Positions 1 through 64,000 of a stretch of DNA of 64,000 bases are shown here, one piece after another. Positions within the stretch are counted from its first letter, which is position 1. The number at the start of each line of letters is the position of its first letter. The stretch lies in contig DATFYA010000187.1 of the NCBI GenBank assembly GCA_035315345.1, positions 3,436 through 67,435 on the forward strand, in the 5' to 3' direction. The notes beneath the pieces are model-generated. The model worked only from the letters and a program-made list of their open reading frames with translations. It searched no databases and had not been told where the DNA came from. The position numbers and the translations under genes are program-made. Source of the DNA: Candidatus Methylomirabilota bacterium (GTDB lineage: Bacteria; Methylomirabilota; Methylomirabilia; Rokubacteriales; CSP1-6).

Positions 1-1079
<1,079 letters not shown>

Positions 1080-1085
1080 TCCGCC

Positions 1086-1928
1086 ATGCGCGAGATCCAC
1101 GTCTCCTCCATCGTCGACGCGGTCAAGAAACTCTGCATGGAGGCGAACTATTCGCTGGAGCCCGACATGCTGCGGGCCTTCGCGGGCGCGCTCGAGAAGG
1201 AGCGCTCCCCGGCGGGCCGGCAGGTGCTGCAGATCCTCCAGCAGAACGCGGAGCTGGCGCGGACGAAGAAGATCCCGTACTGCCAGGACACCGGCTTCGT
1301 GGTCTGCTTCGTCGAGCTGGGGCAGGACGTGCACGTGACCGGTGGCGGCCTCTACGAGGCGATCAACGATGGGGTGCGGCAGGGGTACCAGGAAGGATAC
1401 CTGCGCGCGTCGATCGTCCGCTCGCCCTTCGACCGGGTGAACACCGGCGACAACACGCCCGCGGTGATCCACCTGGACGTGGTGGCCGGGTCGGAGCTCA
1501 AGATCTCGATCATGGCCAAGGGGGGCGGCTGCGAGAACCGCTCGAAGTACAAGATGCTCACTCCCGCCGAGGGCGTGGAGGGCGTCAAGGAGTGGATCCT
1601 CGAGTGCATCCGCACCGCCGGTCCCGACGCCTGCCCGCCGCTCATCGCGGGGGTCGGCGTCGGCGGCACCTTCGAGCAGGCGGCACGGCTCAGCAAGAAG
1701 GCGCTCTTCCGCGAGCTGGGCGCGTCCCACCCGGATCCGGCGGTGGCCGCGATCGAACGCGAGGTCCTGGACCGCGCCAACCGACTCGGCATCGGCCCGC
1801 AGGGCTACGGCGGCGACACCACCGCGTTCGGCATCCACATCCTCACGTACCCGTGTCACATCACCAGCCTCCCGGTCGCGGTGACCATCGAGTGCCACGC
1901 GCACCGGCACAAGGAGGCGGTGCTGTGA
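1086..1928 (+). CDS. Fe-S class I fumarate hydratase, alpha (N-terminal) subunit
   Basis: Track ORF. KKIPYCQDTGFVV and MAKGGGCEN motifs of the fumarate/tartrate Fe-S hydro-lyase alpha subunit. Confidence 0.88.
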   Translation: MREIHVSSIVDAVKKLCMEANYSLEPDMLRAFAGALEKERSPAGRQVLQILQQNAELARTKKIPYCQDTGFVVCFVELGQDVHVTGGGLYEAINDGVRQGYQEGYLRASIVRSPFDRVNTGDNTPAVIHLDVVAGSELKISIMAKGGGCENRSKYKMLTPAEGVEGVKEWILECIRTAGPDACPPLIAGVGVGGTFEQAARLSKKALFRELGASHPDPAVAAIEREVLDRANRLGIGPQGYGGDTTAFGIHILTYPCHITSLPVAVTIECHAHRHKEAVL

Positions 1929-2506
1929 TCACGACCGGGACCGACGGGATCAAGGAGGTGACGCCGCCGCTCAGCGACGAGGACGTCGCCTCGCTGAAGG
2001 CGGGCGACCGCGTGCGGATCACCGGCGTGATGTACACCGCCCGCGACGCGGCCCACGCGCGCTTGCTGCCGCTGATGGAGGCGGGGACGCCGCTGCCCAT
2101 CGACGTGCGCGGCCAGATCATCTACTACACGGGCCCCTCGCCGGCGCGCCCGGGCCACGTGGTCGGCTCCATCGGCCCGACCACCGGCGGGCGCATGGAC
2201 AAATTCACCCCGAAGCTGCTGAGCCTGGGCCTCAAGGGCACCTTGGGCAAGGGCGCCCGCTCGCAGCCGGTGAAGGACGCGCTTCGCCAGCACAAGGCGG
2301 TCTACTTCGGGGCGATCGGGGGCGCGGGCGCGGTGCTCTCCGCCTTCGTGAAGAAGCTCGAGGTGGTGGCCTACGAGGACCTCGGCACCGAGGCGATCCG
2401 CCGGCTCGAGGTCGCGGGATTTCCCGCCATCGTGGTCAACGACTGCCACGGCGGCGATCTCTACCAGGATGGCATGAAGGCTTACGCGAGGGAGGAGCGG
2501 TCATGA
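1925..2506 (+). CDS. Fe-S class I fumarate hydratase, beta (C-terminal) subunit
   Basis: GTG 1925 within track ORF 1592..2506, overlapping the upstream stop (GTGA). GVMYTARDAAHARL...GPTTGGRMD...AIGGAGA pattern of the beta subunit. Confidence 0.85.
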   Translation: MITTGTDGIKEVTPPLSDEDVASLKAGDRVRITGVMYTARDAAHARLLPLMEAGTPLPIDVRGQIIYYTGPSPARPGHVVGSIGPTTGGRMDKFTPKLLSLGLKGTLGKGARSQPVKDALRQHKAVYFGAIGGAGAVLSAFVKKLEVVAYEDLGTEAIRRLEVAGFPAIVVNDCHGGDLYQDGMKAYAREERS

Positions 2507-3324
2507 ACGGGGCAACCGCGCAGAGGCAGGGCGGACGCATCCTCGGGGAGGCGCGCGCGCCGATCGCGGCCGCGACGCTGCGCCGGGATTCGTGGTGGGC
2601 GCTGCCGGTGACGGTGGTGGTGGTGCTGCTGGCCTTCATCATCTACTCGACGTGGGCCGCGTTCCAGAACGCGCACTACTTCGCGGACCCGTACCTGTCG
2701 CCCTTCTATTCCCCGTGCATCACCAAGGCCTGCCTGCATCACAGCTTCGGCTCGTGGACCGTGCCGGACGTGTCGCTGCCGATCGTCGGCGTGCTGTCGC
2801 CCGCGTTCCTGATCCTGGCCGGCCCGGGCCTCTTCCGGCTGAGCTGCTACTACTACCGCAAGGCCTACTACCGCTCGTTCTGGCTGGCTCCGCCCGCGTG
2901 CGCGGTGCGGGACACCAAGGCCGGCTACACCGGGGAGACCCGCTTCCCCCTGTTCCTGCAGAACTTCCACCGCTACATCTGGTACGTCGCGGTGCTCTTC
3001 ATCGGGATGCTCACCTGGGACGCGATCCTCGCCTTCCGCTTCCCGGACGGCTTCGGCATCGGGGTCGGCACCATCGTCATGTGGATCAACGTGCTGTTCC
3101 TGGCCGGGTACACCTTCTCCTGCCACTCCTGCCGCCACGTGTGCGGCGGCCACGTGGACGTCTTCTCCAAGGCCCCCGCGCGGTACGGAGTCTGGAAGTT
3201 CTTCACCCGGCTCAACGAGCGGCACCCGATGTTCGCCTGGCTCTCGCTGTTCAGCGTGGGCCTGACGGATCTCTACATCCGGCTGGTCTCGATGGGGATC
3301 ATCCGCGACTGGAGGATCATCTGA
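2503..3324 (+). CDS. sdhC: succinate dehydrogenase/fumarate reductase cytochrome b membrane anchor (single-subunit b558-like type)
   Basis: ATG overlaps the upstream stop. About 5 hydrophobic, His-containing segments. Sits directly upstream of sdhA/sdhB. Family call rests on position and hydrophobicity. Confidence 0.7.
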   Translation: MNGATAQRQGGRILGEARAPIAAATLRRDSWWALPVTVVVVLLAFIIYSTWAAFQNAHYFADPYLSPFYSPCITKACLHHSFGSWTVPDVSLPIVGVLSPAFLILAGPGLFRLSCYYYRKAYYRSFWLAPPACAVRDTKAGYTGETRFPLFLQNFHRYIWYVAVLFIGMLTWDAILAFRFPDGFGIGVGTIVMWINVLFLAGYTFSCHSCRHVCGGHVDVFSKAPARYGVWKFFTRLNERHPMFAWLSLFSVGLTDLYIRLVSMGIIRDWRII

Positions 3325-5126
3325 TGGCGACCGTCGAATACGAGACCCACGAGCACGACGTCCTGGTCATCGGCGCGGGCGGCGCCGGGCTGCGGGCGGC
3401 CATCGAGGCGGCGGCCCAGGGCGTGTCGGTCGGGCTGGTCTGCAAGTCGCTCCTCGGCAAGGCCCACACCGTCATGGCCGAGGGCGGGATCGCCGCCGCG
3501 ATGGGCAACGTGTGGCCGGAGGACAACTGGCAGGTCCACTTCCGCGACACCATGCGCGGCGGCAAGATGCTGAACAACTGGCGCATGGCCCAGCTTCACG
3601 CCCAGGAGAGCCCGGAGCGCGTGCTGGAGCTCGAGCGCTACGGCGCGCTCTTCGACCGGACCAAGGACGGGCTCATCTCGCAGCGCGACTTCGGCGGCCA
3701 CCGCTACGCGCGGCTGGCCCACGTGGGCGACCGCACCGGGCTCGAGATGATCCGCACGCTCCAGTACCACGCGATCCACCAGGCCATCGAGGTGTACATG
3801 GAGTGCAAGATCGAGCGCCTGCTCAAGGACGGCGACCGGGTGTGCGGGGCCTTCGGCTACTGGCGCAACACCGGCAAGTTCGTCCTCTTCAAGGCCAAGG
3901 CCATCGTGCTGGCCACCGGCGGCATCGGCAAGGCGTGGAAGTACACCTCGAACTCCTGGGAGTACAGCGGCGACGGCCACTCGCTCGCCTTCTGGGCGGG
4001 CGCGGACCTCATCGACATGGAGTTCGTGCAGTTCCACCCGACCGGGATGGTGTGGCCCCCCTCGGTGCGCGGCATCCTGGTGACCGAGGGCGTGCGCGGC
4101 GACGGCGGGACGCTGAAGAACACCGCGGGCGAGCGGTTCATGTTCAACTACATCCCCGAGTTCTTCAAGGCCGAGACCGCGGACAGCCAGGAGGAGGCCG
4201 ACCGCTGGTACCAGGACAAGAAGAACAACCGGCGGACCCCGGATCTCCTGCCGCGCGACGAGGTGGCCCGCGCCATCAATTCCGAGGTGAAGGCGGGCCG
4301 CGGGACCGTGCACGGCGGGGTGTTCCTCGACATCTGCACGCGGCGCGACGCCGATTACATCCGCAAGCGCCTGCCCTCGATGTACCACCAGTTCAAGGAG
4401 CTGGCCGGCGTCGACATCACCAAGGAGCCGATGGAGGTGGGGCCCACCATGCACTACGTCATGGGCGGGGTGCGGGTGGACGCCGACTCCACCGCGGCCA
4501 CCGTGCCCGGCCTCTTCGCGGCCGGCGAGGTGGCGGGCGGGCTCCACGGCAGCAACCGCCTCGGCGGCAACTCCCTCGGCGACCTGCTCGTGTTCGGGCG
4601 CCGGGCCGGGCTGCACGCCGCGCTCTACTGCAAGAACCTGGGCGGTCGGCTCACGGTGGACGGCGGTCAGGTGGAGTCCATCGCGCGCACCCTGCTCGAG
4701 CCCTTCACCCGCTCGGGCAGCGAGAATCCGTACACCATCCAGGCCGACCTGCAGGACACCATGCACAACCTGGTCGGCATCATCCGGGTCGAGGCCGAGC
4801 TCCAACAGGCGCTCGAGAAGCTCGCGGTGCTCAAGCAGCGCGCGGCCCGGGTGCACGTCGACGGCGGCCGCGTCTACAACCCGGGCTGGCACGTGGCGCT
4901 GGACCTGGCCTCGCTCCTGACCGTGTCGGAATGCTGCGCGCTCGCCGCGCTGGAGCGCAAGGAGAGCCGGGGCGGCCACACCCGCGAGGACCACCCGTAC
5001 ACCGACGACACCTGGGGGGCGGTCAATCTGGTCTCCCGGCAGCAGGGCGACCGGATCGATCTGCGGCGCGAGCCGCTGCCCCAGATGCCTCCCGAGCTGA
5101 AGGCCCTCGTCCAGGAGAGGCAGTGA
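3324..5126 (+). CDS. sdhA: succinate dehydrogenase/fumarate reductase flavoprotein subunit
   Basis: ATG 3324 within track ORF 2592..5126 (ATGA overlap). HDVLVIGAGGAGLRAA FAD fold, FHPTG, HYVMGG, RLGGNSL motifs. Confidence 0.93.
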   Translation: MATVEYETHEHDVLVIGAGGAGLRAAIEAAAQGVSVGLVCKSLLGKAHTVMAEGGIAAAMGNVWPEDNWQVHFRDTMRGGKMLNNWRMAQLHAQESPERVLELERYGALFDRTKDGLISQRDFGGHRYARLAHVGDRTGLEMIRTLQYHAIHQAIEVYMECKIERLLKDGDRVCGAFGYWRNTGKFVLFKAKAIVLATGGIGKAWKYTSNSWEYSGDGHSLAFWAGADLIDMEFVQFHPTGMVWPPSVRGILVTEGVRGDGGTLKNTAGERFMFNYIPEFFKAETADSQEEADRWYQDKKNNRRTPDLLPRDEVARAINSEVKAGRGTVHGGVFLDICTRRDADYIRKRLPSMYHQFKELAGVDITKEPMEVGPTMHYVMGGVRVDADSTAATVPGLFAAGEVAGGLHGSNRLGGNSLGDLLVFGRRAGLHAALYCKNLGGRLTVDGGQVESIARTLLEPFTRSGSENPYTIQADLQDTMHNLVGIIRVEAELQQALEKLAVLKQRAARVHVDGGRVYNPGWHVALDLASLLTVSECCALAALERKESRGGHTREDHPYTDDTWGAVNLVSRQQGDRIDLRREPLPQMPPELKALVQERQ

Positions 5127-5884
5127 TGGCAAAGACCTTCACGATGCGGGTGTTCCGCGGCGACGCCGCCGGCGGCGACTTCAAGGAGTACACCGTCGAG
5201 GGTGGCGAGGGGATGGTGGTGCTGGACGTGGTCCACCGGATCCAGGCCACCCACGCCCCCGACCTGGCGTGCCGGTGGAACTGCAAGGCGGGCAAGTGCG
5301 GCTCGTGCAGCGCGGAGATCAACGGCAAGCCGCGGCTGATGTGCATGACCCGCATGGACATCTTCGAGGAGAACGAGGTCGTGTCGGTCGCGCCGATGCG
5401 GACGTTCCCGATCATCCGCGACCTGGTGACCGACGTCTCCTACAACTACGAGAAGGCCAAGCAGGTGCCGCCGCTGCGCCTGAAGCCCGCGGATCCGGAC
5501 GGCCGCTACCGGATGATGCAGGAGGACGTGGAGCGCGGCCAGGAATTCCACAAGTGCATCGAGTGCTTCCTGTGCCAGAACGTCTGCCACGTTATCCGCG
5601 ACCACGAAGGCCTCAAGAAGTCCTTCTCGGGCCCGCGTTTCTTCATCAAGATCGCCGGGCTCGAGATGCATCCGATGGACACCCGCGACCGGACCGACTT
5701 CGTGCGCGAGCAGGCCGGGGTCGGGTTCTGCAACATCACCAAGTGCTGCACCGAGGTCTGCCCGGAGCACATCCACATCACCGACAACGGCATCATCCCG
5801 ATGAAGGAGCGGATGGCCGACAACTTCGACCCGGTGGTGTGGGTGCTGCGGAAGATCAGGGGCTCCAAGAAAGCCGCGCCCTGA
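5126..5884 (+). CDS. sdhB: succinate dehydrogenase/fumarate reductase iron-sulfur subunit
   Basis: ATG 5126 (ATGA overlap) within track ORF 3512..5884. CRWNCKAGKCGSCSAEING, CIECFLCQNVC and CNITKCCTEVCP cluster motifs. Confidence 0.9.
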   Translation: MAKTFTMRVFRGDAAGGDFKEYTVEGGEGMVVLDVVHRIQATHAPDLACRWNCKAGKCGSCSAEINGKPRLMCMTRMDIFEENEVVSVAPMRTFPIIRDLVTDVSYNYEKAKQVPPLRLKPADPDGRYRMMQEDVERGQEFHKCIECFLCQNVCHVIRDHEGLKKSFSGPRFFIKIAGLEMHPMDTRDRTDFVREQAGVGFCNITKCCTEVCPEHIHITDNGIIPMKERMADNFDPVVWVLRKIRGSKKAAP

Positions 5885-5888
5885 CCGC

Positions 5889-7058
5889 ATGAAGATCCAC
5901 GAGTACCAGGGCAAGGCCATCCTCAAGGCCTACGGCGTCGCCGTGCCCGCCGGCGACGTGGCGGACACCCCCGCGCAGGCGCGCGCCATCGCGCAGCGGC
6001 TCAATGGCCGAGTCGTCGTCAAGGCGCAGGTGCACGCGGGCGGCCGCGGCAAGGCGGGCGGCGTGAAGCTGGCCGACGATCCGGCGGGCGCCGAGGCGGC
6101 GGCCGGGCAGATCCTCGGCATGATGCTGAAGACGCCGCAGACCCCGCCCGAGGGCATCAAGGTGCTGAAAGTCCTCGTCGAGGAGGCCTCCCCGATCGCC
6201 AGCGAGCTCTATCTCTCGATGACGCTCGACCGAGGCAAGGGCACCCACGTGGTGATGGCCTCGCGGGCCGGCGGCATGGACATCGAGGAGGTCGCGGCCA
6301 CCCATCCGGAGAAGATCCTCCGCGAGTGGACCGACCCGGCGCTGGGCCTGCAGGCCTTCCAGGCGCGCAGCCTCGCCTTCGGGCTCGGCCTCTCCGGCGA
6401 CCCCCACAAGCAGGGCGTGGCCTTGATCGCCAACCTCTTCCGCGCCTACCTCGACAAGGATTGCTCGCTGGCGGAGATCAATCCCCTCGTGGTCACCCGC
6501 GACGGCCGGGTGATGGCGCTCGACGCCAAGCTCAACTTCGACGACAACGCGCTCTACCGCCACAAGGACGTGGTGGCCATGCGCGACGTCAACGAGGAGA
6601 CGCCGCTGGACGTCGAGGCCTCGAAGTACAGCCTCAACTACATCAAGCTGGACGGCAACGTCGGCTGCATGGTGAACGGGGCGGGGCTGGCCATGGCCAC
6701 GATGGACATCATCAAGCTGGCCGGCGGTGAGCCCGCGAACTTCCTCGACGTGGGCGGCGGCGCCTCCCCCGAGCAGATCGAGAACGCCTTCCGTATCCTG
6801 TCGTCGGACCCGAGCGTGAAGGCGGTCTTCATCAACGTCTTCGGAGGCATTCTTCGAGTGGACCGGCTCGCCGAGGGGATCATCGCCGCGGTGAAGACGC
6901 TCGGCCTCAAGCTGCCGGTGGTCCTGCGCGCCGAGGGCACCAACGTCGAGCAGGGCAAGAAGATGCTCGCCGAGTCCGGCCTCGCGCTGGTCATGGCCAA
7001 CGACATGGGCGAGGGCGCGAAGAAAGTCGTCGAGCTGGCCCGGAGCTCGCGCCCGTGA
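5889..7058 (+). CDS. sucC: succinyl-CoA ligase (ADP-forming) beta subunit
   Basis: Track [21 protein letters not shown]-terminus and overall SucC pattern. Confidence 0.95.
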
Positions 7059-7933
7059 GCATTCTGGTCAGTCGCGCGACGCGCGTCCTGGTGCAGGGAA
7101 TCACCGGCAAGGAGGGCGCCTTCCACGCGGCCCGCTGCAAGGAGTACGGCACGCAGGTGGTGGGCGGGGTGACGCCGGGCAAGGGCGGCACCATCCACGA
7201 GGGCTTCCCGGTCTGGAACACGGTGGAGGAGGCGGTGCAGGCGACCGGCGCCGATTGCGCGCTGATCTTCGTGCCCCCGCCGGCAGCCGCAGACGCCATC
7301 ATGGAAGCGGCGGACGCGGGGATCCCGTTGGTCGTCTGCATCACCGAGGGGGTGCCGGTGGCGGACATGGTGCGGGTGAAGGCCTTCCTCGCGCGCACCG
7401 CGAGCCGGCTCATCGGCCCGAACTGCCCGGGCCTGATCACGCCGGGCCAGGCCAAGATCGGCATCATGCCCGGCCACATCCACAAGGTGGGCCACGTGGG
7501 GGTGGTCTCGCGCAGCGGCACGCTCACCTACGAGGTGGTCCATCAGCTCACCCAGCGCGGGCTCGGGCAGTCGTCGTGCGTGGGCATCGGCGGCGATCCG
7601 GTCACCGGCACCACCTTCATCGACGTGCTGCGGCTCTTCCAGGCCGATCCCGAGACGACCTCGATCATGATGATCGGGGAGATCGGCGGCACCGCCGAGG
7701 AGGAGGCCGCCGCCTTCGTCAAGGCCCACGTCACCAAGCCGGTGGTCGGGTTCATCTGCGGCCAGACCGCGCCCCCCGGGCGCCGCATGGGCCACGCCGG
7801 CGCCATCATCGCCGGGGGCAAGGGCACCGCGGCCGAGAAGATGGCCGCGATGGAAGCCGCCGGCATCACCACCGTCAAGAGCCCCGCCGACATGGGCGCC
7901 ACCGTCGCCCGCGTGGTGGGCAAGAAAGGGTAG
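7055..7933 (+). CDS. sucD: succinyl-CoA ligase alpha subunit
   Basis: Start overlaps the sucC stop. [22 protein letters not shown]-terminus, GHAGAII phosphohistidine loop. Confidence 0.95.
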
Positions 7934-7945
7934 GGACTCTCCGCG

Positions 7946-8371
7946 ATGGCCGTCCAGCGCACCCTCACCATCATCAAGCCGGACGCCGTCGCCAAGGGCG
8001 TCGCGGGGCAGATCATCGCCCGGTTCGAGAAGGCGGGCCTCCGAGTGCTCGCGGCCAAGCTGATCCAGCTCACCGCCGCGCAGGCGGGCGGCTTCTACAT
8101 CGTGCACAAGGAGCGCCCGTTCTACGGCAGCCTCTGCGCGTTCATGACCCAGGGTCCGTGCATGCCGATCGTCCTCGAGGGCGACCACGCCATCGCGCGG
8201 CTGCGCGAGCTGATGGGTGCCACCGATCCGGCCAAGGCCGACGCGGGGACGATTCGCAAAGACTTCGCGTCGTCCATCGAGGCCAACGCGGTGCACGGCT
8301 CCGACTCGCCCGAGTCGGCCGCCTTCGAGATTCCCTACTTCTTCTCCGCGCTCGAGATCTTCTCGAGGTAG
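7946..8371 (+). CDS. ndk: nucleoside diphosphate kinase
   Basis: Track [14 protein letters not shown] and NAVHGSDS active-site motif. Confidence 0.95.
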
Positions 8372-8381
8372 CCGCGAGGCG

Positions 8382-8906
8382 GTGCACTTTCCGGCGTCGC
8401 TCGGCCGGAGACAGCGGCTGGTCGCCGGGGTGATCGGCATCGGCCTCGGCTTCGGGCTGCCGTTCCTCCTCTCGGTCGCGATGGTCGCGGCCTCCGGCGA
8501 GCTGAGCCTGCTCATCGTGCCGCTGCCCTTCCTGGGCGCGCTCTGGGTCATCCAGGGCCTGGCGCCGATCGGTTACACCCTCGAGGCGGAGGGCATCCGC
8601 ATCGAGCGGCGCTGGGTCCGACGGCTCATCCCCTACGATGGCATCCTCGGCGGCGACCGGCGGCGGCGTCCGATCGGCGGTCTGCTGGCGACCGGCGCCA
8701 ACAACCTCTTCGGCTCGCACGGGACGCGCTGGAATCCGCGCGTCGGCTGGCACTACCTCGCCATCACCGACACCGAGCACCTGGTGTTCCTCGAGACGCG
8801 CGGCGGCCTGGTGGTGCTGTCGCCCAACGACCCGGACGAGTTCCTGAGCGCGCTGCGCGCGCGGCTCCCCGCCGGCGCTCCCGCATGGCCGACCCGATCG
8901 TCGTGA
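8382..8906 (+). CDS. membrane protein with C-terminal bacterial PH-like domain (hypothetical)
   Basis: GTG 8382 within track ORF 8217..8906. Two N-terminal hydrophobic helices followed by a roughly 100-aa soluble domain. Family assignment is tentative. Confidence 0.55.
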   Translation: MHFPASLGRRQRLVAGVIGIGLGFGLPFLLSVAMVAASGELSLLIVPLPFLGALWVIQGLAPIGYTLEAEGIRIERRWVRRLIPYDGILGGDRRRRPIGGLLATGANNLFGSHGTRWNPRVGWHYLAITDTEHLVFLETRGGLVVLSPNDPDEFLSALRARLPAGAPAWPTRSS

Positions 8907-9316
8907 CCGACGCGGTGCGGGTCCCGGCCTCCGCGTTGACCGCGCGCGCGGTGCGCGCCTCGGGCCCGGGCGGACAGAACGTCAACAAGGTCGCGACGCG
9001 GATCGACCTCCGCGTGGATCTGGAGGCCATCGAGGGGCTCTCCGACGCGGCGCGGGCGCGCCTGCGCGCGCTGGCGCGCCGTCGCACCGACGCGGAGGGC
9101 CGTCTCGTCGTCACGAGCCAGGCCACGCGCACCCAGGCCCGCAACCTGGAGGATGCGCGCGCCCGGGTGGCCCACCTGATCCGCGCGGCCCTCGTCGCCC
9201 CCCGTGCGCGCGTGAAGACCGGCCCGTCCGCGGGCGCGCGACGCCGGCGGCTGGCCGGCAAGAAGCAGCGTGCAGAGGTGAAGCGCTGGCGGCGGCGTCC
9301 GGCCGCCGACGACTAG
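8885..9316 (+). CDS. arfB: alternative ribosome-rescue factor / peptidyl-tRNA hydrolase ArfB
   Basis: GPGGQNVNKV GGQ motif and a basic C-terminal tail (KKQRAEVKRWRRR). Confidence 0.85.
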   Translation: MADPIVVTDAVRVPASALTARAVRASGPGGQNVNKVATRIDLRVDLEAIEGLSDAARARLRALARRRTDAEGRLVVTSQATRTQARNLEDARARVAHLIRAALVAPRARVKTGPSAGARRRRLAGKKQRAEVKRWRRRPAADD

Positions 9317-9717
9317 TGCACGCTGCCCGCGAGCGTCGCGCTCAGCGCGAGCATCGCGAGTACCACGAGGGCGATCAGCGCGTATCGGCGATCGCCGGTG
9401 CACCAGAAGGCGGGCAGGGCGGCGGCCACCGCGACCGCGGGCGTGACCATCAGGATCACGAGACCGAGCGCGCTCAGCGCGAGCGGATCGATCGGCCGGC
9501 TCGCGAGGCCGCCCGTCACTTGCCGGACCGAGACGAAGACGCCGGGGGGATGGCCGGCGGGCCGCCGGGTGAGGTCCAGCACGTGGTGGCGGAAGCCACC
9601 GTGCGCCGCGTAGAGCACGAGCCCAAGCAGCACCACCCCGATCCCGAGGAGCCCGCCGAACAGGAGGATCCGCGAGACCAGGTGCTCGACCGAGAACGTC
9701 GCGCGGAGTCGGCTCAC
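9313..9717 (-). CDS. small membrane protein, DUF1634-like (TauE partner)
   Basis: The last 134 codons of the spurious 900-aa track ORF 9313..12015. GTG 9717 overlaps the TauE stop (GTGA). Hydrophobic 3-4 helix protein. Has a 4-nt CTAG tail-to-tail overlap with arfB. Confidence 0.65.
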   Translation of the reverse strand: MSRLRATFSVEHLVSRILLFGGLLGIGVVLLGLVLYAAHGGFRHHVLDLTRRPAGHPPGVFVSVRQVTGGLASRPIDPLALSALGLVILMVTPAVAVAAALPAFWCTGDRRYALIALVVLAMLALSATLAGSVH

Positions 9718-10562
9718 GGGAGGTGGAGGCCGAGCCCGCGGACGATCATCGAGAGCGCCAGGTAGACCACGACGGGCAGGAACAGCTTGCGCACGGTGGT
9801 GTTGCGCAGCCGGGCCATCACGGTGGTGCCCAGGTAGGCGCCGGCGAGCACGCCGATCGCGACCGGCGCCGCGATGAGGGTATGGATGTCCCCGCGGCTC
9901 CAGTAGATGCTGGCGCTGGCCGCCGCGGTGAGCCCGATCATGAAGTTGCTGGTCGCGGTCGAGACCTTCATGGGCAGCCGCATCAGGTAATCCATCGCGA
10001 GCACCTTGAAGGCGCCGCTGCCGATGCCCAGCATGCCGGACAGCAGTCCAGCCCCGAACATCGCGCAGAAGCCCTGCACGACCCGCTGCGCGCGATAGAC
10101 CACCTCGCGCTCGAGACGCAGGTCGTGGTACGTGCCCTCGAGGTCGAAGCGCAGGGCCAGCGGATCGTCGGGCGGGCTCTCGGGCAGCTCGTCGCGCAGC
10201 TGCTTCACCGTGGTGTAGGCGGAATAGGACAGGGCGAGGCCCAGGATCAGCTCGAGGGCCCGCGTCGGCACCACGCCGGCCAGCAGCGCGCCCACGAGCG
10301 CCCCGCTGATGGTGGCCATGACCAGGAACAGCCCGATGCGGAGATTGCTCAGGCCGGTGCGCAGGTAGGAGGCGGCGGCGCCGCTCGACGTCGCGATGAC
10401 CGAGATGATGCTGGCGCCCATCGCGTAGTGCAGGTCGACGCCGTAGAACACGGTGAGGATCGGAATCAGGAGAATGCCGCCGCCGAGCCCGAGGATGGCG
10501 CCCACCGCGCCGGCGCCGATCGACGTGAAGAGCACGGCGAGCGAGAAGACGGTCAGACTCAT
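9714..10562 (-). CDS. sulfite/anion exporter TauE/SafE family permease
   Basis: Track ORF 9714..10568. ATG 10562 preferred over TTG 10568. Multiple hydrophobic segments with repeated G-rich (LGLGGGILL, GIGSGAF) motifs. Confidence 0.85.
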   Translation of the reverse strand: MSLTVFSLAVLFTSIGAGAVGAILGLGGGILLIPILTVFYGVDLHYAMGASIISVIATSSGAAASYLRTGLSNLRIGLFLVMATISGALVGALLAGVVPTRALELILGLALSYSAYTTVKQLRDELPESPPDDPLALRFDLEGTYHDLRLEREVVYRAQRVVQGFCAMFGAGLLSGMLGIGSGAFKVLAMDYLMRLPMKVSTATSNFMIGLTAAASASIYWSRGDIHTLIAAPVAIGVLAGAYLGTTVMARLRNTTVRKLFLPVVVYLALSMIVRGLGLHLP

Positions 10563-10626
10563 GACCAAACCATGGTAGACCGCGTTGACGCGCGGCGCTA
10601 TCGAATGGTCGCCCGTGCTTTCCTGC

Positions 10627-10639
10627 TAGAATCGCCGCA
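10627..10639 (+). promoter_or_regulatory. candidate -10 box (TAGAAT) placed for a leaderless CoA-ligase mRNA
   Basis: TAGAAT at 10627-10632 lies exactly 6 nt before ATG 10639. There is no Shine-Dalgarno sequence, and the -35 region is poor (AATGGT). Confidence 0.25.
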
Positions 10640-12192
10640 TGACCGCGGCCATCGAGGTGCCCGAGCGCTTCAACGCGGCCGCGCACTTCCTCGATCGCCA
10701 CGTCGCCGAAGGCCGCGGCGGCCGTACCGCCTTCCGGTTCGACGGCCGCGCGGTCACCTACGGAGCGATCGCGCTGCGGGCCAACCGCCTGGGCAACGCG
10801 CTCCGGTCGCGCGGAGTCCAGATGGAGCAGCGCGTGCTGCTGGCGTTGCCGGATCGGCCCGAGTTCGCCGAGGCGTTCTGGGGCGCGATGAAGATCGGGG
10901 CGGTGCCGGTGCCGGTGAGCGAGTCGCTGCCCGCCGAGGAGCTGGCGTTCCTGCTCGCGGACAGCCGGGCCCGCGCGGTGGTCGCCTCGGAGACGGCGGT
11001 CGCCGCGATCCTCCCCGTGCGCTCCCGCTGTCCCGCCCTCGAGGCGGTGATCGCGGTGGGCGGCCGGCGGCGCGCGGCCCTCGAGTACGAGCGGCTGCTG
11101 GAGCGCGCCTCGCCGGAGCTCGAGCCGGCCGAGACCAGCCGGGACGACGTGGCCCTGTGGGGCTACACCTCGGGCTCCACCGGCCGCCCCAAGGCCGCGG
11201 TGCACCTGCATCACGATCTCGTGCACTCGGCCGAGCTGGTGGGCCGCGGCATCTTCGGCATCGGGCCCGACGATCTGATCTTCTCGGCGTCCAAGCTGCA
11301 CTTCGCCTTCGGCCTGGGCAACTCGCTCTACTTCCCGGCGCTGGTGGGCGCGGCCTCGCTGCTGGTGCCCGAGCGGCTCGAGGCGGAGCGGATCTTCGAG
11401 CTGATCGAGGCCGAGCGGCCCACCGTGCTCTTCGCGGTGGCCACCGTCTACCGACGGCTGCTCCAGGTGGCGGAGGCGGAGCGGCGCTTCGACTGCTCGT
11501 CGCTGCGGCTCTGCGTCTCGTCGGGCGAGGCGCTGCCGCCCGCCCTCTTCCACGGCTGGAAGTCGCGCTTCGGCCACGAGCTGCTGGACGTGCTCGGCTC
11601 CACCGAGGCCCTGCACGACTACATCGCCAACCGGCCGGGCGAGGCGCGGCCCGGCTCGAGCGGCCGGATCGTCCCGGGCTACGAGGCGCGGCTGGTGGAC
11701 GACGCCGGTCGTCCGGTGGCGCCGGGCATGGTGGGCCAGCTGCTCATCAAGGGCGATTCCACCGCGCCGTGCTACTGGAACCGTCACGAGCGCACCAAGG
11801 CCACGATGCTGGGTGAGTGGCTGCGCACCGGCGACATGTTCTACGCGGACACCGACGGCTACTACTACTTCTGCGGCCGCGCCGACGACATGCTGAAGGT
11901 CGGCGGCATGTGGGTCTCGCCCACCGAGGTCGAGGCCTGCCTGGGCGAGCACGCGGCGATCGCGGAGGTGGCGGTCATCGGTCGGGGCGACGCCGACGGG
12001 CTCACCAAGCCGCATGCCTACTGCGTGCTGCGGGAGGGCGTCGCCGACACCGACGCGCTCGCGGCCGAGCTGCGGGAGTCGGTGCGCGCGCGGCTGGGCG
12101 GCTACAAGTCGCCGCGCTGGATCGACTTCGTGGCGGAGCTGCCCAGGACCGCCACCGGCAAGATCCAGCGGTTCGCGCTGCGCCAGCGGTAG
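10639..12192 (+). CDS. benzoate-CoA ligase family aryl/acyl-CoA ligase (AMP-forming)
   Basis: Track ORF. ERFNAAAHFLDRHV N-terminus, YTSGSTGRPKAAVH, WLRTGDMF, DDMLKVGGMWVSP motifs. Confidence 0.8.
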   Translation: MTAAIEVPERFNAAAHFLDRHVAEGRGGRTAFRFDGRAVTYGAIALRANRLGNALRSRGVQMEQRVLLALPDRPEFAEAFWGAMKIGAVPVPVSESLPAEELAFLLADSRARAVVASETAVAAILPVRSRCPALEAVIAVGGRRRAALEYERLLERASPELEPAETSRDDVALWGYTSGSTGRPKAAVHLHHDLVHSAELVGRGIFGIGPDDLIFSASKLHFAFGLGNSLYFPALVGAASLLVPERLEAERIFELIEAERPTVLFAVATVYRRLLQVAEAERRFDCSSLRLCVSSGEALPPALFHGWKSRFGHELLDVLGSTEALHDYIANRPGEARPGSSGRIVPGYEARLVDDAGRPVAPGMVGQLLIKGDSTAPCYWNRHERTKATMLGEWLRTGDMFYADTDGYYYFCGRADDMLKVGGMWVSPTEVEACLGEHAAIAEVAVIGRGDADGLTKPHAYCVLREGVADTDALAAELRESVRARLGGYKSPRWIDFVAELPRTATGKIQRFALRQR

Positions 12193-12990
12193 ATGCGCGT
12201 CGTGGTCGAGCGGCTGTCCAAGATCTACGCAGATCGCCGCGGACGCGAAGTGGCCGCCCTGCGCGGCGTCGATCTAAAGGTGGACTCGCAGGAGTTCGTC
12301 GCGCTGCTCGGACCCTCCGGCTGCGGCAAGTCCACGCTGCTCGGCATCATCGCGGGGCTCCTGCCCGCCACGTCCGGGCAGGTCTACTTCGAGGGCGAGG
12401 CGCGGCCCGGCCGGCCCACGTCGGCGACCGTGTTCCAGGAGTTCGCGCTCTTCCCCTGGCGCACCGTGCAGGCCAACGTCGAGTTCGGGCTCGAGGAGCT
12501 GGGCGTCGCCGGAGCCGAGCGTGCCGAGCGGACGCGGCGCTACCTGGCCATGACCGGCCTCGCCGGCTTCGAGGGCAAGTACCCGCACCAGCTCTCGGGG
12601 GGCATGCGCCAGCGGGTGGGCATCGCGCGGGCCCTCGCGGTCGAGCCGGCAGTGCTGCTCATGGACGAGCCGTTCTCGGCCCTGGACGCGCAGACCCGCA
12701 CCCTGATGATGGAGGAATTGCTGGCGATCTGGGCGCGGACGCGCCAGAGCATCCTCTATGTCACCCACAACATCCAGGAGGCCGTGTTCATGGCCGACCG
12801 GGTGATCGTGCTGTCGCGGCGTCCCGGCGAGGTGCTCGACGTGGTGCCGATCGGGCTCGCGCGCCCGCGCCGCGAGAGCCAGCAGACGGACGCCGCCTTC
12901 GCCCAGGCGGCCGCGCGCATCTGGGCCCTGATCAAGTCGCAGGCCCAGGCCGCCCTGCTCGAGAGCGCGCCGGCGGAGCGCGCCGGGTGA
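12193..12990 (+). CDS. ABC transporter ATP-binding protein (NitT/TauT nitrate/sulfonate/bicarbonate family)
   Basis: GPSGCGKST Walker [16 protein letters not shown] signature, [11 protein letters not shown] Walker B. Confidence 0.9.
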
Positions 12991-13787
12991 TGGCGGTGGA
13001 GCGGCTGGTCGTGGTCGATCGCGCCGCGTTCCTCCGCCGGCCCGAGCACCGGACCGTGCGCGTGCTCGCGCTGGCCGGCCTCGTGCTGCTGTGGGAGGCG
13101 GTCACCCGCACCGGGTGGGTGTCGTCGCTGTTCCTGCCCGCCCCGTCCGCGGTGCTGGCCGAGGGCTACGACATGGCGCGCTCCGGCCAGCTGTTCGTGC
13201 ACCTCGGGACGAGCCTGGCGCGGCTGGCCTGGGGCTTCGGCATCGGCGCGGCCGCCGGCATCGGGGTCGGGGTGGCGGTGGGATTCTTCTCGCTCGCCGA
13301 CGCGGTGGTGCAGCCGATCATCGCGGCCACGTTCCCGATCCCCAAGATCGCGCTGCTGCCGCTGCTGATCCTCTGGCTCGGCATCGGCGAGGCGTCCAAG
13401 GTCGCGGTGGTGGCGCTCGGCGTCTTCTTCCCGATGGCCATCAATACCTACGCGGGCGTCCGCCAGGCCGATCCGCTCCTCATCCGCGCGGCGGTCTCGT
13501 TCGGCGCGGGACGCTGGAGCGTCATCAGGAAAGTCGTGCTGCCGTCGGCGCTGCCCATGGTGTTCGCCGGCCTCAAGCTGGGCGCCGGCATCGCGCTGCT
13601 GCTGCTGGTGGCCGCCGAGCAGATCGCGGCCGACGCGGGCATCGGCTTCCTGATCTTGCAGTCCGGCAACCTGATGGAGACGACCCGGCTCATGGTCGGC
13701 ATCGTGGTGCTCTCGCTGCTGGGCGTGTGTTCGCACTGGGCGCTGGGCGGCCTCGAGCGCGCGGTGATCCGGTGGCGCCACTCGTGA
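12990..13787 (+). CDS. ABC transporter permease (NitT/TauT family)
   Basis: ATG 12990 (ATGA overlap) within track ORF 11817..13787. Hydrophobic, with the EAA-like region ADPLLIRAAVSFGAGRWSVIRKVVLP. Confidence 0.85.
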   Translation: MAVERLVVVDRAAFLRRPEHRTVRVLALAGLVLLWEAVTRTGWVSSLFLPAPSAVLAEGYDMARSGQLFVHLGTSLARLAWGFGIGAAAGIGVGVAVGFFSLADAVVQPIIAATFPIPKIALLPLLILWLGIGEASKVAVVALGVFFPMAINTYAGVRQADPLLIRAAVSFGAGRWSVIRKVVLPSALPMVFAGLKLGAGIALLLLVAAEQIAADAGIGFLILQSGNLMETTRLMVGIVVLSLLGVCSHWALGGLERAVIRWRHS

Positions 13788-13816
13788 ACTCGCGACTCGA
13801 TCGGAGGACGCTTCGC

Positions 13817-14857
13817 ATGCGCGTGATTCGACTGCTCGCCCGGCCGCTCTTCCTCCTCGCCCTCGCCGCCGGCGTCCTCGCCGGGCCGCTCGCCCAGGCT
13901 CAGCCCAAGCCGGCGCCGGTGAAAATCGGCGTCCTCAAGCTCACCTCCTCCGCGCCCGTCTTCGTGGGGGCGGAGAAGGGCTTCTTCCGCGAAGAAGGAA
14001 TCGAGCCCGAGCTGGTGTACTTCCAGGCCGCCGCGCCCATCGCCATCGCGCTGGCCGCGGGCCAGCTGGACGTCGGCGCCACCGGGCTCACCGCCGCCCT
14101 CTACAACATCGTGCTGGGCGGCGAGAAGCTGTGGATCGTCGCCGACAAGGGCCGCGAATGGCCCGGCTATCCGCTCGTGGCGATCGTCGTACAGAAGGAC
14201 CTCTGGGAGAGCGGGCTGCGCTCCATCCGGGACTTGAAGGGCCGGCGGATCGGCGTGACGCAGCTGGGCTCGACGTTCCACTACCACATCGGCAACATCC
14301 TGGAAAAGGACGGGCTCTCGCTGGCCGACGTGAAGATCGTGCCGCTGCAGGCCATGGCCGCCACCATGGAGGCGCTGAAGGGCAAGCAGGTGGACGCCAT
14401 CCTGGTGCCGCAGCCGTTCCCGGGCGCCGCCGAGGCGCAGGGCTTCGGCCGGATCGTGGCGTGGGCGGGCGATCTCTACCCGTGGCAGATCGCCACGATC
14501 TTCTACTCGGGCAAGTTCGCGGGCGACCGGGCGCGCGCGGTGGCGTTCATGAGGGGCTACGTGAAGGCCTCGCGCTATTACTTCGACGCGGCGCTGATCC
14601 AGAAGGACGGCCGCACCGTGCCGGGCGTCCACTACGACGAGGTCGTCGACATCACCGCGCGGTACACCGGCGCGCGGCCCGAGATCATCAAGCTCGGCTT
14701 TCCCTACCAGGACCGCAACGGCCGGCTGCTCGTGCCCGACATCCAGCGGCAGATGGCCTGGTGGGCCGCCAACGGGTTCATGAAGAAGCCGCTGCCGTTG
14801 GCCGGGATCGTCGACACCTCGTTCGTGGAGGAGGCCGTGAGGGCGCTCGATCGCTGA
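13817..14857 (+). CDS. ABC transporter substrate-binding protein (NMT1/SsuA/TauA-like)
   Basis: ATG 13817 within track ORF 13091..14857. Signal peptide MRVIRLLARPLFLLALAAGVLAGPLAQA, then the KIGVLKLTSSAPVFVGAEKGFF pattern. Confidence 0.8.
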   Translation: MRVIRLLARPLFLLALAAGVLAGPLAQAQPKPAPVKIGVLKLTSSAPVFVGAEKGFFREEGIEPELVYFQAAAPIAIALAAGQLDVGATGLTAALYNIVLGGEKLWIVADKGREWPGYPLVAIVVQKDLWESGLRSIRDLKGRRIGVTQLGSTFHYHIGNILEKDGLSLADVKIVPLQAMAATMEALKGKQVDAILVPQPFPGAAEAQGFGRIVAWAGDLYPWQIATIFYSGKFAGDRARAVAFMRGYVKASRYYFDAALIQKDGRTVPGVHYDEVVDITARYTGARPEIIKLGFPYQDRNGRLLVPDIQRQMAWWAANGFMKKPLPLAGIVDTSFVEEAVRALDR

Positions 14858-14874
14858 ATCGGCGCGGGTTTGCG

Positions 14875-14904
14875 TTGCGCCGTCCCGGTGGATGCTGCTA
14901 TCAT
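14875..14904 (+). promoter_or_regulatory. candidate sigma70 promoter with extended -10 (TTGCGC-18-TGcTATCAT)
   Basis: TTGCGC 14875-80, TG 14896-97, TATCAT 14899-904. The -10 box ends 10 nt before GTG 14915, implying a leader of only a few nt. No SD is present. Confidence 0.35.
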
Positions 14905-14914
14905 TTCCCCCGAC

Positions 14915-16426
14915 GTGAGTGCCCCGTTCGGGAAGGTCCTCATCGCGAATCGCGGCGAGATCGCCGTGCGGATCATCCGGGCCTGCCGCGAGCTGCACAT
15001 CAAGACCGTCGCCGTCTTCTCCGACGTCGATCGTGAGTCGCTCCACGTCCTGCTGGCCGACGAGGCCGTCGGCATCGGCCCGGCGCCCGCGGTGGAGAGC
15101 TATCTCGTCATCGACCGGCTCATCGCGGCGGCCCGGAGCACGGGTGCCGACGCCGTGCATCCCGGCTATGGATTCCTCGCCGAGAACGCGGCGTTCGCGC
15201 AGGCCTGTCAGGACGCCGGGCTCACGTTCATCGGCCCGCCGCCCGCGGCCATCCGCGCGATGGGCGACAAGATGGCGGCGCGCCGGCTGGCCATCACGAT
15301 GGGCGTGCCGGTGGTGCCGGGCACCGAGCAGCCGATCGCCGACGACGCGGAGGCCGCGCGGGTGGCGGGACGGGTGGGCTACCCGGTCATGCTCAAGGCC
15401 GCGATGGGCGGCGGCGGCAAGGGCATGCGGCTCGTGCGGGCCCCCGGCGAGCTGGCCGGCGCGCTGCGCGCCGCGCGCGCCGAGGCGGGTGCTGCGTTCG
15501 GCGATGCCGCCGTGTACATCGAGCGCTTCGTGGAGGAGCCGCGCCACATCGAGATCCAGGTCCTGGCCGACGCCCACGGCGGCATCGTGTACCTGGGCGA
15601 GCGCGAATGCTCGATCCAGCGTCGGCACCAGAAGCTGGTGGAGGAGAGCCCGTCGTCGTTCGTGACCCCGGAGATGCGGCGGCGCATGGGCGAGGCGGCC
15701 TGCCGGGTGGCCGCGGCGGCCGGCTACGTCAACGCCGGGACCGTGGAGTTCCTGGTCGATCGCGAGCGCAACTTCTACTTCCTCGAGATGAACACCCGGC
15801 TGCAGGTCGAGCACCCGGTGACCGAGCTGGTGACCGGGCGCGACCTGGTGAAGGACCAGCTGCGAATCGCCGCTGGTGAGAAGCTGGGCTTCGGCCAGGA
15901 CGACGTCGCGCTCTCGGGCTGGGCGATCGAGTGCCGGATCAACGCCGAGAATCCCTACGCCTCGTTCATCCCGTCGCCCGGGCACGTGGCCGGGCTGCGG
16001 GTGCCCGGCGGCCCGTGGGTGCGCGACGACACCGGGGTCTACGCCGGCTGCACGATCCCGCGCTTCTACGACACCCTGATGGCCAAGCTGATCGTCTGGG
16101 GGCCCGACCGCGAGGCGGCGACCGCGCGCATGGCGCGGGCGCTCGAGGAGTACAAGGTCGTCGGCGTGCAGACCACGATCCCGATCCTTCAGCGGATCAT
16201 CGCGCATCCGGACTTCTCGGCCGGACGTCTGTCCACCGGGTTCATGGAGCGCCTGCTCGCGGCGGACCGGCCGGAGGCCGCCGGCCGCCACCGCCGGATC
16301 GCGCTGATCGCGGCGGCGCTCACCGCCTACGAGCGGGCCGGCCGTCCGGGCCCGGCGAGCGCCGCGTCTGCCCCCTCGTCGAGCGCGTGGCGGCAAGCGC
16401 TGCGCCCGGGCTGGAGTGAGCGGTGA
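14915..16426 (+). CDS. biotin carboxylase (ATP-grasp) with C-terminal extension
   Basis: GTG 14915 within track ORF 14870..16426 gives VSAPFGKVLIANRGEIAVRIIRA. MLKAAMGGGGKGMR and EMNTRLQVEHPVTE motifs. About 50 extra C-terminal residues relative to a typical AccC. Confidence 0.9.
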   Translation: MSAPFGKVLIANRGEIAVRIIRACRELHIKTVAVFSDVDRESLHVLLADEAVGIGPAPAVESYLVIDRLIAAARSTGADAVHPGYGFLAENAAFAQACQDAGLTFIGPPPAAIRAMGDKMAARRLAITMGVPVVPGTEQPIADDAEAARVAGRVGYPVMLKAAMGGGGKGMRLVRAPGELAGALRAARAEAGAAFGDAAVYIERFVEEPRHIEIQVLADAHGGIVYLGERECSIQRRHQKLVEESPSSFVTPEMRRRMGEAACRVAAAAGYVNAGTVEFLVDRERNFYFLEMNTRLQVEHPVTELVTGRDLVKDQLRIAAGEKLGFGQDDVALSGWAIECRINAENPYASFIPSPGHVAGLRVPGGPWVRDDTGVYAGCTIPRFYDTLMAKLIVWGPDREAATARMARALEEYKVVGVQTTIPILQRIIAHPDFSAGRLSTGFMERLLAADRPEAAGRHRRIALIAAALTAYERAGRPGPASAASAPSSSAWRQALRPGWSER

Positions 16427-16920
16427 AGTTCGTGGCCCAGGCCGGCGGGGCGATCACCCCGATCGAGGTGACCGGGGAGGCGGGGCGCTACACCATCGTC
16501 CTCGACGGCGCGACCCTCACGGTGGACGCGCGCCGCGGCGGCGAGGGCATCTGGTCCATCCTGCTCGACGGCGCCTCCCACGTGGCGGAGGTGACGGATC
16601 AGGACGGCACCTGCGCGGTGGACGTCGGCGGCGAGCGCTACGCGATCCGGGTCGAGGAGGAGTCGCGCTACATCATCCGCACCCGCGGGGCCGGCGGGGC
16701 CGAGCCCGGGCAGGTGCTGAAGGCGCCGATGCCGGGCAAGGTGACGGTCATCCAGGTCTCGGTGGGGCAGTCGGTGGCTGCCGGCGACGGGCTCATCGTG
16801 CTGGAGGCCATGAAGATGGAGAACGAGTTCAAGGCGCAGGTGGCGGGCACGGTGAAGGAGATCCGGGTGGCGGCCGGCCAGCCCGTGAACCCCGGCGACG
16901 TGCTGATGGTCATCGAGTAG
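16423..16920 (+). CDS. biotin carboxyl carrier protein (biotinyl domain) with about 90-aa N-terminal extension
   Basis: GTG overlaps the upstream stop (GTGA). C-terminal VLEAMKMENEF biotinylation motif. Confidence 0.85.
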   Translation: MKFVAQAGGAITPIEVTGEAGRYTIVLDGATLTVDARRGGEGIWSILLDGASHVAEVTDQDGTCAVDVGGERYAIRVEEESRYIIRTRGAGGAEPGQVLKAPMPGKVTVIQVSVGQSVAAGDGLIVLEAMKMENEFKAQVAGTVKEIRVAAGQPVNPGDVLMVIE

Positions 16921-16930
16921 CCGAGACGCC

Positions 16931-17668
16931 GTGGCCCCCGCGATCGAGTTCCGAGGCGTCAACAAGTGGTTCGGCGACCACCACGTGCTCACCGACGTGG
17001 ACCTGAGCGTGGACGCCGGCGAGGTCATCGTGGTCTGCGGGCCCTCCGGCTCGGGCAAGAGCACCTTGATCCGCTGCGTGAACCGGCTCGAGCCGATCCA
17101 GAAGGGCGAGATCCGGGTGCACGGCCAGGCCATCTCGGGACAGGGCGTCAACCTGGTCAAGCTGCGCGCCGAGGTGGGGATGGTCTTCCAGTCCTTCAAC
17201 CTCTTCCCCCACATGACGGTGCTGCAGAACATCATGCTGGCCCCCCGCAAGGTGAAGGGCCTGGACGCGGCGGCGGCCGAGAAGATCGCGCGCGGCCTGC
17301 TGGAGCGTGTGCGCATCCCGGACCGCGCGGACTACTATCCGGCGAACCTCTCGGGCGGCCAGCAGCAGCGGGTGGCGATCGCCCGCGCGCTCGCGATGCA
17401 GCCGCGGATCATGCTGTTCGACGAGCCCACCTCGGCGCTCGATCCCGAGATGATCAACGAGGTGCTGGACGTCATGACCGACCTGGCCCGCGAGGGCATG
17501 ACCATGATGGTGGTCACCCACGAGATGGGCTTTGCCCGCCGGGTGGCCAGCCGCGTGGTGTTCATGGACTACGGGCGCGTGGTGGAGGTGCAGGAGCCGG
17601 AATCCTTCTTCGCCGCCCCCCAGTCGGACCGGGCGAAGGACTTCCTGTCCAAGATCCTGTCGCACTGA
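16931..17668 (+). CDS. polar amino acid ABC transporter ATP-binding protein
   Basis: GPSGSGKST, LSGGQQQRVAIARAL, MLFDEPTSALDPE. GlnQ/HisP-like. Confidence 0.9.
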   Translation: MAPAIEFRGVNKWFGDHHVLTDVDLSVDAGEVIVVCGPSGSGKSTLIRCVNRLEPIQKGEIRVHGQAISGQGVNLVKLRAEVGMVFQSFNLFPHMTVLQNIMLAPRKVKGLDAAAAEKIARGLLERVRIPDRADYYPANLSGGQQQRVAIARALAMQPRIMLFDEPTSALDPEMINEVLDVMTDLAREGMTMMVVTHEMGFARRVASRVVFMDYGRVVEVQEPESFFAAPQSDRAKDFLSKILSH

Positions 17669-17694
17669 ACCAACCCAATCCAAGGAGGACGTGA

Positions 17695-18558
17695 ATGCAA
17701 CGACTGATGGGACTCGTGATGGCGCTGGCGCTGCTCGTGGCCGGGATGTCCCCGGCGCTGGCCCAGCAGAAGAGCACGCTGGACAAGATCGGGGAGACGG
17801 GCACGCTCACCATCGGCACCCGCACCGGCTCGCCGCCCTTCGGCTACGTGAACTCGAAGAACGAGTGGGTGGGCTTCTCGATCGACCTGGTGGAGGAATT
17901 GATCAAGCCCGCGCTGGAGAAGAAGCTCGGCAAGCCGATCAAGGTGGAGAAGAAGGAGAGCACCCCGCCCACCCGCATTCCGCTGATCTCCTCGGGCGCG
18001 GTGGACCTCATCGCCGAGACCATGACCGACACCCGGACCCGCCGCGACAGCGTGGACTTCTCGCTCACGTTCTTCGTGACCGGCGCGCAATTCCTGGTCA
18101 AGAAGGGGAGCCCGATCAAGGGCATCAAGAACATCGACGGCAAGCGCATCGCGGCCCAGCAGGGCTCGACCAACGCGCGCATCATCCGGGAGAAGGCGTC
18201 CAAGGCGGTGCTGCGCGAGTTCCCGGACCAGCCCGCCGCCTTCCAGGCGCTGGTGCAGGGGCAGGTGGACGCCTACACCAACGACGGCATCCAGCTCGCA
18301 GGGCTCAAGGCCAAGTCGCCGAACCCGGCGCAGTGGGAGATCGTCGGCGACATGTTCTCCTACGAGCCCTACGGGATGGCGCTGCGCAAGGGTGACTCCG
18401 ACTTCCGCAACGTCGTCAATGCCGGGCTGATGGAGGGCATCGAGTCGGGCAAGTTCTTCGAGATCTACGAGAAGTGGTTCGGGCCCAACGGCGAGCTGCC
18501 GTACCCGATGTCTCCGCAGGTGCGCTCGTTCATGCTGCTGCAGGTCGTCCCCAAGTAG
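17695..18558 (+). CDS. polar amino acid ABC transporter substrate-binding protein
   Basis: AAGGAGG RBS 7 nt upstream. Signal peptide MQRLMGLVMALALLVAGMSPALA. Family 3 SBP pattern (LTIGTRTGSPPFGY). Confidence 0.85.
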   Translation: MQRLMGLVMALALLVAGMSPALAQQKSTLDKIGETGTLTIGTRTGSPPFGYVNSKNEWVGFSIDLVEELIKPALEKKLGKPIKVEKKESTPPTRIPLISSGAVDLIAETMTDTRTRRDSVDFSLTFFVTGAQFLVKKGSPIKGIKNIDGKRIAAQQGSTNARIIREKASKAVLREFPDQPAAFQALVQGQVDAYTNDGIQLAGLKAKSPNPAQWEIVGDMFSYEPYGMALRKGDSDFRNVVNAGLMEGIESGKFFEIYEKWFGPNGELPYPMSPQVRSFMLLQVVPK

Positions 18559-18565
18559 TCTCGTT

Positions 18566-18662
18566 CCCTCTCCCCGGAGGGGAGAGGGCAGGGTGAGGGG
18601 CTGGCGCCGGCGTGAGTCCGCCCACCCTCACCCCGGCCCTCTCCCGGGAAGGGAGAGGGAGG
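18566..18662. repeat. REP-like element pair in inverted orientation (hairpin CCCTCTCCCC-N3-GGGGAGAGGG plus GGGTGAGGGG box)
   Basis: Left copy at 18566-18600 and an inverted copy at 18621-18659, in the spacer between the SBP and permease genes. The same motif family recurs at 62588-62680 and 63696-63835. Confidence 0.8.
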
Positions 18663-18669
18663 TGGGCGC

Positions 18670-19392
18670 GTGAACTACAAGTTCAACTGGTCGGTGCTGT
18701 GGACCGGCGAGTCCGGTCAGTGGCTGCTGAGCGGGCTCATCACCACGCTCGAGCTGTCGGTGGCCGCCTGGCTGCTCGCGGTGACCCTCGGTGTCGTCTC
18801 CGGCGCGCTGCGCACGGTGCGGATGTGGCCGCTCCGCGCCGCCGCGACCCTCTACGTCGAATTCTTCCGGAACGTTCCGCTGCTGGTCTGGATGTTCTTC
18901 TGGTACTTCGCGGTGCCGCCGTTGCTGCCTCAGGCGGGGCAGGACTTCCTGTTCGCGCACGGGCTCGAGTTCTGGGCCGCGGTCTGCGCGCTGGGCGTGT
19001 ACAGCGGCGCCCGCTTCTCCGAGGTGCTGCGCTCGGGCATCCAGGCGATCCCCAGGACGCAGCTCGAGGCCTCGGTGGCCTCGGGCCTGACCACGTTCCA
19101 GGCCTATCGGTACGTGATCCTGCCGGTGGCGCTGCGGCTCATCATCCCGCCCGGCACCAACGAGTCGCTGAACCTGCTCAAGAACTCCTCGGTGGCCCTG
19201 ACCATCAGCGTGGCCGAGCTGACCTTCCAGACGCGCCAGATCGAGACCTACACCGCCAGGGCCATCGAGGCCCTGACCGCGGGCACCCTGATCTACCTGG
19301 TCCTGTGCGTCTCGATCGCCATTTTCATGTCGTGGGTGGAGCGGCGCACCGCGATCCCGGGCCTCATCGTGGGCGGGCGGCCGCGGCGCTAG
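18670..19392 (+). CDS. polar amino acid ABC transporter permease
   Basis: Track ORF (GTG start). Hydrophobic, HisM/GlnP-like (YSGARFSEVLRSGIQAIPRTQLEA). Confidence 0.85.
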   Translation: MNYKFNWSVLWTGESGQWLLSGLITTLELSVAAWLLAVTLGVVSGALRTVRMWPLRAAATLYVEFFRNVPLLVWMFFWYFAVPPLLPQAGQDFLFAHGLEFWAAVCALGVYSGARFSEVLRSGIQAIPRTQLEASVASGLTTFQAYRYVILPVALRLIIPPGTNESLNLLKNSSVALTISVAELTFQTRQIETYTARAIEALTAGTLIYLVLCVSIAIFMSWVERRTAIPGLIVGGRPRR

Positions 19393-19394
19393 CC

Positions 19395-20072
19395 ATGCTC
19401 GACCTCGACGTCATCTGGCGCAACCTGCCGTTCCTGATGCTCCAGGGTTTCCTGGGCATCGGCAACTTCGTGGGCGGCACCCTGCGCCTGGCCATCCCGT
19501 CGATCGTGCTCGGCTTCATCCTGGGCATCTTCATCGGCATCGCGCGCCTGGCCCCGCAGTGGTGGATCCGGCTGCCCGCCACGCTGTACGTGGAGTTCTT
19601 CCGCGGCGTCCCGCTCGTCATGGTGATCTTCTGGATGTGGTTCATCATGCCGATCGTGTTGAAGACGGCGATCCCCGAGTTCGGGGTGGCCCTCACCGCG
19701 TTCGTGGTCTTCGAGGCCGCCTATCTCGGAGAGATCGTGCGCGCGGGCATCCAGTCGGTGCCCCGCGGGCAGGTGGAGGCGGCCACCGCGGTCGGATTGA
19801 CCTCCGCCCAGGGGATGCGCTTCGTGATCCTGCCCCAGGCGCTCAAGAACATGATTCCCTCACTGGTGACCCAGTTCATCGTGCTGTTCAAGGACACCTC
19901 GCTGGCCTCGATCATCGGCTTCATGGACCTGACCAAGGCCGCGCAGGTGGTGAACAACCGCGAGATCCGGCCATTCCCGATCTATCTCTTCATCGCGGTC
20001 GTGTACTGGGTCTGCACGTACTCCATGTCCCGCTACGCGCGCTACCTGGAGAAGAGGATCGGCCCTGCCTGA
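19395..20072 (+). CDS. polar amino acid ABC transporter permease
   Basis: ATG 19395 within track ORF 18612..20072. AAYLGEIVRAGIQSVPRGQVEAA EAA-loop pattern. Confidence 0.85.
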   Translation: MLDLDVIWRNLPFLMLQGFLGIGNFVGGTLRLAIPSIVLGFILGIFIGIARLAPQWWIRLPATLYVEFFRGVPLVMVIFWMWFIMPIVLKTAIPEFGVALTAFVVFEAAYLGEIVRAGIQSVPRGQVEAATAVGLTSAQGMRFVILPQALKNMIPSLVTQFIVLFKDTSLASIIGFMDLTKAAQVVNNREIRPFPIYLFIAVVYWVCTYSMSRYARYLEKRIGPA

Positions 20073-20139
20073 AGTCGTCCTGCCGTCCGGCGTCCGCCTG
20101 CACTGGCGCGAGGCTTCGGCCGATGGGGCGCCCGCCGAC

Positions 20140-20997
20140 GTGCCCGCACCGGCGCGACCGGTGGTGGTGTGGATCCACGGCGGCTCGGTGGAGGACTCGT
20201 CGGTGATGGTGGCCGATCTCGAGCCGTTCGTCGGGCGCGTGCGCGCGCTCTTCCCGGATACGCGCGGCCACGGGCTCTCCTCGCGCTTCGAGCGCGTCGA
20301 GGACTACACCTACGCGCGCAAGGCCGAGGACCTGCTGGCGTGGCTGGACGTCCTCGGCGTGCGCGAGGCGGTCTGGGGCGGCGCCTCCATGGGCGGCGCG
20401 CTTTCGCTGTGGATCGCCGCGCACGCGCCGGAGCGCGCGCGGGCGGTGGTCTCGATCAGCGGACCACCCTACGAGCCCAGCGCCGAGGACAAGACGTGGT
20501 GGGCGCGCCACCGGCCGCTCGTCGAGGCCGGCCGCTTCGAGGACTACTTCGACGCCAACGTGCGCCTGCGCATGGGCGAGGCCGCGCTGGCCCGGCTCAA
20601 GGCGCGGCCGGATCGCTACGCCGAGCTGGCCGCCTCGCTGCGCCGCCACTCGGTGGCCTCGCTGCTGGCCCTGCTCGACGAGACGTACAGCCGCCAGGAG
20701 TGGCTCGCGGACTGCCGGCGCATTCGCTGCCCGGTGCAGGTGATCGCCGGCTCGGAGGACAGCTATCCGACCGTGGCCATGTCCCGCCGCGTCGCCGAGG
20801 CGATCCCCGGCGCGCGCTTCCACGTGGTCGAGGGCGGCCCCCACTTCCCCAACCGCACCCACCGTGCCGAAGTCCAGTCCGTCATCGCCACCTTCCTCGA
20901 CACGCTGGGGTCAGGTCTTGCATTACGACATTTTCTGGGACCTGGTGCGGCCGCCCTTCCCTCGAAATGTCGTAATGCAAGACCTGACCCCGGGTAG
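20140..20997 (+). CDS. alpha/beta hydrolase
   Basis: Track ORF (GTG start). Nucleophile elbow GASMGG and a distal GGPHFP His. In-frame codons from about 20065 (EVVLPSGVRLHW...) resemble the usual N-terminal strand, so the true start may lie upstream at a non-canonical codon. The last ~29 codons and the stop are encoded by the palindromic repeat at 20907-20991. Confidence 0.75.
   Translation: MPAPARPVVVWIHGGSVEDSSVMVADLEPFVGRVRALFPDTRGHGLSSRFERVEDYTYARKAEDLLAWLDVLGVREAVWGGASMGGALSLWIAAHAPERARAVVSISGPPYEPSAEDKTWWARHRPLVEAGRFEDYFDANVRLRMGEAALARLKARPDRYAELAASLRRHSVASLLALLDETYSRQEWLADCRRIRCPVQVIAGSEDSYPTVAMSRRVAEAIPGARFHVVEGGPHFPNRTHRAEVQSVIATFLDTLGSGLALRHFLGPGAAALPSKCRNARPDPG
20907..20991. repeat. 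85-bp perfect palindromic MITE/REP-like element
   Basis: GGGGTCAGGTCTTGCATTACGACATTT (20907-20933) is the exact reverse complement of 20965-20991, with a 31-nt loop between them. A related truncated copy lies at 54871-54911. Confidence 0.9.
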
Positions 20998-21008
20998 AAT
21001 CGGCCGCG

Positions 21009-21533
21009 ATGAACGAAGAGCAGCGGCGGATCCGGAGTTATCTCGTGACCCAGGCGGCCAAGCTGACGCCGGCCGCGATCGTGGAGAAGGTCCAGGCCGC
21101 GATGGCCGATCTGCGGGCCGCCGCAGTCGCGGTGCCGCCCGCGCGGTTCGCGGAGCGGCCGGAGCCCGCGGAGTGGAGCGGCAACGAGGTGATGGCCCAC
21201 GTCGTCGCCGCCGACGGTTACTTCGGCGGCGGGATCGGCCGGCTGCTGCGCGGTCAGCCGTCGGTGGGTCGACCGGAGGGCCGCGGCATCGAGGGCGCGC
21301 CGCTCCGTGCCGCCGAGGCCTGGTACGACCTGCTCGCCAGGCAGCGAGAAGACCTGTTCGCCGCGGTCCGGGCCGCCGATCCCGCCGCGGCGCCGGACCA
21401 GCGTATCGAGCATCCGATGTTCGGCCCGCTCACCTGGCGCGAGACGCTACTGTTCACCCGGCTGCACGACCTCGATCACGCCGGCCAGCTGCAGAAGATC
21501 GGCGCCGCCTTCGCGGCTCCGCGTCCGGTCTGA
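21009..21533 (+). CDS. DinB family (DinB_2-like) metal-dependent protein
   Basis: Track ORF. Four-helix-bundle-like pattern with His residues (EVMAHVV..., RLHDLDHAGQL). Confidence 0.7.
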   Translation: MNEEQRRIRSYLVTQAAKLTPAAIVEKVQAAMADLRAAAVAVPPARFAERPEPAEWSGNEVMAHVVAADGYFGGGIGRLLRGQPSVGRPEGRGIEGAPLRAAEAWYDLLARQREDLFAAVRAADPAAAPDQRIEHPMFGPLTWRETLLFTRLHDLDHAGQLQKIGAAFAAPRPV

Positions 21534-22567
21534 TGCGCGTCGCCATCTCGCTGCGGCTGGCCCAGACCGACTGGGCCGAGGCCAGCGACTACGTCACCGA
21601 GGCCGAGCGGCTGGGCGTCGACTTCGTCTGGTCCGCGGAGGCCTGGGGCCACGACGGCGTCACCCCGCTGGCCTTCGTGGCCGCGCGCACCTCGCGCATC
21701 CGACTCGGCACTGGGATTCTTCAAGCGGGCACGCGCACCCCCGCGCTCCTCGCCATGACCGCGATGAGCCTCAACGCCATGTCGGGTGGCCGCTTCGTGC
21801 TGGGCCTGGGCGTCAGCGGGCCGCAGGTCATCGAGGGCTGGCACGGCATCCGGTTCGACCGTCCGGTGCTACGCATGCGGGAGACGGTCGAGATCGTCCG
21901 GCGCGCGATCCGCGGCGAGCGTCTTGAGTACAAGGGGCGCATCTACGAGCTGCCGCTGCCGGGCGGCGAGGGCAAGGCCATTCGCTCGGCGGCGCCGCCG
22001 CAGCCCGGCGTCCCGATCTATCTCGCGACGCTCTCGCCGCGAAGCCTCGAGATGACCGGTGAGATCGCCGACGGCTGGCTCGGCACCTCGTTCATGCCCG
22101 AGCACGCGCGCGTCTTCACCGACCACCTGGCCGCCGGCGCGGCGCGGGTCGGCCGCTCGCTGGCCGCGCTCGATCTGCAGGCCGGCGGCTTCGTGGCCTT
22201 CGGCGACGACGCGGCCCGGCTGATCCGCGCGCGCAAGCCCGGCCTCGCCTTCACCCTCGGGGCCATGGGCTCGCGCCAGCACAACTTCTACAACGACGCC
22301 TTCCGTCGCGCCGGCTACGAGGAGGTGGCCCGCGAGGTTCAGCGCCTGTGGCTGGACGGGCGACGCGAGGAGGCGGCCACGCGCGTGCCCGACGAGCTGG
22401 TGCTGGAGACCAACCTGCTCGGCACCGACGCGATGGTGCGCGCGCGCTTGCTCGCCTACCGCGACGCCGGGATCACGACCCTGCGCGTGGAGCCGGCGGG
22501 CGAAGGGCTCGCGGCGCGGCTCGCGACGCTCGGCCGGCTGCTGGACCTGGTCCGCGCGGTGGGATAG
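21533..22567 (+). CDS. luciferase-like (LLM class) flavin/F420-dependent oxidoreductase
   Basis: ATG 21533 (ATGA overlap) within track ORF 20864..22567. VDFVWSAEAWGHDGVTPLAF...RLGTGILQ...RFVLGLGVSGPQV pattern. Confidence 0.85.
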   Translation: MRVAISLRLAQTDWAEASDYVTEAERLGVDFVWSAEAWGHDGVTPLAFVAARTSRIRLGTGILQAGTRTPALLAMTAMSLNAMSGGRFVLGLGVSGPQVIEGWHGIRFDRPVLRMRETVEIVRRAIRGERLEYKGRIYELPLPGGEGKAIRSAAPPQPGVPIYLATLSPRSLEMTGEIADGWLGTSFMPEHARVFTDHLAAGAARVGRSLAALDLQAGGFVAFGDDAARLIRARKPGLAFTLGAMGSRQHNFYNDAFRRAGYEEVAREVQRLWLDGRREEAATRVPDELVLETNLLGTDAMVRARLLAYRDAGITTLRVEPAGEGLAARLATLGRLLDLVRAVG

Positions 22568-22618
22568 CATGGCCCCCGGCTCTGCCCGAATGCATCCGCG
22601 ACCCGAGAGGAGTGCCCC

Positions 22619-23800
22619 ATGGATCTGAACTACTCGCCGGACGAGCTGGCGTTCCGTGATGAGGTGCGCGGCTGGCTGCGCGCCAATCTCCCCGACGATC
22701 TTCGCCAGAAGATGGAGAGCTACCAGGAGCTGTCGAGGGAGGAGCTGCTGCGCTGGCACAAGATCCTGGCCAGGAAGGGCTGGGTTGCCCCCGACTGGCC
22801 GCCGGAGTGGGGCGGCACCGACTGGAACGTGGTGCAGCGCTACATCTTCGAGGAGGAGTGCGGCTACGCGGCGACGCCGATGATCGTGCCCTTCGGGGTC
22901 CGGATGTGCGCGCCGGTGCTGCTGCAGTTCGGCACCGAGGCCCAGAAGAAGCGGTTCCTGCCGCGCATCTACCACGGCGAGGACTTCTGGTGCCAGGGCT
23001 ACTCGGAGCCCGGCTCGGGCTCCGACCTCGCCTCGCTCAAGACGCGCGCGGTGCGGGACGGGGACCGCTACGTGGTGACGGGCCAGAAGATCTGGACCAC
23101 GCTGGCCCATCACGCGGACTGGATCTTCTGCCTCGTGCGCACCGATCCCAACACCGGCAAGCGCCAGGACGGCATCTCGTTCCTCCTGATCGACATGAAG
23201 ACGCCCGGCATCACGGTGCGGCCGATCGTGTTGATGGACGGCAGCAAGGAAGTCAACGAGGTCTTCTTCGACGACGTGGCCGTACCGGCGGAGAACCTCG
23301 TCCACGAGGAGGGGAAGGGCTGGACGGTGGCCAAGTACCTGCTGGGCTACGAGCGGATGGGCACCGGCCGCATCGGCGCCTCCAAGCGCGAGCTGGCCCG
23401 GCTCAAGGAGCTGGCCGGCGAGCAGATGAAGGACGGCCGCCCCCTCATCGAGGACGCGCGCTTCCGCGACCGGCTGACCCGGGTGGAGATCGAGCTGATG
23501 GCGCTGGAGATCACCAACCTGCGCTTCCTGGATCAGATGCGGCGCAGCGGCCGGCCCCCCGGTGCCGACGTGTCGATGCTCAAGATCAAGGGCACCGAGA
23601 TCCAGCAGTCCATCACCGAGCTGATGATGCAGGCCGCGGGGCCGCTCGCCCAGGCCTTCCGCCCCGTCGACGCGATGGACTTCGACCACTTCACCGCCCG
23701 CCTGGCGCCGCGGTACTGCAACCTGCGCAAGGCCACGATCTACGCGGGCTCCAACGAGATCCAGCGCAACATCATCGCGAAGGCCACCCTCGGCCTGTAG
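22619..23800 (+). CDS. acyl-CoA dehydrogenase
   Basis: Track ORF with GAGAGGAG RBS. FWCQGYSEPGSGSDLAS and C-terminal IYAGSNEIQRNIIA patterns. Confidence 0.9.
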   Translation: MDLNYSPDELAFRDEVRGWLRANLPDDLRQKMESYQELSREELLRWHKILARKGWVAPDWPPEWGGTDWNVVQRYIFEEECGYAATPMIVPFGVRMCAPVLLQFGTEAQKKRFLPRIYHGEDFWCQGYSEPGSGSDLASLKTRAVRDGDRYVVTGQKIWTTLAHHADWIFCLVRTDPNTGKRQDGISFLLIDMKTPGITVRPIVLMDGSKEVNEVFFDDVAVPAENLVHEEGKGWTVAKYLLGYERMGTGRIGASKRELARLKELAGEQMKDGRPLIEDARFRDRLTRVEIELMALEITNLRFLDQMRRSGRPPGADVSMLKIKGTEIQQSITELMMQAAGPLAQAFRPVDAMDFDHFTARLAPRYCNLRKATIYAGSNEIQRNIIAKATLGL

Positions 23801-23832
23801 AAGGCGACGCGGCGGGCGGGGGGGCGATGTCC

Positions 23833-23989
23833 GGCGGGATCGGGGGGTGGTCGTGGGGGGTCCTCTGACCACGTCCCGCGAGTCCGCGGCGACCGGAATT
23901 GGAGTTCCCAAGCTGGGCGCTGGAAGGGCGGTCTTCACCGGGCAGGAACGGGTCAGCCGGACCCCCCACGACCACCCCCCGACCCCGCC
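23833..23989. repeat. long inverted repeat / MITE-like palindromic element between the two ACAD genes
   Basis: GGGGGGTGGTCGTGGGGGGTCC at 23842-23863 is the exact reverse complement of 23959-23980. Pairing extends outward (23833-41 with 23981-89, 1 mismatch) and inward (TGACC/GGTCA), around a loop of about 80 nt. Confidence 0.8.
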
Positions 23990-24032
23990 CAGCGTCGCGG
24001 CACGCATGAACCGTCCTCGTCAGGAGTGAGCG

Positions 24033-25178
24033 ATGAATTTCGATCTGAGTGAGGAGCAGCAACTGCTGGCGGACAGCCTCAAGCGGTACCTGGCCAACGA
24101 GTACACGATGGACGCGCGGAGCAAGATCGTGGACTCGCCCACCGGCTGGAGCGAGAAGGTGTGGGCGGCGTTCGCGGAGATGGGGTTGCTCGGCGTGCCT
24201 TTCGCCGAGGAGCACGGCGGCTTCGGGGGCAGCGCGGTGGACGTGATGCTGGTCATGGAGGCGCTGGGCGAGGGGCTCGTGGTCGAGCCCTACTGGGTCA
24301 ACGTGGGGCTGGGCGGCCGGTTGATCGCGCGAGCCGGCTCGGAGGCGCAGCAGAAGCGCATCCTGCCCCCGCTGATCCAGGGCAAGCACCGGCTCGCCTT
24401 CGCCCATACCGAGCGCGGCGCGCGCTACGACCTCGGTCACGTGCAGGCGCGGGCCAAGAAGAGCGGCGCCGGCTACACGCTCGAGGGCGAGAAGCGCGCG
24501 GTGCTGGCAGGCGCCTCGGCCGACACGCTGATCGTCTCCGCCCGCACGAGCGGCGGCGCCACCGATCCGGCCGGCCTCAGCCTCTTCCTGGTCGAGCGCT
24601 CCGCGCCCGGCGTGACGGTCAAGGAGTACCGGACCATCGACGAGCTGCGCGCCGCCGACGTGTGGCTATCGGACGTCTCGGTGCCGGCCGCGGCGCGGCT
24701 CGGCGACGAAGGTCGCGCGCTGCCCCTCATCGAGGACGCGGCCGACTACGCCACCGCGCTGCTCTGCGCCGAGGCGGTGGGTGCCATCCGATTCGCCAAC
24801 GAGGCGACGCTCGAGTACCTCAAGACCCGGCGGCAGTTCGGGGTGCCGATCGGCAGCTTCCAGGCGCTCCAGCACCGGATGGTGGACATGGTGATCAGCT
24901 ACGAGCAGGCGCGATCGATGGCGTGCCTGGCCTGCGTGAAGGTCGACACCGCGCCCCCCGCCGAGCGGCGCCATGCGGTGTCGGCGGCCAAGGTCAAGGT
25001 GGCCGACGCCTGCCGCCACGTGAGCCAGGAGGCGGTGCAGCTGCACGGCGGCATGGGCATGACCGAGGAGCTGAAGATCAGCCATACCTTCCGCCGGCTC
25101 ACCATGATCGGGCAGACCTTCGGCGACGCCGAGCACCATCTCGAGCGCTTCGCACGGAGCGAGGTGGCGGGCGGCTGA
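24033..25178 (+). CDS. acyl-CoA dehydrogenase family protein (possibly non-catalytic partner subunit)
   Basis: Track ORF. MNFDLSEEQQLLADSL N-terminus, QLHGGMGMTEE pattern. Lacks Glu at both usual catalytic-base positions, by my manual alignment. Confidence 0.88.
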   Translation: MNFDLSEEQQLLADSLKRYLANEYTMDARSKIVDSPTGWSEKVWAAFAEMGLLGVPFAEEHGGFGGSAVDVMLVMEALGEGLVVEPYWVNVGLGGRLIARAGSEAQQKRILPPLIQGKHRLAFAHTERGARYDLGHVQARAKKSGAGYTLEGEKRAVLAGASADTLIVSARTSGGATDPAGLSLFLVERSAPGVTVKEYRTIDELRAADVWLSDVSVPAAARLGDEGRALPLIEDAADYATALLCAEAVGAIRFANEATLEYLKTRRQFGVPIGSFQALQHRMVDMVISYEQARSMACLACVKVDTAPPAERRHAVSAAKVKVADACRHVSQEAVQLHGGMGMTEELKISHTFRRLTMIGQTFGDAEHHLERFARSEVAGG

Positions 25179-25228
25179 CGACGTCAAAAGTTGACTCGTC
25201 GCCGGGCTTCCACCCATAGTCGTCCGAT

Positions 25229-26380
25229 ATGGACGGGCAGGAACCGACCGGGCCGCCCTCGTTCTTCCGCAAGCCCGCGCCTCCGGGCGGTCCCGCGTCC
25301 CGATCGATAGAGCCCTCCGCCGCGCCACCACCCCCGCCGCCACCGCCGCCCTCGCTCCCGCCGGCGCCCCCGCTCCCGCCGGCGCCCCCGCTCGGCGGCG
25401 AGCCACCCCGGTTCGGGCCGGCGCCCCCCTCCGACTTCGATGGCATTCGCCACCCGGTGTTCCACGGCACCGGAGGCACACTGTTCGGCATCCACGTCGT
25501 CAATACGCTGCTCATCCTCGTCACGCTCGGGATCTACTACTTCTGGGCGAAGACGCGGGTGCGCCGCTACCTGGCCGGGCAGACGGAGATGGAGCTGGAT
25601 CGCTTCGCCTACCACGGCACCGCGAAGGAGCTCCTGCTGGGCACCTTGAAGGCGGTGGTCGTGTTCGGTCTTCCCGTGCTGCTGCTCAATTTCATCCGCG
25701 ACGTCCTGGAGGTGCCCGCCACCCTGAAGGTCATCGCCGGGGTCATCTCCGGCAGCCTCATCTTCGTGTTCTTCCCGGTGGCGGTGGTAGGGGCCCGCCG
25801 GTATCGCCTGAGCCGCATGTCCTGGCGAGGGATCCGCTTCTCGTTCCGCGGCCGGGTCTGGGACATGGTGAAGATCTTCATCCTCGGCACGTTCCTGACC
25901 GGCGTGACCCTCGGGCTGTACTACCCGTTCTTCCTCGTCGATCGCCAGCGCTTCCTCGTCTCGCACTCCTATTTCGGCAGCGAGCGGTTCGGCTTCACCG
26001 GCCGCGGACGGGAGCTGTTCGGGCCGTTCGTGGTCGCGATCCTGCTGACGCTGCCCACGCTCGGGTTGATCTGGGTATGGTACGTGGCGCGCAAGCGCCG
26101 CTTCTTCTGGGATCACACCAGCCTGGGCCCGGCGCGCTTCTCCTGTCACGTGACCGGCGGCGCGCTGCTGGGACTCTGGATGGTCAACGCGATCCTGCTC
26201 GTGGGCACGCTGGGGATCGCGTGGCCGTGGGTGCGCGTGCGCAACATCGACTTCACCTTCCGCTACCTGGCCCTGGTCGGGCCGCTCGATCTCGCCCGCA
26301 TCGAGCAGCAGGCGCAGCAGGCGGGAAGCACCGGCGAGGGCCTGTCCGGCTTCTTCGACTCCGGCTTCGACCTGGCCTGA
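25229..26380 (+). CDS. YjgN/DUF898 family inner-membrane protein with proline-rich N-terminal extension
   Basis: Track ORF. FHGTGGTLFGIHVVNTLLILVTLGIYYFWAKTRVRRY and a second GLYYPFF repeat, typical of DUF898. N-terminal PPPPPPPPPSLPPAPPLPPAPP tract. Confidence 0.75.
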   Translation: MDGQEPTGPPSFFRKPAPPGGPASRSIEPSAAPPPPPPPPPSLPPAPPLPPAPPLGGEPPRFGPAPPSDFDGIRHPVFHGTGGTLFGIHVVNTLLILVTLGIYYFWAKTRVRRYLAGQTEMELDRFAYHGTAKELLLGTLKAVVVFGLPVLLLNFIRDVLEVPATLKVIAGVISGSLIFVFFPVAVVGARRYRLSRMSWRGIRFSFRGRVWDMVKIFILGTFLTGVTLGLYYPFFLVDRQRFLVSHSYFGSERFGFTGRGRELFGPFVVAILLTLPTLGLIWVWYVARKRRFFWDHTSLGPARFSCHVTGGALLGLWMVNAILLVGTLGIAWPWVRVRNIDFTFRYLALVGPLDLARIEQQAQQAGSTGEGLSGFFDSGFDLA

Positions 26381-26428
26381 GCCGCGGCCTCCGATGGGCC
26401 GGCCGTCGCTCCCGCTGCCCGCCCCCTG

Positions 26429-27523
26429 ATGCGCACCGATTGGGAGGGTGTCTACCTCGACGGCCGCACCGCGGCCCGGCAGCCCGCCACCATCCGGCTC
26501 ATGCGCGAGGCCATCGAGATCACGCCGGCGGGCGGGGCGACGCGGCTCTGGCCCTACCGCGAGCTTCGCCAGACGCAGGGTTTCTACGCGGGCGAGCAGG
26601 TACGCCTGGAGCGAGGCGGCGATCTGCCCGAGACGCTGCTGGTGTCCGACCGCGCGTTCCTCGAGAGCCTCCACGAGGCGGCGCCGCACGTGGGCCCGCG
26701 CTTCCACGACCCGGGCCGGCGTCGCGCGCGACTGCGCTGGACCATCGCGGCCGGGGCCGGGGTGATCGCGGCCGCGGTCGCGATCTACGTGTGGGGGATT
26801 CCCGCGCTGGCCGCGCTGGTGGCGCCGCGGGTGCCGGTCACGTGGGAGGAGAGCGTTGGCCGCGCGGCCATCGCGCACCTGGCGCCGCCGGGCCGGCGCT
26901 GTGGCGATGCCGACCTGGCGCGCGTGATGGACGAGATGGTGCGGCGGCTGACCGCGCCCGGTCCGCCGTCACCGTACACGTTCCGGGTGTCGGTGGTGAA
27001 TCGCCCGGTGGTGAACGCGCTGGCCGTCCCGGGCGGCTACGTGGTGGTGTTCCGCGGGCTGCTCGAGCGGACCGTCACGCCCGAGGAGATGGCCGGCGTC
27101 ATGGCTCACGAGCTACAGCACGTGCTGCATCGCCACGCGACCCGGGCCGTCATCCAGGACGCCTCCACCGGCCTCCTGCTCATGGCCCTCACCGGCGACG
27201 TGACCGGCCCGCTCGCCTACGGCCTGCAGACCGCGCGCACCCTCGGCGACCTGCGATACTCGCGGCGCGCCGAGGAGGAAGCGGATACCGATGGCATGAA
27301 GATGATGCTGGCGGCGCGCCTGGATCCCGCGGGCATGATCACCTTCTTCGAGCGGATCCAGAAGGAGGAAGGCGGTGCCCCGCGCGCGCTGACCTATCTC
27401 TCCACGCATCCGCTCGCCGCCGACCGCCTCCAGCGCCTGAAGGCGATGGCCGCGGCCTGGACCGGCGCGCCCGAGCCCCTCGTGCCCGGTGACCGATGGG
27501 CCGACGTGGCGAAGCGCTGCTGA
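26429..27523 (+). CDS. M48 family zinc metallopeptidase with N-terminal cytoplasmic domain and TM segment
   Basis: Track ORF. HELQHVLHRH (HExxH) and downstream EEEADTDG ligand region. TM segment WTIAAGAGVIAAAVAIYVWGIPALAALV. Confidence 0.85.
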   Translation: MRTDWEGVYLDGRTAARQPATIRLMREAIEITPAGGATRLWPYRELRQTQGFYAGEQVRLERGGDLPETLLVSDRAFLESLHEAAPHVGPRFHDPGRRRARLRWTIAAGAGVIAAAVAIYVWGIPALAALVAPRVPVTWEESVGRAAIAHLAPPGRRCGDADLARVMDEMVRRLTAPGPPSPYTFRVSVVNRPVVNALAVPGGYVVVFRGLLERTVTPEEMAGVMAHELQHVLHRHATRAVIQDASTGLLLMALTGDVTGPLAYGLQTARTLGDLRYSRRAEEEADTDGMKMMLAARLDPAGMITFFERIQKEEGGAPRALTYLSTHPLAADRLQRLKAMAAAWTGAPEPLVPGDRWADVAKRC

Positions 27524-27529
27524 CCCGCC

Positions 27530-29161
27530 TCAGGTCTTCGGCGTCCAGGCTTTGAAGCGCTCTCGCAGCACCTTCTTGTCGAACTTGCCCACGCTCGTCT
27601 TGGGCACCGCCTCGATGAAGACCACCTCGTCGGGCAGCCACCACTTGGCCACCCGCGGCTTGAGGTATTCGTAGATCTCGTCGGTGGTGAGCCGGCCTCG
27701 ATGCTCGGGCTTGGGCACGACGCAGGCCAGCGGCCGCTCCACCCAGCGCTCGTGCGGCACCGCGATGACCGCGGCCTCCAGGACTTTGGGGTGGCCCATG
27801 ATGGTGGTCTCCATGTCCACGCTCGAGATCCACTCGCCGCCCGACTTGATCAGGTCCTTGGTGCGGTCGGTGATCTGGATGTAGCCGTCGGGATCGAGGG
27901 TGGCCACGTCCCCGGTGCGGAACCAGCCGTCCTCGGTGAACTGGGCCGCACCCTCGGGGTTGTTGTAGTAGCCGCTCGTGATCCACGGCCCGCGCACCTG
28001 GATCTCGCCCGCGCTCTTGCCGTCCCACGGCAGGACGGTGCCGCGGTCGTCGACGATTCGCATGTCCACGCCCGCGACGGGAGCCCCCTGCTTGGCCCGC
28101 ACCGCGTAGCGCTCGTCCTCGGTGAGCGCGTCCATGTAGGAGCGCGGACGGCACACGCTGCCGAGCGGGGTCATCTCGGTCATGCCCCAGGCGTGCAGCA
28201 TGTAGGCGCCGTACTTCTTGTCGAACAGCTCGATGAGCGAGCGGGGCGCCGCCGACCCGCCGATCGGGATGCAGCGGATCGAGGAGATGTCCCACTGCGG
28301 CTCTTTGTCGAGAATCGCCTGGATGGCGATCCAGACCGTGGGCACCGCCCCCACCACCGTGACCTTCTCGTGGTGGACGATCTCGATGATGTCGCGCGGC
28401 TGCGGATTCGGCCCGCCGAAGATCTGGGTCGCCCCGTTCATGACGCCCGCGAAGGGCACGCACCACGCGTTGGCGTGGAACATCGGCACGATGTGCAGGA
28501 TCACGTCGCGCTCGCAGATGCCGAGCACGTCCACCGAGGACGAGGCGAAGCAGTGCAGGTAGATCGCGCGGTGCGTGTAGACGACCCCCTTCGGATGCCC
28601 GGTGGTGCCGGAGGTATAGCAGATGCCGGCCGCGTCGGTCTCCTCGATGCGCGGCCACGCGGTCACCGGCGGAGTGCCCGTCACGAGCTGCTCGTAGTCC
28701 AGGGCGCCCGCGGGGATCACCGCGTCCGGGGTGTCCTTCATCACGATGATGTGCTTGACGGTCGTGAGGTCGCGCCGGATGGGCTCGAGAAGGTGCCAGA
28801 GGCTGGCGTCGACGATCAGCACCTCGTCGCCCGCGTGGTTGACGATGTAGGTGATGTCCTGGGCGGAGAGGCGGATGTTGACGGTGTGGAGCACCAGGCC
28901 CATGAGCGGGGCCGCGAAGTAGACCTCCATGTGCCGGTGCGAGTTCCACGCGAACGTCCCGACCCGCGCCCCTTTCTGGAGGCCCAATCCCCGCAGCGCG
29001 CCGGCGAGGCGGCAGACACGGTCGGCGTAGTCGCCGTACGTGTAGCGCTGCAGGCCCACCCCCGGCACGCGCGTGGCCATGGTCTTCCGGTGGAAGAGCC
29101 GGCGCGTGCGTTCGAAGAACTGCGTGAGGGTGAGGGGGTAGTCCATCATCAGGCCTCTCAT
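27530..29161 (-). CDS. long/medium-chain fatty acid--CoA ligase (AMP-forming)
   Basis: ATG 29161 within track ORF 27530..29251, with GGGAGGA RBS 10 nt upstream. [13 protein letters not shown]-terminus, [28 protein letters not shown] motifs. Confidence 0.88.
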
Positions 29162-29165
29162 GACG

Positions 29166-30038
29166 TCATCGTCCTCCCAGGTCCTCCGAGGTGGCGCAGC
29201 GAAAGCCCGTGTGGTGATGACCTCGGGCCAGGCCGCGGTGGTCCCCATCATACGAGTAGAAACGGCGGATCGTCACGCGCAGCGCCTCGGCCGGATCGTC
29301 GTGGCTGGCCCCCCGGACCACCCGCGTCGCGCGGAGGGACGACGCCTCTCGGCCGTCGTCGGGCCGGTACGGGTACGGCCGGTACTCGGAGGCCGTCCAT
29401 TCGCGGAGGTTGCCGAGCAGGTCCTGGACGCCGCTCGGCCCCTCGCCGCCCGGCCGGCGGTCGCCGCGGTCGGTGGCGTGGTAGTCCCGGCCGTACACCG
29501 CGAGATCGGGGGCGGGCGGCGCGTCGCCCCAGGGGTAGCGCCGCCGGTCCTCGCCGCGCGCGGCCTTCTCCCACTCGGCCTCGGTGGGCAGGCGCCGGCC
29601 CCGCCAGAGGCAATAGTCGCGCGCGCCGTACCAGGTCACCTCCACCGCCGGGTGATCCTCGAAGCCGGGGTCGGCGACGAAGCGCCCGTCGCGCCGGTGG
29701 ATGCGGGCGTCGGGGTCGTCGTGGTCGAAGTAGTCCAGGCCCTCCGAGCTGCGGAGACCGCGGGCATTCAGGAACCTCGCGAGCTCGCGGTTGGTGACCT
29801 TGTGCCGCTCGAGCCAGAAGTCGCGGACGTACACGCGATGCTGCGGCCTCTCGTCCGGCGCGTCGGTGTCGCTGCCCATCCAGAACGCGCCGGCCTGGAT
29901 GAGCATGATCCCGTCGGCGCGCGCGGCGCGGTCGGTCGATCCCACGAGGAGGAGACCGAGCGCCATCGCCAGCGCGAGAGTCCGGCGCGTCCACGCGGTC
30001 ACGCGCCTACGATAGCGTCCCGCAACCTTTACCGCCAT
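29166..30038 (-). CDS. formylglycine-generating enzyme (SUMF1/FGE-sulfatase) domain protein, exported
   Basis: ATG 30038 within track ORF 29166..30722. N-terminal RRR...TRRTLALAMALGLLLVG (possibly Tat-type) signal. FWMGSD, HRVYVRDFWLERHKVTN, RLPTEAEWEKAARG, GNLREW motifs. Confidence 0.8.
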   Translation of the reverse strand: MAVKVAGRYRRRVTAWTRRTLALAMALGLLLVGSTDRAARADGIMLIQAGAFWMGSDTDAPDERPQHRVYVRDFWLERHKVTNRELARFLNARGLRSSEGLDYFDHDDPDARIHRRDGRFVADPGFEDHPAVEVTWYGARDYCLWRGRRLPTEAEWEKAARGEDRRRYPWGDAPPAPDLAVYGRDYHATDRGDRRPGGEGPSGVQDLLGNLREWTASEYRPYPYRPDDGREASSLRATRVVRGASHDDPAEALRVTIRRFYSYDGDHRGLARGHHHTGFRCATSEDLGGR

Positions 30039-30065
30039 GGCGGATTCGGGTATGGTGAGGGCGCC

Positions 30066-32126
30066 ATGAACTCCCGATGGAGCGACGCCGACGCGCAGGA
30101 CAAGAACGATCTCGATCTCCTCGTCTACGCCTCGCGCCTGATCGGCGCCGAGACCACGCTGGTGGTCTGGGGCGGGGGCAACACGTCGGTGAAGCGCGAT
30201 GAGCACGATCACCGCGGCCGGCCGACACGCGTGCTGCGGGTGAAGGGCAGCGGCTCCGATCTCAAGAGCATCCAGAAGAAGGACTTCCCGGGCGTGCGGT
30301 TGGACGATGTGACCGCGCTGCTCGAGCGCGCGGACATGGGCGATCAGGAGATGGTGGACTATCTCGCCCACGCCCTGCAGGAGCCGTCGAGCCCGCGCCC
30401 GTCGATCGAGACGCTGCTCCACGGGTTCCTGCCCGCCACCGCGGTCATCCATACCCACGCGGACGCGGTGGTCTCGCTCACCAACAACGACCGCAGCCGC
30501 GACGTGCTTCGCGAGGTGTACGGCGACGAGGTCATCGCGCTGCCGTACCGGCGCCCCGGCTTCCTGATCTCGCGCGAGGTCGCCGAGGTGTTCGCCGCCC
30601 ATCCGCGCGCGCGGGCCATCCTGCTGGAGAAGCACGGCACGATCTGCTGGGGCGCCTCGGTGAAGGAAGCGTACCTGGCCACCATCGAGCTGATCAGCCG
30701 CGCCGAGGAGGCGATCGCCCATCGCGCCCGCGGCCGCACGCGCTTCGGCGGAGCCTCATTGACCGGTCCGCCCGTCGAGACACGACGGCGCGTGGCGTTG
30801 ACCGTCGCGCCGCACCTGCGCGGCCTCGTCGGGCGGAGCCGGCGTCAGGTGCTGTTCTTCGACGACTCGCCCGAGGTGCTGGAGTTCGCGGCCTCGCGCG
30901 AGGCCGACGCGCTCTGCCGCATCGGGCCGGCCACGCCGGATCATACGATCTTCACCAAGCGGCTGCCGTGCTTCGCGCCGGTGGACGATCCCGCCGATCC
31001 GGACTCGGTGCGGACGGGCGTGACCGCGGCGGTCGAGCGCTTCGTGGCCGACTACACCCGGTACTTCGAGTCGCACAACGACCAGGGCGCGACCCTGGCG
31101 GATCCGTTTCCGCGCGTGATCGTGGTGGGCGGTCTCGGGCTCTTCGCGGCCGGCAAGGACCGCCGCACCGCGGGGATCGTGGACGACATCTACCACCACA
31201 CCATCTCGGTCCTGGGGGCGGCCACCTCGTTCGGCCACTACGTGTCGCTCTCCGCGCGCGAGGCCTTCGACGTCGAGTACTGGCCGCTCGAGCTGTACAA
31301 GCTCTCGCTGGCACCGCCCGAGAAGGAGCTGGCGCGGCGCATCGCCCTGGTCACCGGCGGAGCCAGCGGCATCGGCCGCGCGGTGGCCCAGCGGCTGGCC
31401 GCCGAGGGCGGGCACGTGGTGGTGGCCGATCTCGACGCGGCGGGCGCGCGCAAGGTGGCCGAGGAGATCGTGAGCGCCAACGGTGCCGGCCGCGCCCTCG
31501 GTCTCGGCATGGACGTGACGGGCGAGGCGTCGGTGCGCGCCGCCTTCGAGGAGGCGGTGCTGGCCTACGGTGGCGTGGATATCGTGGTCTCCAACGCGGG
31601 GACCGCGCATTCCGCGCCGGTCGACCGCATGGAGCTGGCCGACTGGGAGCGTTCGTTCGCGGTGAACGCCACCGGCCACTTCCTGGTCGCGCGGGAGGGC
31701 ATGCGCATTCTGAAAACGCAGGGCCTCGGGGGCGCGTTCGTGTTCGTGGCCACCAAGAACGTGATGTCGCCGGGCAAGGATTTCTCCGCGTACTCGGCGT
31801 CGAAGGCGGCCGAGGCGCAGCTGGCCAAGGTGCTCTCCCTGGAGGGCGGGCCACACGGCATCCGCTCGAACATCGTCAACCCCGACGCGGTCTTTCGCGA
31901 CTCCAAGCTGTGGTCGGACGACGTGCGGCGGGAGCGGGCGCGCGCGCAGGGCATCACCGTCGACGAGCTCGAGGACTTCTATCGCAAGCGCAATATCCTC
32001 GCCCGGCCGATCCTGCCCGAGGACGTCGCGGAGGCGGTGCTGTTCCTGGCCTCCGATCGCTCGGCCAAGACCACCGGCTGCACGATCACGGTGGACGGCG
32101 GCGTGAAGGACGCCTTCCCGCGATAG
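30066..32126 (+). CDS. bifunctional class II aldolase / short-chain dehydrogenase (rhamnulose-1-phosphate aldolase/alcohol dehydrogenase-like)
   Basis: ATG 30066 within track ORF 29160..32126. N-terminal aldolase part (WGGGNTSVK, HTHADAVV) followed by SDR motifs VTGGASGIGRAVA and YSASKAA. Confidence 0.85.
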   Translation: MNSRWSDADAQDKNDLDLLVYASRLIGAETTLVVWGGGNTSVKRDEHDHRGRPTRVLRVKGSGSDLKSIQKKDFPGVRLDDVTALLERADMGDQEMVDYLAHALQEPSSPRPSIETLLHGFLPATAVIHTHADAVVSLTNNDRSRDVLREVYGDEVIALPYRRPGFLISREVAEVFAAHPRARAILLEKHGTICWGASVKEAYLATIELISRAEEAIAHRARGRTRFGGASLTGPPVETRRRVALTVAPHLRGLVGRSRRQVLFFDDSPEVLEFAASREADALCRIGPATPDHTIFTKRLPCFAPVDDPADPDSVRTGVTAAVERFVADYTRYFESHNDQGATLADPFPRVIVVGGLGLFAAGKDRRTAGIVDDIYHHTISVLGAATSFGHYVSLSAREAFDVEYWPLELYKLSLAPPEKELARRIALVTGGASGIGRAVAQRLAAEGGHVVVADLDAAGARKVAEEIVSANGAGRALGLGMDVTGEASVRAAFEEAVLAYGGVDIVVSNAGTAHSAPVDRMELADWERSFAVNATGHFLVAREGMRILKTQGLGGAFVFVATKNVMSPGKDFSAYSASKAAEAQLAKVLSLEGGPHGIRSNIVNPDAVFRDSKLWSDDVRRERARAQGITVDELEDFYRKRNILARPILPEDVAEAVLFLASDRSAKTTGCTITVDGGVKDAFPR

Positions 32127-32128
32127 CC

Positions 32129-33067
32129 ATGGGCTCGGCCGGTCCGCTCGGGTTCGGCGCGTTCCTGTCGATGCACCCGCCCGAGGAGCAGTTCGCCCTG
32201 GCCCAGCGCTGCGAGGCCCTCGGCCTGGACTCGCTCTGGACGGGCGATCACGTGTCCTTCCACAACCCGCTCTACGAATCGCTCACGCTGCTCGCCGCCT
32301 ACGCCGGCATCACCACGCGCATCCGGCTGGGGAGCGGCGTCTACCTGCTCGCGCTTCGCCAGCCGACCGTAGTGGCCAAGATCACCTCCACGCTCGACAC
32401 GCTGTGCGGTGGTCGGCTGATCTTCGGGGTCGGGGTCGGCGGCGAGAACCCGAAGGAGTTCGAGGCGTGCGGTGTCCCGCACAACGAGCGGGGGGCGCGG
32501 GTCAGCGAGGGCATCGACGTGGTGCGGACGCTGTGGCGCGACACTCCCGCCTCGTTCCGCGGACGCTTCACCCGGTTCGAGAACGTCAGCATCGACCCGA
32601 AGCCTCTGCAGAAGCCGGGCCCGCCCATCTGGATCGGCGGGCGGTCCGACGCGGCCCTGGCCCGCGCGGGGCGCCAGGGGGACGGCTGGATCTCGTACGT
32701 GGTCCAGCCGGAGCGCTACGCCCAGAGCCTGGGGAAGATCCGTCGGGCCGCCGAGGCGGCGGGCCGTGGGCTCGATGGCTTCGTCACCGCCCATCTCACC
32801 TTCGTGACCGTCGGGCGCGACTACGAGACGGCGGAGCGCAGCTGGGTACGCACGCTCTCGAGCCGCTACGCGCAGGACTTCGGGCCGCTGGCCCGCAAGT
32901 ACGGAGTGATCGGCACGCCCGATCAGTGTGCCGAGCAGATCGGCCGCTTCGCGCAGGCCGGTTGCCACTACTTCGTGATGAACCCCATCGGGGATCCCGC
33001 CGACGAGCGCGCCCAGCTGGAGATGATCGCGGGCGAGGTCATCCCGCGCGTCCAGAAGGGCGCATGA
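32129..33067 (+). CDS. luciferase-like (LLM class) flavin/F420-dependent oxidoreductase
   Basis: ATG 32129 within track ORF 30968..33067. LDSLWTGDHVSFHNP...RLGSGVYLLALRQP...RLIFGVGVGG pattern. Confidence 0.85.
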   Translation: MGSAGPLGFGAFLSMHPPEEQFALAQRCEALGLDSLWTGDHVSFHNPLYESLTLLAAYAGITTRIRLGSGVYLLALRQPTVVAKITSTLDTLCGGRLIFGVGVGGENPKEFEACGVPHNERGARVSEGIDVVRTLWRDTPASFRGRFTRFENVSIDPKPLQKPGPPIWIGGRSDAALARAGRQGDGWISYVVQPERYAQSLGKIRRAAEAAGRGLDGFVTAHLTFVTVGRDYETAERSWVRTLSSRYAQDFGPLARKYGVIGTPDQCAEQIGRFAQAGCHYFVMNPIGDPADERAQLEMIAGEVIPRVQKGA

Positions 33068-33110
33068 GCGGAGCGCAGCACCCGGCTCTCCGTGCCGGGC
33101 GGAGGCCCGG

Positions 33111-33812
33111 ATGAAGCCGCGCGAATGCCGGTCCGAGGTCACCGCGGTGCGCGCGCTCACGCCCGAGATCATCGAGGTGGACCTCGAGATCATCGAGCCC
33201 GCCGACTTCACGTTCGAGGCCGGGCAGTGGATCTCGGTGCCCTTCGGGCCCAAGATCGTTCGCGCCTGGAGCATGGTGTCGTCGCCCACCCGCAAGGGCG
33301 CCCTGACGCTCGCGATCGACGTGGCCCCCGGCGGCATCGGCTCGCAGTGGGTGCGGGCGCTCGAGCCCGGCGCGGCGGTCTCGTTCAAGGGGCCGACCGG
33401 CGGCTTCGTGTTCAATCGCGCCGATCCCCGGCGCGTCGTGTTCGTGGCCGAGGAGATCGGCATCGTGCCGATCCGCTCCATGCTCACGCACCTGTACGAG
33501 ACCGGCCACGGCCGCCCCACCGCGCTCATCTACTGGGCCCGAAACCCGGGCTGGCTCGTCTACGACGCCGACTTCCGGTCGCTCGCGCGACGCTACCCGG
33601 CGTTCTCCTATCTGCCGGTGCTGCGCGAGCCGCCCGCCACCTGGCGGGGCGAGAAGGGCGAGCCGGCCGAGGCGGTCGAGCGGCTCGTGTTCGGCGTGGA
33701 TCACCTGGTCGTCTACGCCTGCGGCGGCGGCGAGACCATCAACCGCGTGCGCGACGTGCTCGTGAAGAAGGGGATGGACCGGAAGAGCGTGAAGTGGGAG
33801 AAGTTCTGGTGA
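33111..33812 (+). CDS. ferredoxin-NADP reductase-like FAD/NAD(P)-binding oxidoreductase
   Basis: Track ORF. RAWSMVS (RxYS-type FAD motif), GPTGGF, and the VFVAEEIGIVPIRSML NAD-binding strand. Confidence 0.75.
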   Translation: MKPRECRSEVTAVRALTPEIIEVDLEIIEPADFTFEAGQWISVPFGPKIVRAWSMVSSPTRKGALTLAIDVAPGGIGSQWVRALEPGAAVSFKGPTGGFVFNRADPRRVVFVAEEIGIVPIRSMLTHLYETGHGRPTALIYWARNPGWLVYDADFRSLARRYPAFSYLPVLREPPATWRGEKGEPAEAVERLVFGVDHLVVYACGGGETINRVRDVLVKKGMDRKSVKWEKFW

Positions 33813-34228
33813 AGGCGCAGGTCTACCACCTGCTGATCAACGTGCGCGATCCGAAGGTCTCGCTGCCGTTCTACCGCGATCTGCTCGGGTACCTCGAATA
33901 CCGCCCGGTCTACCAGACCGACACGGTGGCCGGCTTCTCGGCCGGGAGCGGCGCCGACATCTGGGTGATGGGAGCCGATCCCGCGCACGTCGGCCACGGG
34001 TTCCACCGGAAGCGCGCCGGACTCAACCATCTGGCCCTCCGCGTCCCGCAGCGAGAGGACGTGGACCGGTTCCGCGACGAGTTCATGGCGCCGCACCGGC
34101 TGCCCTCGCTCTATCAGACCCCGCGCGAGTTTCCGGAGTATCGCCCCGGCTACTACGCGGTGTTCTTCGAGGATCCGGATCGGCTGAAGCTGGAGGTCGT
34201 GCACATCCCGGCCGCCGCGCATGGCTGA
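33809..34228 (+). CDS. VOC (glyoxalase/bleomycin resistance/dioxygenase) family protein
   Basis: GTG 33809 (GTGA overlap) within track ORF 33092..34228. YHLLINVRD...LNHLALRV...AVFFEDPDRLKLEVV beta-alpha-beta pattern. Confidence 0.7.
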   Translation: MKAQVYHLLINVRDPKVSLPFYRDLLGYLEYRPVYQTDTVAGFSAGSGADIWVMGADPAHVGHGFHRKRAGLNHLALRVPQREDVDRFRDEFMAPHRLPSLYQTPREFPEYRPGYYAVFFEDPDRLKLEVVHIPAAAHG

Positions 34229-35873
34229 GCTCAACGGCGGGCACCTGGTCGCGCGTACCCTGCGCCAGGCCGGCGTCGGTCACGTCTTCACGCTCTGCGG
34301 CGGCCACATCCTGCCGATCTACGACGGCTGCCTCACCGAGGGCGTGCAGATCGTGGACATGCGGCACGAGCAGGCCTGCACCCACGCCGCGGACGCCTAC
34401 GCCCGGCTCACTCGCAATATCGGGGTGGCGCTGGTGACCGCGGGCCCCGGCGTCACCGACGCGGTCACCGGCATCGCCAACGCGCAGTCGGCGCGGAGCC
34501 CGGTCCTGCTCATCGGTGGCGCCGCGCCACTCGGGCTGCGCGGGCTGGGCTCGTTGCAGGAAGTCGAGCAGGTGGACCTGCTGCGGCCGATCACCAAGGG
34601 GTCGTGGACGGTATCCGAGACGCGCCAGATCCCGGAGGTGCTCACCACCGCCATCCGCCACGCGCTCACCGGTCGACCGGGCCCCGTGTTCGTCGAGATC
34701 CCCGTCGACCTCCTCATGACCGTGGTCGAGGACCGCCTCGCTCCGATCCCGACCGCCTACGCCCATCGTCGGCCGAGCGCGCCCGACCCCGAGTCGGTGC
34801 AGCAGCTGGCGAGCCTGCTCGGCCGCGCGGAGCGGCCGGTGGTGATGGCCGGCGGCGGCGTCTACTGGGACGACGCGGCCAAGGAGCTGCAGGCGCTGGC
34901 CGAGGAGGCCGGGGTGCCCGTGTTCATGAACGGCGCGGGCCGGGGCTGCCTGCCGCACGATCACCCGCTCGCCTTCGCGCAGGCGCGCGGCTTCGCGCTG
35001 GGCCAGGCCGACGTCGTGCTGGTACTCGGCACTCCGCTCGACTTCCGGCTCGGCTACGGGCGGCCCCCGTCCTTCGCGGAGACGGCGCAGGTGGCGATGG
35101 TGGATTGCGATCCCGCGGAGCTGGGCCGCAACCGGCCGCTCGCCGTGGGGCTCACGAGCCACATCGGGCTCACGGTGCGCGCGCTCGCCGACGCCCTGCC
35201 GCGCGACCTCGCCACCCGGCTCGAGCCGTGGCGGCAGGCGGTGCGGACGAAGGAGGCCGACGCGCAGGCGCGGCTGATGGTCGAGCGGCAGTCCGACGAC
35301 GTGCCGATCAGCCACTACCGCCTGGCTCACGAGATCGCGGCGATGGTGGACGCGCGCACCGCCGTCGTCGGGGACGGCGGTGACGTGGTCGGCTGCGCCG
35401 CCAAGATCGTGTCGCTCTCTCGACCCGGCCAATGGCTCGATCCCGGCCCCTTCGGCTGCCTGGGGGTCGGCCCGTCCTTCGCGATCGCGGCGAAGCTGCT
35501 GCGTCCGGAGCAGCGCGTGCTGCTGATCGCGGGCGACGGCGCCTTCGGGCTCAACGGTATGGAGATCGAGACCGCGGTGCGGTTCGGCCTGCCGATGACA
35601 GTGGTGATCGGCAACGATGGCGGGTGGGGGCAGATCCGCAACCCGCAGCTGTCGTTCTTCGGCGCCGAGCGCGCGGTGGCGACCTCGCTGCCCTTCACGC
35701 GCTACGATCGGATGGTCGAGGCGCTCGGCGGCAAGGGCATTCACGTGACCGAGCCGCGCCAGCTGAGGCCCGCGCTCGAGCGCGCCCTCGATTCGGACGA
35801 GGTGTACGTCATCGACGTGGTGCTGGACCCCGCCGCCTACCGTCGCACCGGTCAGGTGTCCATGGCGATATGA
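34221..35873 (+). CDS. thiamine pyrophosphate-dependent enzyme (acetolactate synthase / oxalyl-CoA decarboxylase / 2-hydroxyacyl-CoA lyase family)
   Basis: Track ORF. GVGHVFTLCGGHI, HEQACTHAADAYAR and the TPP motif GDGAFGLNGMEIETAVRFGLPMTVVIGNDGGWG. Confidence 0.88.
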   Translation: MAELNGGHLVARTLRQAGVGHVFTLCGGHILPIYDGCLTEGVQIVDMRHEQACTHAADAYARLTRNIGVALVTAGPGVTDAVTGIANAQSARSPVLLIGGAAPLGLRGLGSLQEVEQVDLLRPITKGSWTVSETRQIPEVLTTAIRHALTGRPGPVFVEIPVDLLMTVVEDRLAPIPTAYAHRRPSAPDPESVQQLASLLGRAERPVVMAGGGVYWDDAAKELQALAEEAGVPVFMNGAGRGCLPHDHPLAFAQARGFALGQADVVLVLGTPLDFRLGYGRPPSFAETAQVAMVDCDPAELGRNRPLAVGLTSHIGLTVRALADALPRDLATRLEPWRQAVRTKEADAQARLMVERQSDDVPISHYRLAHEIAAMVDARTAVVGDGGDVVGCAAKIVSLSRPGQWLDPGPFGCLGVGPSFAIAAKLLRPEQRVLLIAGDGAFGLNGMEIETAVRFGLPMTVVIGNDGGWGQIRNPQLSFFGAERAVATSLPFTRYDRMVEALGGKGIHVTEPRQLRPALERALDSDEVYVIDVVLDPAAYRRTGQVSMAI

Positions 35874-35883
35874 CCCGGCCGAG

Positions 35884-36903
35884 ATGAAGGTCACGTTCCT
35901 GTGCCCGCACCTGCGCGTCGCGGGCGGCGTCCGGGCGATCCTCATCCACGCCGATCGTCTGGCGCAGCGGGGCCACGAGGTCACGCTGGTCGTGCCGGCG
36001 GGGGGTACGCTCACCGCGGGGTGGCGCAATCGCCGCCCGCGGGGGCCCGACTGGATGCCGGACCTGCGGGCCCGGGTGCGATGGGTGCCCGAGTGGAGTC
36101 CCGCGCGCATCCCCGACGGCGACGCGGTCGTGGCCACCGCGTGGCAGTCGGTCGACGCGGTGGCGGCCGCGTCCGATTCGGCGGGCCGCAAGTTCTACTT
36201 CATCCAGCACCTCGAGAGTCTCTATCACGGTGACGCAGAACGGGTGGATGCGACCTATCGGAGCCCGTTGCGGAAGCTCGTGATCTCAACCTGGCTGGCC
36301 GATGCGATGGCCGAGCGCTTCGACTCGCCGGCGGCGGTGATCGTGACCCCGGTGGACCCGACGCTCTTCCACCCGGTCCCGGTGGACGACGATCGCGCGC
36401 TGCGAGTGCTGATGCTGTTCCACGAGTATCCGTGGAAGGGAGTGGCGGAGGGCATCGAGGCCTTTGCGCGGGTGCGCACGCGCCACCCGCGCGCGATGCT
36501 CGTGGGCTTCGGCGTCAAGCGCCCGAAGTCGCCGCTGCCCTTCGCGGAGTTCCACGAGAACCTGCCGCAGGACCGCCTGGCCTGGCTCTACAGCCGATGC
36601 CCGATCTATCTCTGTCCGTCGTGGGACGAGGGGCTGGGCATGCCCTCCATGGAGGCGATGGCGTGCGGGGCGGCCCTCTGCACCTACGACAACGGCGGCT
36701 CCCGCGACTACGCCATCGACGGCCGGACCGCGCTGGTGGCGCCCCGGCGGGATCTGGACGCCCTGACCCGGGGGCTGAGCCGGCTGCTGGAGGATGCGGA
36801 GCTACGACGGCGAGTGGCGCGGGAGGGGCAGGACTTCGTGAGGACTCAGTTCGACTGGGAGCGCGCTACCGCGCGGCTGGAGTCGATCCTGGCCGCGCGG
36901 TAG
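35884..36903 (+). CDS. glycosyltransferase family 4 (GT-B fold)
   Basis: Track ORF. PSWDEGLGMPSMEAMACG E-x7-E region. Confidence 0.8.
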   Translation: MKVTFLCPHLRVAGGVRAILIHADRLAQRGHEVTLVVPAGGTLTAGWRNRRPRGPDWMPDLRARVRWVPEWSPARIPDGDAVVATAWQSVDAVAAASDSAGRKFYFIQHLESLYHGDAERVDATYRSPLRKLVISTWLADAMAERFDSPAAVIVTPVDPTLFHPVPVDDDRALRVLMLFHEYPWKGVAEGIEAFARVRTRHPRAMLVGFGVKRPKSPLPFAEFHENLPQDRLAWLYSRCPIYLCPSWDEGLGMPSMEAMACGAALCTYDNGGSRDYAIDGRTALVAPRRDLDALTRGLSRLLEDAELRRRVAREGQDFVRTQFDWERATARLESILAAR

Positions 36904-36917
36904 CGGGGAGAATCAGG

Positions 36918-37241
36918 CTAGGCGGAGACTCCGACCTGCTCGACGGCGACGTGGGCCATGCCGGCGCGCCGCGGACGCAGCGTGCGGTTGGTCCACCGCG
37001 CGACCACGTGGCCCAGCGTCTGCTCCTCGATCAGGCCTTCCGACTTCAGCTGCTTGAAGACCTGGGTCCAGCCGGAGCTCTGCTGCGCCAGGAAAAGAAT
37101 CTCGTCGAGGCTCTTCCGCGCCGGCACGGCGGGCGTGCTCTGCGCGTCGTACAGGGCGTGCGCGATCTGCGAATCCGAGGGCATCGCGCTCGGCTCGCGT
37201 CGATACCCGGAGCCGACCAGCAACCGGAGCGTCGTCGTCAT
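36918..37241 (-). CDS. hypothetical protein (107 aa), no family recognised
   Basis: ATG 37241 within track ORF 36918..37289, preceded by GGGGAGGAACGAGCC (SD with 7-nt spacing). G/C-rich third positions. The segment KSLDEILFLAQQSSGWTQVFKQLKSEGLIEEQ might be a winged-helix-like region (speculative). Confidence 0.55.
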   Translation of the reverse strand: MTTTLRLLVGSGYRREPSAMPSDSQIAHALYDAQSTPAVPARKSLDEILFLAQQSSGWTQVFKQLKSEGLIEEQTLGHVVARWTNRTLRPRRAGMAHVAVEQVGVSA

Positions 37242-37536
37242 GGCTCGTTCCTCCCCTGTGGCGATTCCGGCGGAACCCGTCTGGCTCATCGGCCGTGGCC
37301 GCGTTGGTGATGCGGGAGGCGATGGGCTCGGGCGAGCTGACCGGGGTACTCGTGCGGGGACTCCAGGGTATGACGCTCCCGGAGCCCTCCTCGGGCACCG
37401 TGAAGTCCCGCGATGCGGTGCCGGTGGTGACCTGCGCCCGACTTCATCTCGCCGGGCCGGCTTCCACCGGGCCTCGCGCCCTTCACGCTGCTGCCGTCCG
37501 CAAAGTCCGCCATGGCTAATGCCGGTCCTTGCTAGG

Positions 37537-37552
37537 GCAAACTCGGTGCCAG
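37537..37552 (-). promoter_or_regulatory. candidate sigma54 (-24/-12) promoter
   Basis: Minus strand reads CTGGCAC-CGAGT-TTGC, matching the TGGCAC-N5-TTGC core with exact spacing. It faces the small ORF at 37513 and the 107-aa gene. Confidence 0.4.
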
Positions 37553-37691
37553 GCGAAGAACGGTTGGAAACGTCTGCGGCTACCGTGACTTACGAAGCAG
37601 CACGTTCCGGGTCGCCCGGAGGCAGGTGACGAGGAACGCCAGACAGTGTACCGATTTAGGACGCCTCCGGGCTCGCCCGCAGGAACTGCGG

Positions 37692-38480
37692 CTAGCGGGG
37701 CAGCCAGTCCCGCAACGGCTTGACGATCGCGCCGGCCTTGACCAGGCCCTCCCGCACCGCCGCGACGATCTTGTCCGAGCCGGGGCTGTCGCCGTGGATG
37801 CAGATCGTCGCGACGTTCGCGTCGATCACCTTGCCGGTGATGGTGCGGACCTTGCCCTCCATGGCCATGCGCACGGCCTGGTCGGCTGCCTTGGCCGGAT
37901 CGGTGATCAGCGCGTCCTTGCCGAGCTTGCGGGTGACCAGCTGGCCGTCGTCGGCATAGACGCGGTCGGCGAAGCCCTCGGCGGCGATGCGCACGCCCGT
38001 CACCTTCCGCGCCTCCGCGTCGTACTTGGTCATGGCCATCGTCATCAGGATGATCTCGGGGTCCAGCTCGAGCACCTGCTCGGCGCTCGCCCGTCCCAAT
38101 GGCAGATTTTCTTCGAACATGTGGTACTGGATGCCGTGCGGCTTCACGTGCTGGATGCGGGTGCCCGCGGCCTGCGCGAAGGCGGCGAGGGCGCCGACCT
38201 GGTAGCGGTGGATGTCCTTCAGCTCGGCGGGGGACACGTCCATGCGGCGCCGTCCGAAGCCCATCAGATCGGGCAACCCCGGGTGCGCCCCCACCGCGAC
38301 GCCGTGCTGGATGGCCAGCTCCACGGTCCGGCGCATGACGTGCGGGTCACCGCCGTGGAAGCCGCAGGCGATGTTGGCCGAGGTGATGTTGGGCATCACC
38401 TCCTCGTCGTGACCGAGGGTCCAGCGGCCGTAGCTCTCTCCCATGTCGCAGTTGATGTCGATGTGGACGGGCTGGCTCAT
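37692..38480 (-). CDS. pxpA: LamB/YcsF family lactam hydrolase (5-oxoprolinase subunit A-like)
   Basis: ATG 38480 (ATGA overlap with the upstream LLM stop) within track ORF 37692..38798. IDINCDMGESYG, NIACGFHGGDP, VKPHG motifs. Confidence 0.88.
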   Translation of the reverse strand: MSQPVHIDINCDMGESYGRWTLGHDEEVMPNITSANIACGFHGGDPHVMRRTVELAIQHGVAVGAHPGLPDLMGFGRRRMDVSPAELKDIHRYQVGALAAFAQAAGTRIQHVKPHGIQYHMFEENLPLGRASAEQVLELDPEIILMTMAMTKYDAEARKVTGVRIAAEGFADRVYADDGQLVTRKLGKDALITDPAKAADQAVRMAMEGKVRTITGKVIDANVATICIHGDSPGSDKIVAAVREGLVKAGAIVKPLRDWLPR

Positions 38481-39412
38481 AGCTTGGGCAAGACCTCCTT
38501 GGCGATTCGCTCGACCTGCTCCGGCTGATACCGGTACGGGATCAGGATAATCCGATGCACGCCGGTCCGCACGTGGGCGCGCAGCTGCTCGATGCAGTCC
38601 GCCACCGAGCCGTGGATCGCGTGATCGATGGTGGATTCGCTCCAGGCCGCGGTGTCCCACTCCGTGGAGAGCCACTTCCGCATGTCGGCGGTGGTGTCTT
38701 CTCGAGATCGGCCCACGTAGATCGCGAGCTGGTTGGTGGCGGTCAGCCGGGCCGGATCCCGTCCGGCCTCGCGCGCGAAGCCCTTCACCTTCTCCCACGA
38801 CGTGGCGAAGCTCTCCGGGGTGTAGAAGTAGGTGAGCCAGCCGTCACCCACGGTGCCGGCCCGCCGTAGCACCGCGTCCACGTAGCCGCCGACCAGCACG
38901 GGCGGGCGAGGGCGCTGCGCGGTGCGCGGCACCATGACCGCCTCGCGCAGGTTGAACTCGTCCACCTTCAGGGTCACGCGATCCTGGGTCCAGAGCCGCG
39001 TCAGGATGTCGAGGTTGCGCTCGAACTGCCGCCCGCGCTGCTTGAAGGGCACGCCGACCGCGTCGAATTCGCGCGCGTACCAGCCCGCGGCCACCCCGAG
39101 GATCAGCCGGCCCCCCGAGATCACGTCGAGGCTGCCCAGGGCCTTGGCCGCCACTACCGGGTTCCGCAGCGGCAGCACCAGCACGCCGGTGCCGAGCTTG
39201 ATCTTCCGGGTACGGGCGGCGACGGCGCCCAGCATCGTGATCGAGTCCACGATGGGAAACGAGGGCTCCACGCCGAGCAGCACGTGGTCCCAGGCCCAGA
39301 GCGACTCGAAGCCGAGCGCTTCGGCGCGCTCCGAGTAGGCGTAGAGGGCCTGGATATCGGGCACCTCGCCGGGTCCCACGAAGTTGCGAATCGCCAGACC
39401 GAAGTCGGTCAT
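38477..39412 (-). CDS. luciferase-like (LLM class) flavin/F420-dependent oxidoreductase
   Basis: Track ORF. FESLWAWDHV...KLGTGVLVLPLRNP...RLILGVAAGW pattern. Confidence 0.85.
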   Translation of the reverse strand: MTDFGLAIRNFVGPGEVPDIQALYAYSERAEALGFESLWAWDHVLLGVEPSFPIVDSITMLGAVAARTRKIKLGTGVLVLPLRNPVVAAKALGSLDVISGGRLILGVAAGWYAREFDAVGVPFKQRGRQFERNLDILTRLWTQDRVTLKVDEFNLREAVMVPRTAQRPRPPVLVGGYVDAVLRRAGTVGDGWLTYFYTPESFATSWEKVKGFAREAGRDPARLTATNQLAIYVGRSREDTTADMRKWLSTEWDTAAWSESTIDHAIHGSVADCIEQLRAHVRTGVHRIILIPYRYQPEQVERIAKEVLPKL

Positions 39413-39465
39413 CGGGTGCGGTCCTTTCAGGGCGTTCCTGGCGGTCGACCGTTTGGTTGTTCAGG

Positions 39466-39696
39466 CTCTTCAGCTGCGGGGGCCCCGAAATGGCCCCCGC
39501 ACTCCCCCCGTCGGCGGACAATCGTTCTTGCGCCCATAGGCCCACTTGGCCGTCCGCACTCCTCCCGTCGGCGGACAATCGTTCTTGCGCCCATAGGCCC
39601 ACCGGGCCGTCCGCACTCCTCCCGTCGGCGGACAATCGTTCTTGCGCCCATAGGCCCACCTGGCCGTCCGCACTCCCCCCGTCGGCGGACAATCGT
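39466..39696. repeat. hairpin plus 57-bp tandem repeat array (3.6 copies) in an operon spacer
   Basis: 9-bp GC hairpin GCGGGGGCC-N7-GGCCCCCGC at 39476-39500. Repeat units lie at 39491-39546 (56 nt), 39547-39603, 39604-39660 and 39661-39696 (partial). Units 2 and 3 differ at a single nucleotide. Confidence 0.9.
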
Positions 39697-39707
39697 GGGG
39701 GGTGAGT

Positions 39708-40469
39708 TCATCCGATGAATTGGCGGTTGGGGTCGAGCATGCGGAGGATGGAGAGCTCCTGGTCGGTGGGGGGCTTGGTGGTGGTGAGGTCGGGGCTCAC
39801 GAGGACGTCGAATCCGGTGTTGTCGCGCACCTGCTCCAGACTGACGCCCGGGTGCAGGGCAAGCAACTGCACGCGGCGGCTCTTCGCCTCGAAGCCGAAG
39901 ATCCCGAGGGTGGTGATCAGCCGCGAGACGCCGCCGAACAGGAGGCCGTGGCGGGCGCGGGCATCGCCGCCGTCCAGGTAGCCCGGGCTCGTGACGAAGT
40001 CCACCCGCTCGGTGAACCGGCGCTTCTCGTGCACGGTGAGGATCATCACTTCGCGACAGAGCGAGATGATGTCGTTGGCGCCGCCGCTCCCGGGCAGCCG
40101 CACCTTGGGGCGCGCGTAGCCGCCGATCGCGCTGGTGTTGAGGTTGCCGTGCCGATCGATCTGAGCGCCGCCGATGAAGCCCACGTCGAAGAAGCCGCGC
40201 TGGGCGAGCAGGAACGCGTCGCTGATGCCGGGCAGCATCTGGGCGCGGTAGGCCGCGCGCATCTCGTTGGTCGAGATCGGCAGCTCGCCCGGCTTCCACA
40301 TCGGCCCGATCACGCCGCCCTCCACCATCATGGTGAGGCCGGGGGCGTGGGTGCGCTGGGCCAGCACGGAGGCCATCATCGGCGCGCCGACTCCGGTGAA
40401 CACGGTGGAGTTGTCGCGCAGCTCGCGGGCCCCCATCACGGCGAGCAGCTCGTTGGCGGTGACGCTCAT
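39708..40469 (-). CDS. CoA-transferase subunit B (glutaconate/3-oxoacid CoA-transferase family)
   Basis: ATG 40469 (ATGA overlap) within track ORF 39708..40664. FIGGAQIDRHGNLN and LPGSGGANDI motifs. Confidence 0.85.
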   Translation of the reverse strand: MSVTANELLAVMGARELRDNSTVFTGVGAPMMASVLAQRTHAPGLTMMVEGGVIGPMWKPGELPISTNEMRAAYRAQMLPGISDAFLLAQRGFFDVGFIGGAQIDRHGNLNTSAIGGYARPKVRLPGSGGANDIISLCREVMILTVHEKRRFTERVDFVTSPGYLDGGDARARHGLLFGGVSRLITTLGIFGFEAKSRRVQLLALHPGVSLEQVRDNTGFDVLVSPDLTTTKPPTDQELSILRMLDPNRQFIG

Positions 40470-41428
40470 GTGGTGAGCATCCGGGCGCGCGCGGCCGCGT
40501 CGGCCATGCGGACCTCGCCGAAAAGGGCCAGATAGTCGGCGTGACCGCGGGGCGCATACACGTAGCGCTCCAGGTAGTCGGCCACGCCGGCGGCGCCGCG
40601 CTGCTGGATGCTCTCGACGTAGGAGGTGAAGTGGTCGGGCTCGGCGTCGTAGGCGCCGTAGCACTCGTGCGGGTAGGAGCCGTAGGGCACGTGGGCGAGC
40701 GCGTCCACCATGAAGCCCGGGATCACGGTGCGATCCGGATGCAGGCGGATCTCGTCCTCCGAGACGATCTCCTCGGCGGTCACCAGGACGGTCGACGCGG
40801 CGCGGGCGATGTCGGCGTCCATGTGCGGGTAGCCGTCGATCTGGCAGTTCCCGAGCCGGTCGGCGCGCTGCACATGCAGCAGGGCGACGTCAGGGAACAG
40901 GGCGGGCACCGCGTGCAGCGTGCGGCCGGTGTACGGGCATTCCACCGTTTTCGAGCCGCCCACCCCCATCAGATCCGAGCCCAGCATGGTGAGCGACGGC
41001 AGGAACGGCACGCCCATGGCGGCGGCTCGATAGCGGAGACCCAGGCCCAGGTGGCTCCATTCCTCGAACGCGATGCGCCCGGACTCCACATACTCGCGCT
41101 GGATGCGCGAGAGGCCCCACGGGAGCCCGATGCCCATCCAAGAGGTGACCAGCTTGTCCACCGCGCCCGCGACCACGCCCCACTCGCCCTCGTAGCACAT
41201 GAGGTTGCGGGAGAAGGCGAGCCGCCGGGGCCGGCGGCGCAGCAGGGCCCACACCAGCGCCAGCGGGGTGCGTGAGTAGAGGCAGCCGCCGATGGCGAGA
41301 TGGTCGCCGTCCTTGACCAGCGCCACCGCGTCCTCGAGGGGGCCGAGCTTCGGGCCGGCCGACTTGGCCTTGTCCTCGATCCGTCGCCGCGCGGCGTAGA
41401 AATCGTACTCGCGGGGGGCGATGGTCAC
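40466..41428 (-). CDS. CoA-transferase subunit A (glutaconate CoA-transferase-like)
   Basis: GTG 41428 (GTGA overlap) within track ORF 40466..42460. VKDGDHLAIGG..., ALLHVQRADRLGNCQIDG pattern. Confidence 0.85.
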   Translation of the reverse strand: MTIAPREYDFYAARRRIEDKAKSAGPKLGPLEDAVALVKDGDHLAIGGCLYSRTPLALVWALLRRRPRRLAFSRNLMCYEGEWGVVAGAVDKLVTSWMGIGLPWGLSRIQREYVESGRIAFEEWSHLGLGLRYRAAAMGVPFLPSLTMLGSDLMGVGGSKTVECPYTGRTLHAVPALFPDVALLHVQRADRLGNCQIDGYPHMDADIARAASTVLVTAEEIVSEDEIRLHPDRTVIPGFMVDALAHVPYGSYPHECYGAYDAEPDHFTSYVESIQQRGAAGVADYLERYVYAPRGHADYLALFGEVRMADAAARARMLTT

Positions 41429-42483
41429 GCGAGGATCTCCCACGTCTTCTGATAGCGGTCCAGCTGCTGGACGGTGTGGGCGTCCAGGGGATGCTCGCGC
41501 TCGGGGATCTCGACGTGCTTGGTCTCGCCGCACAGCGGAGTGGTGAAGTACCGCTGGCCAGTGTCGTTGATGACGGTCAGCACCGAGGGCAGGCCGGGAT
41601 GACGGCGCGCCAGCTTCAACGCGGCGGCCACGTTGCAGCCGCTCGAGATGCCGCAGAAGATGCCTTCCTCGCGGGCCAGCCGTCGCGCGATGTCCACGCT
41701 CTCGTCCGTGGTGGTGGTGATGATCCCGGTCAGCAAGGACACGTCGAGGTTGCGCGGCACGAACCCGTCCCCGATGCCCTCGATGCCGTGATGACCCCAC
41801 GCGCGCCGGGAGAGCAATGCGCACTCCGCGGGTTCCACCGCGTAGAGCTTGACCTCGGGGTCGCGGCTGCGCAGATAGCGGCCGACGCCGGTCAGGAGGC
41901 CGCCCGAGCCCTGCGAGTCCACGAAGGCGCCGATGCGGCCCCCCGACTGCTCCCAGATCTCGGGGCCGGTGCTGAGGATGTGGGCCTCGACGTTGTCCGG
42001 GTTGTCGAACTGCCCGGGCACCCAGTACCGGCCGGGCTCGGAGTCGCGAATCTGCCGCAGACGCTCCAGTGAGAGATCCACGTCGCTCTCGCCGCCCGGC
42101 GTGAAGACGAGCTCGGCGCCGTAGGCGCGCATGATCTTCTTGCGCTCGTCGCTCATGCCCTCCGGCATCACGATCGTGCACGGATAGCCCTTGACCGCCG
42201 AGACCCAGGAGCAGGCGATGCCCGCGTTGCCGGTCGAGCACTCCAGCACGCGCACGCCCGGCTTCAGATCGCCGCGGGCCTCCGCCCGCTCGAACATGTG
42301 CAGATAGATCCGGTCCTTGAGGCTGCCCGTCGCGCCGTACCACTCGACCTTCACGTAGATCGCCGGCGCGACGTCGCGGGTGACGCGGTTGAGCCGCACC
42401 AGCGGCGTGCGTCCCACCGCGGCGGCGATGGAGGGCAGGGCCTCGCGGTAACGGTTCCACTGCGTGCCGGTCTTCGGATCCAT
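41425..42483 (-). CDS. cysteine synthase/cystathionine beta-synthase family PLP-dependent enzyme
   Basis: ATG 42483 within track ORF 41425..42612. GRTPLVRL, GATGSLKDRI (PLP lysine), STGNAGIA, GSGGLLTGVG motifs. About 40-aa C-terminal extension. Confidence 0.85.
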   Translation of the reverse strand: MDPKTGTQWNRYREALPSIAAAVGRTPLVRLNRVTRDVAPAIYVKVEWYGATGSLKDRIYLHMFERAEARGDLKPGVRVLECSTGNAGIACSWVSAVKGYPCTIVMPEGMSDERKKIMRAYGAELVFTPGGESDVDLSLERLRQIRDSEPGRYWVPGQFDNPDNVEAHILSTGPEIWEQSGGRIGAFVDSQGSGGLLTGVGRYLRSRDPEVKLYAVEPAECALLSRRAWGHHGIEGIGDGFVPRNLDVSLLTGIITTTTDESVDIARRLAREEGIFCGISSGCNVAAALKLARRHPGLPSVLTVINDTGQRYFTTPLCGETKHVEIPEREHPLDAHTVQQLDRYQKTWEILA

Positions 42484-42488
42484 GGTCG

Positions 42489-43040
42489 CTAGCCTCGCGC
42501 GGTCGGTGTCGCCACCCCGACGCCCCGCAGGAACTTGGTGAGTCGGTGCCGGCCGGAGGTGAGCGGCTCGTAGCGCGGCGGGTTGTCGGGACCGCAGCAG
42601 CCGGGCAGACACTCGATCACCGCGTCGTAGTTCGGCTGGAAAAAGGAGGGGATCGAGAGGCGCCGGTTGCCTCGTGCCGTCTCGCGGGGAGGGTTCACCA
42701 CGCGGTGCATGGTCGAGATCCAGCGGTCGTTGGTGAGATCGGCGGCGGTGGCGTCACCGCGGCTGTAGGAGAGGTTCTCGTCGCCCAGCGCGATGTAGCC
42801 GCGGCTCTGCTCGGGCGCCGGGCGCGCCACCGCCTGCTTGGGCGGGACGGGCAGGTCGAAGAAGGCGCGCGATGTCTCGAGCATGCGGGCCACGAGGCGG
42901 TCCGGCACGCGGTGGCCGACGATCGTGAAGAAGCCGATGTCGGTGCAGGCGGTGTCGATCGCGCGCGCCACCGCCGCGCGCTTTTCCGGCGCACCCTCCC
43001 CGAACGCGGTCAGGTCGATCACCGGCACGGTGGTGAGCAT
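42489..43040 (-). pseudogene. 2OG-Fe(II) oxygenase remnant with large in-frame internal deletion
   Basis: ATG 43040 within track ORF 42489..43142. The N-terminal DIOX_N-like part (VPVIDL...IGFFTIVGHRVP...AFFDLP) joins directly to the distal LTNDRWISTMHRV...RLSIPSFFQP segment. The core with the HxD iron-binding motif is absent (183 aa versus about 320 expected). Confidence 0.6.
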
Positions 43041-43050
43041 CGAGAGCCGG

Positions 43051-43746
43051 CTACCGCTCGGCGCGCCGGGTGAACTCGAGCGCGTCTTGCAGCACGTGAT
43101 CGGCGTGAGCGCGGGCCAGCCGCTCGCCGCCCTCGGCGTCACCCGACCGCACCGCCTCGAAGAGGGCGTGGTGCTCGGCCACGCTCGACTCGACCCGCTC
43201 GGGCAGGTAGAGCGACCGGAGACGGAGCACCAGGATCTGCGCGTAGACGTTCTCGAGGAGCCGGGTGAGGGCCTGATTGCGGGCGGCGCGCAGGACGCAG
43301 TCGTGGAAGTCGATGGCGGCGCGCGAGTAGCCCTCCATCTCGCCGGCGGCCGCCGCGCGCTCCATCTCGGCCATCGCGGCCTCGAGGGCGGCGCGCGAGT
43401 CGCCGTCCAGATGGCGGGCGGCCTGGCGCACCGCGAGCGCTTCCAGCGCCCCGCGCACCATGAACAGATCGCGGATCTGGTCCGCGCCGTAGTTGAGGAC
43501 GAAGACGCCGTGGCGCGGCACCGTGTTCACCAGGCCCTCGCTCTCGAGGCGACGCATGGTGTCCCAGACGGGGGTGCGGCTCACGCCCAGGTCGCGGCAG
43601 ATCTGCTCGACGTTCAGCTTGGAGCCGGGCGGGAAGACCTGACTCAGGATGAGTTCGCGCACGGTGCGGTAGACCCGCTCGCCGAGGCTCTCGTGCCGCA
43701 ACCGCGCGATCGACGCGCGCGGGGCGCTCGCTCTCACCGGGGTCAT
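43051..43746 (-). CDS. GntR family transcriptional regulator (FadR/FCD subfamily)
   Basis: Track ORF. wHTH region LNVEQICRDLGVSRTPVWDTMRRLESEGLV followed by an all-helical FCD-type C-terminal domain. Confidence 0.9.
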   Translation of the reverse strand: MTPVRASAPRASIARLRHESLGERVYRTVRELILSQVFPPGSKLNVEQICRDLGVSRTPVWDTMRRLESEGLVNTVPRHGVFVLNYGADQIRDLFMVRGALEALAVRQAARHLDGDSRAALEAAMAEMERAAAAGEMEGYSRAAIDFHDCVLRAARNQALTRLLENVYAQILVLRLRSLYLPERVESSVAEHHALFEAVRSGDAEGGERLARAHADHVLQDALEFTRRAER

Positions 43747-43754
43747 GGAGCCGT

Positions 43755-43824
43755 ATTCTTGGCGCGCCGGTGAGCGATGTCAACCGGGTTTTCATTTGAC
43801 ACGTGACATGAAATGTAGGATAAG
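43755..43824. promoter_or_regulatory. divergent promoter pair with dyad-symmetric candidate GntR operator
   Basis: Minus strand: TTGACA (43783-78), 17-nt spacer, AAGAAT (43760-55), ending 8 nt before ATG 43746. Plus strand: TTGACA (43796-801), 17-nt spacer, GATAAG (43819-24). The dyad TTTCAT-N12-ATGAAA (43790-43813) encloses CACGTG. Confidence 0.4.
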
Positions 43825-43891
43825 GGCGCGGAAATCACCGCGGCACGGCGGTGGTGAACTCAGACCGGTGCCCGTCATAGGAGGTCCAGAC

Positions 43892-45064
43892 ATGAAGCGA
43901 GCAATCCGAGCCCTTTCCCTCGCGCTGGCGTCCGCGCTGGCGATGTGGACGCCGTCCGCGCACGCGCAGGACGCGGTGAAGATCGGCGTGATCGAGCCGC
44001 TGTCCGGCCCGGTGGCCGCCTCCGGCAACTACGTGCGCATGGGCGCCGAGATCGCGCGGGACTGGATCAACGCCAAGGGCGGCGTGCTCGGGCGCAAGAT
44101 CGACCTCCTGATCGAGGACAACAAGTCCGACCCGAAGGAAGCGGCCACCGCGGCCGAGAAGCTGATCGTGCGCGACAAGGTGCCGGTCATCATGGGCGCG
44201 TGGGGCAGCTCGATGACGCTGGCCGCGATGCCGAAGCTCGAGGAGTACGGCGTGCCGATGGTGGTGGAGACCTCGAGCGCCGCGACCATCACCAAGCGCG
44301 GCAACCCGTGGATCTTCCGCATCAGCCCGCCCAGCGAGATGGAGGCGCTCGGCCTCGAGAAGTATCTCAAGGACTTCGGCATCAAGCAGGCCGACTTCCT
44401 CGCGGTCAACACCGACTGGGGCCGCGGCTCGGTCGGCGCGTTCGGCGATCTCCTGAAGCGGTCGGGCGCCTCGGTGGGCGCGGTCGAGTACATGGACCAG
44501 GCCGCGACGGACATGAACGCGCAGATCACCAAGGTGAAGGCGGGCTCGGCCGACACGCTGTTCCTCACCACCAGCGTCGAGCAGATCACGCTCGTGCTGA
44601 AGCAGGCGCAGGAGCAGCGGCTGACCCGCAAGGTCATCACCACCGGCGGCAGCTCCTCCCCGAGCCAGCTGATCAAGCAGGCGGGCGCCGCCGCGGAGGG
44701 CAGCTACCACATCCTCTTCTTCCTGCCCTGGTTCCCGGAGGCGATGCCGGACGGCAAGCTCGCCAAGGCGTTCGTCGACGAGTGGGCCAAGCGCGGCCAT
44801 CCCTTCGAGGGCTTGACCGAGGGCTTCCGCGGCCACGACGGCGTGCTCACCGCGGTGGAGGGCATCCGGATCGCGGGCAAGGCGGAGCCGAAGGCGGTGC
44901 AGGCCGCGCTCTGGAACGTCAACGTGATGGGGCTCAACGGGCCCATCAAGTTCGAGAAGGACGGGCCGGCGGGCAAGGAGAGCGGCCAGAGCAAGCCGAG
45001 CATCTTCATCGTCCAGGTGAAGGACGGCAAGATCGCGCTGCCCGCGTTCGCGGCGAAGAAGTAG
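43892..45064 (+). CDS. branched-chain amino acid (Liv-type) ABC transporter substrate-binding protein
   Basis: ATG 43892 with AGGAGG RBS, within track ORF 43745..45064. Signal peptide, then the KIGVIEPLSGPVAASG...MGAWGSS pattern. Confidence 0.88.
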   Translation: MKRAIRALSLALASALAMWTPSAHAQDAVKIGVIEPLSGPVAASGNYVRMGAEIARDWINAKGGVLGRKIDLLIEDNKSDPKEAATAAEKLIVRDKVPVIMGAWGSSMTLAAMPKLEEYGVPMVVETSSAATITKRGNPWIFRISPPSEMEALGLEKYLKDFGIKQADFLAVNTDWGRGSVGAFGDLLKRSGASVGAVEYMDQAATDMNAQITKVKAGSADTLFLTTSVEQITLVLKQAQEQRLTRKVITTGGSSSPSQLIKQAGAAAEGSYHILFFLPWFPEAMPDGKLAKAFVDEWAKRGHPFEGLTEGFRGHDGVLTAVEGIRIAGKAEPKAVQAALWNVNVMGLNGPIKFEKDGPAGKESGQSKPSIFIVQVKDGKIALPAFAAKK

Positions 45065-45086
45065 CGAGACCGGCGACCGCGGGCGC

Positions 45087-45959
45087 TTGGACCAGCTTCT
45101 CCAGCACCTGCTGAACGGGCTGCTGCTGGGCGCCACCTACAGCCTGCTCGGGATCGGGCTCACCCTGGTCTTCGGGTTGATGAACGTGGTGAACTTCGCC
45201 CACGGTGAGTTCTACACGCTGGGAGCGTACGCCGCATTCGCGGCCCTCACCCTGAGCTCGGTGAATTTCTTCCTGGCCATTCCCGTCGCGATCGTGGTGG
45301 GCGCGCTCGCCGGGGCGATCTGCGAGCGGTGCTTGCTGCGGCCGATGCGCGGGCAGTCCATCGACACGGTGATGCTGGTGATGATCGCGGTGTGGATCGC
45401 CATGCAGAACGCCGAGCTGCTGGGCTGGGGCGGGGTGGCCAAGAGCGTCCCGACCCCGTTTTCCACGCAGCCGCTGGTGCTGGGCGCGGTGTCGGTGGCC
45501 CCGCTGCGCGTCTTCGTGTTCGTGATCTCGGGTCTGCTCATCCTGGGCGCGCACCTGCTGCTGGCGCGCACCAAGCTCGGCCGCGCCATGCGGGCCACCT
45601 TCCAGGACCACGAGACCGCCGCGCTGATGGGGGTGAGCATCGAGCGCATCCACACCATCACCTTCGCCTTCGGCGCCGGACTGGCCGCGGCCGCGGGCGC
45701 GCTGCTCGGGCCGGTGTTCCTGCTCTATCCCTCGATGGGCGATCTGGCTTCGCTCAAGGCCTTCTCGGTGGTGATCCTGGGCGGCCTCGGTAATTTCGCG
45801 GGCGCCGCGCTCGGCGGGCTCGTGCTCGGGGTGGCCGAGGAGCTGGGGGCCGGCTACGTGTCCTCCGGCTACCGCGACGCGGTCGGCTTCCTCATGATCG
45901 TGGCGGTGCTGCTGCTGCGCCCCTCCGGCCTGTTCGCCCGCGCGGAGCGCGTGGGATGA
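45087..45959 (+). CDS. livH: branched-chain amino acid ABC transporter permease
   Basis: Track ORF (TTG start). LLNGLLLGATYSLLGIGLTLVFGLMNVVNFAHGEF pattern. Confidence 0.88.
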   Translation: MDQLLQHLLNGLLLGATYSLLGIGLTLVFGLMNVVNFAHGEFYTLGAYAAFAALTLSSVNFFLAIPVAIVVGALAGAICERCLLRPMRGQSIDTVMLVMIAVWIAMQNAELLGWGGVAKSVPTPFSTQPLVLGAVSVAPLRVFVFVISGLLILGAHLLLARTKLGRAMRATFQDHETAALMGVSIERIHTITFAFGAGLAAAAGALLGPVFLLYPSMGDLASLKAFSVVILGGLGNFAGAALGGLVLGVAEELGAGYVSSGYRDAVGFLMIVAVLLLRPSGLFARAERVG

Positions 45960-46909
45960 CCCGGGTCGGCCTGCTGCTCGGGCTGGCCGTGATCGCGACG
46001 GCGCCGCTCTGGGTGTGGAATCCGTACCAGCTGCACACGCTGATCATGGCCGGCATCTTCGCGGTGCTCGCCCTGAGCCTGAACCTGCTCCTGGGCTACA
46101 CCGGGCAACTCTCCCTCGGCCACGCCGCCTTCTTCGGCATCGGAGCCTACGCGACCGGCCTGCTCACCGTGAAGCTCGAATGGTCGCCGTGGATCGGGCT
46201 CCTCGCCTCCGCGGTGCTGCCGGCGATCGCCGGCTACGTGATCGGCCGCCTCGCGCTGAAGCTGCGCGGCGCGTACTTCGTGCTGCTCACGATCTCGTTC
46301 GCCGGCTGCGTCTCGCTGGTCAGCGTCAACTGGATGGATCTGACCAACGGTCCGCTCGGCATCCCGGGCGTGCCGCCGGTGGAGATCGCGCTGCCCGGCT
46401 TGCCCGCGCTCTCGCTGCGGACGAAAGCCGCCTACTACTACCTCGTGCTCGCCGGGGTGGCCCTCGCCTACCTGGTGTGTCTGGCCCTCATCCGGTCGCG
46501 CGTCGGCCGGGCGCTGGTGGCCCTGCGAGAGAACGAGACGCTGGCCGCCTCGGTGGGCATCGACGCCACCCACTATCTGGTGCTCGCCGCGCTCATCAGC
46601 GCGGGGATGGCCGGCTTCGCGGGCGGCCTCTACGCCCACTACACGCGCTTCGTGAGCCCCGAGGTGTTCCTGTTCACCTATACGGTGACCATGGTCATCA
46701 TGGTGGTCGCCGGGGGAAAGGGGACGCTGGCCGGGCCGGTGGTCGGCGCGGTCCTCTTCACGGTGCTGCCGGAGGCGCTCCGGGCCGCCACCTCGTGGCA
46801 GTGGCAGATGCTGCTCTACGGTGTGCTGCTGCTCGTGGTGCTCTTCTGCATGCCGGCGGGCATCGTGCCGACGCTGCGGGGGGCCCGGCTCCGCGGGAGG
46901 ACCTCGTGA
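45956..46909 (+). CDS. livM: branched-chain amino acid ABC transporter permease
   Basis: ATGA overlap with livH. LLLGYTGQLSLGHAAFFGIGAY pattern. Confidence 0.88.
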   Translation: MTRVGLLLGLAVIATAPLWVWNPYQLHTLIMAGIFAVLALSLNLLLGYTGQLSLGHAAFFGIGAYATGLLTVKLEWSPWIGLLASAVLPAIAGYVIGRLALKLRGAYFVLLTISFAGCVSLVSVNWMDLTNGPLGIPGVPPVEIALPGLPALSLRTKAAYYYLVLAGVALAYLVCLALIRSRVGRALVALRENETLAASVGIDATHYLVLAALISAGMAGFAGGLYAHYTRFVSPEVFLFTYTVTMVIMVVAGGKGTLAGPVVGAVLFTVLPEALRAATSWQWQMLLYGVLLLVVLFCMPAGIVPTLRGARLRGRTS

Positions 46910-47679
46910 CCACCCTCGAGGCCCGGGATCTCACCGTGCGCTTCGGCGGCGTGGCCGCGCTCGCCGGGGTGAGCTTCACGGTGGCCGCGGGCACCGTCAC
47001 GAGCCTCATCGGCCCCAATGGCGCCGGCAAGACCACCGCGTTCAACGTCATCACCGGCTTCCAGCGTCCGACCCAGGGCGTGGTGAGCCACGACGGCCAG
47101 CCGATCACCGGGTGGCGCCCGCATCGCATCGCCGCCCGCGGGCTCGTGCGCACGTTCCAGAAGACGAGCCTGTTCCCGGCCCTCACGGTGCGCGAGAACG
47201 TGCTGATCGGCCTGCACCTGCAAGGACGCGTGGGCGTGGTCGCCGCGCTCACCACCCGCAGGCGGGTGCGCGACGAGGAGCGCCGGCTCGGCGAGGAGGC
47301 CGACCGGGTGATCGACTTCGTGGGTCTCGGGGCGCGCCGCCACGAGACGGCGCCGGCCCTGTCCTACGGCGATCAGCGTCGCTTGGAGCTCGCGGTCGCG
47401 CTGGCGGCCCGGCCGCGGCTCCTCCTGCTGGACGAGCCGGCCTCGGGCATGACCGCGTCCGAGAAGCAGTCGGTGGCCGCGCTCATCGCGAAGATCCGGG
47501 AGCAGGGGATCACGGTGTTCCTGGTCGAGCACGACATGCGGCTGGTCATGGGCATCTCGGATCGCGTGCTCGTGCTGAACTACGGACGGCTCATCGCGGA
47601 TGGCGGCCCGGCGGCGGTCCAGCGCGACCCGGAGGTCATCCGCGCGTACCTCGGATCGGGGGCCCATGCTCACGCTTGA
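46906..47679 (+). CDS. livG: branched-chain amino acid ABC transporter ATP-binding protein
   Basis: GTG 46906 (GTGA overlap) within track ORF 46015..47679. GPNGAGKTT, LSYGDQRRLELA, LLLDEPASG. Confidence 0.9.
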   Translation: MTTLEARDLTVRFGGVAALAGVSFTVAAGTVTSLIGPNGAGKTTAFNVITGFQRPTQGVVSHDGQPITGWRPHRIAARGLVRTFQKTSLFPALTVRENVLIGLHLQGRVGVVAALTTRRRVRDEERRLGEEADRVIDFVGLGARRHETAPALSYGDQRRLELAVALAARPRLLLLDEPASGMTASEKQSVAALIAKIREQGITVFLVEHDMRLVMGISDRVLVLNYGRLIADGGPAAVQRDPEVIRAYLGSGAHAHA

Positions 47680-48370
47680 GGATGTCGGCGTACGCTACGG
47701 ACGCACCCGCGCGCTGGACGGCGTCAGCCTCACCGTGAGCGCCGCCGAGTTCGTGTGCCTCATCGGGGCCAACGGGGCGGGGAAGACGACCACGCTCAAG
47801 GCCATCTCCGGCCTGGTGCGGGCCGCGGCCGGGCGCATCGTGTTCGATGGGCGCGAGATCCAGCGCCTGGCGCCGCAGGAGATCCTGCGCCGGGGCATCG
47901 CGCATTGCCCGGAGGGCCGCCGGGTCTTTCCGTACATGACGGTGGACGAGAACCTCCAGATGGGCGCCTACGTGCGCACCGATGCCGCGGACGTCGCCCG
48001 CGATCGGGAGCGGGTGTTCGCGCACTTTCCGATCCTGGCCGAGCGGCGCCGGCAGCCGGCCGGGACGCTGTCCGGCGGCGAGCAGCAGATGCTGGCGATC
48101 GGCCGCTGCCTCATGGCGCGCCCGCGCCTCATCCTGTTCGACGAGCCGTCGCTGGGACTGGCGCCGACCGTCACCGAGTCCGTGTTCCAGATCATTTCGG
48201 GCATCCAGCGGGAGGGGACGACCGTGCTGATGGTGGAGCAGAATGCCTACATGGCCCTGCAGCTGGCCGGCCGCGCCTACGTCATGGAGACCGGCCGCAT
48301 CACCCTGGAGGGCCCGGCCCGCGACCTCATGCACAACGACCGCGTCAAGCACGCCTACCTCGGCGGCTGA
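47666..48370 (+). CDS. livF: branched-chain amino acid ABC transporter ATP-binding protein
   Basis: ATG 47666 within track ORF 47600..48370. GANGAGKTT, LSGGEQQMLAIGR, ILFDEPSLGLAP. Confidence 0.9.
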   Translation: MLTLEDVGVRYGRTRALDGVSLTVSAAEFVCLIGANGAGKTTTLKAISGLVRAAAGRIVFDGREIQRLAPQEILRRGIAHCPEGRRVFPYMTVDENLQMGAYVRTDAADVARDRERVFAHFPILAERRRQPAGTLSGGEQQMLAIGRCLMARPRLILFDEPSLGLAPTVTESVFQIISGIQREGTTVLMVEQNAYMALQLAGRAYVMETGRITLEGPARDLMHNDRVKHAYLGG

Positions 48371-48400
48371 CGACACGAACGAACGAACCCGCATGAACCA

Positions 48401-48460
48401 CGAACGAATGTCCGCCGATTGGGGGAGTGCGGGGGCCATGTCTGGGCCCCCGCAGCTGAA
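48401..48460. repeat. dispersed single copy (opposite orientation) of the 39.4-kb hairpin/repeat element
   Basis: The reverse complement reads TTCAGCTGCGGGGGCCCAGACATGGCCCCCGCACTCCCCCAATCGGCGGACATTCG. It aligns with 39469-39526 with a handful of substitutions and retains the 9-bp hairpin (48429-37 / 48445-53). Confidence 0.7.
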
Positions 48461-48475
48461 CAGGGGTCACGGTTG

Positions 48476-50827
48476 ATGGGCGCAAAGTATTTTGGTGCAT
48501 CGGTCAAGCGCAAGGAAGACCCGCGCTACCTGCGCGGCGAAGGCCGCTACGTGGACGACATCAAGCTGCCCGGCATGCTCCACGCCGCCTTCGTGCGCAG
48601 CCCGTACGCGCACGCCCGCATCACCGCGATCCGCCCCGAGGCGGCCCGACGGCTGCCCGGCGTCGCCCACGTGTTCACGTTCGCGGACCTGGAGCGCTGG
48701 ATGAAGCCGCTGCCGCTCTTCGGCGCGATCCCCCCGGGCCTGGCCGCGCGCGTGCAGGTGACGATGAGACAGGTCGGTCAGCTCGCCATGTGCCGGGACG
48801 AGGTGCGGCACGTGGGCGAGATCGTGGCCATGGTGCTGGCGTCGAGCCGCGCGGTCGCCGAGGACGGCTGCGAGCGGGTGGAGGTGGACTACGAGCCGCT
48901 CCCGGTGCTGGCCGACGTGATCACGGCCGGCGAGCCCGGGGCGCCCGTGCTCTATCCCGAGTGGGGCGACAACGTGGCGCTCTCATTCAAGACCGGCTTC
49001 GGCGACGTCGAGGCGGCGCTGCGCCAGGCCGATGCCCGGGTGCGGGAGCGCTTCGTCATCCCGCGCTACGTGGGCATGCCCATCGAGACGCGCGGGGTGG
49101 TCGCGCAATGGGATCAGCGCGACGGCAGCCTCACCACCTGGAACGGCACCCAGGTCGTGCACTTCGTCCAGCAGGGTCTGGTGGCCGCGCTCGGGCTGCC
49201 GCCGAGCCGCGTTCGCGTCATCGCCCCCGACGTCGGGGGCGGCTTCGGCACCAAGGCCAACGGCTATCCGGAGGACCTGCTCATCCCCGCCGCGGCGATC
49301 GCGTCACGCCGGCCGGTGAAGTGGACCGAGGATCGGCGCGAGCACATGATGGGCTCGGCGCACGCGCGCGCGCAGGTGCACGACATCGAGATCGCGGCCC
49401 GCCGTGACGGCACCATGCTGGCGGTGCGCGACCGCATCTGGGTCGATCTGGGGGCCTACAACTCCTGGGGCATCGTGCTGCCGTACAACACGGTCGCCCA
49501 TCTGCTCGGCCCGCATCGCGTCCCCAATCTGGACGTGGAGTGCCGCGGGATCGTGACCACCAAGACGCCCAACGCGCCGTATCGGGGCGCGGGCCGTCCC
49601 GAGACCGTCTTCGCGATGGACCGCATCGTGGACTGCCTGGCCCGCGAGCTGCGCCTGGACCCGGCCGAGCTGCGCCGGCGCAACTACCTTGCCCAGGCCG
49701 ACATGCCCTACGAGCTGAACATCCCGTACCGCGACGGCAATCCGCTCGTGTACGACAGCGGCGACTGCAAGGCCTCGCTCGAGGACGCGCTTCGTGCGGT
49801 CGGCTACGAGGCCCTGCGTGCCGAGCAGGCCCGGCTCCGCGAGCGGGGCATCTACCGCGGCATCGGTCTCTCCGGCTACGTGGAGGGCACCGCGATCGGG
49901 CCCTACGAGGGCGCGACCGTGAAGCTCGACGCCTCGGGTCATGCCACCGTGGCCACCGGCGCGTGCAGCCAGGGCCAGGGCCACGAGACCTCGTTCGCGC
50001 AGATCGCGGCGGACGCGCTGGGCATCCCGCTCGAGTGGGTGACCGTGGTGGGCGGCGACACCGCGGCCATTCCGTTCGGGGTGGGCACGTTTGCCTCGCG
50101 CAGCGCGGTGAACGCGGGCAGCTCGATCCACGAGGCGTCGGGCCGCGTGCGCGAGAAGATCGTCACCGCGGCGGCCGCCCTGCTCGAGGCCGCGCCCGCC
50201 GACATCGAGGTCGCCGACGGTGTGGTCTCGGTGCGCGGGGCGCCGGGATCGGCCACGCCACTGGCCGGGGTGATCCGGGCCGCGATCCCGACCTTCGCGA
50301 AGCCCGGTGTGGCCTCGCCCGATTTCGAGGCGACGGTCTATCACCATCAGCCCACCGTGACCTACACGAACGCGGTCCACGTGGCGGTGGTGGACGTGGA
50401 TCCGGGCACCGGCGCGGTGAAGCTCCTCCGTTACCTGGTCGCCCACGACTGCGGCAAGCTCATCAATCCGGTGATCGTCGAGGGCCAGATCCACGGGGGC
50501 GTCGCCCAGGGCATCGGCGGCGGGCTGCTCGAGGAGATGGTCTACGACGAGCAGGCCCAGCTCCTCACCGGCACGTTCATGGACTACCTGGTGCCGACCG
50601 CGATGGAAGTGCCCGCCATCGAGACGGTCCACCTCGAGTACCCGTCGCCCCGCAATCCGCTCGGCATCAAGGGCATCGGCGAGGGCGGCGCCATCTCGCC
50701 GCCGGCCGCCATCGCCAACGCGGTGGAGGACGCGCTGTCGCCCTGGGGCGTGCGGGTGACGCGCACGCCGCTGGGCCCGTCGGTCGTGCTCGGGCTGCTG
50801 GAGCGCGCCGGGGCGAAGCCGGCATGA
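48476..50827 (+). CDS. xanthine dehydrogenase/CO dehydrogenase family molybdopterin-binding large subunit
   Basis: ATG 48476 within track ORF 48419..50827. MGAKYFGASVKRKEDPRYLRGEGRYVDD N-terminus and a PYRGAGRPE active-site loop (not the form I CODH AYxCSFR signature). Confidence 0.88.
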   Translation: MGAKYFGASVKRKEDPRYLRGEGRYVDDIKLPGMLHAAFVRSPYAHARITAIRPEAARRLPGVAHVFTFADLERWMKPLPLFGAIPPGLAARVQVTMRQVGQLAMCRDEVRHVGEIVAMVLASSRAVAEDGCERVEVDYEPLPVLADVITAGEPGAPVLYPEWGDNVALSFKTGFGDVEAALRQADARVRERFVIPRYVGMPIETRGVVAQWDQRDGSLTTWNGTQVVHFVQQGLVAALGLPPSRVRVIAPDVGGGFGTKANGYPEDLLIPAAAIASRRPVKWTEDRREHMMGSAHARAQVHDIEIAARRDGTMLAVRDRIWVDLGAYNSWGIVLPYNTVAHLLGPHRVPNLDVECRGIVTTKTPNAPYRGAGRPETVFAMDRIVDCLARELRLDPAELRRRNYLAQADMPYELNIPYRDGNPLVYDSGDCKASLEDALRAVGYEALRAEQARLRERGIYRGIGLSGYVEGTAIGPYEGATVKLDASGHATVATGACSQGQGHETSFAQIAADALGIPLEWVTVVGGDTAAIPFGVGTFASRSAVNAGSSIHEASGRVREKIVTAAAALLEAAPADIEVADGVVSVRGAPGSATPLAGVIRAAIPTFAKPGVASPDFEATVYHHQPTVTYTNAVHVAVVDVDPGTGAVKLLRYLVAHDCGKLINPVIVEGQIHGGVAQGIGGGLLEEMVYDEQAQLLTGTFMDYLVPTAMEVPAIETVHLEYPSPRNPLGIKGIGEGGAISPPAAIANAVEDALSPWGVRVTRTPLGPSVVLGLLERAGAKPA

Positions 50828-51693
50828 AGGCCGCACCATTCGAGTACGTGGCGCCGGTCACCCTGGACGACGCGGTGGGCGCGCTGGCCGGCGAGGGCGG
50901 GGACGCCAAGGTCCTCGCCGGAGGACAGAGCCTGATCCCGATGCTCGCGCTCCGGCTGGCGCGGCCGACGCTGCTCGTCGACATCAACCACATCGCGGGC
51001 CTCGACGGCCTGCGCGAGTCGTCGGGCACGCTCGAGATCGGCGCGCTCGTGCGGCAGCGCCGTCTCGAGCGCTGGGCCGCGTCGCGCTCCGATCTCTTCG
51101 CCGAGGTGCTGCGCCACGTCGCCCATCCGCCGATCCGCAATCGCGGCACCGTGGTCGGCAACGTGGTCCATGCCGATCCCGCGTCGGAGCTGCCCGCGCT
51201 GCTGCTCTGCCTGGAGGGCGTCGTGGTCGCGCGCGGGCCCCGGGGCGAGCGCACCCTCGCGGCCGATCGGCTCTACCGGGCTCCGTTGACCACCTCACTG
51301 GGCGCCGACGAGGTGGCCACCGCGGTGCGCTTCGCCTTGCCGCCGGCGGGGGCGGGCTGGGGGTTCGCGGAAGTGTCGCGGCGGCACGGCGACTTCGCGC
51401 TGGTCGGCGCCGTCGCGGTTCTGGCCCGCGCGGCCGGCGGGCCGGTCACGCGCGCGCGCCTGGCCTTCTTCGGGGCCGGTGGCACCCCGATGCGGGGCGT
51501 GGCCGCCGAGCGGATCCTGGAAGGCCACGAGCCCACGCCGACCCGGCTCGGTGAGGCCGCGCGGGCGGCGGCGGCCGCGCTGTCGCCGGACGACGACATC
51601 CATGCCACCGCGGCCTACCGGCGGCGGGTGGCCGCGACGCTGGCCGAGCGCACCCTCGCGGCCGCCCTGGCGCGGTGCGGGAGCGGCGCATGA
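50824..51693 (+). CDS. molybdenum hydroxylase FAD-binding medium subunit (CoxM-like)
   Basis: ATG 50824 (ATGA overlap) within track ORF 49540..51693. PFEYVAP...[14 protein letters not shown] pattern. Confidence 0.85.
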
Positions 51694-52169
51694 GCCGGAC
51701 GATCCGGTTGACCGTGAACGGCCAGGAGCACGAGCGCGCCGTCGAGCCGCGCACCACCCTGGCCGACTTCCTGAGAGAGGACCTCGAGCTGACCGGCACT
51801 CACGTCGGCTGCGAGCACGGCGTGTGCGGGGCCTGCACGGTGCTGCTCGACGACGAGCCGGTGCGCTCGTGCCTCATGCTCGCGGTGCAGGCCGACTCGC
51901 GGCGCATCACGACCATCGAGGGCGTGGCGCCCGCCGAGGGCCTCCATCCCATCCAGGAGGCGTTCTGGGCCAAGCACGGACTGCAGTGCGGCTACTGCAC
52001 GCCCGGCATCGTCATGAGCGCCTGCGCGTTTCTCCGCGAGCGCCCCGACCCCTCGCCGGAGGAGATCCGCGAGATGCTGGCCGGGCACCTGTGCCGCTGC
52101 ACCGGCTATCACTTCATCGTCGAGGCGATCGAGGCGGCGGCCCGCGCGCTCAGGGCGGCGGACAAGTAG
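51690..52169 (+). CDS. (2Fe-2S)-binding small subunit (CoxS-like)
   Basis: ATG 51690 (ATGA overlap). [12 protein letters not shown] and QCGYCTPG cluster motifs. Confidence 0.9.
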
Positions 52170-52193
52170 GACGCCATCGGTCGGCCGCGCGGT

Positions 52194-52805
52194 TTACCCG
52201 ACCAGCGACCGCAGGCGCGCCAGGGCGTCGGGGCCGTCGAACTGCAGCGTGCGGAGGCCGATGCGGGCAGCGCCCTCGATGTTGTCGGCGCGGTCGTCGA
52301 CGAAGAGCGCCTGGGGCGGCTCGAGGCCGAGGCGCGCGAGGCAGTGGCGATAGATCCGCGGGTCCGGCTTGGACAGGCCGACCTCGCAGGAGATGACCAC
52401 TGCGTCGAAGAGGCGATCGATCGGTCGCTCGCTCCGCAGCTTTGCCATGACCTCGGGCCCGCTGTTGGACAGGAATGCGGTGCGGCCGCCCCGGGCTCGG
52501 AACCCGGCGGCGAGCGCCCACACCTCGTCGTCGTGGACGAGCCAAGACGCGACATCCTGCTCGATCAGCCAGGCCAGGTCAAGCGCGTCGACGGCGCGGG
52601 CGGAGCCGACTGTGGCGAGCACCCGCTGCCAGTACTCGCGCGCGGGCAGCCCGGCGTCGTACGTCTGGCGATGCTGCCAGTAGGCGGAACGGAGGGTGTC
52701 CGCCGTCGTGCCGATGCGGGCCGCCGCCGGATCGAACCAGCGCTGGTCCTGCGGGCGGCTCAGGACGTTGCCGTAGTCGAGGATCAAGCCGGCCGGACGC
52801 GTCAT
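52194..52805 (-). CDS. HAD family hydrolase (subfamily IA-like)
   Basis: ATG 52805 within track ORF 52194..53453. [31 protein letters not shown] motifs. Confidence 0.8.
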
Positions 52806-52861
52806 CGAACTTCCTTGGGGCCCGATGCTACGCGAAGACGCGCCCGGCCGTTCGCTTCGGT

Positions 52862-53332
52862 TTACCGGACCATGATGCCCCCGAAGGAGCCGTAGCCGTC
52901 CTGCCCGTAGCCGGTGCTGAAGCCGCCGGCGCAGGAGCCCACGACCTTCCAGCTGCCGGGCGACGTCATCGCGCGGAGCTCGCCCGCCATGCACATCGTC
53001 GCCATGGAGCGAGGCGGGCCGCCCGGATCTCGCGGCGCCGGCGGCGGCACCATGTTGCGGTACCGGATGAGGCCGGCTTCCGCGTTGACGAGGCGCTCGA
53101 TGGCCTCCCAGCGGCGGGCCTGCCGGATCTGCTCCTCGCTGAGGGCCGGCTTGCCGATGCCCACCGGGCCGATCCACTCGGCCGCGTCCCGATGCGTGGT
53201 GGGGATGTCGATCTTGTACTGGGTGACCCGGGTAACGCCACGGTCGTCGGTGTATCTCCACTGCGCGTCGGCGTGACCGGCCAGCAGCAGAAGACCGGCG
53301 CCGAGCCCGATCGTCATCGCAAATCGCTTCAT
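52862..53332 (-). CDS. secreted hypothetical protein (DUF4124-like N-terminal region)
   Basis: ATG 53332 with GAGGGAGAGGAT RBS, within track ORF 52862..53446. Signal peptide MKRFAMTIGLGAGLLLLAGHADA, then QWRYTDDRGVTRVTQ. Glycine-rich C-terminus. Confidence 0.55.
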   Translation of the reverse strand: MKRFAMTIGLGAGLLLLAGHADAQWRYTDDRGVTRVTQYKIDIPTTHRDAAEWIGPVGIGKPALSEEQIRQARRWEAIERLVNAEAGLIRYRNMVPPPAPRDPGGPPRSMATMCMAGELRAMTSPGSWKVVGSCAGGFSTGYGQDGYGSFGGIMVR

Positions 53333-53578
53333 ATCCTCTCCCTCTGAGGGTCGTCTCGACCCGGACTTGTGAAGCGTCTTGACCAGGATGGATGGCAAGA
53401 GGCAGGCCACCCCTGGAGACCTGGTGAATCGGCGCGTTACGCTCAACCCGCAATCATTGCGCCGGGAAGTCTCCCCCTATGCCCAGAAGGGAATTTCCCA
53501 TGTTGGCGACTCGGCCGGTGCCGCGAGGGGGCGTGCTACGATGCGGCGACCGAAATTCTGCACAAGGGGGCGCGAGGG

Positions 53579-54361
53579 GTGTCGAGGCAAGACGAGGTCC
53601 TGGTGACTCGCGACGGGCCGGTGATGACGCTCACGTTCAATCGTCCCGAGGCGCACAACGCGCTCACCTGGAACATGTACGACCGCCTCTACGAGACGTG
53701 TGAAGAAGTCGACCGCGACGATTCGGTACGCGTGCTGGTGCTGCGGGGCGCCGGGGGCAAGGCGTTCGTGGCAGGCACCGACATCAGCCAGTTCCAGGCA
53801 TTCGAGCGGGCCGAGGACGGCATCGCCTACGAGCGCGACGGCGACCGACGCATGGCGCGCCTCGAGGCGGTGCGCAAGCCGGTGATCGCACAGGTCCAGG
53901 GCTTCGCGGTGGGCGGCGGCTTCCGCATCACCACGTGCTGCGATCTCCGTATCGCCACGCCGGAGGCGCGCTTCGGCGCGCCGATCGCCCGCACCCTCGG
54001 CAACTGCCTGTCCATGGCCGCCTACGCACGCTTCGTCGACATGTTCGGCCCCTCGCGCGTGAAGGAATTGCTGTTCACCGCGCGGCTGCTCACCGCGGAG
54101 GAGGCGCACGCGGCGGGCTACGTGCAGGAGATCGTGCCGGCGGACCGGATCGAGGCGCGGGTGGCTACGCTGGCGCGCCAGATCGCCGACCACGCGCCGA
54201 TCACGCTGTGGGTCACCAAGGAATCGATTCGTCGGCTCTCCGCGAGCCGGACGCTGCCCGAGGACGAGGACCTGATCGCCGCCACCTACACCAGCGCCGA
54301 TTTCCGGGAGGGCGTACGCGCCTTTCTCGACAAGCGTCCGCCGCGGTGGACCGGCCGGTGA
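53579..54361 (+). CDS. enoyl-CoA hydratase/isomerase (crotonase) family protein
   Basis: GTG 53579 within track ORF 53369..54361. LTFNRPEAHNAL, VLRGAGGKAFVAGTDI, GFAVGGGF motifs. Confidence 0.88.
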   Translation: MSRQDEVLVTRDGPVMTLTFNRPEAHNALTWNMYDRLYETCEEVDRDDSVRVLVLRGAGGKAFVAGTDISQFQAFERAEDGIAYERDGDRRMARLEAVRKPVIAQVQGFAVGGGFRITTCCDLRIATPEARFGAPIARTLGNCLSMAAYARFVDMFGPSRVKELLFTARLLTAEEAHAAGYVQEIVPADRIEARVATLARQIADHAPITLWVTKESIRRLSASRTLPEDEDLIAATYTSADFREGVRAFLDKRPPRWTGR

Positions 54362-54368
54362 GAGCGCG

Positions 54369-54920
54369 ATGATCCGCGGCGTGCCCGGCCGCACCCCGCG
54401 CGTGCACCCGGAGGCCTACGTGGATCCGGCCGCCCAGGTGATCGGCGACGTGACGATCGACGCGGGGGCCAGCGTGTGGCCGTTCACGGTGCTCCGCGGC
54501 GACCAGGACAACTTCGTCAAGCTCGGCCGCAACTCCAACGTGCAGGACAACTCGGTGCTCCACGTCACCCCCGAGTTCCCGTGCATCGTCGGCGACAACG
54601 TGACGATCGGCCATCGGGCGGTCGTGCACGCGTGCACCGTCATGAGCAACTGCCGCATCGGCATCGGCGCGGTGGTGCTGACCGGGGCGGTCGTGGAGGA
54701 GGGCGCGCAGGTGGGCGCGGGCGCGCTGGTGCCGCCGGGCAAGGTGGTGCCGGCGGGCTGGCTCGTCATGGGCGTGCCGGCCAAGCCGGTGCGGAAGATG
54801 AGCCAGGACGAGCTCGACGACATCCTCCGCAACGCCGTCGAATATCTCGACCTCTGGCACCGCGACTATCGGGGTCAGGTCTTGCATTCCGACATTTCCG
54901 GGTCTGACCCCGGGAGCTGA
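54369..54920 (+). CDS. gamma-class carbonic anhydrase family (left-handed beta-helix) protein
   Basis: Track ORF. Hexapeptide-repeat pattern VIGDVTIDAGASVW...VLRGD...IGHRAVVHAC. The last ~15 codons are encoded by the repeat copy at 54871-54911. Confidence 0.85.
   Translation: MIRGVPGRTPRVHPEAYVDPAAQVIGDVTIDAGASVWPFTVLRGDQDNFVKLGRNSNVQDNSVLHVTPEFPCIVGDNVTIGHRAVVHACTVMSNCRIGIGAVVLTGAVVEEGAQVGAGALVPPGKVVPAGWLVMGVPAKPVRKMSQDELDDILRNAVEYLDLWHRDYRGQVLHSDISGSDPGS
54871..54911. repeat. truncated copy of the 85-bp palindromic element
   Basis: GGGGTCAGGTCTTGCATTCCGACATTT matches 26 of 27 positions of the arm at 20907. It is followed directly by CCGGGTCTGACCCC, which closes a short hairpin. Confidence 0.75.
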
Positions 54921-54935
54921 CGTCCTGACCCCCGA

Positions 54936-55724
54936 TCAGGGGACGTTCGGGGTGGCGCCGAGATCGCGGGCGGTCCGGAGATCGGCGGATTGATCGCGCA
55001 GGATCGTGGGGCTCATCACGATCTCCTCGATCACGGTGCGCGCGGGCAGGGTCACGCACAGCAGGATGGCGCGGGCCACGTCCTCGGCCTGCATCATGGT
55101 GGCCCGCGCCGTCTCGTCGGGCACCAGCGGCCGGTTGTCGAGGATCGGCGTGTCCACCTCGGCCGGCATGATGGTGGTGGCGCGGATGCCCTTCTCGCGC
55201 AGCACGGTGTGCACGTGGCCCATCAGGTTGCGGACGCCGGCCTTGGCCGCCCCGTACGGCGCGCCGCCGATGAGCCCGGGCTTCAGCGCGGCCAGCGAGC
55301 TGACCGTGATGATGGTCCCGCCGCCGCGCGCGATCATGCTGGGCAGGACCGCCTGGGTGAGCGCGTAGACGCCGGTCAGGTTCACGTTGACCACGGCGTC
55401 CCACTCGTCCTGGGGCACCCAGCGCACGTTGCGGGCCTTGCTGGAGTGGCCCGCGTTGTTCACCAGCACGTCCACCCGGCCGTACTGGGCCACCGTCCAC
55501 GCGGCGAGCGCGCGCGCCTCCGCAGGCCGCGCCACGTCGCACACGCGGGCCGCCGCGCGGCCGCCCGCCGCGGTGATCTCGCCGGCCACCGCCTCGATCG
55601 GCGCCTTGCGCCGGCCCGACACCACCACCAGCGCCCCCTCGGCCGCCAGCATCAGGGCCGCCGAGCGGCCGATGCCGGTGCCGCCACCCGTCATGATCGC
55701 CACCTGTCCGTCGAGCACTGCCAT
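54936..55724 (-). CDS. SDR family oxidoreductase
   Basis: Track ORF. MTGGGTGIGRS (TGxxxGxG), NNAG, YGAAKAG (YxxxK). Confidence 0.88.
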   Translation of the reverse strand: MAVLDGQVAIMTGGGTGIGRSAALMLAAEGALVVVSGRRKAPIEAVAGEITAAGGRAAARVCDVARPAEARALAAWTVAQYGRVDVLVNNAGHSSKARNVRWVPQDEWDAVVNVNLTGVYALTQAVLPSMIARGGGTIITVSSLAALKPGLIGGAPYGAAKAGVRNLMGHVHTVLREKGIRATTIMPAEVDTPILDNRPLVPDETARATMMQAEDVARAILLCVTLPARTVIEEIVMSPTILRDQSADLRTARDLGATPNVP

Positions 55725-55757
55725 GACCCGTCCCTCCCGTGATCTCGAGGCGGCGCC

Positions 55758-56381
55758 TCAGCGCCACGCCCAGACCGGCTGTTCGAAATGGTCCACGCGC
55801 GTGGGCCGCCCGTGCACCACGACCTCGCGCATCTGGTAGAGCACCGCCGCGGTGGGCGCGTGGATGAGCGTGCCGAGCAGCGGTAGCTGGATCACCGGCC
55901 GATCGCTCTCCGGGATGCTGATGAGCCGCGGCACGTCCGGCCCGTCCAGCTCGGCGAGCGGCACGCGATAGATCCCGGCGACCTCGTGCGGGTTGGCCAC
56001 CAGCTCGTGGTCGGGCTCGGCCCACACCACCACCGGGGTGATGATGAAGCCGGAGCGCGTGCCGTAGTCGTCGAGCACCCCGAGCACGGTGCTCTCGTCG
56101 AGGGTCAGGCCGACCTCCTCCTGTAGCTCGCGCAGGGCCGCGCGCTCGGCGGTCTCACCGGTGTCGACCCGTCCACCCGGCAGTGCCCACTGACCGGTAT
56201 GCCGGCGCAGCGTGGCGGCCCGCCGGGTGATGAGGAAGCAGGCGCGGCCCTCCTCGTCGGGCAACAGCACCTCCGCGACCGCCGCGCGCCGGCGCCCGTC
56301 GTCCGGCAGCGCGCGCCGCTCGAAGGCGGCCAGGTGGGCGCGCGCCCGGTCGAGCAGCGCGCTGTCCAGCCGCGCCGGCAC
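55758..56381 (-). CDS. NUDIX hydrolase, CoA pyrophosphatase-like
   Basis: GTG 56381 (TAGTG 1-nt overlap with the upstream stop) within track ORF 55758..56954. Nudix box GGRVDTGETAERAALRELQEEVGL, preceded by FLITRRAATLRRHTGQWALPGG (CoA-type signature). Confidence 0.8.
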   Translation of the reverse strand: MPARLDSALLDRARAHLAAFERRALPDDGRRRAAVAEVLLPDEEGRACFLITRRAATLRRHTGQWALPGGRVDTGETAERAALRELQEEVGLTLDESTVLGVLDDYGTRSGFIITPVVVWAEPDHELVANPHEVAGIYRVPLAELDGPDVPRLISIPESDRPVIQLPLLGTLIHAPTAAVLYQMREVVVHGRPTRVDHFEQPVWAWR

Positions 56382-57172
56382 TAGTAGGCCGGCAGCTTCC
56401 CGGTCTTGGTGCCGGTCTTGCGCACGATGCCGACTTCCTCGGCGGCCTTGGCCGCCATGTGCCGGCTGTCGCTGGCGAGGGTCACGAACTGATAGCCCTC
56501 GGCGATCATCTTGAGCGCGTAGGTCGCGGTGGCGTTGTGGATGCCCGCGACCACGTTGTGCCGCTTGCACGCCGCCGCGATCTTCTTCTGGGCGTCCACC
56601 ACCGGGGCGTCGGTCTGGTCGAGCCGGGGCTTCAGCCCCATGGCCAGGCTCAGGTCCGAGGGGCCCACGTAGATGGCGTCCACGCCGTCGACGCTCAGGA
56701 TGTCGTCGAGGTTCTTGAGCGCCTCCGCGGTCTCGATCATCGGCATCACGATGGTCTCGACGTTGGCGTGATCGCCGTAGTCGCCCCCCGCATAGAGGGA
56801 AGCGCGCACCGGTCCCCAGCTCCGGTAGCCGCGGGGCGGATACTTGCACGCGCGCACCATCGCCTCGGCCTCCTGCGGGGTGTTGATCATCGGACAGATG
56901 ACGCCGTAGGCGCCCGCGTCGAGGATCTTCATCAGGCGCGCCGGGTCGTTCCACGGCACCCGGGCCAGCGGCACCACCCCGAGCGTCGAGATGCCCTGCA
57001 GCATGCTCACCGCCACCTGGTAGTCCACCACGCCGTGCTGCATGTCGATGGTGAGCGAGTCGAACCCCTGGTGGGCCATCACCTCGGCCGAGAAGCCGCT
57101 CGGAATGGACAGCCAGCCGTTGACCACCGCCTCACCCCTGCCCCAGATCTTCTTCAGCGCGTTCTCTCTCAT
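56381..57172 (-). CDS. HpcH/HpaI family aldolase
   Basis: Track ORF. GWLSIPSGFSAEVMAHQGFDSLTIDMQHG and IETAEAL...VDAIYVGPSDLS patterns. Confidence 0.88.
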   Translation of the reverse strand: MRENALKKIWGRGEAVVNGWLSIPSGFSAEVMAHQGFDSLTIDMQHGVVDYQVAVSMLQGISTLGVVPLARVPWNDPARLMKILDAGAYGVICPMINTPQEAEAMVRACKYPPRGYRSWGPVRASLYAGGDYGDHANVETIVMPMIETAEALKNLDDILSVDGVDAIYVGPSDLSLAMGLKPRLDQTDAPVVDAQKKIAAACKRHNVVAGIHNATATYALKMIAEGYQFVTLASDSRHMAAKAAEEVGIVRKTGTKTGKLPAY

Positions 57173-57187
57173 GGCTCTCCCGATGGG

Positions 57188-58354
57188 CTAGATGACTTTG
57201 TCGTGGCGAAGGGAGGCGATATCGGCGGCGGAGTAGCCGAGCTCGGTCAGGATCTCGTCGTTGTGCTCGCCGGTGTCGGGCGCCGGCGTGCGCACGCGCC
57301 CGGGCGTGCGGGACAGCGTGACCGGCGGCGCCTGCAGGTGCAGCTCGCCGAGCGCCGGATGCGCCACCGGCACCGCCATCTTCAGATGCCGAATCTGCTC
57401 GTTGTCGTACACCTGCTGGACGTCGAGGATCGGCCCCGACGGCACGCCCTTGGCGTTGAGCAGCTCCACCCACTCCTGGGTCGTGCGCTTGCCGAAGGCC
57501 CGCTCCAGCTCGCCCGCGAGGGCCTTGCGGTTCTTCGATCGATCCGGGGCAGTGCGGAAGCGCGGATCGTCCAGCAGCGGCTCGGTGCCCAGCGTCTCGC
57601 ACAGGCGCCGGAACATGTGCTGGCCCGAGGCCGCGATGTTGAGGTGGCCGTCGGCGGTCCGGAACACGCCGGTCGGGATCGCGGTGGGATGGTCGTTGCC
57701 GGCCTGCGGCGGAATCTCCTTGCCGATCAGCCAGCGGGCGGCCTGGAAGTCGAGCATCGTGACCATCGCCTGGAGCAGCGAGGTGTGCACCCACTGACCC
57801 TTCCCGGAGCGCTCGCGCTCGAGCAGCGCCACCAAGATGCCCTGGGCCAGGAAGATGCCGGCGGTCAGATCGGCCACCGGGATGCCCACGCGGACCGGCC
57901 CCTGGCCGGGCAGGCCGGTGATGGACATGAGCCCGCCCATGCCCTGGGCGATCTGATCGTAGCCGGGACGATCGCGATACGGCCCGTCCTGGCCGAAGCC
58001 CGAGATACTGCCGTAGATCAGCCGCGGGTTGATGCGGGAGAGCGTCTCGTAGTCGATGCCGAGCCGCGTCTTGACGTCGGGCCGGAAGTTCTCCACGACG
58101 ACATCCGCATTCTTGACCAGCTTGTGGATGATCTGGATCCCGCGCGGCGACTTCAGGTCCAGCGTGAGCGAGCGCTTGTTGCGGTGGAGGTTCTGGGAGT
58201 CGAAGCCGCGCCGCGGGAAGTCGCCCTCCACGTCCTCGCGCGCGGAGATCTGGACGACCTGCGCGCCCATGTCGGCGAGCTGGCGCACGCAGGTGGGGCC
58301 CGAGCGGGCGCGAGTGAGATCGATCACGGTGTAGGGGGCCAGCGGCAGCGTCAT
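57188..58354 (-). CDS. CaiB/BaiF family (class III) CoA-transferase
   Basis: ATG 58354 (ATGA overlap) within track ORF 57188..58582. VIDLTRARSGPTCVRQLADMGAQVV, VENFRPDV, GYDQIAQGMGGLMSITG. Confidence 0.88.
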   Translation of the reverse strand: MTLPLAPYTVIDLTRARSGPTCVRQLADMGAQVVQISAREDVEGDFPRRGFDSQNLHRNKRSLTLDLKSPRGIQIIHKLVKNADVVVENFRPDVKTRLGIDYETLSRINPRLIYGSISGFGQDGPYRDRPGYDQIAQGMGGLMSITGLPGQGPVRVGIPVADLTAGIFLAQGILVALLERERSGKGQWVHTSLLQAMVTMLDFQAARWLIGKEIPPQAGNDHPTAIPTGVFRTADGHLNIAASGQHMFRRLCETLGTEPLLDDPRFRTAPDRSKNRKALAGELERAFGKRTTQEWVELLNAKGVPSGPILDVQQVYDNEQIRHLKMAVPVAHPALGELHLQAPPVTLSRTPGRVRTPAPDTGEHNDEILTELGYSAADIASLRHDKVI

Positions 58355-59256
58355 CGCGAATCTCCCGGGGCGCTCGCATCGGCGGGCATGATCGCCGAGC
58401 CAGTCTGCGACCTGGGGTTGCGGAGCGGCCAGCGCCCGGCGTCCACCGCGGTGAGGAAGTCGAGCAGGGCGCGGTTGAAGAGGTCGGGGTCCTCGAGGTT
58501 GATGGTGTGGCCGGCCTTCGGGATCACCACCAGCCCGGACGAGCGGATCTTGCGCTTCATGAAGATGGCCGGCTCGAGGCACGGGTCGTCCTCGTCGCCG
58601 GTCATGATCAGCGTTGGCACCTCGAGCCGCTCCATCGCGGCTTCCAGCTCGAAGATGGACGGCCGCGACATCTGCACGCCCCGCATGGTCAGCGCGTGGC
58701 CCCGCGCGGACTGGGCCACGAACTGGTCGTAGAACTCCTGCCAGCCCCGCGGATCCTTGTCCATGAACTGCACGCGGGTCGGGCCCTTGGTGTAGAACGA
58801 GGCGACGCCGGCCATGCCCTCGGTCTCGAAGCGCCGCGCGGTCTCGTCCACGTCGCGGCGGAACCGCTCGCGCTCGCCGGGCACGCTGCCGTAGCCGGCG
58901 CCCGCGACCGTCAGCGACAGCGCGCGCTCCGGATGCCGCAGGCCGAAGTGCAGCACCGCGTAGCCGCCCATCGAGAGTCCGCAGATGTGGGCGCGGTCGA
59001 TGCGGAGATGATCGAGGACGCCCAGGATGTCGTCCGCGGCCTGTTGCTGCGAGTACGCCTCGGGCTTGTCGGGTACGTCCGACGGCGGATAGCCCCGCGC
59101 GTTGTAGGCGATGGTGCGATAGCGCCGGGCGAAGCCGCGCACCTGCAGGTGCCAGCTCTGGTAGTCGCCCGCGAACTCGTGGACGAAGACCAGGGGCACG
59201 CCCTGTCCGGTCTCCTCGTAGAACAGCTTGACTTCGCCGACGTGGGCGAACGGCAT
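58351..59256 (-). CDS. alpha/beta hydrolase
   Basis: ATG 59256 within track ORF 58351..60021. LVFVHEFAGD, nucleophile elbow GLSMGG, distal KAGHTINLE. Confidence 0.85.
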   Translation of the reverse strand: MPFAHVGEVKLFYEETGQGVPLVFVHEFAGDYQSWHLQVRGFARRYRTIAYNARGYPPSDVPDKPEAYSQQQAADDILGVLDHLRIDRAHICGLSMGGYAVLHFGLRHPERALSLTVAGAGYGSVPGERERFRRDVDETARRFETEGMAGVASFYTKGPTRVQFMDKDPRGWQEFYDQFVAQSARGHALTMRGVQMSRPSIFELEAAMERLEVPTLIMTGDEDDPCLEPAIFMKRKIRSSGLVVIPKAGHTINLEDPDLFNRALLDFLTAVDAGRWPLRNPRSQTGSAIMPADASAPGDSR

Positions 59257-59305
59257 GGCCTGGCTCCCGATGGCTGCGAGGGATCGCGCGCGACGCGCAA
59301 GCGGC

Positions 59306-59334
59306 AGTCTACTCCAGGCCGCGAGCGCGCTCAA
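59306..59334 (-). promoter_or_regulatory. candidate sigma70 promoter TTGAGC-17-TAGACT
   Basis: On the minus strand, TTGAGC lies at 59334-29 and TAGACT at 59311-06, about 50 nt upstream of ATG 59256, which has a GGGAG SD. Confidence 0.4.
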
Positions 59335-59357
59335 CCGACCCGTCTCCGTCTCGGGAC

Positions 59358-60395
59358 TCAGAAGGACCAGCCCGCGCCGAGGATGAAGCGCTGGTCGGTC
59401 GTGTCCCGTCCCGGAGCGGGCCGCGAGTCGTAGCGCAGCTCGTAGCGGAACTCGGCGAACAGGGCCTTCCACACGCTCAGGCGCACGCCGGCGTCGGCGT
59501 TCAGCAGGTAGTCCCCGCCCGGATCCTCGAACGCGGGCAGGTACTCGAGCTTGTGGTAGAGGTACAGCGGATCGATCGGGGTCCAGTCCACCGCGTAGGC
59601 CAGCCGCGCGGCCACGAACTCGTGGCTCGGGGCGTGCTTGAAGTTCTCGTAGACCCACGACACACCGGTTTCCGTCAAGAGATTGAACCTGGGCCCCTCG
59701 TACCACTGATAGCCCACGCCGACGCCGGGGGCGAGCCGTACCTCGAGCTCCGCGACCTCGTCGTGCTCGGCCTTGAAGTTGAGGTAGCCGTAGAACTTCT
59801 TGGTGAAGAAATGATCGTACTTCGCCAAGGCCATGGCGTAGTTGATGGTGGTGCTCTTCTCGCCGGTGTCCGGGTCCTCCTGCCGCCCGTAGGAATATTC
59901 CGCGCCCAGGGTGAGCCGGTCGTGAGGCCAGCGCTTCGCGGCGTTGGCGAGGAAGCCGAGCTGCTCGGTCTGGGAGTTGCCGGTGGTCAGCAAGCCGTTC
60001 AGGGACAGCGCGCCCTTCCACTCGGGCAGCGGGGGATTGATGACCGCGATGTCGGTGATGGGCACGGGCTGCGGCGGCGCTCCCGGCGCCGGGCTCGCCT
60101 CGACCTGACGGTCGGGGCCGGCCGCCACCCGCGAGGTCACCGGGGGCTCATCCTCGGCGCCCTTCCGGCCCACCCGCACCGGCTCGTCGGTGGAGAACGT
60201 CTTCACCTTGCTGAGATCGACGGTGACGTCGCCGGCGCCTTCCGTCTTGATCGTCAGCTTGCCGCCGGTGGCGCTCTGGATCTTGCCGGTGAGGCGGTCG
60301 CCGTTCAGGAAGAGGACCTCGTCGGCGAACGATGGAGTGGCCCATACCGCGACGAGACCGACGACGAGGGAGAGAACGAGGGTCAGGCGCGGCAT
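59358..60395 (-). CDS. DUF481-like outer-membrane beta-barrel protein
   Basis: ATG 60395 with GGGAGGA RBS, within track ORF 59358..60935. Signal peptide, LFLNGDRLTGKI N-terminal motif, alternating beta-strand pattern, C-terminal ...GAGWSF. Confidence 0.7.
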   Translation of the reverse strand: MPRLTLVLSLVVGLVAVWATPSFADEVLFLNGDRLTGKIQSATGGKLTIKTEGAGDVTVDLSKVKTFSTDEPVRVGRKGAEDEPPVTSRVAAGPDRQVEASPAPGAPPQPVPITDIAVINPPLPEWKGALSLNGLLTTGNSQTEQLGFLANAAKRWPHDRLTLGAEYSYGRQEDPDTGEKSTTINYAMALAKYDHFFTKKFYGYLNFKAEHDEVAELEVRLAPGVGVGYQWYEGPRFNLLTETGVSWVYENFKHAPSHEFVAARLAYAVDWTPIDPLYLYHKLEYLPAFEDPGGDYLLNADAGVRLSVWKALFAEFRYELRYDSRPAPGRDTTDQRFILGAGWSF

Positions 60396-60471
60396 GGAGT
60401 ATCCTCCCTTGAGAGGTGCGGGGCAGTGCGCAGGACGCATGGCCCGTCCAGGTAACCGGAAGTCGCAGCGT

Positions 60472-60501
60472 TTGACAACCGTGACGAGCGTGGAACACAA
60501 T
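60472..60501 (+). promoter_or_regulatory. candidate sigma70 promoter TTGACA-18-CACAAT
   Basis: Perfect -35 TTGACA at 60472-77 and CACAAT at 60496-501, about 70 nt upstream of ATG 60573. Confidence 0.35.
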
Positions 60502-60572
60502 CGCGCGCGTCGCCTCGGATGATCGCCGCATCGTCCGCCGTCGGGCCGAACGCCCGGGAAAGGCTTCAACCA

Positions 60573-61436
60573 ATGCGCACCACGACCCGACTCCGGCAGA
60601 TGCTCAACGCGCCCGGCATCATCGTCGCGCCCGGCGCCTACGACGGCTTCTCCGCGCGCCTCATCGAGGCGGCCGGCTTCGAGGCGGTGTACATGACCGG
60701 CGCGGGTACCGCCGCGTCGCATCTCGGGCAGCCCGATCTGGGCCTGGCCACGCTGACCGAGATGGCCAATCACGCCGGGCACCTCGCCTCCTGCGTGTCG
60801 CTGCCGGTGATCGCCGATGCCGACACCGGTTACGGCAACGTGCTCAACGTGGTGCGCACGGTGCGGGAGTACGAGAAGGCGGGCGTGGCCGGGCTGCACA
60901 TCGAGGATCAGGTGGCGCCGAAGAAGTGCGGGCACATCGCGGGCAAGCAGGTGATCCCGACCGAGGAATTCTGCGACAAGATCCGCGCGGCCGCCGAGTA
61001 CCGCACCGACCCCGACTTCGTGATCATCGCCCGCACCGACGCGCGCGCGGTCACCGGCCTGGACGACGCGATCGACCGCGGCAACCGCTACGCGGCCGCC
61101 GGTGCCGACGTCATCTTCTTCGAGGCGCCCCAGACCGAGGACGAGATCCGCCAGGTGGCGCGCGAGATCAAGGCCCCGCTGCTCGCCAACATGGTCATCG
61201 GCGGCAAGACGCCCGCGGTCCCGGTCTCCGAGCTGGAGCGGATGGGGTTCAAGATGGTGATCTTCCCGGCGGTGTGCATGGCCGCCGCCGTGCCCGCGAT
61301 GGAGAAGTCACTGGCCTACCTCAAGGAGCACGGCACCGACTGGCAGCCCGGGCCGGTGCTGGCCCCGATGGACATCTTCCGGCGCGTGGGCTTCGACTGG
61401 TGGCACGGCATCGAGGAGAAGTTCGCCGGCCGCTAG
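60573..61436 (+). CDS. isocitrate lyase/PEP mutase family enzyme (methylisocitrate lyase / carboxyvinyl-carboxyphosphonate phosphorylmutase-like)
   Basis: ATG 60573 within track ORF 60519..61436. APGAYDGFSARLIEAAGFEAVYMTGAG, PVIADADTGYGN, GLHIEDQVAPKKCGH motifs. Confidence 0.85.
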   Translation: MRTTTRLRQMLNAPGIIVAPGAYDGFSARLIEAAGFEAVYMTGAGTAASHLGQPDLGLATLTEMANHAGHLASCVSLPVIADADTGYGNVLNVVRTVREYEKAGVAGLHIEDQVAPKKCGHIAGKQVIPTEEFCDKIRAAAEYRTDPDFVIIARTDARAVTGLDDAIDRGNRYAAAGADVIFFEAPQTEDEIRQVAREIKAPLLANMVIGGKTPAVPVSELERMGFKMVIFPAVCMAAAVPAMEKSLAYLKEHGTDWQPGPVLAPMDIFRRVGFDWWHGIEEKFAGR

Positions 61437-61450
61437 ACCGGAGTCCGCTC

Positions 61451-61897
61451 ATGTCCGGGCCCACGAGATACCCCGGCTTGGCTGAGCGCATGAGAGTCCG
61501 CGTGCTGTTCTTCGTGCTCACGTGGCTCACCGGGCTGTTGCTGGCCGCGTCCTTTGCCAGCGCGGCGTATGGCTTCGGGCGCATGGCGGCGCCGGAGCGC
61601 ACGGACGTGATCAGCCTGGCCATCTTCGGGGCGATCGGGCTGCTGTCGCAGGCCGGGCTGTTGCTGGCGCCCTGGGCGGTCACGCGGGGGACGACGCCGC
61701 GGACCATCGCCGCGCTCTTGATGGGACCGTCGGGCGTGTTCCTCAGCATCTTCGCCTACGAGGGGTTCACGCGGTACGCCGCGGGCGCCCCGATCTGGGT
61801 GGTGGCCTGGGCGGCGTATGTCTGCGGCGTGTTCGTCTATGCGGCCGTCTACGTGGCCCTGGCGCGCGGCCGGCTCGGGCGACGCCCGGGGGAGTAG
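61451..61897 (+). CDS. hypothetical membrane protein (about 4 hydrophobic segments)
   Basis: ATG 61451 within track ORF 60926..61897. G/C-rich third positions and hydrophobic helices. No family recognised. Confidence 0.5.
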   Translation: MSGPTRYPGLAERMRVRVLFFVLTWLTGLLLAASFASAAYGFGRMAAPERTDVISLAIFGAIGLLSQAGLLLAPWAVTRGTTPRTIAALLMGPSGVFLSIFAYEGFTRYAAGAPIWVVAWAAYVCGVFVYAAVYVALARGRLGRRPGE

Positions 61898-61940
61898 CCG
61901 CAGGCACCGTATCTGGTAGGGCTCCTTCCGAGGGCCCCAC

Positions 61941-61982
61941 TGTATTTTGTTGTTGCAATATACTAAACAAATGACGTGTAAT
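61941..61982 (+). promoter_or_regulatory. AT-rich promoter/operator island upstream of imuA (candidate SOS operator)
   Basis: By my count, only 11 G/C in 42 nt. TTGCAA (61953-58), 18-nt spacer, TGTAAT (61977-82). Dyads TTTGTT-N14-AACAAA (61946-71) and TTGTT-N11-AACAA overlap the -35 box. Confidence 0.35.
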
Positions 61983-62013
61983 CAGCCCGAGACATCTATA
62001 AAGAGAACGCGGC

Positions 62014-62706
62014 ATGGCTATCCCGATCGAGTCCTCACCTCCGCCAGGGTGGGATCGTGAAGGGATCGACGGCCTGCTCGGCCTGTTCCCGCCGGGTCGG
62101 CTCAGCGAGATCGTCGGCCCCCGATCCTCCGGCGGCAGCAGCCTGCTCCTGGCCCTCATTGCCCGGATCACGACTCGCGGGCAGGTGGCCTACGTGGACG
62201 GGATGGATGCGCTCGATCCCGCCTCCGCCGCGACGGCCGGCGTCGATCTCTCCGCGCTGCTCTGGGTGAAGTGTGCAGGCCGTCTCCGCACGGCGCTGAG
62301 CGCCGCCGATCTGCTCGCCCGTTGTCCCGGCTTCTCGCTGATCGTCCTCGACCTCGACGACCTCGGGCCCGTGCCTTTCGCCGCTCAGATCCGGCTGCAG
62401 CGGGCGGTGGAAGACCGCGACGCGGCATTGGTCGTCCATACTGCACGTCATCGCGAGGGCAGCCCCGCCTCGCTGGTCGTGACGACTCGGCGTCTGGCTC
62501 CCCGCTGGAGGGGACTGCGTCCGCTCACCCGTCTCGGTGGGCTTCGCTCCGAGGTCTCCATCGCCCGCTCCCGCCTCCACCCCTCCTCCCTCTCCCCCCT
62601 GGGGAGAGGGCAGGGTGAGGGGGCTGAGGGTGAGGGGGCTGAGGGTGAGGGGGCTGGAGGTGAGAGAGGTGAGGGGCAGACCTGGGCCCTCGACTGGACC
62701 CTATGA
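62014..62706 (+). CDS. imuA: translesion-synthesis-associated RecA/SulA-like protein ImuA
   Basis: Track ORF. GRLSEIVGPRSSGGSSLLLALIA degenerate P-loop region, followed directly by imuB (ATGA overlap). The C-terminal tail GRGQGEGAEGEGAEGEGAGGERGEG is repeat-derived. Confidence 0.78.
   Translation: MAIPIESSPPPGWDREGIDGLLGLFPPGRLSEIVGPRSSGGSSLLLALIARITTRGQVAYVDGMDALDPASAATAGVDLSALLWVKCAGRLRTALSAADLLARCPGFSLIVLDLDDLGPVPFAAQIRLQRAVEDRDAALVVHTARHREGSPASLVVTTRRLAPRWRGLRPLTRLGGLRSEVSIARSRLHPSSLSPLGRGQGEGAEGEGAEGEGAGGERGEGQTWALDWTL
62588..62680. repeat. REP-like hairpin plus 15-bp tandem repeats embedded in the imuA 3' coding region
   Basis: CCCTCTCCCC-CCT-GGGGAGAGGG at 62588-62610. This is followed by GGGTGAGGGGGCTGA repeated at 62613, 62628 and 62643, then degenerate copies. 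Confidence 0.8.
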
Positions 62707-64000
62707 CCCGCATCGCCTGTCTGCTCGCCGCGACCGATGCCGAGCCCGATGGGTCCGTTCACCGCATGCTGCTCCAGGTCGCGCTGTCCCATTCGCCCCG
62801 CGTGGAAGACGGCGGCATCGGGCGTGTGTATCTCGACGCGTCGGGATTGCATGGCCTGTTCGGTGACGAGCCCCGGCTCGCCGCACGTCTCCGCGACATG
62901 ACCGCGGCCGCCGGGGTGACGGCACGTGTGGGCATCGCGGGGAGCCGGCTCGCGGCCCTGGCCGCCGCACGCCTGGGGCCCGGCGCCGCCGTCGTCGATC
63001 CGGATGGCGACGCGGCCTACCTGGCCGTCGCGCCGCTCTCCCTGCTCGAGCTGTCGAATGAGCTGTCGGCCCGGCTATCCCGCTGGGGTCTCCGCACGCT
63101 CGGGGAGCTGGCCGCCCTGCCGACCGCGGGGCTGTTCGAGCGGCTGGGAGGAGAAGGGGTGCGGCTGCAGCGGTTGGTGCGCGGCGACGACCCGCGCCCG
63201 CTGGTCTCCTGGAAGCCGGCGCTGCTCTTCGAGGAATCGGTCCAGTGCGAGTGGGGCATGGAGACGCTCCCGCCGGCGGTCGAGCGCCTGGGCGAGCTGG
63301 CCGCGCGAGTGTGCGCGCGCCTCGGCGAGCGCGGGCTCGCGGCCGACGGCTTCGAATGGGCCTGCCGCCTCGACGGCGGCCACCTCCACGAGGGCGCGCT
63401 CGCTCCCGCGGTGCCCATGACCGATGGCGCCGCCGTCGCGGCATTGCTCCGCCTCGCGCTCGAGGCGCGTCCGCCCCGCGGTATCGTCCGGGGCCTCACG
63501 CTTCGTGCCCGTCCCGCGCGGATCACGGCGATGCAGGAATCGCTCACCGATCGCTCCCGCCCCAGTCCGCGCCTCCTCGCGGCCACCCTGAATCGTTTGG
63601 TGGGCCTGGTGGGCGCGGACAGCATAGGCGCTCCGGCGCTGCTCGACAGCCATCGCCCCGACGCCGTGGGCCTGGGCGCCTATGCTCCTCCTCCTTTCTC
63701 TCTCTCTTCCCTCCGGGACGCGGGCGCGGCTTCTCCCTCTCCCCTCCGGGCCGCCGACGCGCCTTCTCGCTCTCCCCTCCGGGACGCGGGCGCGCCTCCT
63801 CCCTCTCCCCTCCGGGGAGAGGGTAGGGTGAGGGGTATCGGCGCCCTCGCCCTGCGCCGTCTCCGTCCGCCGGCTCCGGCCGCGGTCACGCTCACCTCGG
63901 GCCGTCCCGTGGCCTTGCGCTCGAGCCGGCTCAGCGGACGCATCGTGGCCGGTGCCGGCCCGTGGCGCTCCTCGGGCGAGTGGTGGAGCAAGCGGCCGTG
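62703..64000 (+). CDS. imuB: Y-family polymerase-like protein ImuB (3' end outside window)
   Basis: Not in the ORF track because there is no stop in the window. My frame-0 translation from ATG 62703 reads MTRIACLLA...RVYLDASGLHGLFG...LSRWGLRTLGELAALP...GPWRSSGEWWS, the typical ImuB pattern. Confidence 0.85.
   Translation, partial: MTRIACLLAATDAEPDGSVHRMLLQVALSHSPRVEDGGIGRVYLDASGLHGLFGDEPRLAARLRDMTAAAGVTARVGIAGSRLAALAAARLGPGAAVVDPDGDAAYLAVAPLSLLELSNELSARLSRWGLRTLGELAALPTAGLFERLGGEGVRLQRLVRGDDPRPLVSWKPALLFEESVQCEWGMETLPPAVERLGELAARVCARLGERGLAADGFEWACRLDGGHLHEGALAPAVPMTDGAAVAALLRLALEARPPRGIVRGLTLRARPARITAMQESLTDRSRPSPRLLAATLNRLVGLVGADSIGAPALLDSHRPDAVGLGAYAPPPFSLSSLRDAGAASPSPLRAADAPSRSPLRDAGAPPPSPLRGEGRVRGIGALALRRLRPPAPAAVTLTSGRPVALRSSRLSGRIVAGAGPWRSSGEWWSKRP
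63696..63835. repeat. 33-bp tandem repeats (about 3.5 copies) ending in a REP-like hairpin, embedded in-frame in imuB
   Basis: Units at 63696-63730, 63731-63763 and 63764-63796. The terminal unit contains CCCTCTCCCC-TCC-GGGGAGAGGG-TAGGGTGAGGGG (63801-63835). Confidence 0.8.

What the first reader, a model, noticed from the sequence alone, without database searches (positions are those of the whole stretch)
20907..20991. 85-bp perfect palindromic element that donates the C-terminus and stop codon of a hydrolase gene
The 27-nt arms GGGGTCAGGTCTTGCATTACGACATTT and AAATGTCGTAATGCAAGACCTGACCCC are exact reverse complements around a 31-nt loop. The element lies on the 3' end of the alpha/beta hydrolase ORF. 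The last ~29 codons (...GSGLALRHFLGPGAAALPSKCRNARPDPG) and the TAG stop are therefore repeat-encoded rather than ancestral. No transposase is nearby, so it behaves like a non-autonomous MITE/REP. An element that repeatedly lands on gene ends and rewrites C-termini is worth characterising. A second case at 54871 is reported separately.
Basis: seen in the sequence. Interest (0 to 1): 0.55.

Follow-up and report, generated by a model that had tools for sequence, protein, structure and literature searches.

The report
Transposon-end hairpin fused to gene tail
The 85-bp palindrome is a non-autonomous copy (two inverted ends plus a short spacer) of a known, widespread single-strand-DNA transposon family (TIRYT/RAYT-like). 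It sat just behind a hydrolase gene's stop codon until a roughly 12-base deletion let the gene read through it, so this is a well-documented example of an ordinary kind of element, not a new one.

Summary
Window 20907-20991 is a perfect 27-nt inverted repeat around a 31-nt loop, and the hydrolase ORF reads through it.

The 27-nt arm is the terminal inverted repeat of a ~0.9-kb unit that encodes a Y1 (HUH) transposase with a C-terminal HTH. This is the published TIRYT/"TIRtron" class (TnpA-Y1 subclass 2.1), whose repeats start GGGGWSAS. The window copy is a transposase-less "TIR dimer", analogous to a REPIN. No target-site duplications are seen, so it is not a classical DDE-type MITE.

In about 20 syntenic Rokubacteria loci the element sits 0-3 nt after an intact stop codon (usually TAG), and the protein ends ...G(L/I/V)*. 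Other orthologues have empty sites, deletion footprints or solo arms. In this window a ~12-nt deletion removed the last two codons, the stop and the spacer. As a result 28 element-encoded codons were appended. The TAG now used lies outside the palindrome, in a conserved TAGAGT-like box upstream of the next gene.

At least three other independent ORF-element fusions exist at this locus. The arms are more conserved than synonymous sites and the two arms change together, while the loops drift. This is a new member of a known kind, of modest interest.

The parts
20907..20933 (+). Left arm: a copy of the TIRYT terminal inverted repeat, starting GGGGTCAG (matches GGGGWSAS)
   Evidence: Exact reverse complement of 20965-20991. 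The same 24-mer flanks Y1-HTH transposase genes in L007, L008 and L037.
20934..20964 (+). 31-nt loop or spacer; a fast-drifting part of the copied unit
   Evidence: Loops at the orthologous locus are 59% identical (shuffled 49%), against 91-92% for the arms. Loops of non-orthologous copies keep weak homology and a CGGCC.G.TGAGTCGC core.
20965..20991 (+). Right arm (inverted copy of the left arm)
   Evidence: The two arms vary together across orthologues.
20140..20997 (+). Alpha/beta-hydrolase ORF (PcaD-like, 285 aa). Residues 257-284 are element-encoded, and residue 285 and the stop come from the downstream flank.
   Evidence: Orthologues end ...G(L/I/V)* before the element.
20995..21000 (+). 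TAGAAT box. It supplies the TAG now used as the stop and aligns with the conserved TAGAGT of orthologues, a -10-like box 10-13 nt upstream of the DinB ATG.
   Evidence: Alignment of junctions. Its role as a promoter is inferred only; the consensus scan found no promoter here.
21009..21533 (+). Downstream DinB_2-family gene; syntenic neighbour in all close orthologous loci
54871..54911 (+). Second, internally deleted copy: left arm 54871-54897 with one mismatch, then CC, then right-end remnant 54900-54911. It forms the tail (GQVLHSDISGSDP, followed by GS from the flank) of a 183-aa ORF 54369-54920 whose sequence looks like a gamma-carbonic-anhydrase/hexapeptide-repeat protein (not scanned against a family library).

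Best explanation
The palindrome is a non-autonomous "TIR dimer": two inverted copies of the ~27-nt terminal repeat of a TIRYT-type transposon with a ~31-nt spacer between them. It is the TIRYT equivalent of a REPIN. The autonomous form is a ~0.9-kb unit in which the same repeats flank a gene for a Y1 (HUH) tyrosine transposase with a C-terminal helix-turn-helix.

Inferred by analogy with IS200/IS605 and RAYT enzymes: the hairpin forms in single-stranded DNA, is recognised and cut by the transposase supplied in trans, and is pasted without target-site duplication. Insertion is preferentially a few nucleotides 3' of a TAG or TAA.

Shown: one such copy entered the 2-3-nt position behind the TAG stop of the hydrolase gene in an ancestor of this Rokubacteria clade. 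It has since been inherited vertically, with repeated decay into footprints, solo arms and losses. In the lineage of this window a ~12-nt deletion removed the last two codons, the stop and the spacer. Translation now runs in frame through 28 element codons to a TAG in the -10-like box of the next gene.

The arms are kept paired and conserved after insertion, by selection on the hairpin or by conversion between or among arms. The loop drifts.
For: Family and autonomous form:
- The arm 24-mer occurs in at least 120 stretches of the genome collection, in many phyla. Paired copies about 80 bp apart recur.
- In L008 the arms flank a 284-aa gene at 3778-4634 (one search lists the ORF from an upstream TTG, 3747-4634, 295 aa), and the gene's stop lies inside the right arm.
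- The protein scores Pfam Y1_Tnp 37.4 bits (cutoff 23) and NCBIfam REP_Tyr_transpos 75.8 bits (cutoff 80), with HTH hits at residues 243-281. The HUH motif (NHYHIVV) and the tyrosine motif (SRYVVLNPV) are visible in the sequence.
- The family returned at least 8000 hits, the search's scoring cap. About a fifth of the top 120 end ...CKT* or ...QDLTP, which is the arm read in two frames.
- Literature: TIRYT/TIRtron repeats share GGGGWSAS and occur as singles, dimers and clusters (PMC3733652). Subclass 2.1 carries the C-terminal HTH (PMC6006769).

Orthologous hydrolase-DinB junctions:
- Intact elements lie after intact stops. Empty sites, footprints (GGGGACCCC, GGGGCTGACCCC), solo arms and three other fusion types are also present.

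Other properties:
- No target-site duplications.
- Arms 91-92% identical between genomes, against 77% at synonymous sites and 59% in the loop. 17 of 22 elements pair perfectly. Five pairs carry compensatory changes, and 0 of 500 shuffles reach the observed score.
- TAG lies within 15 nt of the arm in 25 of 65 unique GC-rich flanks (background 5%). TGA is not enriched.
Against: - No TIRYT gene was found in the window or in any fetched Rokubacteria locus. Mobilisation in this host is therefore unproven, and the family may be fossil there.
- Non-orthologous copies have very diverged loops, so there is no sign of recent transposition in Rokubacteria.
- The empty sites could be ancestral or could result from excision; this was not resolved.
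- The TAG preference is weaker once baseline stop usage is considered (TAG about 40%, TGA about 52% in a crude and biased ORF set). It could reflect selection and not targeting.
- Cleavage, binding and the single-strand mechanism are inferred from related enzymes and were not tested for this family.
Confidence: 0.82

Rival explanations
1. Host-domesticated hairpin. Whatever its origin, the element is now kept by the host for a function of its own at the 3' end of TAG-terminated genes. Possible roles are mRNA 3'-end protection, termination, or a translation-coupled effect like those reported for E. coli REPs close to stop codons. This is compatible with the transposon origin and differs only in what maintains the element.
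For: - At the orthologous locus, which was sampled without reference to the arm sequence, the arms are more conserved (91-92%) than synonymous sites (77%) and than the coding sequence overall (87%), while the loop is near random.
- Five compensatory pairs are seen, plus a G:T intermediate (L141) next to a compensated state (L148).
- The position 0-3 nt after the stop recurs.
- The predicted RNA hairpin is very stable.
Against: - The element has been lost, truncated or reduced to footprints in many close relatives, including the closest one (L126, 96% identity), with no sign of compensation.
- There is no U-tract and no terminator-like match.
- In this window the hairpin lies inside the translated ORF.
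- Hairpin-templated repair or conversion between arms could give the same covariation without any function.
- In this window TAG genes do not have stronger downstream hairpins than TGA genes (p = 0.21, n = 34).
Confidence: 0.25
2. One reading: the element inserted directly into the 3' end of the hydrolase gene, displacing the ancestral C-terminus and bringing its own stop codon.
For: The ORF does run through the element, and the tail is absent from most orthologues.
Against: - About 20 syntenic orthologues have the same element at the same site, downstream of an intact stop. Their loops are homologous, so it is one old insertion.
- The window lacks exactly the last two codons, the stop and the spacer.
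- The TAG in use lies outside the palindrome and aligns with the conserved TAGAGT box.
Confidence: 0.08
3. A classical MITE derived from a DDE transposon, an integron attC site, a CRISPR-like repeat, or a structured non-coding RNA gene.
For: It has inverted repeat ends, small size and many copies (MITE-like). It forms a hairpin directly after a stop codon with a variable centre (attC-like). Some loci hold three same-strand copies 50-76 nt apart.
Against: - No target-site duplications.
- The arms are the ends of a Y1/HUH element, not a DDE element.
- No GTTRRRY/RYYYAAC attC boxes are seen in the sequence, and the neighbourhood is conserved synteny, not a cassette array.
- The same-strand arrays are irregular partial duplications, not repeat-spacer arrays.
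- No Rfam family reaches threshold. A permissive scan finds only generic miRNA hairpins 40-180 bits below their cutoffs.
Confidence: 0.03

Closest known systems
TIRtrons / TIRYTs and their dispersed TIR repeats (Di Nocera et al. 2013, PMC3733652); TnpA-Y1 subclass 2.1 (Quentin et al. 2018, PMC6006769)
   Same: A RAYT-like Y1/HUH protein with a C-terminal HTH. The gene is flanked by long terminal inverted repeats that begin GGGGWSAS (here GGGGTCAG) and that can overlap the gene's 3' end. The repeats are also scattered through genomes as singles, dimers and clusters, and the taxonomic distribution is patchy.
   Different: - This particular repeat sequence was not found in the text of the held literature.
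- It occurs with an identical 24-mer in MAGs labelled as many different phyla.
- Rokubacteria carry many dimers but no TIRYT gene in the DNA sampled.
- The published survey found TIR families in only a limited number of genomes.
REPINs / REP sequences and RAYTs (Bertels & Rainey 2011, PMC3116915; Nunvar, Ton-Hoang, Messing for TnpA-REP)
   Same: Two inverted copies of a transposase-recognised repeat around a less conserved spacer, forming a hairpin. The elements are non-autonomous, mostly lie downstream of genes, persist at orthologous sites and are inherited vertically. GTAG REPs are reported to often supply or abut TAG stops (PMC3733652).
   Different: - The arms are 27-34 nt of perfect stem, much longer than typical REP stems (my own knowledge).
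- There is no fixed GTAG tag. The TAG sits at a variable 0-7 nt and belongs to the host gene.
- The associated protein scores just under the NCBIfam RAYT cutoff (75.8 vs 80) and carries an extra HTH.
Rickettsia palindromic elements (RPEs) and intragenic REPs
   Same: Palindromic repeats that end up translated in frame as part of host proteins without destroying them. This is known from the literature on RPEs (my own knowledge) and from the intragenic REPs listed in PMC3733652.
   Different: Here the coding capture came from a secondary junction deletion at the extreme C-terminus, not from an in-frame insertion inside the gene.
IS200/IS605 elements and their palindrome-associated miniature derivatives
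   Same: A Y1/HUH transposase, recognition of DNA hairpins, no target-site duplication, and insertion next to a short specific sequence (mechanism known for IS608 and ISDra2; my own knowledge and PMC6006769).
   Different: IS200/IS605 ends are short, imperfect, subterminal hairpins that differ at the two ends. They are not a long true terminal inverted repeat. No TnpB partner is seen here.

Membership tests
TIRYT / TIRtron (TnpA-Y1 subclass 2.1) - autonomous partner | Y1/HUH transposase core homologous to RAYTs | tested here: met
   The L008 protein scores Pfam Y1_Tnp 37.4 bits (cutoff 23) and NCBIfam REP_Tyr_transpos 75.8 bits (cutoff 80, just below). The HUH motif NHYHIVV and the tyrosine motif SRYVVLNPV are in the sequence.
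TIRYT / TIRtron (TnpA-Y1 subclass 2.1) - autonomous partner | C-terminal HTH domain (Bac_DnaA_C, HTH_23 or HTH_28 type) | tested here: met
   HTH_28, HTH_23 and MarR hits at residues 243-281, each below its own cutoff. Precomputed PF13384 and PF13518 are listed for many family members.
TIRYT / TIRtron (TnpA-Y1 subclass 2.1) - autonomous partner | Gene flanked by terminal inverted repeats that begin with GGGGWSAS | tested here: met
   L008 has its left repeat at 3731-3757 and right repeat at 4613-4638. L007 and L037 have GGGGTCAGG... directly upstream of the ATG. The motif definition comes from PMC3733652 and PMC6006769.
TIR repeat dimer (REPIN-like non-autonomous derivative) - the window element | Arms identical or near-identical to the terminal repeats of the transposase-bearing unit | tested here: met
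   The same 24-mer, with one free position, is present in the window arms and next to the TIRYT genes in L007 and L037. The right-hand repeat of L008 also carries it; L008's left-hand repeat is a diverged copy.
TIR repeat dimer (REPIN-like non-autonomous derivative) - the window element | Dispersed multi-copy family copied as a unit (arms plus spacer) | tested here: met
   81 unique full elements were collected. Spacer length (measured between 26-nt arms) peaks at 31-35 nt, and spacers keep weak but significant homology: 11% of pairs reach 55% identity, against 1% when shuffled.
TIR repeat dimer (REPIN-like non-autonomous derivative) - the window element | A cognate transposase in the same genome that mobilises it | not testable with these tools
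   None in the 64-kb window or in about 100 Rokubacteria-type loci. Whole genomes could not be scanned.
Classical MITE (DDE-transposon derivative) | Target-site duplications flanking the element | tested here: not met
   The distribution of abutting direct repeats is the same as for permuted flanks across 81 elements.
GTAG-type REP / canonical RAYT system | Conserved GTAG (or CGTC) tetranucleotide at a fixed position at one end of the palindrome | tested here: not met
   The TAG lies 0-7 nt outside the arm at a variable offset, and in the examples inspected it is the in-frame stop of the neighbouring gene. Many copies have none.
Intrinsic terminator | GC-rich hairpin followed by a U-tract | tested here: not met
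   No terminator-like site at 20700-21200. The right arm is followed by GGGTAGAA.
Any Rfam RNA family | Score at or above the family's gathering threshold | tested here: not met
   No hits at gathering thresholds in the whole window. The permissive scan returns only generic hairpin (miRNA) models at 13-39 bits, against cutoffs of 32-200.

The most novel reading that the evidence does not exclude
After insertion, the arms are held by purifying selection stronger than that on neighbouring synonymous sites, with compensatory changes. The element is positioned 0-3 nt behind TAG or TAA stops but not TGA stops. If this reflects function and not targeting plus arm-to-arm conversion, the hairpin would be a domesticated 3'-end module, spread across phyla, that is specifically coupled to RF1-read stop codons, for example by controlling termination, read-through or mRNA decay. 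A second possibility concerns the "stutter" arrays in Proteobacteria, where the junction plus GGGGTCA is duplicated. These may mark the in vivo cleavage site of an uncharacterised Y1 enzyme.
Probability: 0.15. Interest if true: 0.6.

Novelty: new member of a known kind. Interest (0 to 1): 0.3.

Why it matters
It shows, step by step, how a selfish palindromic repeat can come to encode a protein tail. The sequence of events is insertion just behind a stop codon, long vertical persistence, then small junction deletions. These deletions fused the ORF to the repeat at least four separate times at one locus, in three reading frames.

It also gives a practical annotation warning. Peptides such as GSGLALRHF, GQVLHYDI, CRNARPDP and MQDLTP in metagenomic proteins are repeat-derived.

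It extends the little-studied TIRYT class to Rokubacteria and to MAGs labelled as many different phyla. It also provides an unbiased orthologous data set in which the repeat arms are more conserved than synonymous sites. That makes testable the question of whether such repeats are maintained by the host or by the element.

Tried and rejected
- **Rfam:** no family at gathering thresholds in the whole window. The permissive scan of the element found only generic miRNA-type hairpins.
- **Literature search for the arm sequence:** no paper.
- **Transposase in the host:** tblastn and a family HMM against the six-frame translation of the window and all loci found no Y1 transposase in the window or in Rokubacteria loci. 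A search for arm pairs 150-3500 bp apart found only proteobacterial TIRtrons and a 238-259-bp long variant.
- **Vectors:** blastn of the L008 TIRtron against plasmids gave no match. The arm pattern gave no match in viral contigs. No vector for spread between phyla was identified.
- **Target-site duplications:** none.
- **Promoter and terminator consensus scan at the locus:** nothing found, so the promoter reading of TTGCGG-N17-TAGAGT remains an inference.
- **General link between TAG stops and downstream hairpins in the window:** not significant (p = 0.21).
- **CRISPR-like reading of the same-strand triplets in L048 and L052:** rejected, because they are irregular partial duplications.
- **attC reading:** rejected on sequence and on conserved synteny.
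- **Apparent archaeal hosts (Nitrosotalea, Bathyarchaeia):** judged to be bin mislabels, because those contigs carry the Rokubacteria hydrolase operon or a close hydrolase orthologue.
- **Not done:** an orthologue analysis of the 54871 gene, which is reported separately.

Full report
**1. Observation.** Window 20907-20933 and 20965-20991 are exact reverse complements (27 nt) around 31 nt. With three mismatches allowed the arms extend to 34 nt. The arm occurs three times in the window, against none expected in 100 shuffles. The region folds at -68.4 kcal/mol (z = -10.7). ORF 20140-20997 is an alpha/beta hydrolase (Abhydrolase_1, PcaD-like) whose family models end at about residue 255 of 285. 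Codons 257-284 lie inside the palindrome. Codon 285 and the TAG stop (20995-20997) lie outside it. The copy at 54871 is truncated: a left arm and a 12-nt right-end remnant. It forms the tail of a 183-aa ORF that looks like a gamma-carbonic-anhydrase/hexapeptide-repeat protein, in a different frame.

**2. What the arm is.** An exact-match scan with the arm 24-mer (one free position) returned at least 120 stretches from the one-genome-per-species collection. They come from MAGs labelled Rokubacteria/Methylomirabilota, several Betaproteobacteria (including the complete Methylophilus medardicus chromosome), Magnetococcales, Nitrospirae, Dehalococcoidia, Caldisericota, Aminicenantes, Gaiellales and others. 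Many are +/- pairs about 80 bp apart.

In Proteobacteria a single arm lies just upstream of an ORF starting MARPLRIEL..GLYHVTSRG. In L008 (Tepidiphilus) two arms in inverted orientation flank a 284-aa gene (3778-4634; one search lists the ORF from an upstream TTG, 3747-4634, 295 aa), and the gene's last codons (EMSQCKT) and stop lie inside the right arm. The protein is a Y1/HUH transposase: Pfam Y1_Tnp 37.4 bits (cutoff 23) and NCBIfam REP-associated tyrosine transposase 75.8 bits (cutoff 80). It has a C-terminal HTH.

The family returned at least 8000 hits, the search's scoring cap, and sources often annotate members as RayT. About a fifth of the top 120 members end ...CKT* or ...QDLTP, which is the arm read in two frames.

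The literature names this arrangement. TIRYTs/TIRtrons are RAYT-like genes flanked by long terminal inverted repeats that share GGGGWSAS, and their repeats also occur dispersed as singles, dimers and clusters (PMC3733652). They fall in TnpA-Y1 subclass 2.1, which has a C-terminal HTH (PMC6006769). The arm here starts GGGGTCAG, an exact fit. The window element is therefore a transposase-less TIR dimer, functionally analogous to a REPIN.

No transposase is in the window or in any fetched Rokubacteria locus.

**3. History at the hydrolase locus.** Orthologues at 77-92% identity mostly end ...FLDT(I/L)G(L/I/V)*. Six loci found through the protein (L001 and L121-L125) and 80 more from metagenomes (L126-L205) were chosen without reference to the repeat. 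The set includes about 55 syntenic loci with the order ABC transporter, hydrolase, DinB, luciferase-like oxidoreductase, acyl-CoA dehydrogenase. The states seen among them are:
- **Intact element after an intact stop.** The element lies 0-3 nt after a TAG, TAA or TGA stop. Examples are L127 (...GGC CTC TAG gtt GGGGTCAGG...), L129, L138, L140-142, L145, L148, L149, L152 and L160.
- **Empty sites.** L128, L144, L162 and L164.
- **Footprints.** L131 (GGGGACCCC), L155 (GGGGCTGACCCC), L151, L139 and L134. In L143 the TGA stop comes from the residual cTGAccc of the right arm.
- **Solo left arms.** L132, L154 and L156-161.
- **ORF-element fusions in other frames.** ...EGVRS*/...DGVRS* (stop created by the TTGAAT arm variant), FWGQVLNYDI... 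with two different tails and stops (L150, L176) and FWGQVLKYDILIRL*.

The closest relative (L126, 96% identity) has lost the native gene end and the element in one deletion and ends ...ASVAG*. More distant, non-syntenic orthologues have no element.

Loops at this locus are homologous among many genomes (TCGA.CGGCCAG.TGAGCCG.AAGCAC..GG), so this is one old insertion and not repeated hits. The window lacks exactly GGC CTC TAG plus the 2-3-nt spacer, a deletion of about 12 nt. That puts 84 nt (28 codons) of the element in frame.

The TAG now used aligns with the TAG of a conserved GATAGAGTC box, which is present in about 20 of the 22 distinct intact junctions, 10-13 nt before the DinB ATG. In most orthologues it forms TTGCGG-N17-TAGAGT. 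Reading that as a promoter is my inference, because the consensus scan found nothing in the window. The stop is not repeat-encoded, and the fusion was secondary.

**4. Constraint on the arms.** Among 22 distinct intact elements at this locus, pairwise identity is:
- 91-92% for each arm;
- 59% for the loop (49% when shuffled);
- 68% for the spacer to the ATG;
- 77% for third codon positions and 87% for all positions of the adjacent coding sequence.

In 17 of the 22 elements the arms pair perfectly. Variation is confined to mid-arm positions 14-21 and occurs on both arms together (TTGCATTAC, TTACATTCC, TTGAATTAC, TTGAAATAC, TTGAACTAC). On the 11 distinct arm pairs, 98.6% of cells are paired, five pairs show changes on both sides, and no shuffle out of 500 reaches the observed covariation. 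L141 (G:T) and L148 (A:T) show an intermediate state and a compensated state.

Across 81 unique elements from all loci the same pattern holds. The outer GGGGTCAGGTCTT box and the inner CGACA box are nearly invariant.

The arms are therefore maintained after insertion. The data do not distinguish between selection for a hairpin (in DNA or RNA), selection for protein recognition, and conversion between arms or among copies.

**5. Insertion properties.** There are no target-site duplications. This fits Y1/HUH single-strand transposition and argues against a DDE-type MITE.

In GC-rich loci 25 of 65 unique arm flanks have a TAG within 15 nt, mostly 0-3 nt from the arm (5% background). TAA is also enriched (5 of 65 against 0.7%). 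TGA is not (8 of 65 against 14%). Baseline stop usage in a crude, biased ORF set is TAG 40%, TGA 52% and TAA 7%. The preference for TAG over TGA is therefore real but moderate. I read it as a target preference, by analogy with the short target sequences of IS200/IS605 and with GTAG-tagged REPs, combined with tolerance for insertions just outside genes. This is an inference.

**6. Mechanism and rivals.**
- **Best explanation (0.82).** A TIRYT-derived TIR dimer, inherited vertically at this site and fused to the hydrolase by a junction deletion.
- **Host-maintained function of the hairpin (0.25).** This is compatible with the same origin. The constraint data support it. Frequent loss in close relatives and the lack of terminator features weigh against it.
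- **Direct insertion into the gene end (0.08).** Disfavoured by the orthologous loci.
- **DDE MITE, attC, CRISPR-like repeat or ncRNA (0.03).** Disfavoured by the tests above.

**7. Novelty.** The kind is known: TIRYT/TIRtron repeats, REPIN-like dimers, and palindromic repeats captured into coding regions. The new points are this particular repeat family, its presence in Rokubacteria and in MAGs labelled as many different phyla with an identical 24-mer, the reconstructed series of states at one locus, and the quantitative evidence for post-insertion constraint. Interest is modest (0.3).

**8. Unresolved.**
- Whether Rokubacteria encode a cognate TIRYT.
- Whether the empty sites are ancestral.
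- What maintains the arms.
- How the family moves between phyla (no plasmid or viral hits).
- What produces the junction stutter arrays in Proteobacteria.

Noticed in passing
L025, L032, L015, L065, L086, L109, L116, L120, L016, L022, L050 (low-GC, mostly proteobacterial loci); also L052 and L080 (Rhodoferax): "Stutter" arrays. The 9-13 nt just upstream of an arm, plus a variable 5' part of the arm (often exactly GGGGTCA, sometimes 14-30 nt), is tandemly duplicated one or more times before the full arm. This occurs at 18 of 67 arms in low-GC loci, against 0.7% of random positions. In GC-rich loci it occurs at 4 of 96 arms, all in the two Rhodoferax loci. The recurrent break after GGGGTCA may mark a transposase cleavage site.
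   Followed up: partly
L121 / DATIWG010000035.1, also L024, L029, L058, L079; protein P0097: Contigs labelled as archaeal MAGs look mislabelled. The one labelled Candidatus Nitrosotalea sp. SMAG_U15217 carries the same Rokubacteria operon, with a hydrolase 91% identical to the window's and the same synteny. P0097, labelled Bathyarchaeia archaeon, is a 79%-identical hydrolase orthologue. These bins appear mislabelled or contaminated, so the archaeal occurrence of the repeat is probably spurious.
   Followed up: partly
window 18565-18660: A different palindromic repeat (TCCCTCTCCCCGGAGGGGAGAGGG...GGGTGAGGGG and its complement; 42-nt arms, 71% complementary). It starts 6 nt after the TAG stop (18556-18558) of the substrate-binding-protein gene, and its loop contains GTGAGTCCGC. 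A similar CCCTC/GAGGG-rich repeat is inserted in L135 between the hydrolase stop and the TIR dimer.
   Followed up: no
window 23824-23998: A third inverted repeat (40-nt arms, 88% complementary, 95 nt apart). It starts 23 nt after the TAG stop (23798-23800) of the acyl-CoA dehydrogenase gene, and its loop contains GCGAGTCCGCGG. So three unrelated palindromes in this window follow TAG stops and share a GAGTC(C/G)GC loop core with the TIR-dimer loops. A window-wide comparison of hairpin strength after TAG and after TGA was not significant (p = 0.21).
   Followed up: partly
L126 (Ga0081455_10000592), junction after match end 1953: The closest relative of the window (96% protein identity) has no element. 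Its hydrolase ends ...TFLASVAG* and reads into the GTTGCAGGG/TAGAGTCC region. This is a separate deletion that removed the native C-terminus, the stop and the whole element, so the extreme C-terminus of this enzyme tolerates replacement.
   Followed up: partly
orthologous loci L122-L160; window 20992-21008: A conserved TTGCGG-N17-TAGAGT motif lies 10-13 nt upstream of the DinB ATG in most orthologues. It may be a promoter giving a nearly leaderless mRNA. In the window, L125, L145, L175 and L194 the TTGCGG part is deleted and the right arm abuts the TAGAGT/TAGAAT box.
   Followed up: no
L046 6220-6457; L081 412-670; probably L013: A longer arm-bounded variant (238-259 bp) in GC-rich loci. L013 and L081 share the internal sequence (...caccggggtggcccctgccgg...). 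It may be a composite or a second non-autonomous subfamily.
   Followed up: no
L007 (Magnetococcales) 24-604; L074; L037: TIRYT genes are themselves disrupted or decayed. In L007 the ORF runs into another arm copy after about residue 170 (...RVLPWGQVLHYDI). In L037 (Methylophilus medardicus chromosome) the gene is broken into frameshifted fragments; its first ORF ends after 144 codons.
   Followed up: partly
window 54921-54945: A short GC-rich hairpin (CGTCCTGACCCCCGATCAGGGGACG) lies between the convergent 183-aa ORF (54369-54920, the probable gamma-carbonic-anhydrase-like gene) and the 262-aa ORF on the opposite strand that looks like a short-chain dehydrogenase (SDR), immediately after the truncated element copy.
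   Followed up: no

What the first reader, a model, noticed from the sequence alone, without database searches (positions are those of the whole stretch)
36918..37691. 450-bp unannotated region with near-consensus sigma54 promoter, ambiguous small ORFs and an orphan 107-aa protein
Between pxpA (stop at 37692) and a well-supported orphan gene (36918-37241, strong SD) lies the largest non-annotated stretch in the window.

**Promoter evidence.** On the minus strand, 37552-37537 reads CTGGCAC-CGAGT-TTGC, a match to the sigma54 TGGCAC-N5-TTGC core with exact spacing. About 130 bp upstream of it, directly after the pxpA stop, is the dyad CCGCAG-N3-CTGCGG (37677-37691). This dyad could be an enhancer-binding-protein site or the pxpA terminator stem.

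**Candidate products.** Downstream of the promoter, an ATG at 37513 opens a 75-codon Gly/His/Arg-rich ORF (MADFADGSSVKGARPGGSRPGEMKSGAGHHRHR...). The implied leader is only about 12 nt. Competing ORFs lie on the same strand (GTG 37398) and on the opposite strand (37295-37519), and these also show G/C-rich third positions. The region could therefore encode a sigma54-dependent small protein, an sRNA, or a long structured 5' UTR for the 107-aa gene. No enhancer-binding protein is encoded in the window.
Basis: partly seen in the sequence, partly recalled or inferred. Interest (0 to 1): 0.6.

Follow-up and report, generated by a model that had tools for sequence, protein, structure and literature searches.

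The report
Sigma-54 promoter driving missed small gene
The unannotated 450 bases hold a conserved sigma-54-type promoter and enhancer that drive an overlooked 75-codon gene and then the 107-residue gene, which is a member of a large uncharacterised family in the uncultured soil phylum Rokubacteria and is not an orphan.

Summary

- **Organism.** The window comes from a Rokubacteria/Methylomirabilota genome.
- **Promoter.** TGGCAC-N5-TTGC (37551-37537, minus strand) lies upstream of every relative of the 107-aa gene with enough upstream DNA, except one locus. Across 74 different promoter regions the GG and GC never change, while the 5-base spacer differs between lineages. A short palindrome sits 96-99 bases upstream in most of them, as an enhancer would.
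- **Small ORF.** The 75-codon ORF (37513-37286) is a real gene. It is open in 59 of 59 different sequences, all indels are in frame, changes concentrate at third codon positions, and median dN/dS is 0.37. The two competing ORFs fail these tests.
- **Gene junction.** The ORF's stop overlaps an ATG (ATGA) that reads in frame into the 107-aa gene.
- **107-aa protein.** It has over 150 close and about 360 remote relatives, a four-helix core with no known fold match, and no Pfam family.
- **Not established.** No known RNA family or convincing conserved RNA structure was found. Whether the phylum has rpoN could not be checked. The function of both proteins is unknown.

The parts
37677..37691 (-). 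Dyad CCGCAG-N3-CTGCGG, a possible second activator site
   Evidence: Read directly. The core CGCA...TGCG is conserved in all type-A loci (window-type arrangement) at a fixed -139 from the promoter motif, while its distance to the pxpA stop varies from 0 to 45 nt. Arm changes are not compensated. It is absent from type B and C loci.
37642..37663 (-). Conserved block CGTCCnAAAnnGGTACAnTGTC. Its palindrome TACAnTGT(C/A), from 37650, is the likely enhancer (activator-binding site)
   Evidence: Invariant or nearly so in 29 aligned regions. The palindrome [G/T]ACAnTGT[C/A] lies 96-99 nt upstream of TGGCA in type A, type B and one type C lineage. The central base varies freely.
37625..37633 (-). Conserved block CTCGTCACC, role unknown
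   Evidence: Related CGTC-containing blocks lie at a similar offset in type B and C loci.
37537..37552 (-). Sigma-54-type promoter CTGGCAC-CGAGT-TTGC (GG at 37550-37549, GC at 37538-37537)
   Evidence: There are 11 variants in 74 different promoter regions. GG and GC never change, and the spacer differs between lineages.
37514..37526 (-). Predicted transcription start (about 37526-37524) and short leader without a ribosome-binding site
   Evidence: Inferred from the usual 11-13 nt between the -12 GC and the start of sigma-54 transcripts. The TTGC-to-ATG distance is 22-24 nt in type A and 13-14 nt in type C. One- and two-base indels occur only upstream of the ATG.
37286..37513 (-). ORF1: unannotated gene for a 75-aa basic protein rich in Gly, Arg and His, predicted to be disordered
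   Evidence: Open in 59 of 59 different sequences and the only frame that is. Variable columns at codon positions 1/2/3 are 23/24/48 of 67. Median dN/dS is 0.37. Indels are 27, 3 and 3 nt. NCBI annotates it in GCA_050731535.1. AlphaFold gives no secondary structure.
37286..37289 (-). ATGA overlap: the ORF1 stop TGA and the ATG of the long (123-aa) form of ORF2
   Evidence: The last ORF1 codon is CGA in 59 of 59 sequences, against 11% of other Arg codons. The frame from this ATG into ORF2 is open in 59 of 59, with spacers of 38, 41 or 44 nt. The upstream Ala codon that pairs with this junction is GCT in 50 of 59, against 1.7% elsewhere.
37248..37256 (-). Ribosome-binding site GGGGAGGAA of the 107-aa form of ORF2
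   Evidence: Nearly invariant in 29 aligned regions: one sequence, L036, has GGGGAGGCA.
36918..37241 (-). ORF2: 107-aa protein with a four-helix core, a member of a large uncharacterised domain family
   Evidence: 151 close homologue clusters. Alignments. 361 remote homologues. AlphaFold core at residues 22-88 with pLDDT about 85. No fold match. No Pfam or NCBIfam hit.

Best explanation
**What it is.** The gap holds the control region and first gene of a two-gene operon read on the minus strand. It is transcribed by RNA polymerase carrying sigma-54.

**Proposed mechanism.**
1. The holoenzyme sits in a closed complex on TGGCAC-N5-TTGC (37551-37537).
2. An activator ATPase encoded elsewhere in the genome binds the palindrome TACAnTGT(C/A), about 100 nt upstream. 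It may also bind the dyad at -139. It then opens the complex in response to an unknown signal.
3. Transcription starts near 37525.
4. ORF1 (75 aa, basic, disordered) is translated from a leader of about 11 nt with no ribosome-binding site.
5. Ribosomes stop at a TGA that overlaps an ATG. That ATG lies in the 3' arm of a hairpin, so translating ORF1 could free it and yield a long form of ORF2.
6. A strong ribosome-binding site 45 nt further on gives the 107-aa form independently.

**Function.** ORF2 is the constant cargo of this promoter across lineages, and ORF1 is one of three lineage-specific arrangements. My best guess is an inducible response of the envelope-stress or metal-stress type. 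That guess is weak.

**Shown and inferred.**
- Shown: motif conservation, the coding nature of ORF1, the ATGA overlap, the synonymous-site constraints, and the family relations.
- Inferred: use of sigma-54, the transcription start, activator binding, translational coupling, and function.
For: **Promoter.**
- The motif is upstream of the ORF2 homologue in 66 of 70 loci within 650 nt, and at -681 in three more.
- There are 74 different regions and 11 versions of the 16-mer. GG and GC are never changed. The spacers seen are CGAGT, CGGGT, TGAGT, CGACT, TGGAC, TGGAT, CGGAC and CTCGA.
- The few substitutions in type A fall at the last base of TGGCAC or in the spacer.
- The motif does not occur elsewhere in the 1.17 Mb fetched.
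- My estimate of the chance rate is about 1e-3 per 700 nt at 70% G+C.

**Enhancer.** The palindrome is at -96 to -99 in all three architectures. The dyad is fixed relative to the promoter and not to pxpA.

**ORF1.** Searches give the coding evidence. NCBI annotation calls ORF1 and ORF2 as separate genes.

**Coupling.** The terminal codon CGA occurs in 59 of 59, against 11% elsewhere. GCT occurs in 50 of 59, against 1.7% elsewhere. The frame stays open in 59 of 59.

**Architectures.**
- Type B: the promoter precedes a DUF3568 lipoprotein gene and then ORF2.
- Type C: the promoter is 13-14 nt from the ORF2 ATG.
- All three share the same convergent glycosyltransferase and TPP-enzyme genes downstream.

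**Indirect support that the phylum uses sigma-54.** Becraft et al. 2017 (PMC5712423) report sensor proteins for nitrogen, zinc/lead and acetoacetate in most Rokubacteria assemblies. From my own knowledge, not stated in that paper, these would correspond to NtrB, ZraS and AtoS, whose partner regulators in model bacteria are sigma-54 activators.
Against: - No rpoN gene and no activator gene was seen in the window or in any fetched locus. I could not verify with the tools that the phylum has rpoN, and literature searches found nothing direct.
- No transcript data are available.
- ORF1 lacks a ribosome-binding site. Its third-position G+C is about 0.70, where neighbouring genes have about 0.9.
- The pairing proposed for translational coupling shows no compensatory changes.
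- A secreted paralogue in a Rokubacteria genome has no clean sigma-54 motif upstream, so sigma-54 control does not extend to the whole domain family.
- The functional guess rests only on analogy and on the export signals of distant relatives. ORF2 itself has no signal peptide.
Confidence: 0.78

Rival explanations
1. The invariant 16-mer is an operator for another DNA-binding protein, or a promoter for a different sigma factor. The genes would then be transcribed from elsewhere, for example by read-through from pxpA or from a sigma-70-type promoter in the conserved block around GGTACACTGT.
For: GGCAC...TTGCC is itself a near-palindrome (GGCA-N7-TGCC), so a dimeric regulator could recognise it (sequence). 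TACACT in the upstream block resembles a -10 hexamer. Presence of rpoN is unverified.
Against: - All ten core positions of the sigma-54 consensus match in every lineage, while the spacer between the two elements changes. An operator would be expected to constrain its own half-sites and would not be expected to track the sigma-54 core.
- The sigma-70 scan found no promoter-like site in 36500-38100.
- pxpA is not the upstream neighbour in type C loci, yet the motif stays.
Confidence: 0.1
2. The gap encodes a structured RNA: a riboswitch, another leader element or an sRNA. The conserved blocks, including the 16-mer, would be parts of that RNA.
For: RNAalifold pairs CCGAGTTTGCC with GGCGGACT..CGG at the start of ORF1. 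One clade has a strong hairpin between two conserved blocks. Synonymous sites in ORF1 codons 2-3 are invariant.
Against: - No Rfam family matches, even at E = 10.
- The consensus fold is weak: -14 kcal/mol, covariation term +0.05, and 0 of 18 pairs with compensatory changes. Two of the three natural changes in the pairing break it.
- The hairpin is not general (mean z = -0.64).
- The blocks keep fixed spacing and conserved sequence, as DNA sites do.
Confidence: 0.04
3. ORF1 is translated, but its product is not a working protein. It would be a regulatory leader peptide whose translation, or stalling at the conserved C-terminal ...ARAHRLPHHQRGxGR, controls translation of ORF2.
For: - The C-terminal 18 residues are nearly invariant while the middle varies and carries indels.
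- The stop overlaps the start of ORF2, inside a hairpin arm held in place by rare codons.
- The protein is predicted to be disordered.
- ORF1 is dispensable in type B and C lineages.
Against: - The N-terminal 12 residues are also conserved.
- 67-77 codons is long for a leader peptide.
- ORF2 has its own strong ribosome-binding site.
- No conserved structure that sequesters that site could be shown.
Confidence: 0.12

Closest known systems
Sigma-54 (RpoN)-dependent promoters with upstream enhancers for AAA+ activators (glnAp2, pspA, zraP type)
   Same: The -24 TGGCAC and -12 TTGC elements have the exact spacing. A conserved palindrome lies about 100 nt upstream at a fixed distance. The promoter sits directly before the regulated genes.
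   Different: No activator gene is adjacent. The enhancer sequence ([G/T]ACAnTGT[C/A]) does not match any activator site I know of. The leaders are very short (about 11 nt, or about 3 nt in type C). The host phylum is uncultured and nothing has been tested experimentally.
zraP-zraSR of enterobacteria (a sigma-54-dependent periplasmic protein of the CpxP/Spy family with Gly/His-rich ends)
   Same: There is a sigma-54 promoter and a small helical protein. Gly/His-rich sequence occurs in ORF1 here and in the tails of the secreted relatives of ORF2. There is a motif reminiscent of LTxxQ (LSPGNQ in relatives, PSDSQ in ORF2).
   Different: - No sequence relation. Pfam PF13801 is hit only once, below threshold (P0133, E = 0.0054), and not by ORF2.
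- No CpxP, Spy or ZraP chain appears among the sequence or fold matches.
- ORF2 has no signal peptide.
- This is an analogy only.
Translationally coupled gene pairs with an ATGA stop/start overlap
   Same: ORF1's TGA overlaps an in-frame ATG of ORF2. Rare codons are held at the junction and at its pairing partner.
   Different: A second start with a strong ribosome-binding site lies 45 nt downstream, so coupling may serve only a longer isoform. Neither isoform has been observed.
Uncharacterised 'LSPGNQKIA...GWGxVFKxMK...NLGQVV' domain proteins of soil metagenomes (no Pfam or NCBIfam entry)
   Same: ORF2 matches this family with a profile: 361 representatives at E <= 0.001. The same helices and motifs are present.
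   Different: Most members have a signal peptide, one to three copies of the domain and a Gly/His-rich tail ending in ...HGGGRGK. ORF2 belongs to a subfamily without a signal peptide, with LRLL near the N-terminus.

Membership tests
Sigma-54-dependent promoter | GG at -24 and GC at -12 within TGGCAC-N5-TTGC, with exact spacing | tested here: met
   There is an exact match at 37551-37537. The same holds in all but one homologous locus with enough upstream DNA.
Sigma-54-dependent promoter | The core dinucleotides are conserved in evolution while the spacer is free to vary | tested here: met
   74 different regions and 11 versions of the 16-mer show eight different spacers. GG and GC are never changed.
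Sigma-54-dependent promoter | An upstream activator-binding site (enhancer), usually 80-150 nt from the promoter | tested here: inconclusive
   A palindrome lies at a fixed -96 to -99 in three architectures, and a dyad lies at -139 in type A. The geometry fits, but binding is not shown and the site matches no known activator.
Sigma-54-dependent promoter | An rpoN gene in the same genome | not testable with these tools
   No RpoN box was found in the window or in about 1 Mb of loci. Whole genomes could not be read. The only evidence is indirect, from PMC5712423.
Sigma-54-dependent promoter | A cognate AAA+ activator with a GAFTGA loop | tested here: not met
   No GAFTGA or activator-type Walker A motif was found in any frame of the window or loci. 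An activator encoded elsewhere in the genome is not excluded.
Sigma-54-dependent promoter | A transcript 5' end 11-13 nt downstream of the -12 GC | not testable with these tools
   No transcript data are available. The predicted start is 37526-37524.
Protein-coding gene (ORF1) | Open frame, in-frame indels and an excess of synonymous change across relatives | tested here: met
   The frame is open in 59 of 59 sequences. Indels are 27, 3 and 3 nt. Variable columns at positions 1/2/3 are 23/24/48. Median dN/dS is 0.37.
CpxP/Spy/ZraP family (Pfam PF13801, LTxxQ) | A match to the family profile, or the fold of long bent helical hairpins | tested here: not met
EF-hand / parvalbumin | A significant profile match and a calcium-binding loop (DxDxDG-type ligands) | tested here: not met
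   The only match is E = 0.011 at 19 bits. The aligned loop reads KSEGLIEE and lacks the acidic ligands. Parvalbumin is absent from the fold matches.
Known RNA families (Rfam 15) | A covariance-model score at or above the gathering threshold | tested here: not met
   No match in the whole window at gathering thresholds. At E <= 10, only three weak chance hits at 9-18 bits appear in 36800-37800.
Uncharacterised LSPGNQ / GWGxVFK / NLGQVV domain family | A profile match over the four-helix core and the conserved motifs I-A-x-A-L-x-x-A-Q, G-W-x-x-V-F-K and (N/T)-L-G-(Q/H)-V-V | tested here: met
   A profile of ORF2 relatives finds 361 representatives, 58 of them at E <= 1e-10. The motifs are visible.

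The most novel reading that the evidence does not exclude
ORF1 and ORF2 form a previously unknown sigma-54-controlled response module of Rokubacteria. In it, translation of a disordered His/Arg-rich peptide gates production of a four-helix protein of a new fold family through a stop/start overlap buried in a hairpin. In sister lineages the same promoter and enhancer instead drive a lipoprotein plus ORF2, or a leaderless ORF2. One regulatory cassette would thus have swapped its first gene.
Probability: 0.2. Interest if true: 0.65.

Novelty: new member of a known kind. Interest (0 to 1): 0.45.

Why it matters
- **First regulatory element for the phylum.** Rokubacteria are abundant in soil, have never been cultured, and have no regulatory element mapped as far as I could find. 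This locus offers a promoter-plus-enhancer pair that can be tested in a reporter assay or searched for in soil metatranscriptomes.
- **A gene that annotation misses.** The 75-codon gene is present as only four protein clusters among 5.8 billion sequences, although the DNA is common in soil metagenomes.
- **An undescribed protein family.** ORF2 links to a large domain family with more than 360 clusters at 50% identity. Many members are secreted and carry Gly/His-rich tails, and the family has no Pfam or NCBIfam entry.
- **Limits.** None of this overturns current understanding. The function of both proteins is still open.

Tried and rejected
**RNA.**
- Rfam on the window and on the region found nothing.
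- RNAalifold on the promoter region gave a weak fold with no covariation.
- RNAalifold on the ORF1-ORF2 junction also gave a weak fold, with one compensatory pair in a 2-bp helix.
- A hairpin between two conserved blocks is strong in one clade only.
- Pairing of CCTCCC in ORF1 with the ORF2 ribosome-binding site is not conserved, because the Leu codon varies.

**Promoter and terminator scans.** The sigma-70 and intrinsic-terminator scans found no sites.

**Strain variation.** Twelve contigs that carry the identical protein have identical DNA across the region, so they were of no use for comparison.

**Rival ORFs.** The plus-strand ORF has the more typical codon-position G+C. It is nevertheless interrupted in 10 of 59 sequences, and substitutions fall on its first codon position.

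**ORF2 function.**
- Pfam, NCBIfam and PADLOC gave nothing.
- PDB sequence searches gave a weak parvalbumin hit. They also gave a pentatricopeptide-repeat hit, which is an artefact of a repeated 13-residue motif.
- The AlphaFold database library was not available.

**ORF1 origin.** ORF1 has no nucleotide or protein similarity to the type B lipoprotein gene.

**rpoN in the phylum.** Eight literature searches and two papers gave only indirect hints.

**Secreted paralogue.** P0283 has no clean sigma-54 motif upstream.

Full report
**What is in the sequence**

- pxpA (a LamB/YcsF family gene) ends at 37692.
- The dyad CCGCAG-TTC-CTGCGG is at 37691-37677.
- CTGGCAC-CGAGT-TTGC is at 37552-37537.
- A 75-codon ORF runs from 37513 to 37286.
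- A 107-aa gene runs from 37241 to 36918 and is preceded by GGGGAGGAA.

Within the window alone the motif is not beyond chance. There is one match against 0.11 expected, and 11 of 100 shuffles have at least one. G+C stays near 0.70 up to about 37520 and falls to 0.62 in 37525-37674. Codon-position G+C was ambiguous between frames.

**Source organism and related sequences**

The nearest named homologues of the 107-aa protein are annotated by NCBI as Methylomirabilota or Candidatus Rokuibacteriota. Contigs that carry the identical protein are identical across the region, so more distant relatives were collected in three ways:
- look-ups of homologous proteins
- a scan of species-representative genomes, which gave 20 loci, mostly Methylomirabilota/Rokubacteria MAGs
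- a metagenome scan with a profile of distant relatives, which gave 80 loci

**The promoter**

In 29 different orthologous regions the 16-mer TGGCACCGAGTTTGCC is unchanged in 26. The other three have TGGCAT (two sequences) or a spacer change (one), while flanking bases vary freely.

In the wider set the motif TGGCA[CT]-N5-TTGC lies upstream of the ORF2 homologue in 66 of 70 loci within 650 nt. It lies at -681 in three more, and was not found in one, L108.

There are 74 different promoter regions and 11 versions of the 16-mer. GG and GC never change. The spacer is CGAGT, CGGGT, TGAGT, CGACT, TGGAC, TGGAT, CGGAC or CTCGA.

The motif occurs nowhere else on either strand in the 1.17 Mb fetched.

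This pattern, fixed core dinucleotides with a free spacer, is what a sigma-54 promoter predicts. It is not what an arbitrary operator or an RNA element predicts.

**The upstream region**

A palindrome [G/T]ACAnTGT[C/A] lies 96-99 nt upstream of the motif in nearly all type A regions, in type B and in one type C lineage. A shortened form lies at -89 in another type C lineage, and there is none in L121. Its central base varies. In the window it is at 37650-37642.

Its arms change without compensation. It is therefore part of the promoter region in type A and is unlikely to be a pxpA terminator.

No consensus RNA structure or covariation was found, and Rfam finds nothing.

**ORF1 is a gene**

- Across 59 different type A sequences the frame is always open, at 67-77 codons. 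The antisense frame is open in 49. The frame of the GTG-37398 ORF carried stop codons in all 29 sequences tested.
- Indels inside the ORF are 27, 3 and 3 nt. Indels of 1-2 nt occur only between the promoter and the ATG.
- Variable alignment columns at codon positions 1, 2 and 3 number 23, 24 and 48 of 67. In the C-terminal half they number 6, 7 and 22 of 29.
- Median pairwise dN/dS is 0.37.
- Only four protein clusters represent ORF1 among 5.8 billion sequences. NCBI annotates it as a 67-aa hypothetical protein next to a 104-aa ORF2 in GCA_050731535.1.
- The protein is basic and rich in Gly, Arg and His. AlphaFold gives no secondary structure (pLDDT 57).

**The leader**

The ATG lies 22-24 nt after TTGC, which implies a leader of about 11 nt with no ribosome-binding site. 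In type C loci the ORF2 ATG is 13-14 nt after TTGC, which makes the transcript nearly leaderless. Initiation on short leaders is therefore plausible in these organisms.

**The junction between ORF1 and ORF2**

- ORF1 ends CGA-TGA in 59 of 59 sequences. CGA makes up 11% of the other Arg codons in ORF1.
- The ATG created by this overlap reads in frame into ORF2 without a stop in 59 of 59 sequences. The spacer lengths of 38, 41 and 44 nt keep the frame.
- Thirteen codons upstream, the Ala codon is GCT in 50 of 59 sequences, against 1.7% of other Ala codons. GCTCATCG is complementary to CGATGAGC.
- This suggests a hairpin whose 3' arm carries the stop/start overlap, and translational coupling for a long ORF2 isoform.
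- No compensatory change supports the pairing, so this step is an inference.
- The ribosome-binding site GGGGAGGAA before the 107-aa start is nearly invariant; one sequence has GGGGAGGCA.

**ORF2**

- It has 151 close homologue clusters, with 69-98% identity among the best 120 listed.
- The conserved core reads LRLL-GSGYRRE-MPSDSQIAHAL-DAQ ... DEIL ... GWTQVFKQLK-EGLIEEQTLGHVVARWTNR.
- AlphaFold gives four helices over residues 22-88 at pLDDT about 85, with disordered ends.
- A profile search of 1.84 billion representatives finds 361 relatives.
- Most relatives have a signal peptide, one to three copies of the domain and a Gly/His-rich tail. A subfamily without a signal peptide is closest to ORF2.
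- None has a significant Pfam or NCBIfam match.
- Two of the secreted forms are named by NCBI as Rokubacteria or Methylomirabilota proteins. One examined locus has no clean sigma-54 motif.

**Three architectures**

All three are followed by the same convergent glycosyltransferase and TPP-enzyme genes.
- Type A: promoter, ORF1, ORF2 (the window).
- Type B: promoter, a DUF3568 lipoprotein gene, ORF2.
- Type C: promoter directly before ORF2.

ORF1 shows no similarity to the type B gene. The constant parts are the promoter, the palindrome and ORF2.

**What remains open**

- No rpoN or activator gene was seen in any DNA fetched, and whole genomes could not be searched.
- The literature gave only an indirect hint. 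Becraft et al. 2017 report sensor proteins for nitrogen, zinc/lead and acetoacetate in most Rokubacteria assemblies. From my own knowledge, these would correspond to NtrB, ZraS and AtoS, which in model bacteria pair with sigma-54 activators.
- From memory, NCBI annotates sigma-54 factors and sigma-54-dependent regulators in Rokubacteria MAGs. This was not tested here.
- The function of ORF1 and ORF2 is unknown. The analogy with zraP is only an analogy, because the membership tests failed.

**Verdict**

The sigma-54 and small-protein readings are supported by comparative evidence. The sRNA/UTR reading and the 'orphan' label are not. The locus is a new member of a known kind of regulatory system, and it carries two uncharacterised proteins. 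Interest is moderate.

Noticed in passing
window 39497-39696: A 57-bp tandem repeat (3.5 copies, 96% identical) lies in the gap between the CoA-transferase and luciferase-like genes. Copy number differs among strains that are identical across the region studied here: 3 core copies in the window, 2 in L003/L004/L005, and 1 in L001/L002/L006/L012. More distant relatives have none.
   Followed up: partly
P0130-P0274; L127 10001-10408: There is a large undescribed family of secreted proteins. Each has a signal peptide, one to three copies of the ORF2-like domain, and a Gly/His-rich tail ending ...HGGGRGK. There is no Pfam or NCBIfam entry. One Rokubacteria member lies next to a Phenol_MetA_deg outer-membrane protein gene.
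   Followed up: partly
L110 3364-4306; L116 3366-4264; L112 1253-2155: In sister lineages the same promoter and palindrome drive a DUF3568 lipoprotein gene where ORF1 sits in the window. In others (L120, L121, L123, L126) they drive ORF2 directly, with the ATG 13-14 nt after TTGC, which makes the transcript nearly leaderless.
   Followed up: yes
L127-L130, minus strand near 5261-5267 (5169 in L129): TGGCAC-TCCCT-CTGCA lies about 60 nt upstream of a conserved 99-aa gene with no Pfam hit in a Rokubacteria MAG. It may be a second sigma-54-type promoter.
   Followed up: no
whole window: Allowing one mismatch, TGGCAC-N5-TTGC still has only the one match, against 3.3 expected from shuffles. This is a mild and non-significant shortage of near-consensus sites.
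   Followed up: no
P0122 and P0208: Two database proteins that contain parts of ORF1 look like artefacts. P0122 joins an N-terminus resembling RNase J (my reading of the sequence, not tested) to the ORF1 C-terminus on a 678-nt contig. P0208 starts as ORF1 and runs on into downstream sequence, probably through a frameshift.
   Followed up: no

Follow-up and report, generated by a model that had tools for sequence, protein, structure and literature searches.

A conserved CysK-like/CoA-transferase/LLM gene cluster in Rokubacteria and Sinorhizobium: a candidate F420- and CoA-dependent route for degrading a cyclic nitrogen-containing acid

What might be the role of a gene run in which a PxpA-type lactam hydrolase is coupled to a luciferase-like oxidoreductase (LLM) rather than to PxpB and PxpC, and accompanied by a CoA-transferase and a cysteine-synthase-like enzyme? 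The run lies in a contig of a Candidatus Methylomirabilota soil bacterium (Rokubacteriales; CSP1-6), and we use "the window" for the whole stretch analysed, 64,000 nt of GCA_035315345.1, contig DATFYA010000187.1, positions 3,436-67,435 of the forward strand. An earlier note on this DNA read the run as a GntR-headed operon within a catabolic island. We compared it with loci from 80 species-level Rokubacteria/Methylomirabilota genomes (80 loci) and with the pSymA island of Sinorhizobium together with about 80 Sinorhizobium-type soil contigs. The features concerned, in window coordinates, are these:

36918..37289, minus: conserved 123-aa ORF downstream of pxpA (GC3 0.89)
37692..38480, minus: LamB/YcsF (PxpA-type) lactam hydrolase, 262 aa (LamB_YcsF 3.6e-91)
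38477..39412, minus: F420-class LLM, 311 aa, core gene (Bac_luciferase; TIGR03619)
39413..39707, no strand: CoAT-B/LLM spacer, 295 bp, with a 57-bp x 3.5 tandem repeat at 39497-39696
39708..40469, minus: CoA-transferase beta subunit (CoAT-B), GctB-like, 253 aa (1poi_B 1.1e-42)
40466..41428, minus: CoA-transferase alpha subunit (CoAT-A), GctA-like, 320 aa (CoA_trans 6.3e-26; 1poi_A 6.5e-38)
41425..42483, minus: CysK-fold PLP enzyme, 352 aa, core gene (PALP 1.9e-71)
42489..43040, minus: 2OG-Fe(II) oxygenase remnant, 183 aa (DIOX_N the sole Pfam match)
43051..43746, minus: GntR-family regulator with FCD ligand domain, 231 aa (Pfam GntR 4.8e-16, FCD 1e-27)
43755..43813, minus: span of the candidate promoter and operator
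43783..43755, minus: candidate gntR promoter TTGACA-17-AAGAAT, ending 8 nt ahead of the ATG
43790-43813, minus: candidate operator palindrome TTTCATTTGAC-AC-GTGACATGAAA (inverted repeat search)
43892..48370, plus: Liv-type ABC importer (Pfam; called genes in identical contigs)
43892-45064, plus: binding protein (Peripla_BP_6), 55% identical to the pSymA island protein
45087-45959, plus: LivH
45956-46909, plus: LivM
46906-47679, plus: LivG
about 47666-48370, plus: LivF
48473..52169, plus: XDH-family Mo-hydroxylase (Pfam)
48473-50827, plus: Mo-hydroxylase L
50824-51693, plus: Mo-hydroxylase M (FAD)
51675-52169, plus: Mo-hydroxylase S (2Fe-2S)

The seven minus-strand genes, from GntR (43746) to pxpA (37692), are where the earlier note placed them; all seven ORFs have high GC3 and fall in the families listed above according to Pfam/NCBIfam profiles, and Pfam likewise agrees with its description of the divergent arm as a Liv-type importer and a CoxLMS-like Mo-hydroxylase. 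Four junctions with shared stop and start nucleotides had been claimed, but only three overlap: GTGA between the CysK-like gene and CoAT-A, ATGA between CoAT-A and CoAT-B, and a 4-nt ATGA between LLM and pxpA, which are translationally coupled. At the remaining junctions the genes lie 10 nt, 5 nt and, for CoAT-B and LLM, 295 nt apart. This last gap contains the 57-bp repeat (TRF score 372, 96% match) with a GC-rich hairpin at its end and measures 181, 238 or 295 bp in contigs of the same species, the repeat copy number being strain-variable, while in many other relatives it is roughly 7-30 bp. With its repeats and strong hairpin, this spacer could let LLM-pxpA be transcribed independently of the genes upstream. 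Beyond pxpA, the 123-aa ORF has no Pfam or NCBIfam match; copies 71-85% identical occupy the same position in 13 relatives, and the ORF could belong to the unit.

Across the 80 Rokubacterial genomes the conserved core is the CysK-fold PLP enzyme, CoAT-A, CoAT-B and the F420-type LLM. The CysK-like gene lies directly upstream of CoAT-A in 59/71 loci and remains a cluster member in those with a second arrangement (L037-L040, L042), CoAT-B follows CoAT-A in all 73 of 73, and LLM is downstream of CoAT-B in 59/60. The surroundings are more restricted. In clade I the pxpA gene follows LLM, with the 4-nt overlap kept, in 22/25 loci, and in clade II in 0/37; GntR is found in 16/24 and 0/34 respectively (nearest relatives only), and the CoxLMS-like genes, present in 18/20 clade-I loci, are confined to that clade. 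As all three are missing from clade II, the larger Rokubacterial clade, the core can work without them; a DHDPS-family gene follows LLM in 30 clade-II loci, and the outer steps of the pathway might not be the same in both clades. The genes of the proposed operon are thus real, but they do not form a single uniform seven-gene unit: the CysK-like/CoA-transferase/LLM neighbourhood is widely kept, whereas the pxpA-LLM pair, GntR and the oxygenase belong to one clade.

The LLM exceeds the TIGR03619 cutoff (197.4 bits against 166.9), F420-dependent Mer enzymes are the closest to it among solved structures, and its pSymA counterpart (53% identical) adjoins F420 biosynthesis genes; on this profile, structural and neighbourhood evidence it is an F420-class enzyme. 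That class, dependent on a rare redox cofactor, had been overlooked in the earlier note. Neither the window nor the 80 Rokubacterial loci contain any F420 biosynthesis gene. The two CoA-transferase subunits match GctA/GctB structures, as had been claimed; GctAB of Acidaminococcus fermentans (PDB 1poi) ranks among the best solved relatives of both, lengths are similar, and Glu50 of CoAT-B is aligned with the glutamate in the IIVES motif of GctB (VEGG vs VESG). The non-transferases AibAB (5mzw) and IpdAB (6co6) are also among the best solved relatives, but in the alignment AibB lacks a Glu at this position, whereas the window's CoAT-B keeps it, as do all 147 homologues compared (77 Rokubacterial and 70 Sinorhizobium-type). 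Because the catalytic Glu is kept, the pair is expected to be a genuine CoA-transferase with true transferase chemistry, although its context of F420 LLM, PLP enzyme and Mo-hydroxylase differs from the glutamate fermentation of GctAB. The CysK-like protein matches CysK structures over residues 16-320 only, and for this reason the C-terminal extension of about 30 aa noted earlier is real; the protein falls below every CysK/CysM cutoff (324.5 vs 344; 317 vs 351), and 66/69 homologues have an unchanged Asn loop, LECSTGNAG. The Mo-hydroxylase was also considered as a CO dehydrogenase and rejected, scoring under the CODH cutoffs (787 vs 950; 559 vs 991).

At the divergent promoter region the scan returned one promoter-like site where 0.2 were expected. 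The palindrome core recurs exactly in 12 other species-level loci, each with GntR, and in none of the compared loci that lack GntR. Between GntR and the CysK-like gene lies the oxygenase gene, the member of the run left unnamed in the earlier note, which has lost 151 internal aa through an in-frame deletion; orthologues confined to clade I are 334 aa when full-length, with DIOX_N and 2OG-FeII_Oxy. The deletion takes out the HxD iron ligands, and the remnant is presumably inactive because of this.

The same ensemble is found in Sinorhizobium: a Liv-type importer, Mo-hydroxylase, CysK-fold enzyme, CoA-transferase A/B and LLM, together with either LamB or an M20 deacylase. In S. meliloti it lies on a pSymA accessory island (GR4, KH35c, KH46, R28) that a GWAS linked to nodule competitiveness (PMC8407117). 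Like the window, this island has orthologous CoAT-A/B (49% and 54% identity), a TIGR03619 LLM (53%), binding protein (55%), XDH-family LMS enzyme (39% for subunit L), LivHMGF and GntR; unlike the window it has fno, cofD, cofC, fbiC and pntAB inside, an M20 deacylase and a PyrC-like amidohydrolase in place of LamB, and no CysK-fold gene. The Sinorhizobium-type order is XdhLMS, LamB or M20, Fno, CofD, CofC, FbiC, a 505-aa CysK-fold protein, CoAT-A, CoAT-B, LLM, binding protein and LivHMGF, so that Fno and the F420 biosynthesis genes lie within the ensemble, with frequencies of 60/60 for CoAT-B, 43/46 for LLM, 44/51 for the CysK-fold gene, 18/25 for Xdh and, where both flanks are available, 13/20 for FbiC. 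In 8 loci LLM and the binding protein are separated by the gene for an L-serine ammonia-lyase (TIGR00720, 663 bits). Identities to the window proteins are 40-57% (39% for Mo subunit L), except for the CysK-fold proteins, which share the STGN Asn loop at just 27-32% identity and may be non-orthologous. Among 25 Sinorhizobium-type loci the hydrolase is LamB in 11, M20 in 11 and both in 0, and since the two never occur together this points to alternative hydrolases for one step.

These comparisons support a functional linkage between the genes of both arms, and we consider it moderately probable that we see here the Rokubacterial form of a cross-phylum ensemble, an F420- and CoA-dependent pathway degrading an imported amino-acid-like N-containing cyclic carboxylic acid. 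The catabolic island of the earlier note thus stands as far as linkage is concerned, and the searched literature held no described pathway with this gene set. Both the substrate class (lactam or N-heterocycle) and the order of steps are read from enzyme families only. The compound would be taken up by the Liv-type system, and the Mo enzyme would hydroxylate the carbon adjoining the ring nitrogen to give a lactam. The transferase would then make a CoA thioester, the LLM would reduce the activated ring with F420H2, and LamB (or M20) would open it hydrolytically. A beta-substituted three-carbon amino acid product would be processed by the CysK-fold enzyme, and in some loci the Fe-S serine dehydratase would also take part. 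CoA activation, XDH-family hydroxylation beside the heteroatom, ring reduction and hydrolytic lactam or lactone opening are the logic of CoA-dependent heteroaromatic-acid catabolism with a Mo-hydroxylase, examples being furoyl-CoA dehydrogenase HmfABC with HmfD and HmfE, thiophene-2-carbonyl-CoA hydroxylation, isonicotinate degradation via citrazyl-CoA reduction in Mycobacterium INA1 and 6-hydroxynicotinate reductase with enamidase. The likeness is one of pathway logic, and those systems use a ligase, whereas the window cluster has a CoA-transferase, an F420-class LLM as presumed reductase, LamB or M20 as ring/amide hydrolase and an added CysK-fold PLP enzyme.

It could be argued that unrelated metabolic genes have merely come to lie side by side by chance, as a mosaic in a gene-dense genome that forms neither operon nor pathway, as the edges of the arrangement vary, GntR, oxygenase, pxpA and CoxLMS are clade-specific, the run is split by the repeat-filled 295-bp gap and the oxygenase has decayed. 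However, chance juxtaposition does not explain the ensemble because it recurs in a second, distantly related lineage; core gene order is kept in about 150 loci, three junctions overlap, LamB and M20 exclude each other in the same slot, and we regard a mosaic as very improbable. A biosynthetic core, in which the CysK-like beta-replacement enzyme, CoA-transferase and F420H2-dependent reductase make a non-proteinogenic amino acid or small metabolite and the transporter has another role, is also unlikely, if less remote. The CysK family is typically biosynthetic, with O-ureidoserine synthase and beta-cyanoalanine synthase among the solved relatives here, F420-dependent LLMs take part in antibiotic biosynthesis (PMC8498797), and the occasional inserts include the 2OG oxygenase (intact in sister genomes), a methyltransferase (L007) and a LysE exporter (L038). 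Nevertheless, the linkage is consistently to a binding-protein-dependent importer, GntR, Mo-hydroxylase and hydrolases, with serine dehydratase in the 8 loci mentioned; no NRPS, PKS, ligase or precursor-supply genes were seen, and the oxygenase is dispensable, being deleted here and absent from L017, L022 and L026.

The most credible rival, which we still hold to be doubtful, is that the pxpA product belongs, as A subunit, to an ordinary ATP-dependent 5-oxoprolinase whose PxpB/PxpC are encoded elsewhere in the genome, that importer and LamB serve 5-oxoproline (or a D-glutamate/5-oxo-D-proline pool), and that the CoA-transferase/LLM link is historical, not mechanistic. The window PxpA is intact, passing the NF003814 PxpA subfamily profile (317 bits, cutoff 226) and keeping 51 invariant columns common to seven other PxpA/LamB proteins, including that of E. 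coli, and uncoupled 5-oxoproline hydrolysis is unfavourable (Keq about 0.035; PMC13274462). It resembles the subunit of PxpABC systems (E. coli ybgJKL, B. subtilis, C. glutamicum pxpTABC), and as with C. glutamicum pxpTABC/PxpR a GntR-type regulator is divergent from a transporter, although the transporter there is APC-type PxpT and here a Liv-type ABC system, and the window pxpA is coupled to an F420-class LLM. As the earlier note stated, PxpB (CT_C_D) and PxpC (CT_A_B) are absent from the 64-kb window, both in Pfam scans of nearly all coding ORFs and in tblastn searches with E. coli and Rokubacterial sequences. Classical D-Glu-cyclase-pxpB-pxpC-pxpA clusters are common in Rokubacteria, and in one locus (L096) such a cluster is followed by an orthologous binding protein (82% identical), LivHMGF and CoxL (68%), so that the importer/CoxL arm is tied to LamB chemistry a second time, which counts for the favoured reading as well. 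Because PxpB and PxpC flank LamB in four Sinorhizobium-type loci (L130, L160, L163, L176), and a lone PxpB-like gene is found behind LLM in L043 and, in L041, at 6 kb downstream of pxpA, LamB may still depend on partners encoded elsewhere. Against this, Sinorhizobium-type LamB has no PxpB/PxpC within 8 kb in 5/8 fully flanked cases, its alternation with M20 would be unexpected for a 5-oxoprolinase subunit, and the LLM/pxpA overlap is maintained in clade I. The LLM-coupled PxpAs are 78-85% identical to each other but 62-66% to classical-cluster PxpA (65-66% for the window protein), and would be a second copy where both exist; the window pxpA belongs to a paralogous lineage apart from the classical one. 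The possibility raised earlier, of a classical context elsewhere with this gene a mere paralogue, is therefore half right: the clusters exist in the phylum and the gene is a paralogue, but not a mere one, because LamB recurs in the Sinorhizobium-type ensemble too.

In the Sinorhizobium-type loci the ensemble is built around F420 as its cofactor. The position of the ensemble amid F420 genes in relatives of Sinorhizobium suggests what such bacteria may make F420 for, in a form that can be tested.

The seven genes of the minus-strand operon, told from spurious ORFs by third-position GC in a window of about 70% G+C, have the following family assignments.

Genes of the operon and the binding-protein gene of the divergent arm
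43746..43051, minus strand: FCD-type GntR regulator, 231 aa
43040..42489, minus strand: DIOX_N-only protein, 183 aa
42483..41425, minus strand: CysK-fold PLP enzyme (CysK-like), 352 aa
41428..40466, minus strand: CoA-transferase alpha subunit (CoAT-A), 320 aa
40469..39708, minus strand: CoA-transferase beta subunit (CoAT-B), 253 aa
39412..38477, minus strand: luciferase-like oxidoreductase (LLM), 311 aa
38480..37692, minus strand: LamB/YcsF (PxpA-type) protein, 262 aa
43892-45064, plus strand: Peripla_BP_6 binding protein, divergent arm

Three of the junctions are 4-nt overlaps (GTGA, ATGA and ATGA) and the remaining ones are gaps of 10, 5 and 295 nt, so that the earlier note, which had four junctions sharing stop and start nucleotides, counted one too many. 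One ATGA overlap joins the CoAT-A and CoAT-B genes and the other joins the LLM gene to pxpA, in keeping with the translational coupling claimed for the latter pair. The divergent plus-strand arm comprises the Peripla_BP_6 binding protein, LivHMGF and an XDH-family L/M/S Mo-hydroxylase, and the plus-strand neighbours downstream of pxpA converge on it. Also downstream of pxpA there is a 123-aa minus-strand ORF (36918-37289), whose GC3 is typical of coding sequence and which matches no family; it occupies the same position in 13 relatives at 71-85% identity.

The regulator combines an N-terminal GntR winged helix (PF00392, 4.8e-16) with a C-terminal FCD domain (PF07729, 1e-27), and falls below every equivalog cutoff in the NCBIfam profile comparison. 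Within the 7.2 kb searched we see one sigma-70-like site, the strong match TTGACA-17-AAGAAT, which stops 8 nt short of the gntR ATG and thereby suggests a nearly leaderless transcript. Just upstream of this promoter-like site is a palindrome with 11-nt arms, TTTCATTTGAC-AC-GTGACATGAAA (43790-43813; region 43755-43813), whose core is found exactly in 12 other species-level loci, all of them GntR-bearing, and in 0 loci without GntR. This palindrome is a plausible operator serving both arms.

CoAT-A and CoAT-B, the products of tandem genes, both match PF01144, as the two subunits of a family I CoA-transferase of the GctAB type do, and their closest solved relatives are 1poi_A (6.5e-38) and 1poi_B (1.1e-42) respectively. 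An AibAB-like decarboxylase and an IpdAB-like ring hydrolase were considered in place of a transferase. These were set aside because Glu50 of CoAT-B (MMVEGG), which aligns on the Glu of the GctB motif IIVESG, is invariant in position across 147 homologues. AibB, which is a decarboxylase with the same fold, lacks a Glu there. The alignments show a true transferase active site in CoAT-A/B. The CysK-like enzyme (PF00291, 1.9e-71) has the PLP-lysine motif GSLKDR and is under all CysK/CysM cutoffs (cysKM 324.5 versus 344.15, cysK 317.2 versus 350.95, cysM 262.7 versus 394.2). Whereas the canonical substrate loop of the CysK/CysM O-acetylserine sulfhydrylases is TSGNT, that of the window's enzyme is STGNA, and this loop is invariant in 66/69 homologues. 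A bystander housekeeping cysK is an unlikely identity for this gene, as it lies directly upstream of CoAT-A in 59/71 genomes compared (one locus each), so that the CysK-like/CoAT adjacency put forward for a neighbourhood check is kept. A second gene order (loci L037-L040 and L042) also keeps it within the cluster, there downstream of pxpA, and a divergent protein of the CysK fold is its counterpart in the Sinorhizobium-type lineage described below.

For the divergent arm, the Liv-type importer and L/M/S Mo-hydroxylase of the earlier note stand, but the likeness of the L subunit (CoxL) to CO dehydrogenase does not carry through: CO dehydrogenase and glyceraldehyde dehydrogenase were both rejected because the scores are under the cutoffs (TIGR02416 558.6 versus 991; NF040766 787.5 versus 950), and on profile evidence the CoxL-containing enzyme is an XDH-family hydroxylase. 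Solved structures gave no ligand for the binding protein, the best matches (1e-28) being generic Leu/Ile/Val binders and none close enough. The DIOX_N protein (42489-43040) is without a 2OG-FeII_Oxy match and has an in-frame loss of 151 aa relative to full-length 334-aa orthologues in sister genomes, which carry both DIOX_N and 2OG-FeII_Oxy (PF03171). The deletion takes out AHTDYG, with the HxD iron ligands of the 2OG oxygenase, and the window's gene appears to be dead; among related loci the oxygenase is full-length in L014, L016, L019, L025 and L027 and absent in L017, L022 and L026.

The LLM scores 197.4 bits against TIGR03619 (F420-LLM, the Rv2161c family; cutoff 166.9) and its nearest solved relatives are the F420-dependent Mer enzymes, a combination that assigns it, by sequence, to the F420 class. 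Orthologues with 53% identity adjoin fbiC, cofC, cofD and fno. No F420 biosynthesis genes are seen in the 64-kb window or in 80 Rokubacterial loci with 10-kb flanks; such genes are reported for this phylum (PMC8498797). The window holds two more LLM-type genes, at 32129-33067 (+) and 21533-22567 (+), of which the former exceeds the TIGR03619 F420 cutoff, is 35% identical to the operon LLM and is clustered, apart from the operon, with genes for an aldolase-II/SDR fusion, an FAD/NAD reductase, a glyoxalase, a TPP enzyme and a glycosyltransferase. At 14870-16920 (+) ABC-transporter genes flank a biotin carboxylase and a biotin carboxyl carrier protein, with no carboxyltransferase nearby, and at 53579-61436 there is a second CoA-related gene group, which is not conserved with the operon.

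Second CoA-related gene group
53579-54361: enoyl-CoA hydratase
56381-57172: HpcH/HpaI-type lyase
57188-58354: family III CoA-transferase
60519-61436: PEP-mutase/isocitrate-lyase-like protein
within 53579-61436: SDR and NUDIX genes
within 53579-61436: alpha/beta hydrolase

The names on close homologues are Methylomirabilota or Rokubacteria. A motif scan with one genome per species gave 529 CoAT-A relatives, and the window's proteins were mapped onto the best 80 of the 529 (66-93% identity; nearly all Rokubacterial MAGs) with 10-kb flanks, the denominators being those loci with enough flank. CoAT-B follows CoAT-A in 73/73 loci and the LLM is next in order in 59/60. When the loci are divided into clade I (CoAT-A at least 74% identical to the window's) and clade II (more distant), the pxpA-LLM pair, also proposed for a neighbourhood check, holds in clade I, with pxpA directly after the LLM in 22/25 loci, but not in clade II (0/37). 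The corresponding counts in clades I and II respectively are 16/24 and 0/34 for GntR, 12/24 and 0/34 for the 2OG oxygenase, and 18/20 and 1/21 for CoxL; in clade II the LLM is followed by a DHDPS-family gene and another Liv-type system (30 loci). The Rokubacterial cluster, at 76-90% protein identity, also occurs in loci L015, L016, L020, L021, L024, L028, L042 and L044, which bear the MAG names Dormiibacterota, Nitrosotalea, Acidoferrum, Deferrimicrobiaceae, Limnocylindria, Verrucomicrobiia and Binatia; these foreign names are probably binning errors.

The 295-nt spacer between CoAT-B and the LLM (39413-39707) contains 3.5 copies of a 57-bp tandem unit at 39497-39696, and the array terminates in a GC-rich hairpin, GCGGGGGCC-ATTTCGG-GGCCCCCGC. 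An identical PxpA is present in 51 blocks of the metagenome collection, and in the six contigs shown, which have the same gene order, the gap is 181, 238 or 295 bp; because these sizes differ between contigs of the same species, the 57-bp unit is a copy-number variant. Related repeats of 71-80 bp are seen in the same spacer of sister species, and in many other relatives the gap is roughly 7-30 bp, so that the repeat spacer is an insertion into a once tight operon. That the 57-bp repeat is a dispersed REP/MITE element is not supported, as a 33-nt core has no other copy in the window, and a 25-nt core is found with zero mismatches in four same-species contigs only, among 93 loci. Folding of the spacer as a whole is unremarkable (z = -1.29). 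Loci noted for repeats in this spacer are L001-L006, L014 and L019, and other tandem repeats lie near the window end at 62612-62675 (15 bp x 4.3) and 63699-63816 (33 bp x 3.6).

The window's PxpA is a clear family member (PF03746, 3.6e-91; NF003814, 317 bits versus a cutoff of 226), and 51 columns are invariant across eight aligned PxpA/LamB proteins that include it and E. coli PxpA. As the earlier note had observed, neither PxpB (CT_C_D) nor PxpC (CT_A_B) is present in the 64-kb window, either by Pfam on ORFs or by tblastn with the E. coli and Rokubacterial proteins. Homologues of PxpB are common in the phylum, in contexts of D-Glu cyclase, pxpB, pxpC and pxpA with or without inserts. In L094, L096, L097 and the P0312 contig the D-Glu_cyclase gene (PF07286) always precedes the classical pxpB-pxpC-pxpA, and inserts between pxpC and pxpA are frequent, for example an aminotransferase or a sensor kinase; several classical clusters are followed by a DUF6282 amidohydrolase-like gene and Liv-type binding proteins. 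PxpAs of classical clusters are 81% identical to one another and 62-66% identical to the LLM-coupled PxpAs, and from this pattern the window's pxpA belongs to a paralogous lineage within the phylum. The earlier note had allowed that a classical 5-oxoprolinase context elsewhere could leave this pxpA a mere paralogue; classical pxpBCA does occur in the phylum and the gene is paralogous to it, but the LLM-coupled PxpAs form a group of their own, with 78-85% mutual identity.

In L096 a classical pxpBCA cluster is followed by orthologues of the binding protein (82%), LivH, LivM, LivF and CoxL (68%). A lone PxpB-like (CT_C_D) gene lies directly after the LLM, in the place of pxpA, in L043 (12922-13635), and another is 6 kb downstream of pxpA in L041 (16764-17486), with no PxpC behind either. 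LamB chemistry and the importer/Mo-hydroxylase arm are thus linked in three architectures. Uncoupled hydrolysis of 5-oxoproline is unfavourable (Keq ~0.035), and phosphorylation of the ring is the presumed role of PxpB and PxpC (PMC13274462); on this basis a LamB acting alone would require another ring, or one activated beforehand, or else partners whose genes lie elsewhere, and it may depend on PxpB/PxpC supplied in trans.

A search of plasmids by tblastn revealed a 49%-identical CoAT-A on the megaplasmids of S. meliloti and S. fredii. The annotated region of S. meliloti pSymA (L010) runs in the order pyrC-like gene, LivHMGF; npdG (fno), cofD, cofC and a fused cofH/fbiC; CoAT-A, CoAT-B and a TIGR03619 LLM; an ArgE/DapE deacylase and pntAB; XDH-family L, FAD and 2Fe-2S subunits; and a binding protein, with a GntR regulator further on. 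CoAT-A, CoAT-B, the LLM and the binding protein are 49-55% identical to those of the window and the Mo subunit is 39% identical; at the search thresholds applied, nothing in the window matched the pSymA GntR regulator. A GWAS paper names exactly these pSymA genes as an accessory island linked to nodule competitiveness, with no function given (PMC8407117).

When metagenomes were scanned with the Sinorhizobium protein as seed, 80 contigs were recovered, which we call Sinorhizobium-type for their 68-89% identity to the S. meliloti protein, the contigs themselves carrying no taxonomy. The recurring gene order is XdhLMS, LamB-like or M20, Fno, CofD, CofC, FbiC, a 505-aa CysK-fold protein, CoAT-A, CoAT-B, LLM, binding protein and LivHMGF. 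CoAT-B is present in 60/60 contigs, the LLM in 43/46, the CysK-fold protein in 44/51, the Xdh genes in 18/25, and FbiC in 13/20 with both flanks. Where at least 7.5 kb lies upstream, LamB-like and M20 genes each occur in 11/25 contigs and together in 0/25; LamB and M20 are alternatives in one slot. An identification of the M20 deacylase as an N-carbamoyl-amino-acid amidohydrolase was also tried and proved uninformative, its solved relatives being ArgE-/DapE-like. Among fully flanked LamB loci, 5/8 are without PxpB or PxpC and 3/8 have both, and in eight loci the LLM and binding-protein genes are separated by one for an Fe-S L-serine ammonia-lyase. The pSymA region has no copy of the 505-aa CysK-fold gene found between fbiC and CoAT-A in the 44/51 contigs (L100-L177), and its gap from cofH/fbiC to CoAT-A is 266 bp.

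The Sinorhizobium-type clusters place an F420-class LLM amid F420 biosynthesis genes; a GctAB-type CoA-transferase always accompanies it, and a CysK-fold enzyme usually does. The Rokubacteria carry a cluster orthologous to this LLM/CoAT cluster. The parts of the ensemble are co-inherited across two distant lineages.

We lean, by a modest degree, towards a CoA-dependent catabolic cluster for a heterocycle as the general explanation, and place much lower confidence in any particular substrate. The catabolic direction is suggested by the importer, the regulator, the hydroxylase, the hydrolases and the serine dehydratase. The compound would be imported, hydroxylated to give a lactam, linked to CoA by the transferase, reduced with F420H2, opened by hydrolysis of the ring and, lastly, processed by PLP-dependent chemistry as a three-carbon amino acid. 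The LLM step would be reductive, with F420H2 from Fno and, in S. meliloti, PntAB. A similar general logic is known from the furoyl-CoA, thiophene-2-carbonyl-CoA, isonicotinate/citrazyl-CoA and 6-hydroxynicotinate routes. In the most specific version, the Mo enzyme might hydroxylate a five-membered azole or pyrrole carboxylate next to the heteroatom, and the hydroxylated ring might be activated by the CoA-transferase, after which reduction by the LLM might yield a ring resembling 5-oxoproline (a 2-oxo-azolidine-4-carbonyl or 5-oxoprolyl derivative). The lone LamB might then open this ring without ATP, pulled by decarboxylation or thioester loss, with release of cysteine, serine or diaminopropionate for deamination by the CysK-fold enzyme and the serine dehydratase. 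A wider proposal, which we advance tentatively and consider rather doubtful, is that the ensemble is an F420H2-dependent reductive pathway for N- or S-heterocyclic carboxylates, and that this pathway would be what chiefly accounts, in physiological terms, for F420 production in Sinorhizobium-type Alphaproteobacteria and, to some extent, in Rokubacteria.

The component enzymes are all of known kinds. The literature searched contains no description of how they are combined here or of the link to F420, and functional studies of this gene combination, of TIGR03619 or of proteobacterial F420 operons were not found in it. According to a 2021 review, no F420-dependent enzyme had been studied outside the Actinobacteria, and the purpose of F420 in Proteobacteria and other newly recognised producers was an open question (PMC8498797). 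The cluster offers a concrete candidate pathway for F420 use together with a culturable organism, namely S. meliloti strains with the pSymA island. It is also a natural test of whether LamB/PxpA is capable of lactamase activity in the absence of PxpB and PxpC, and of the role of a CysK-fold enzyme in a catabolic CoA-dependent setting.
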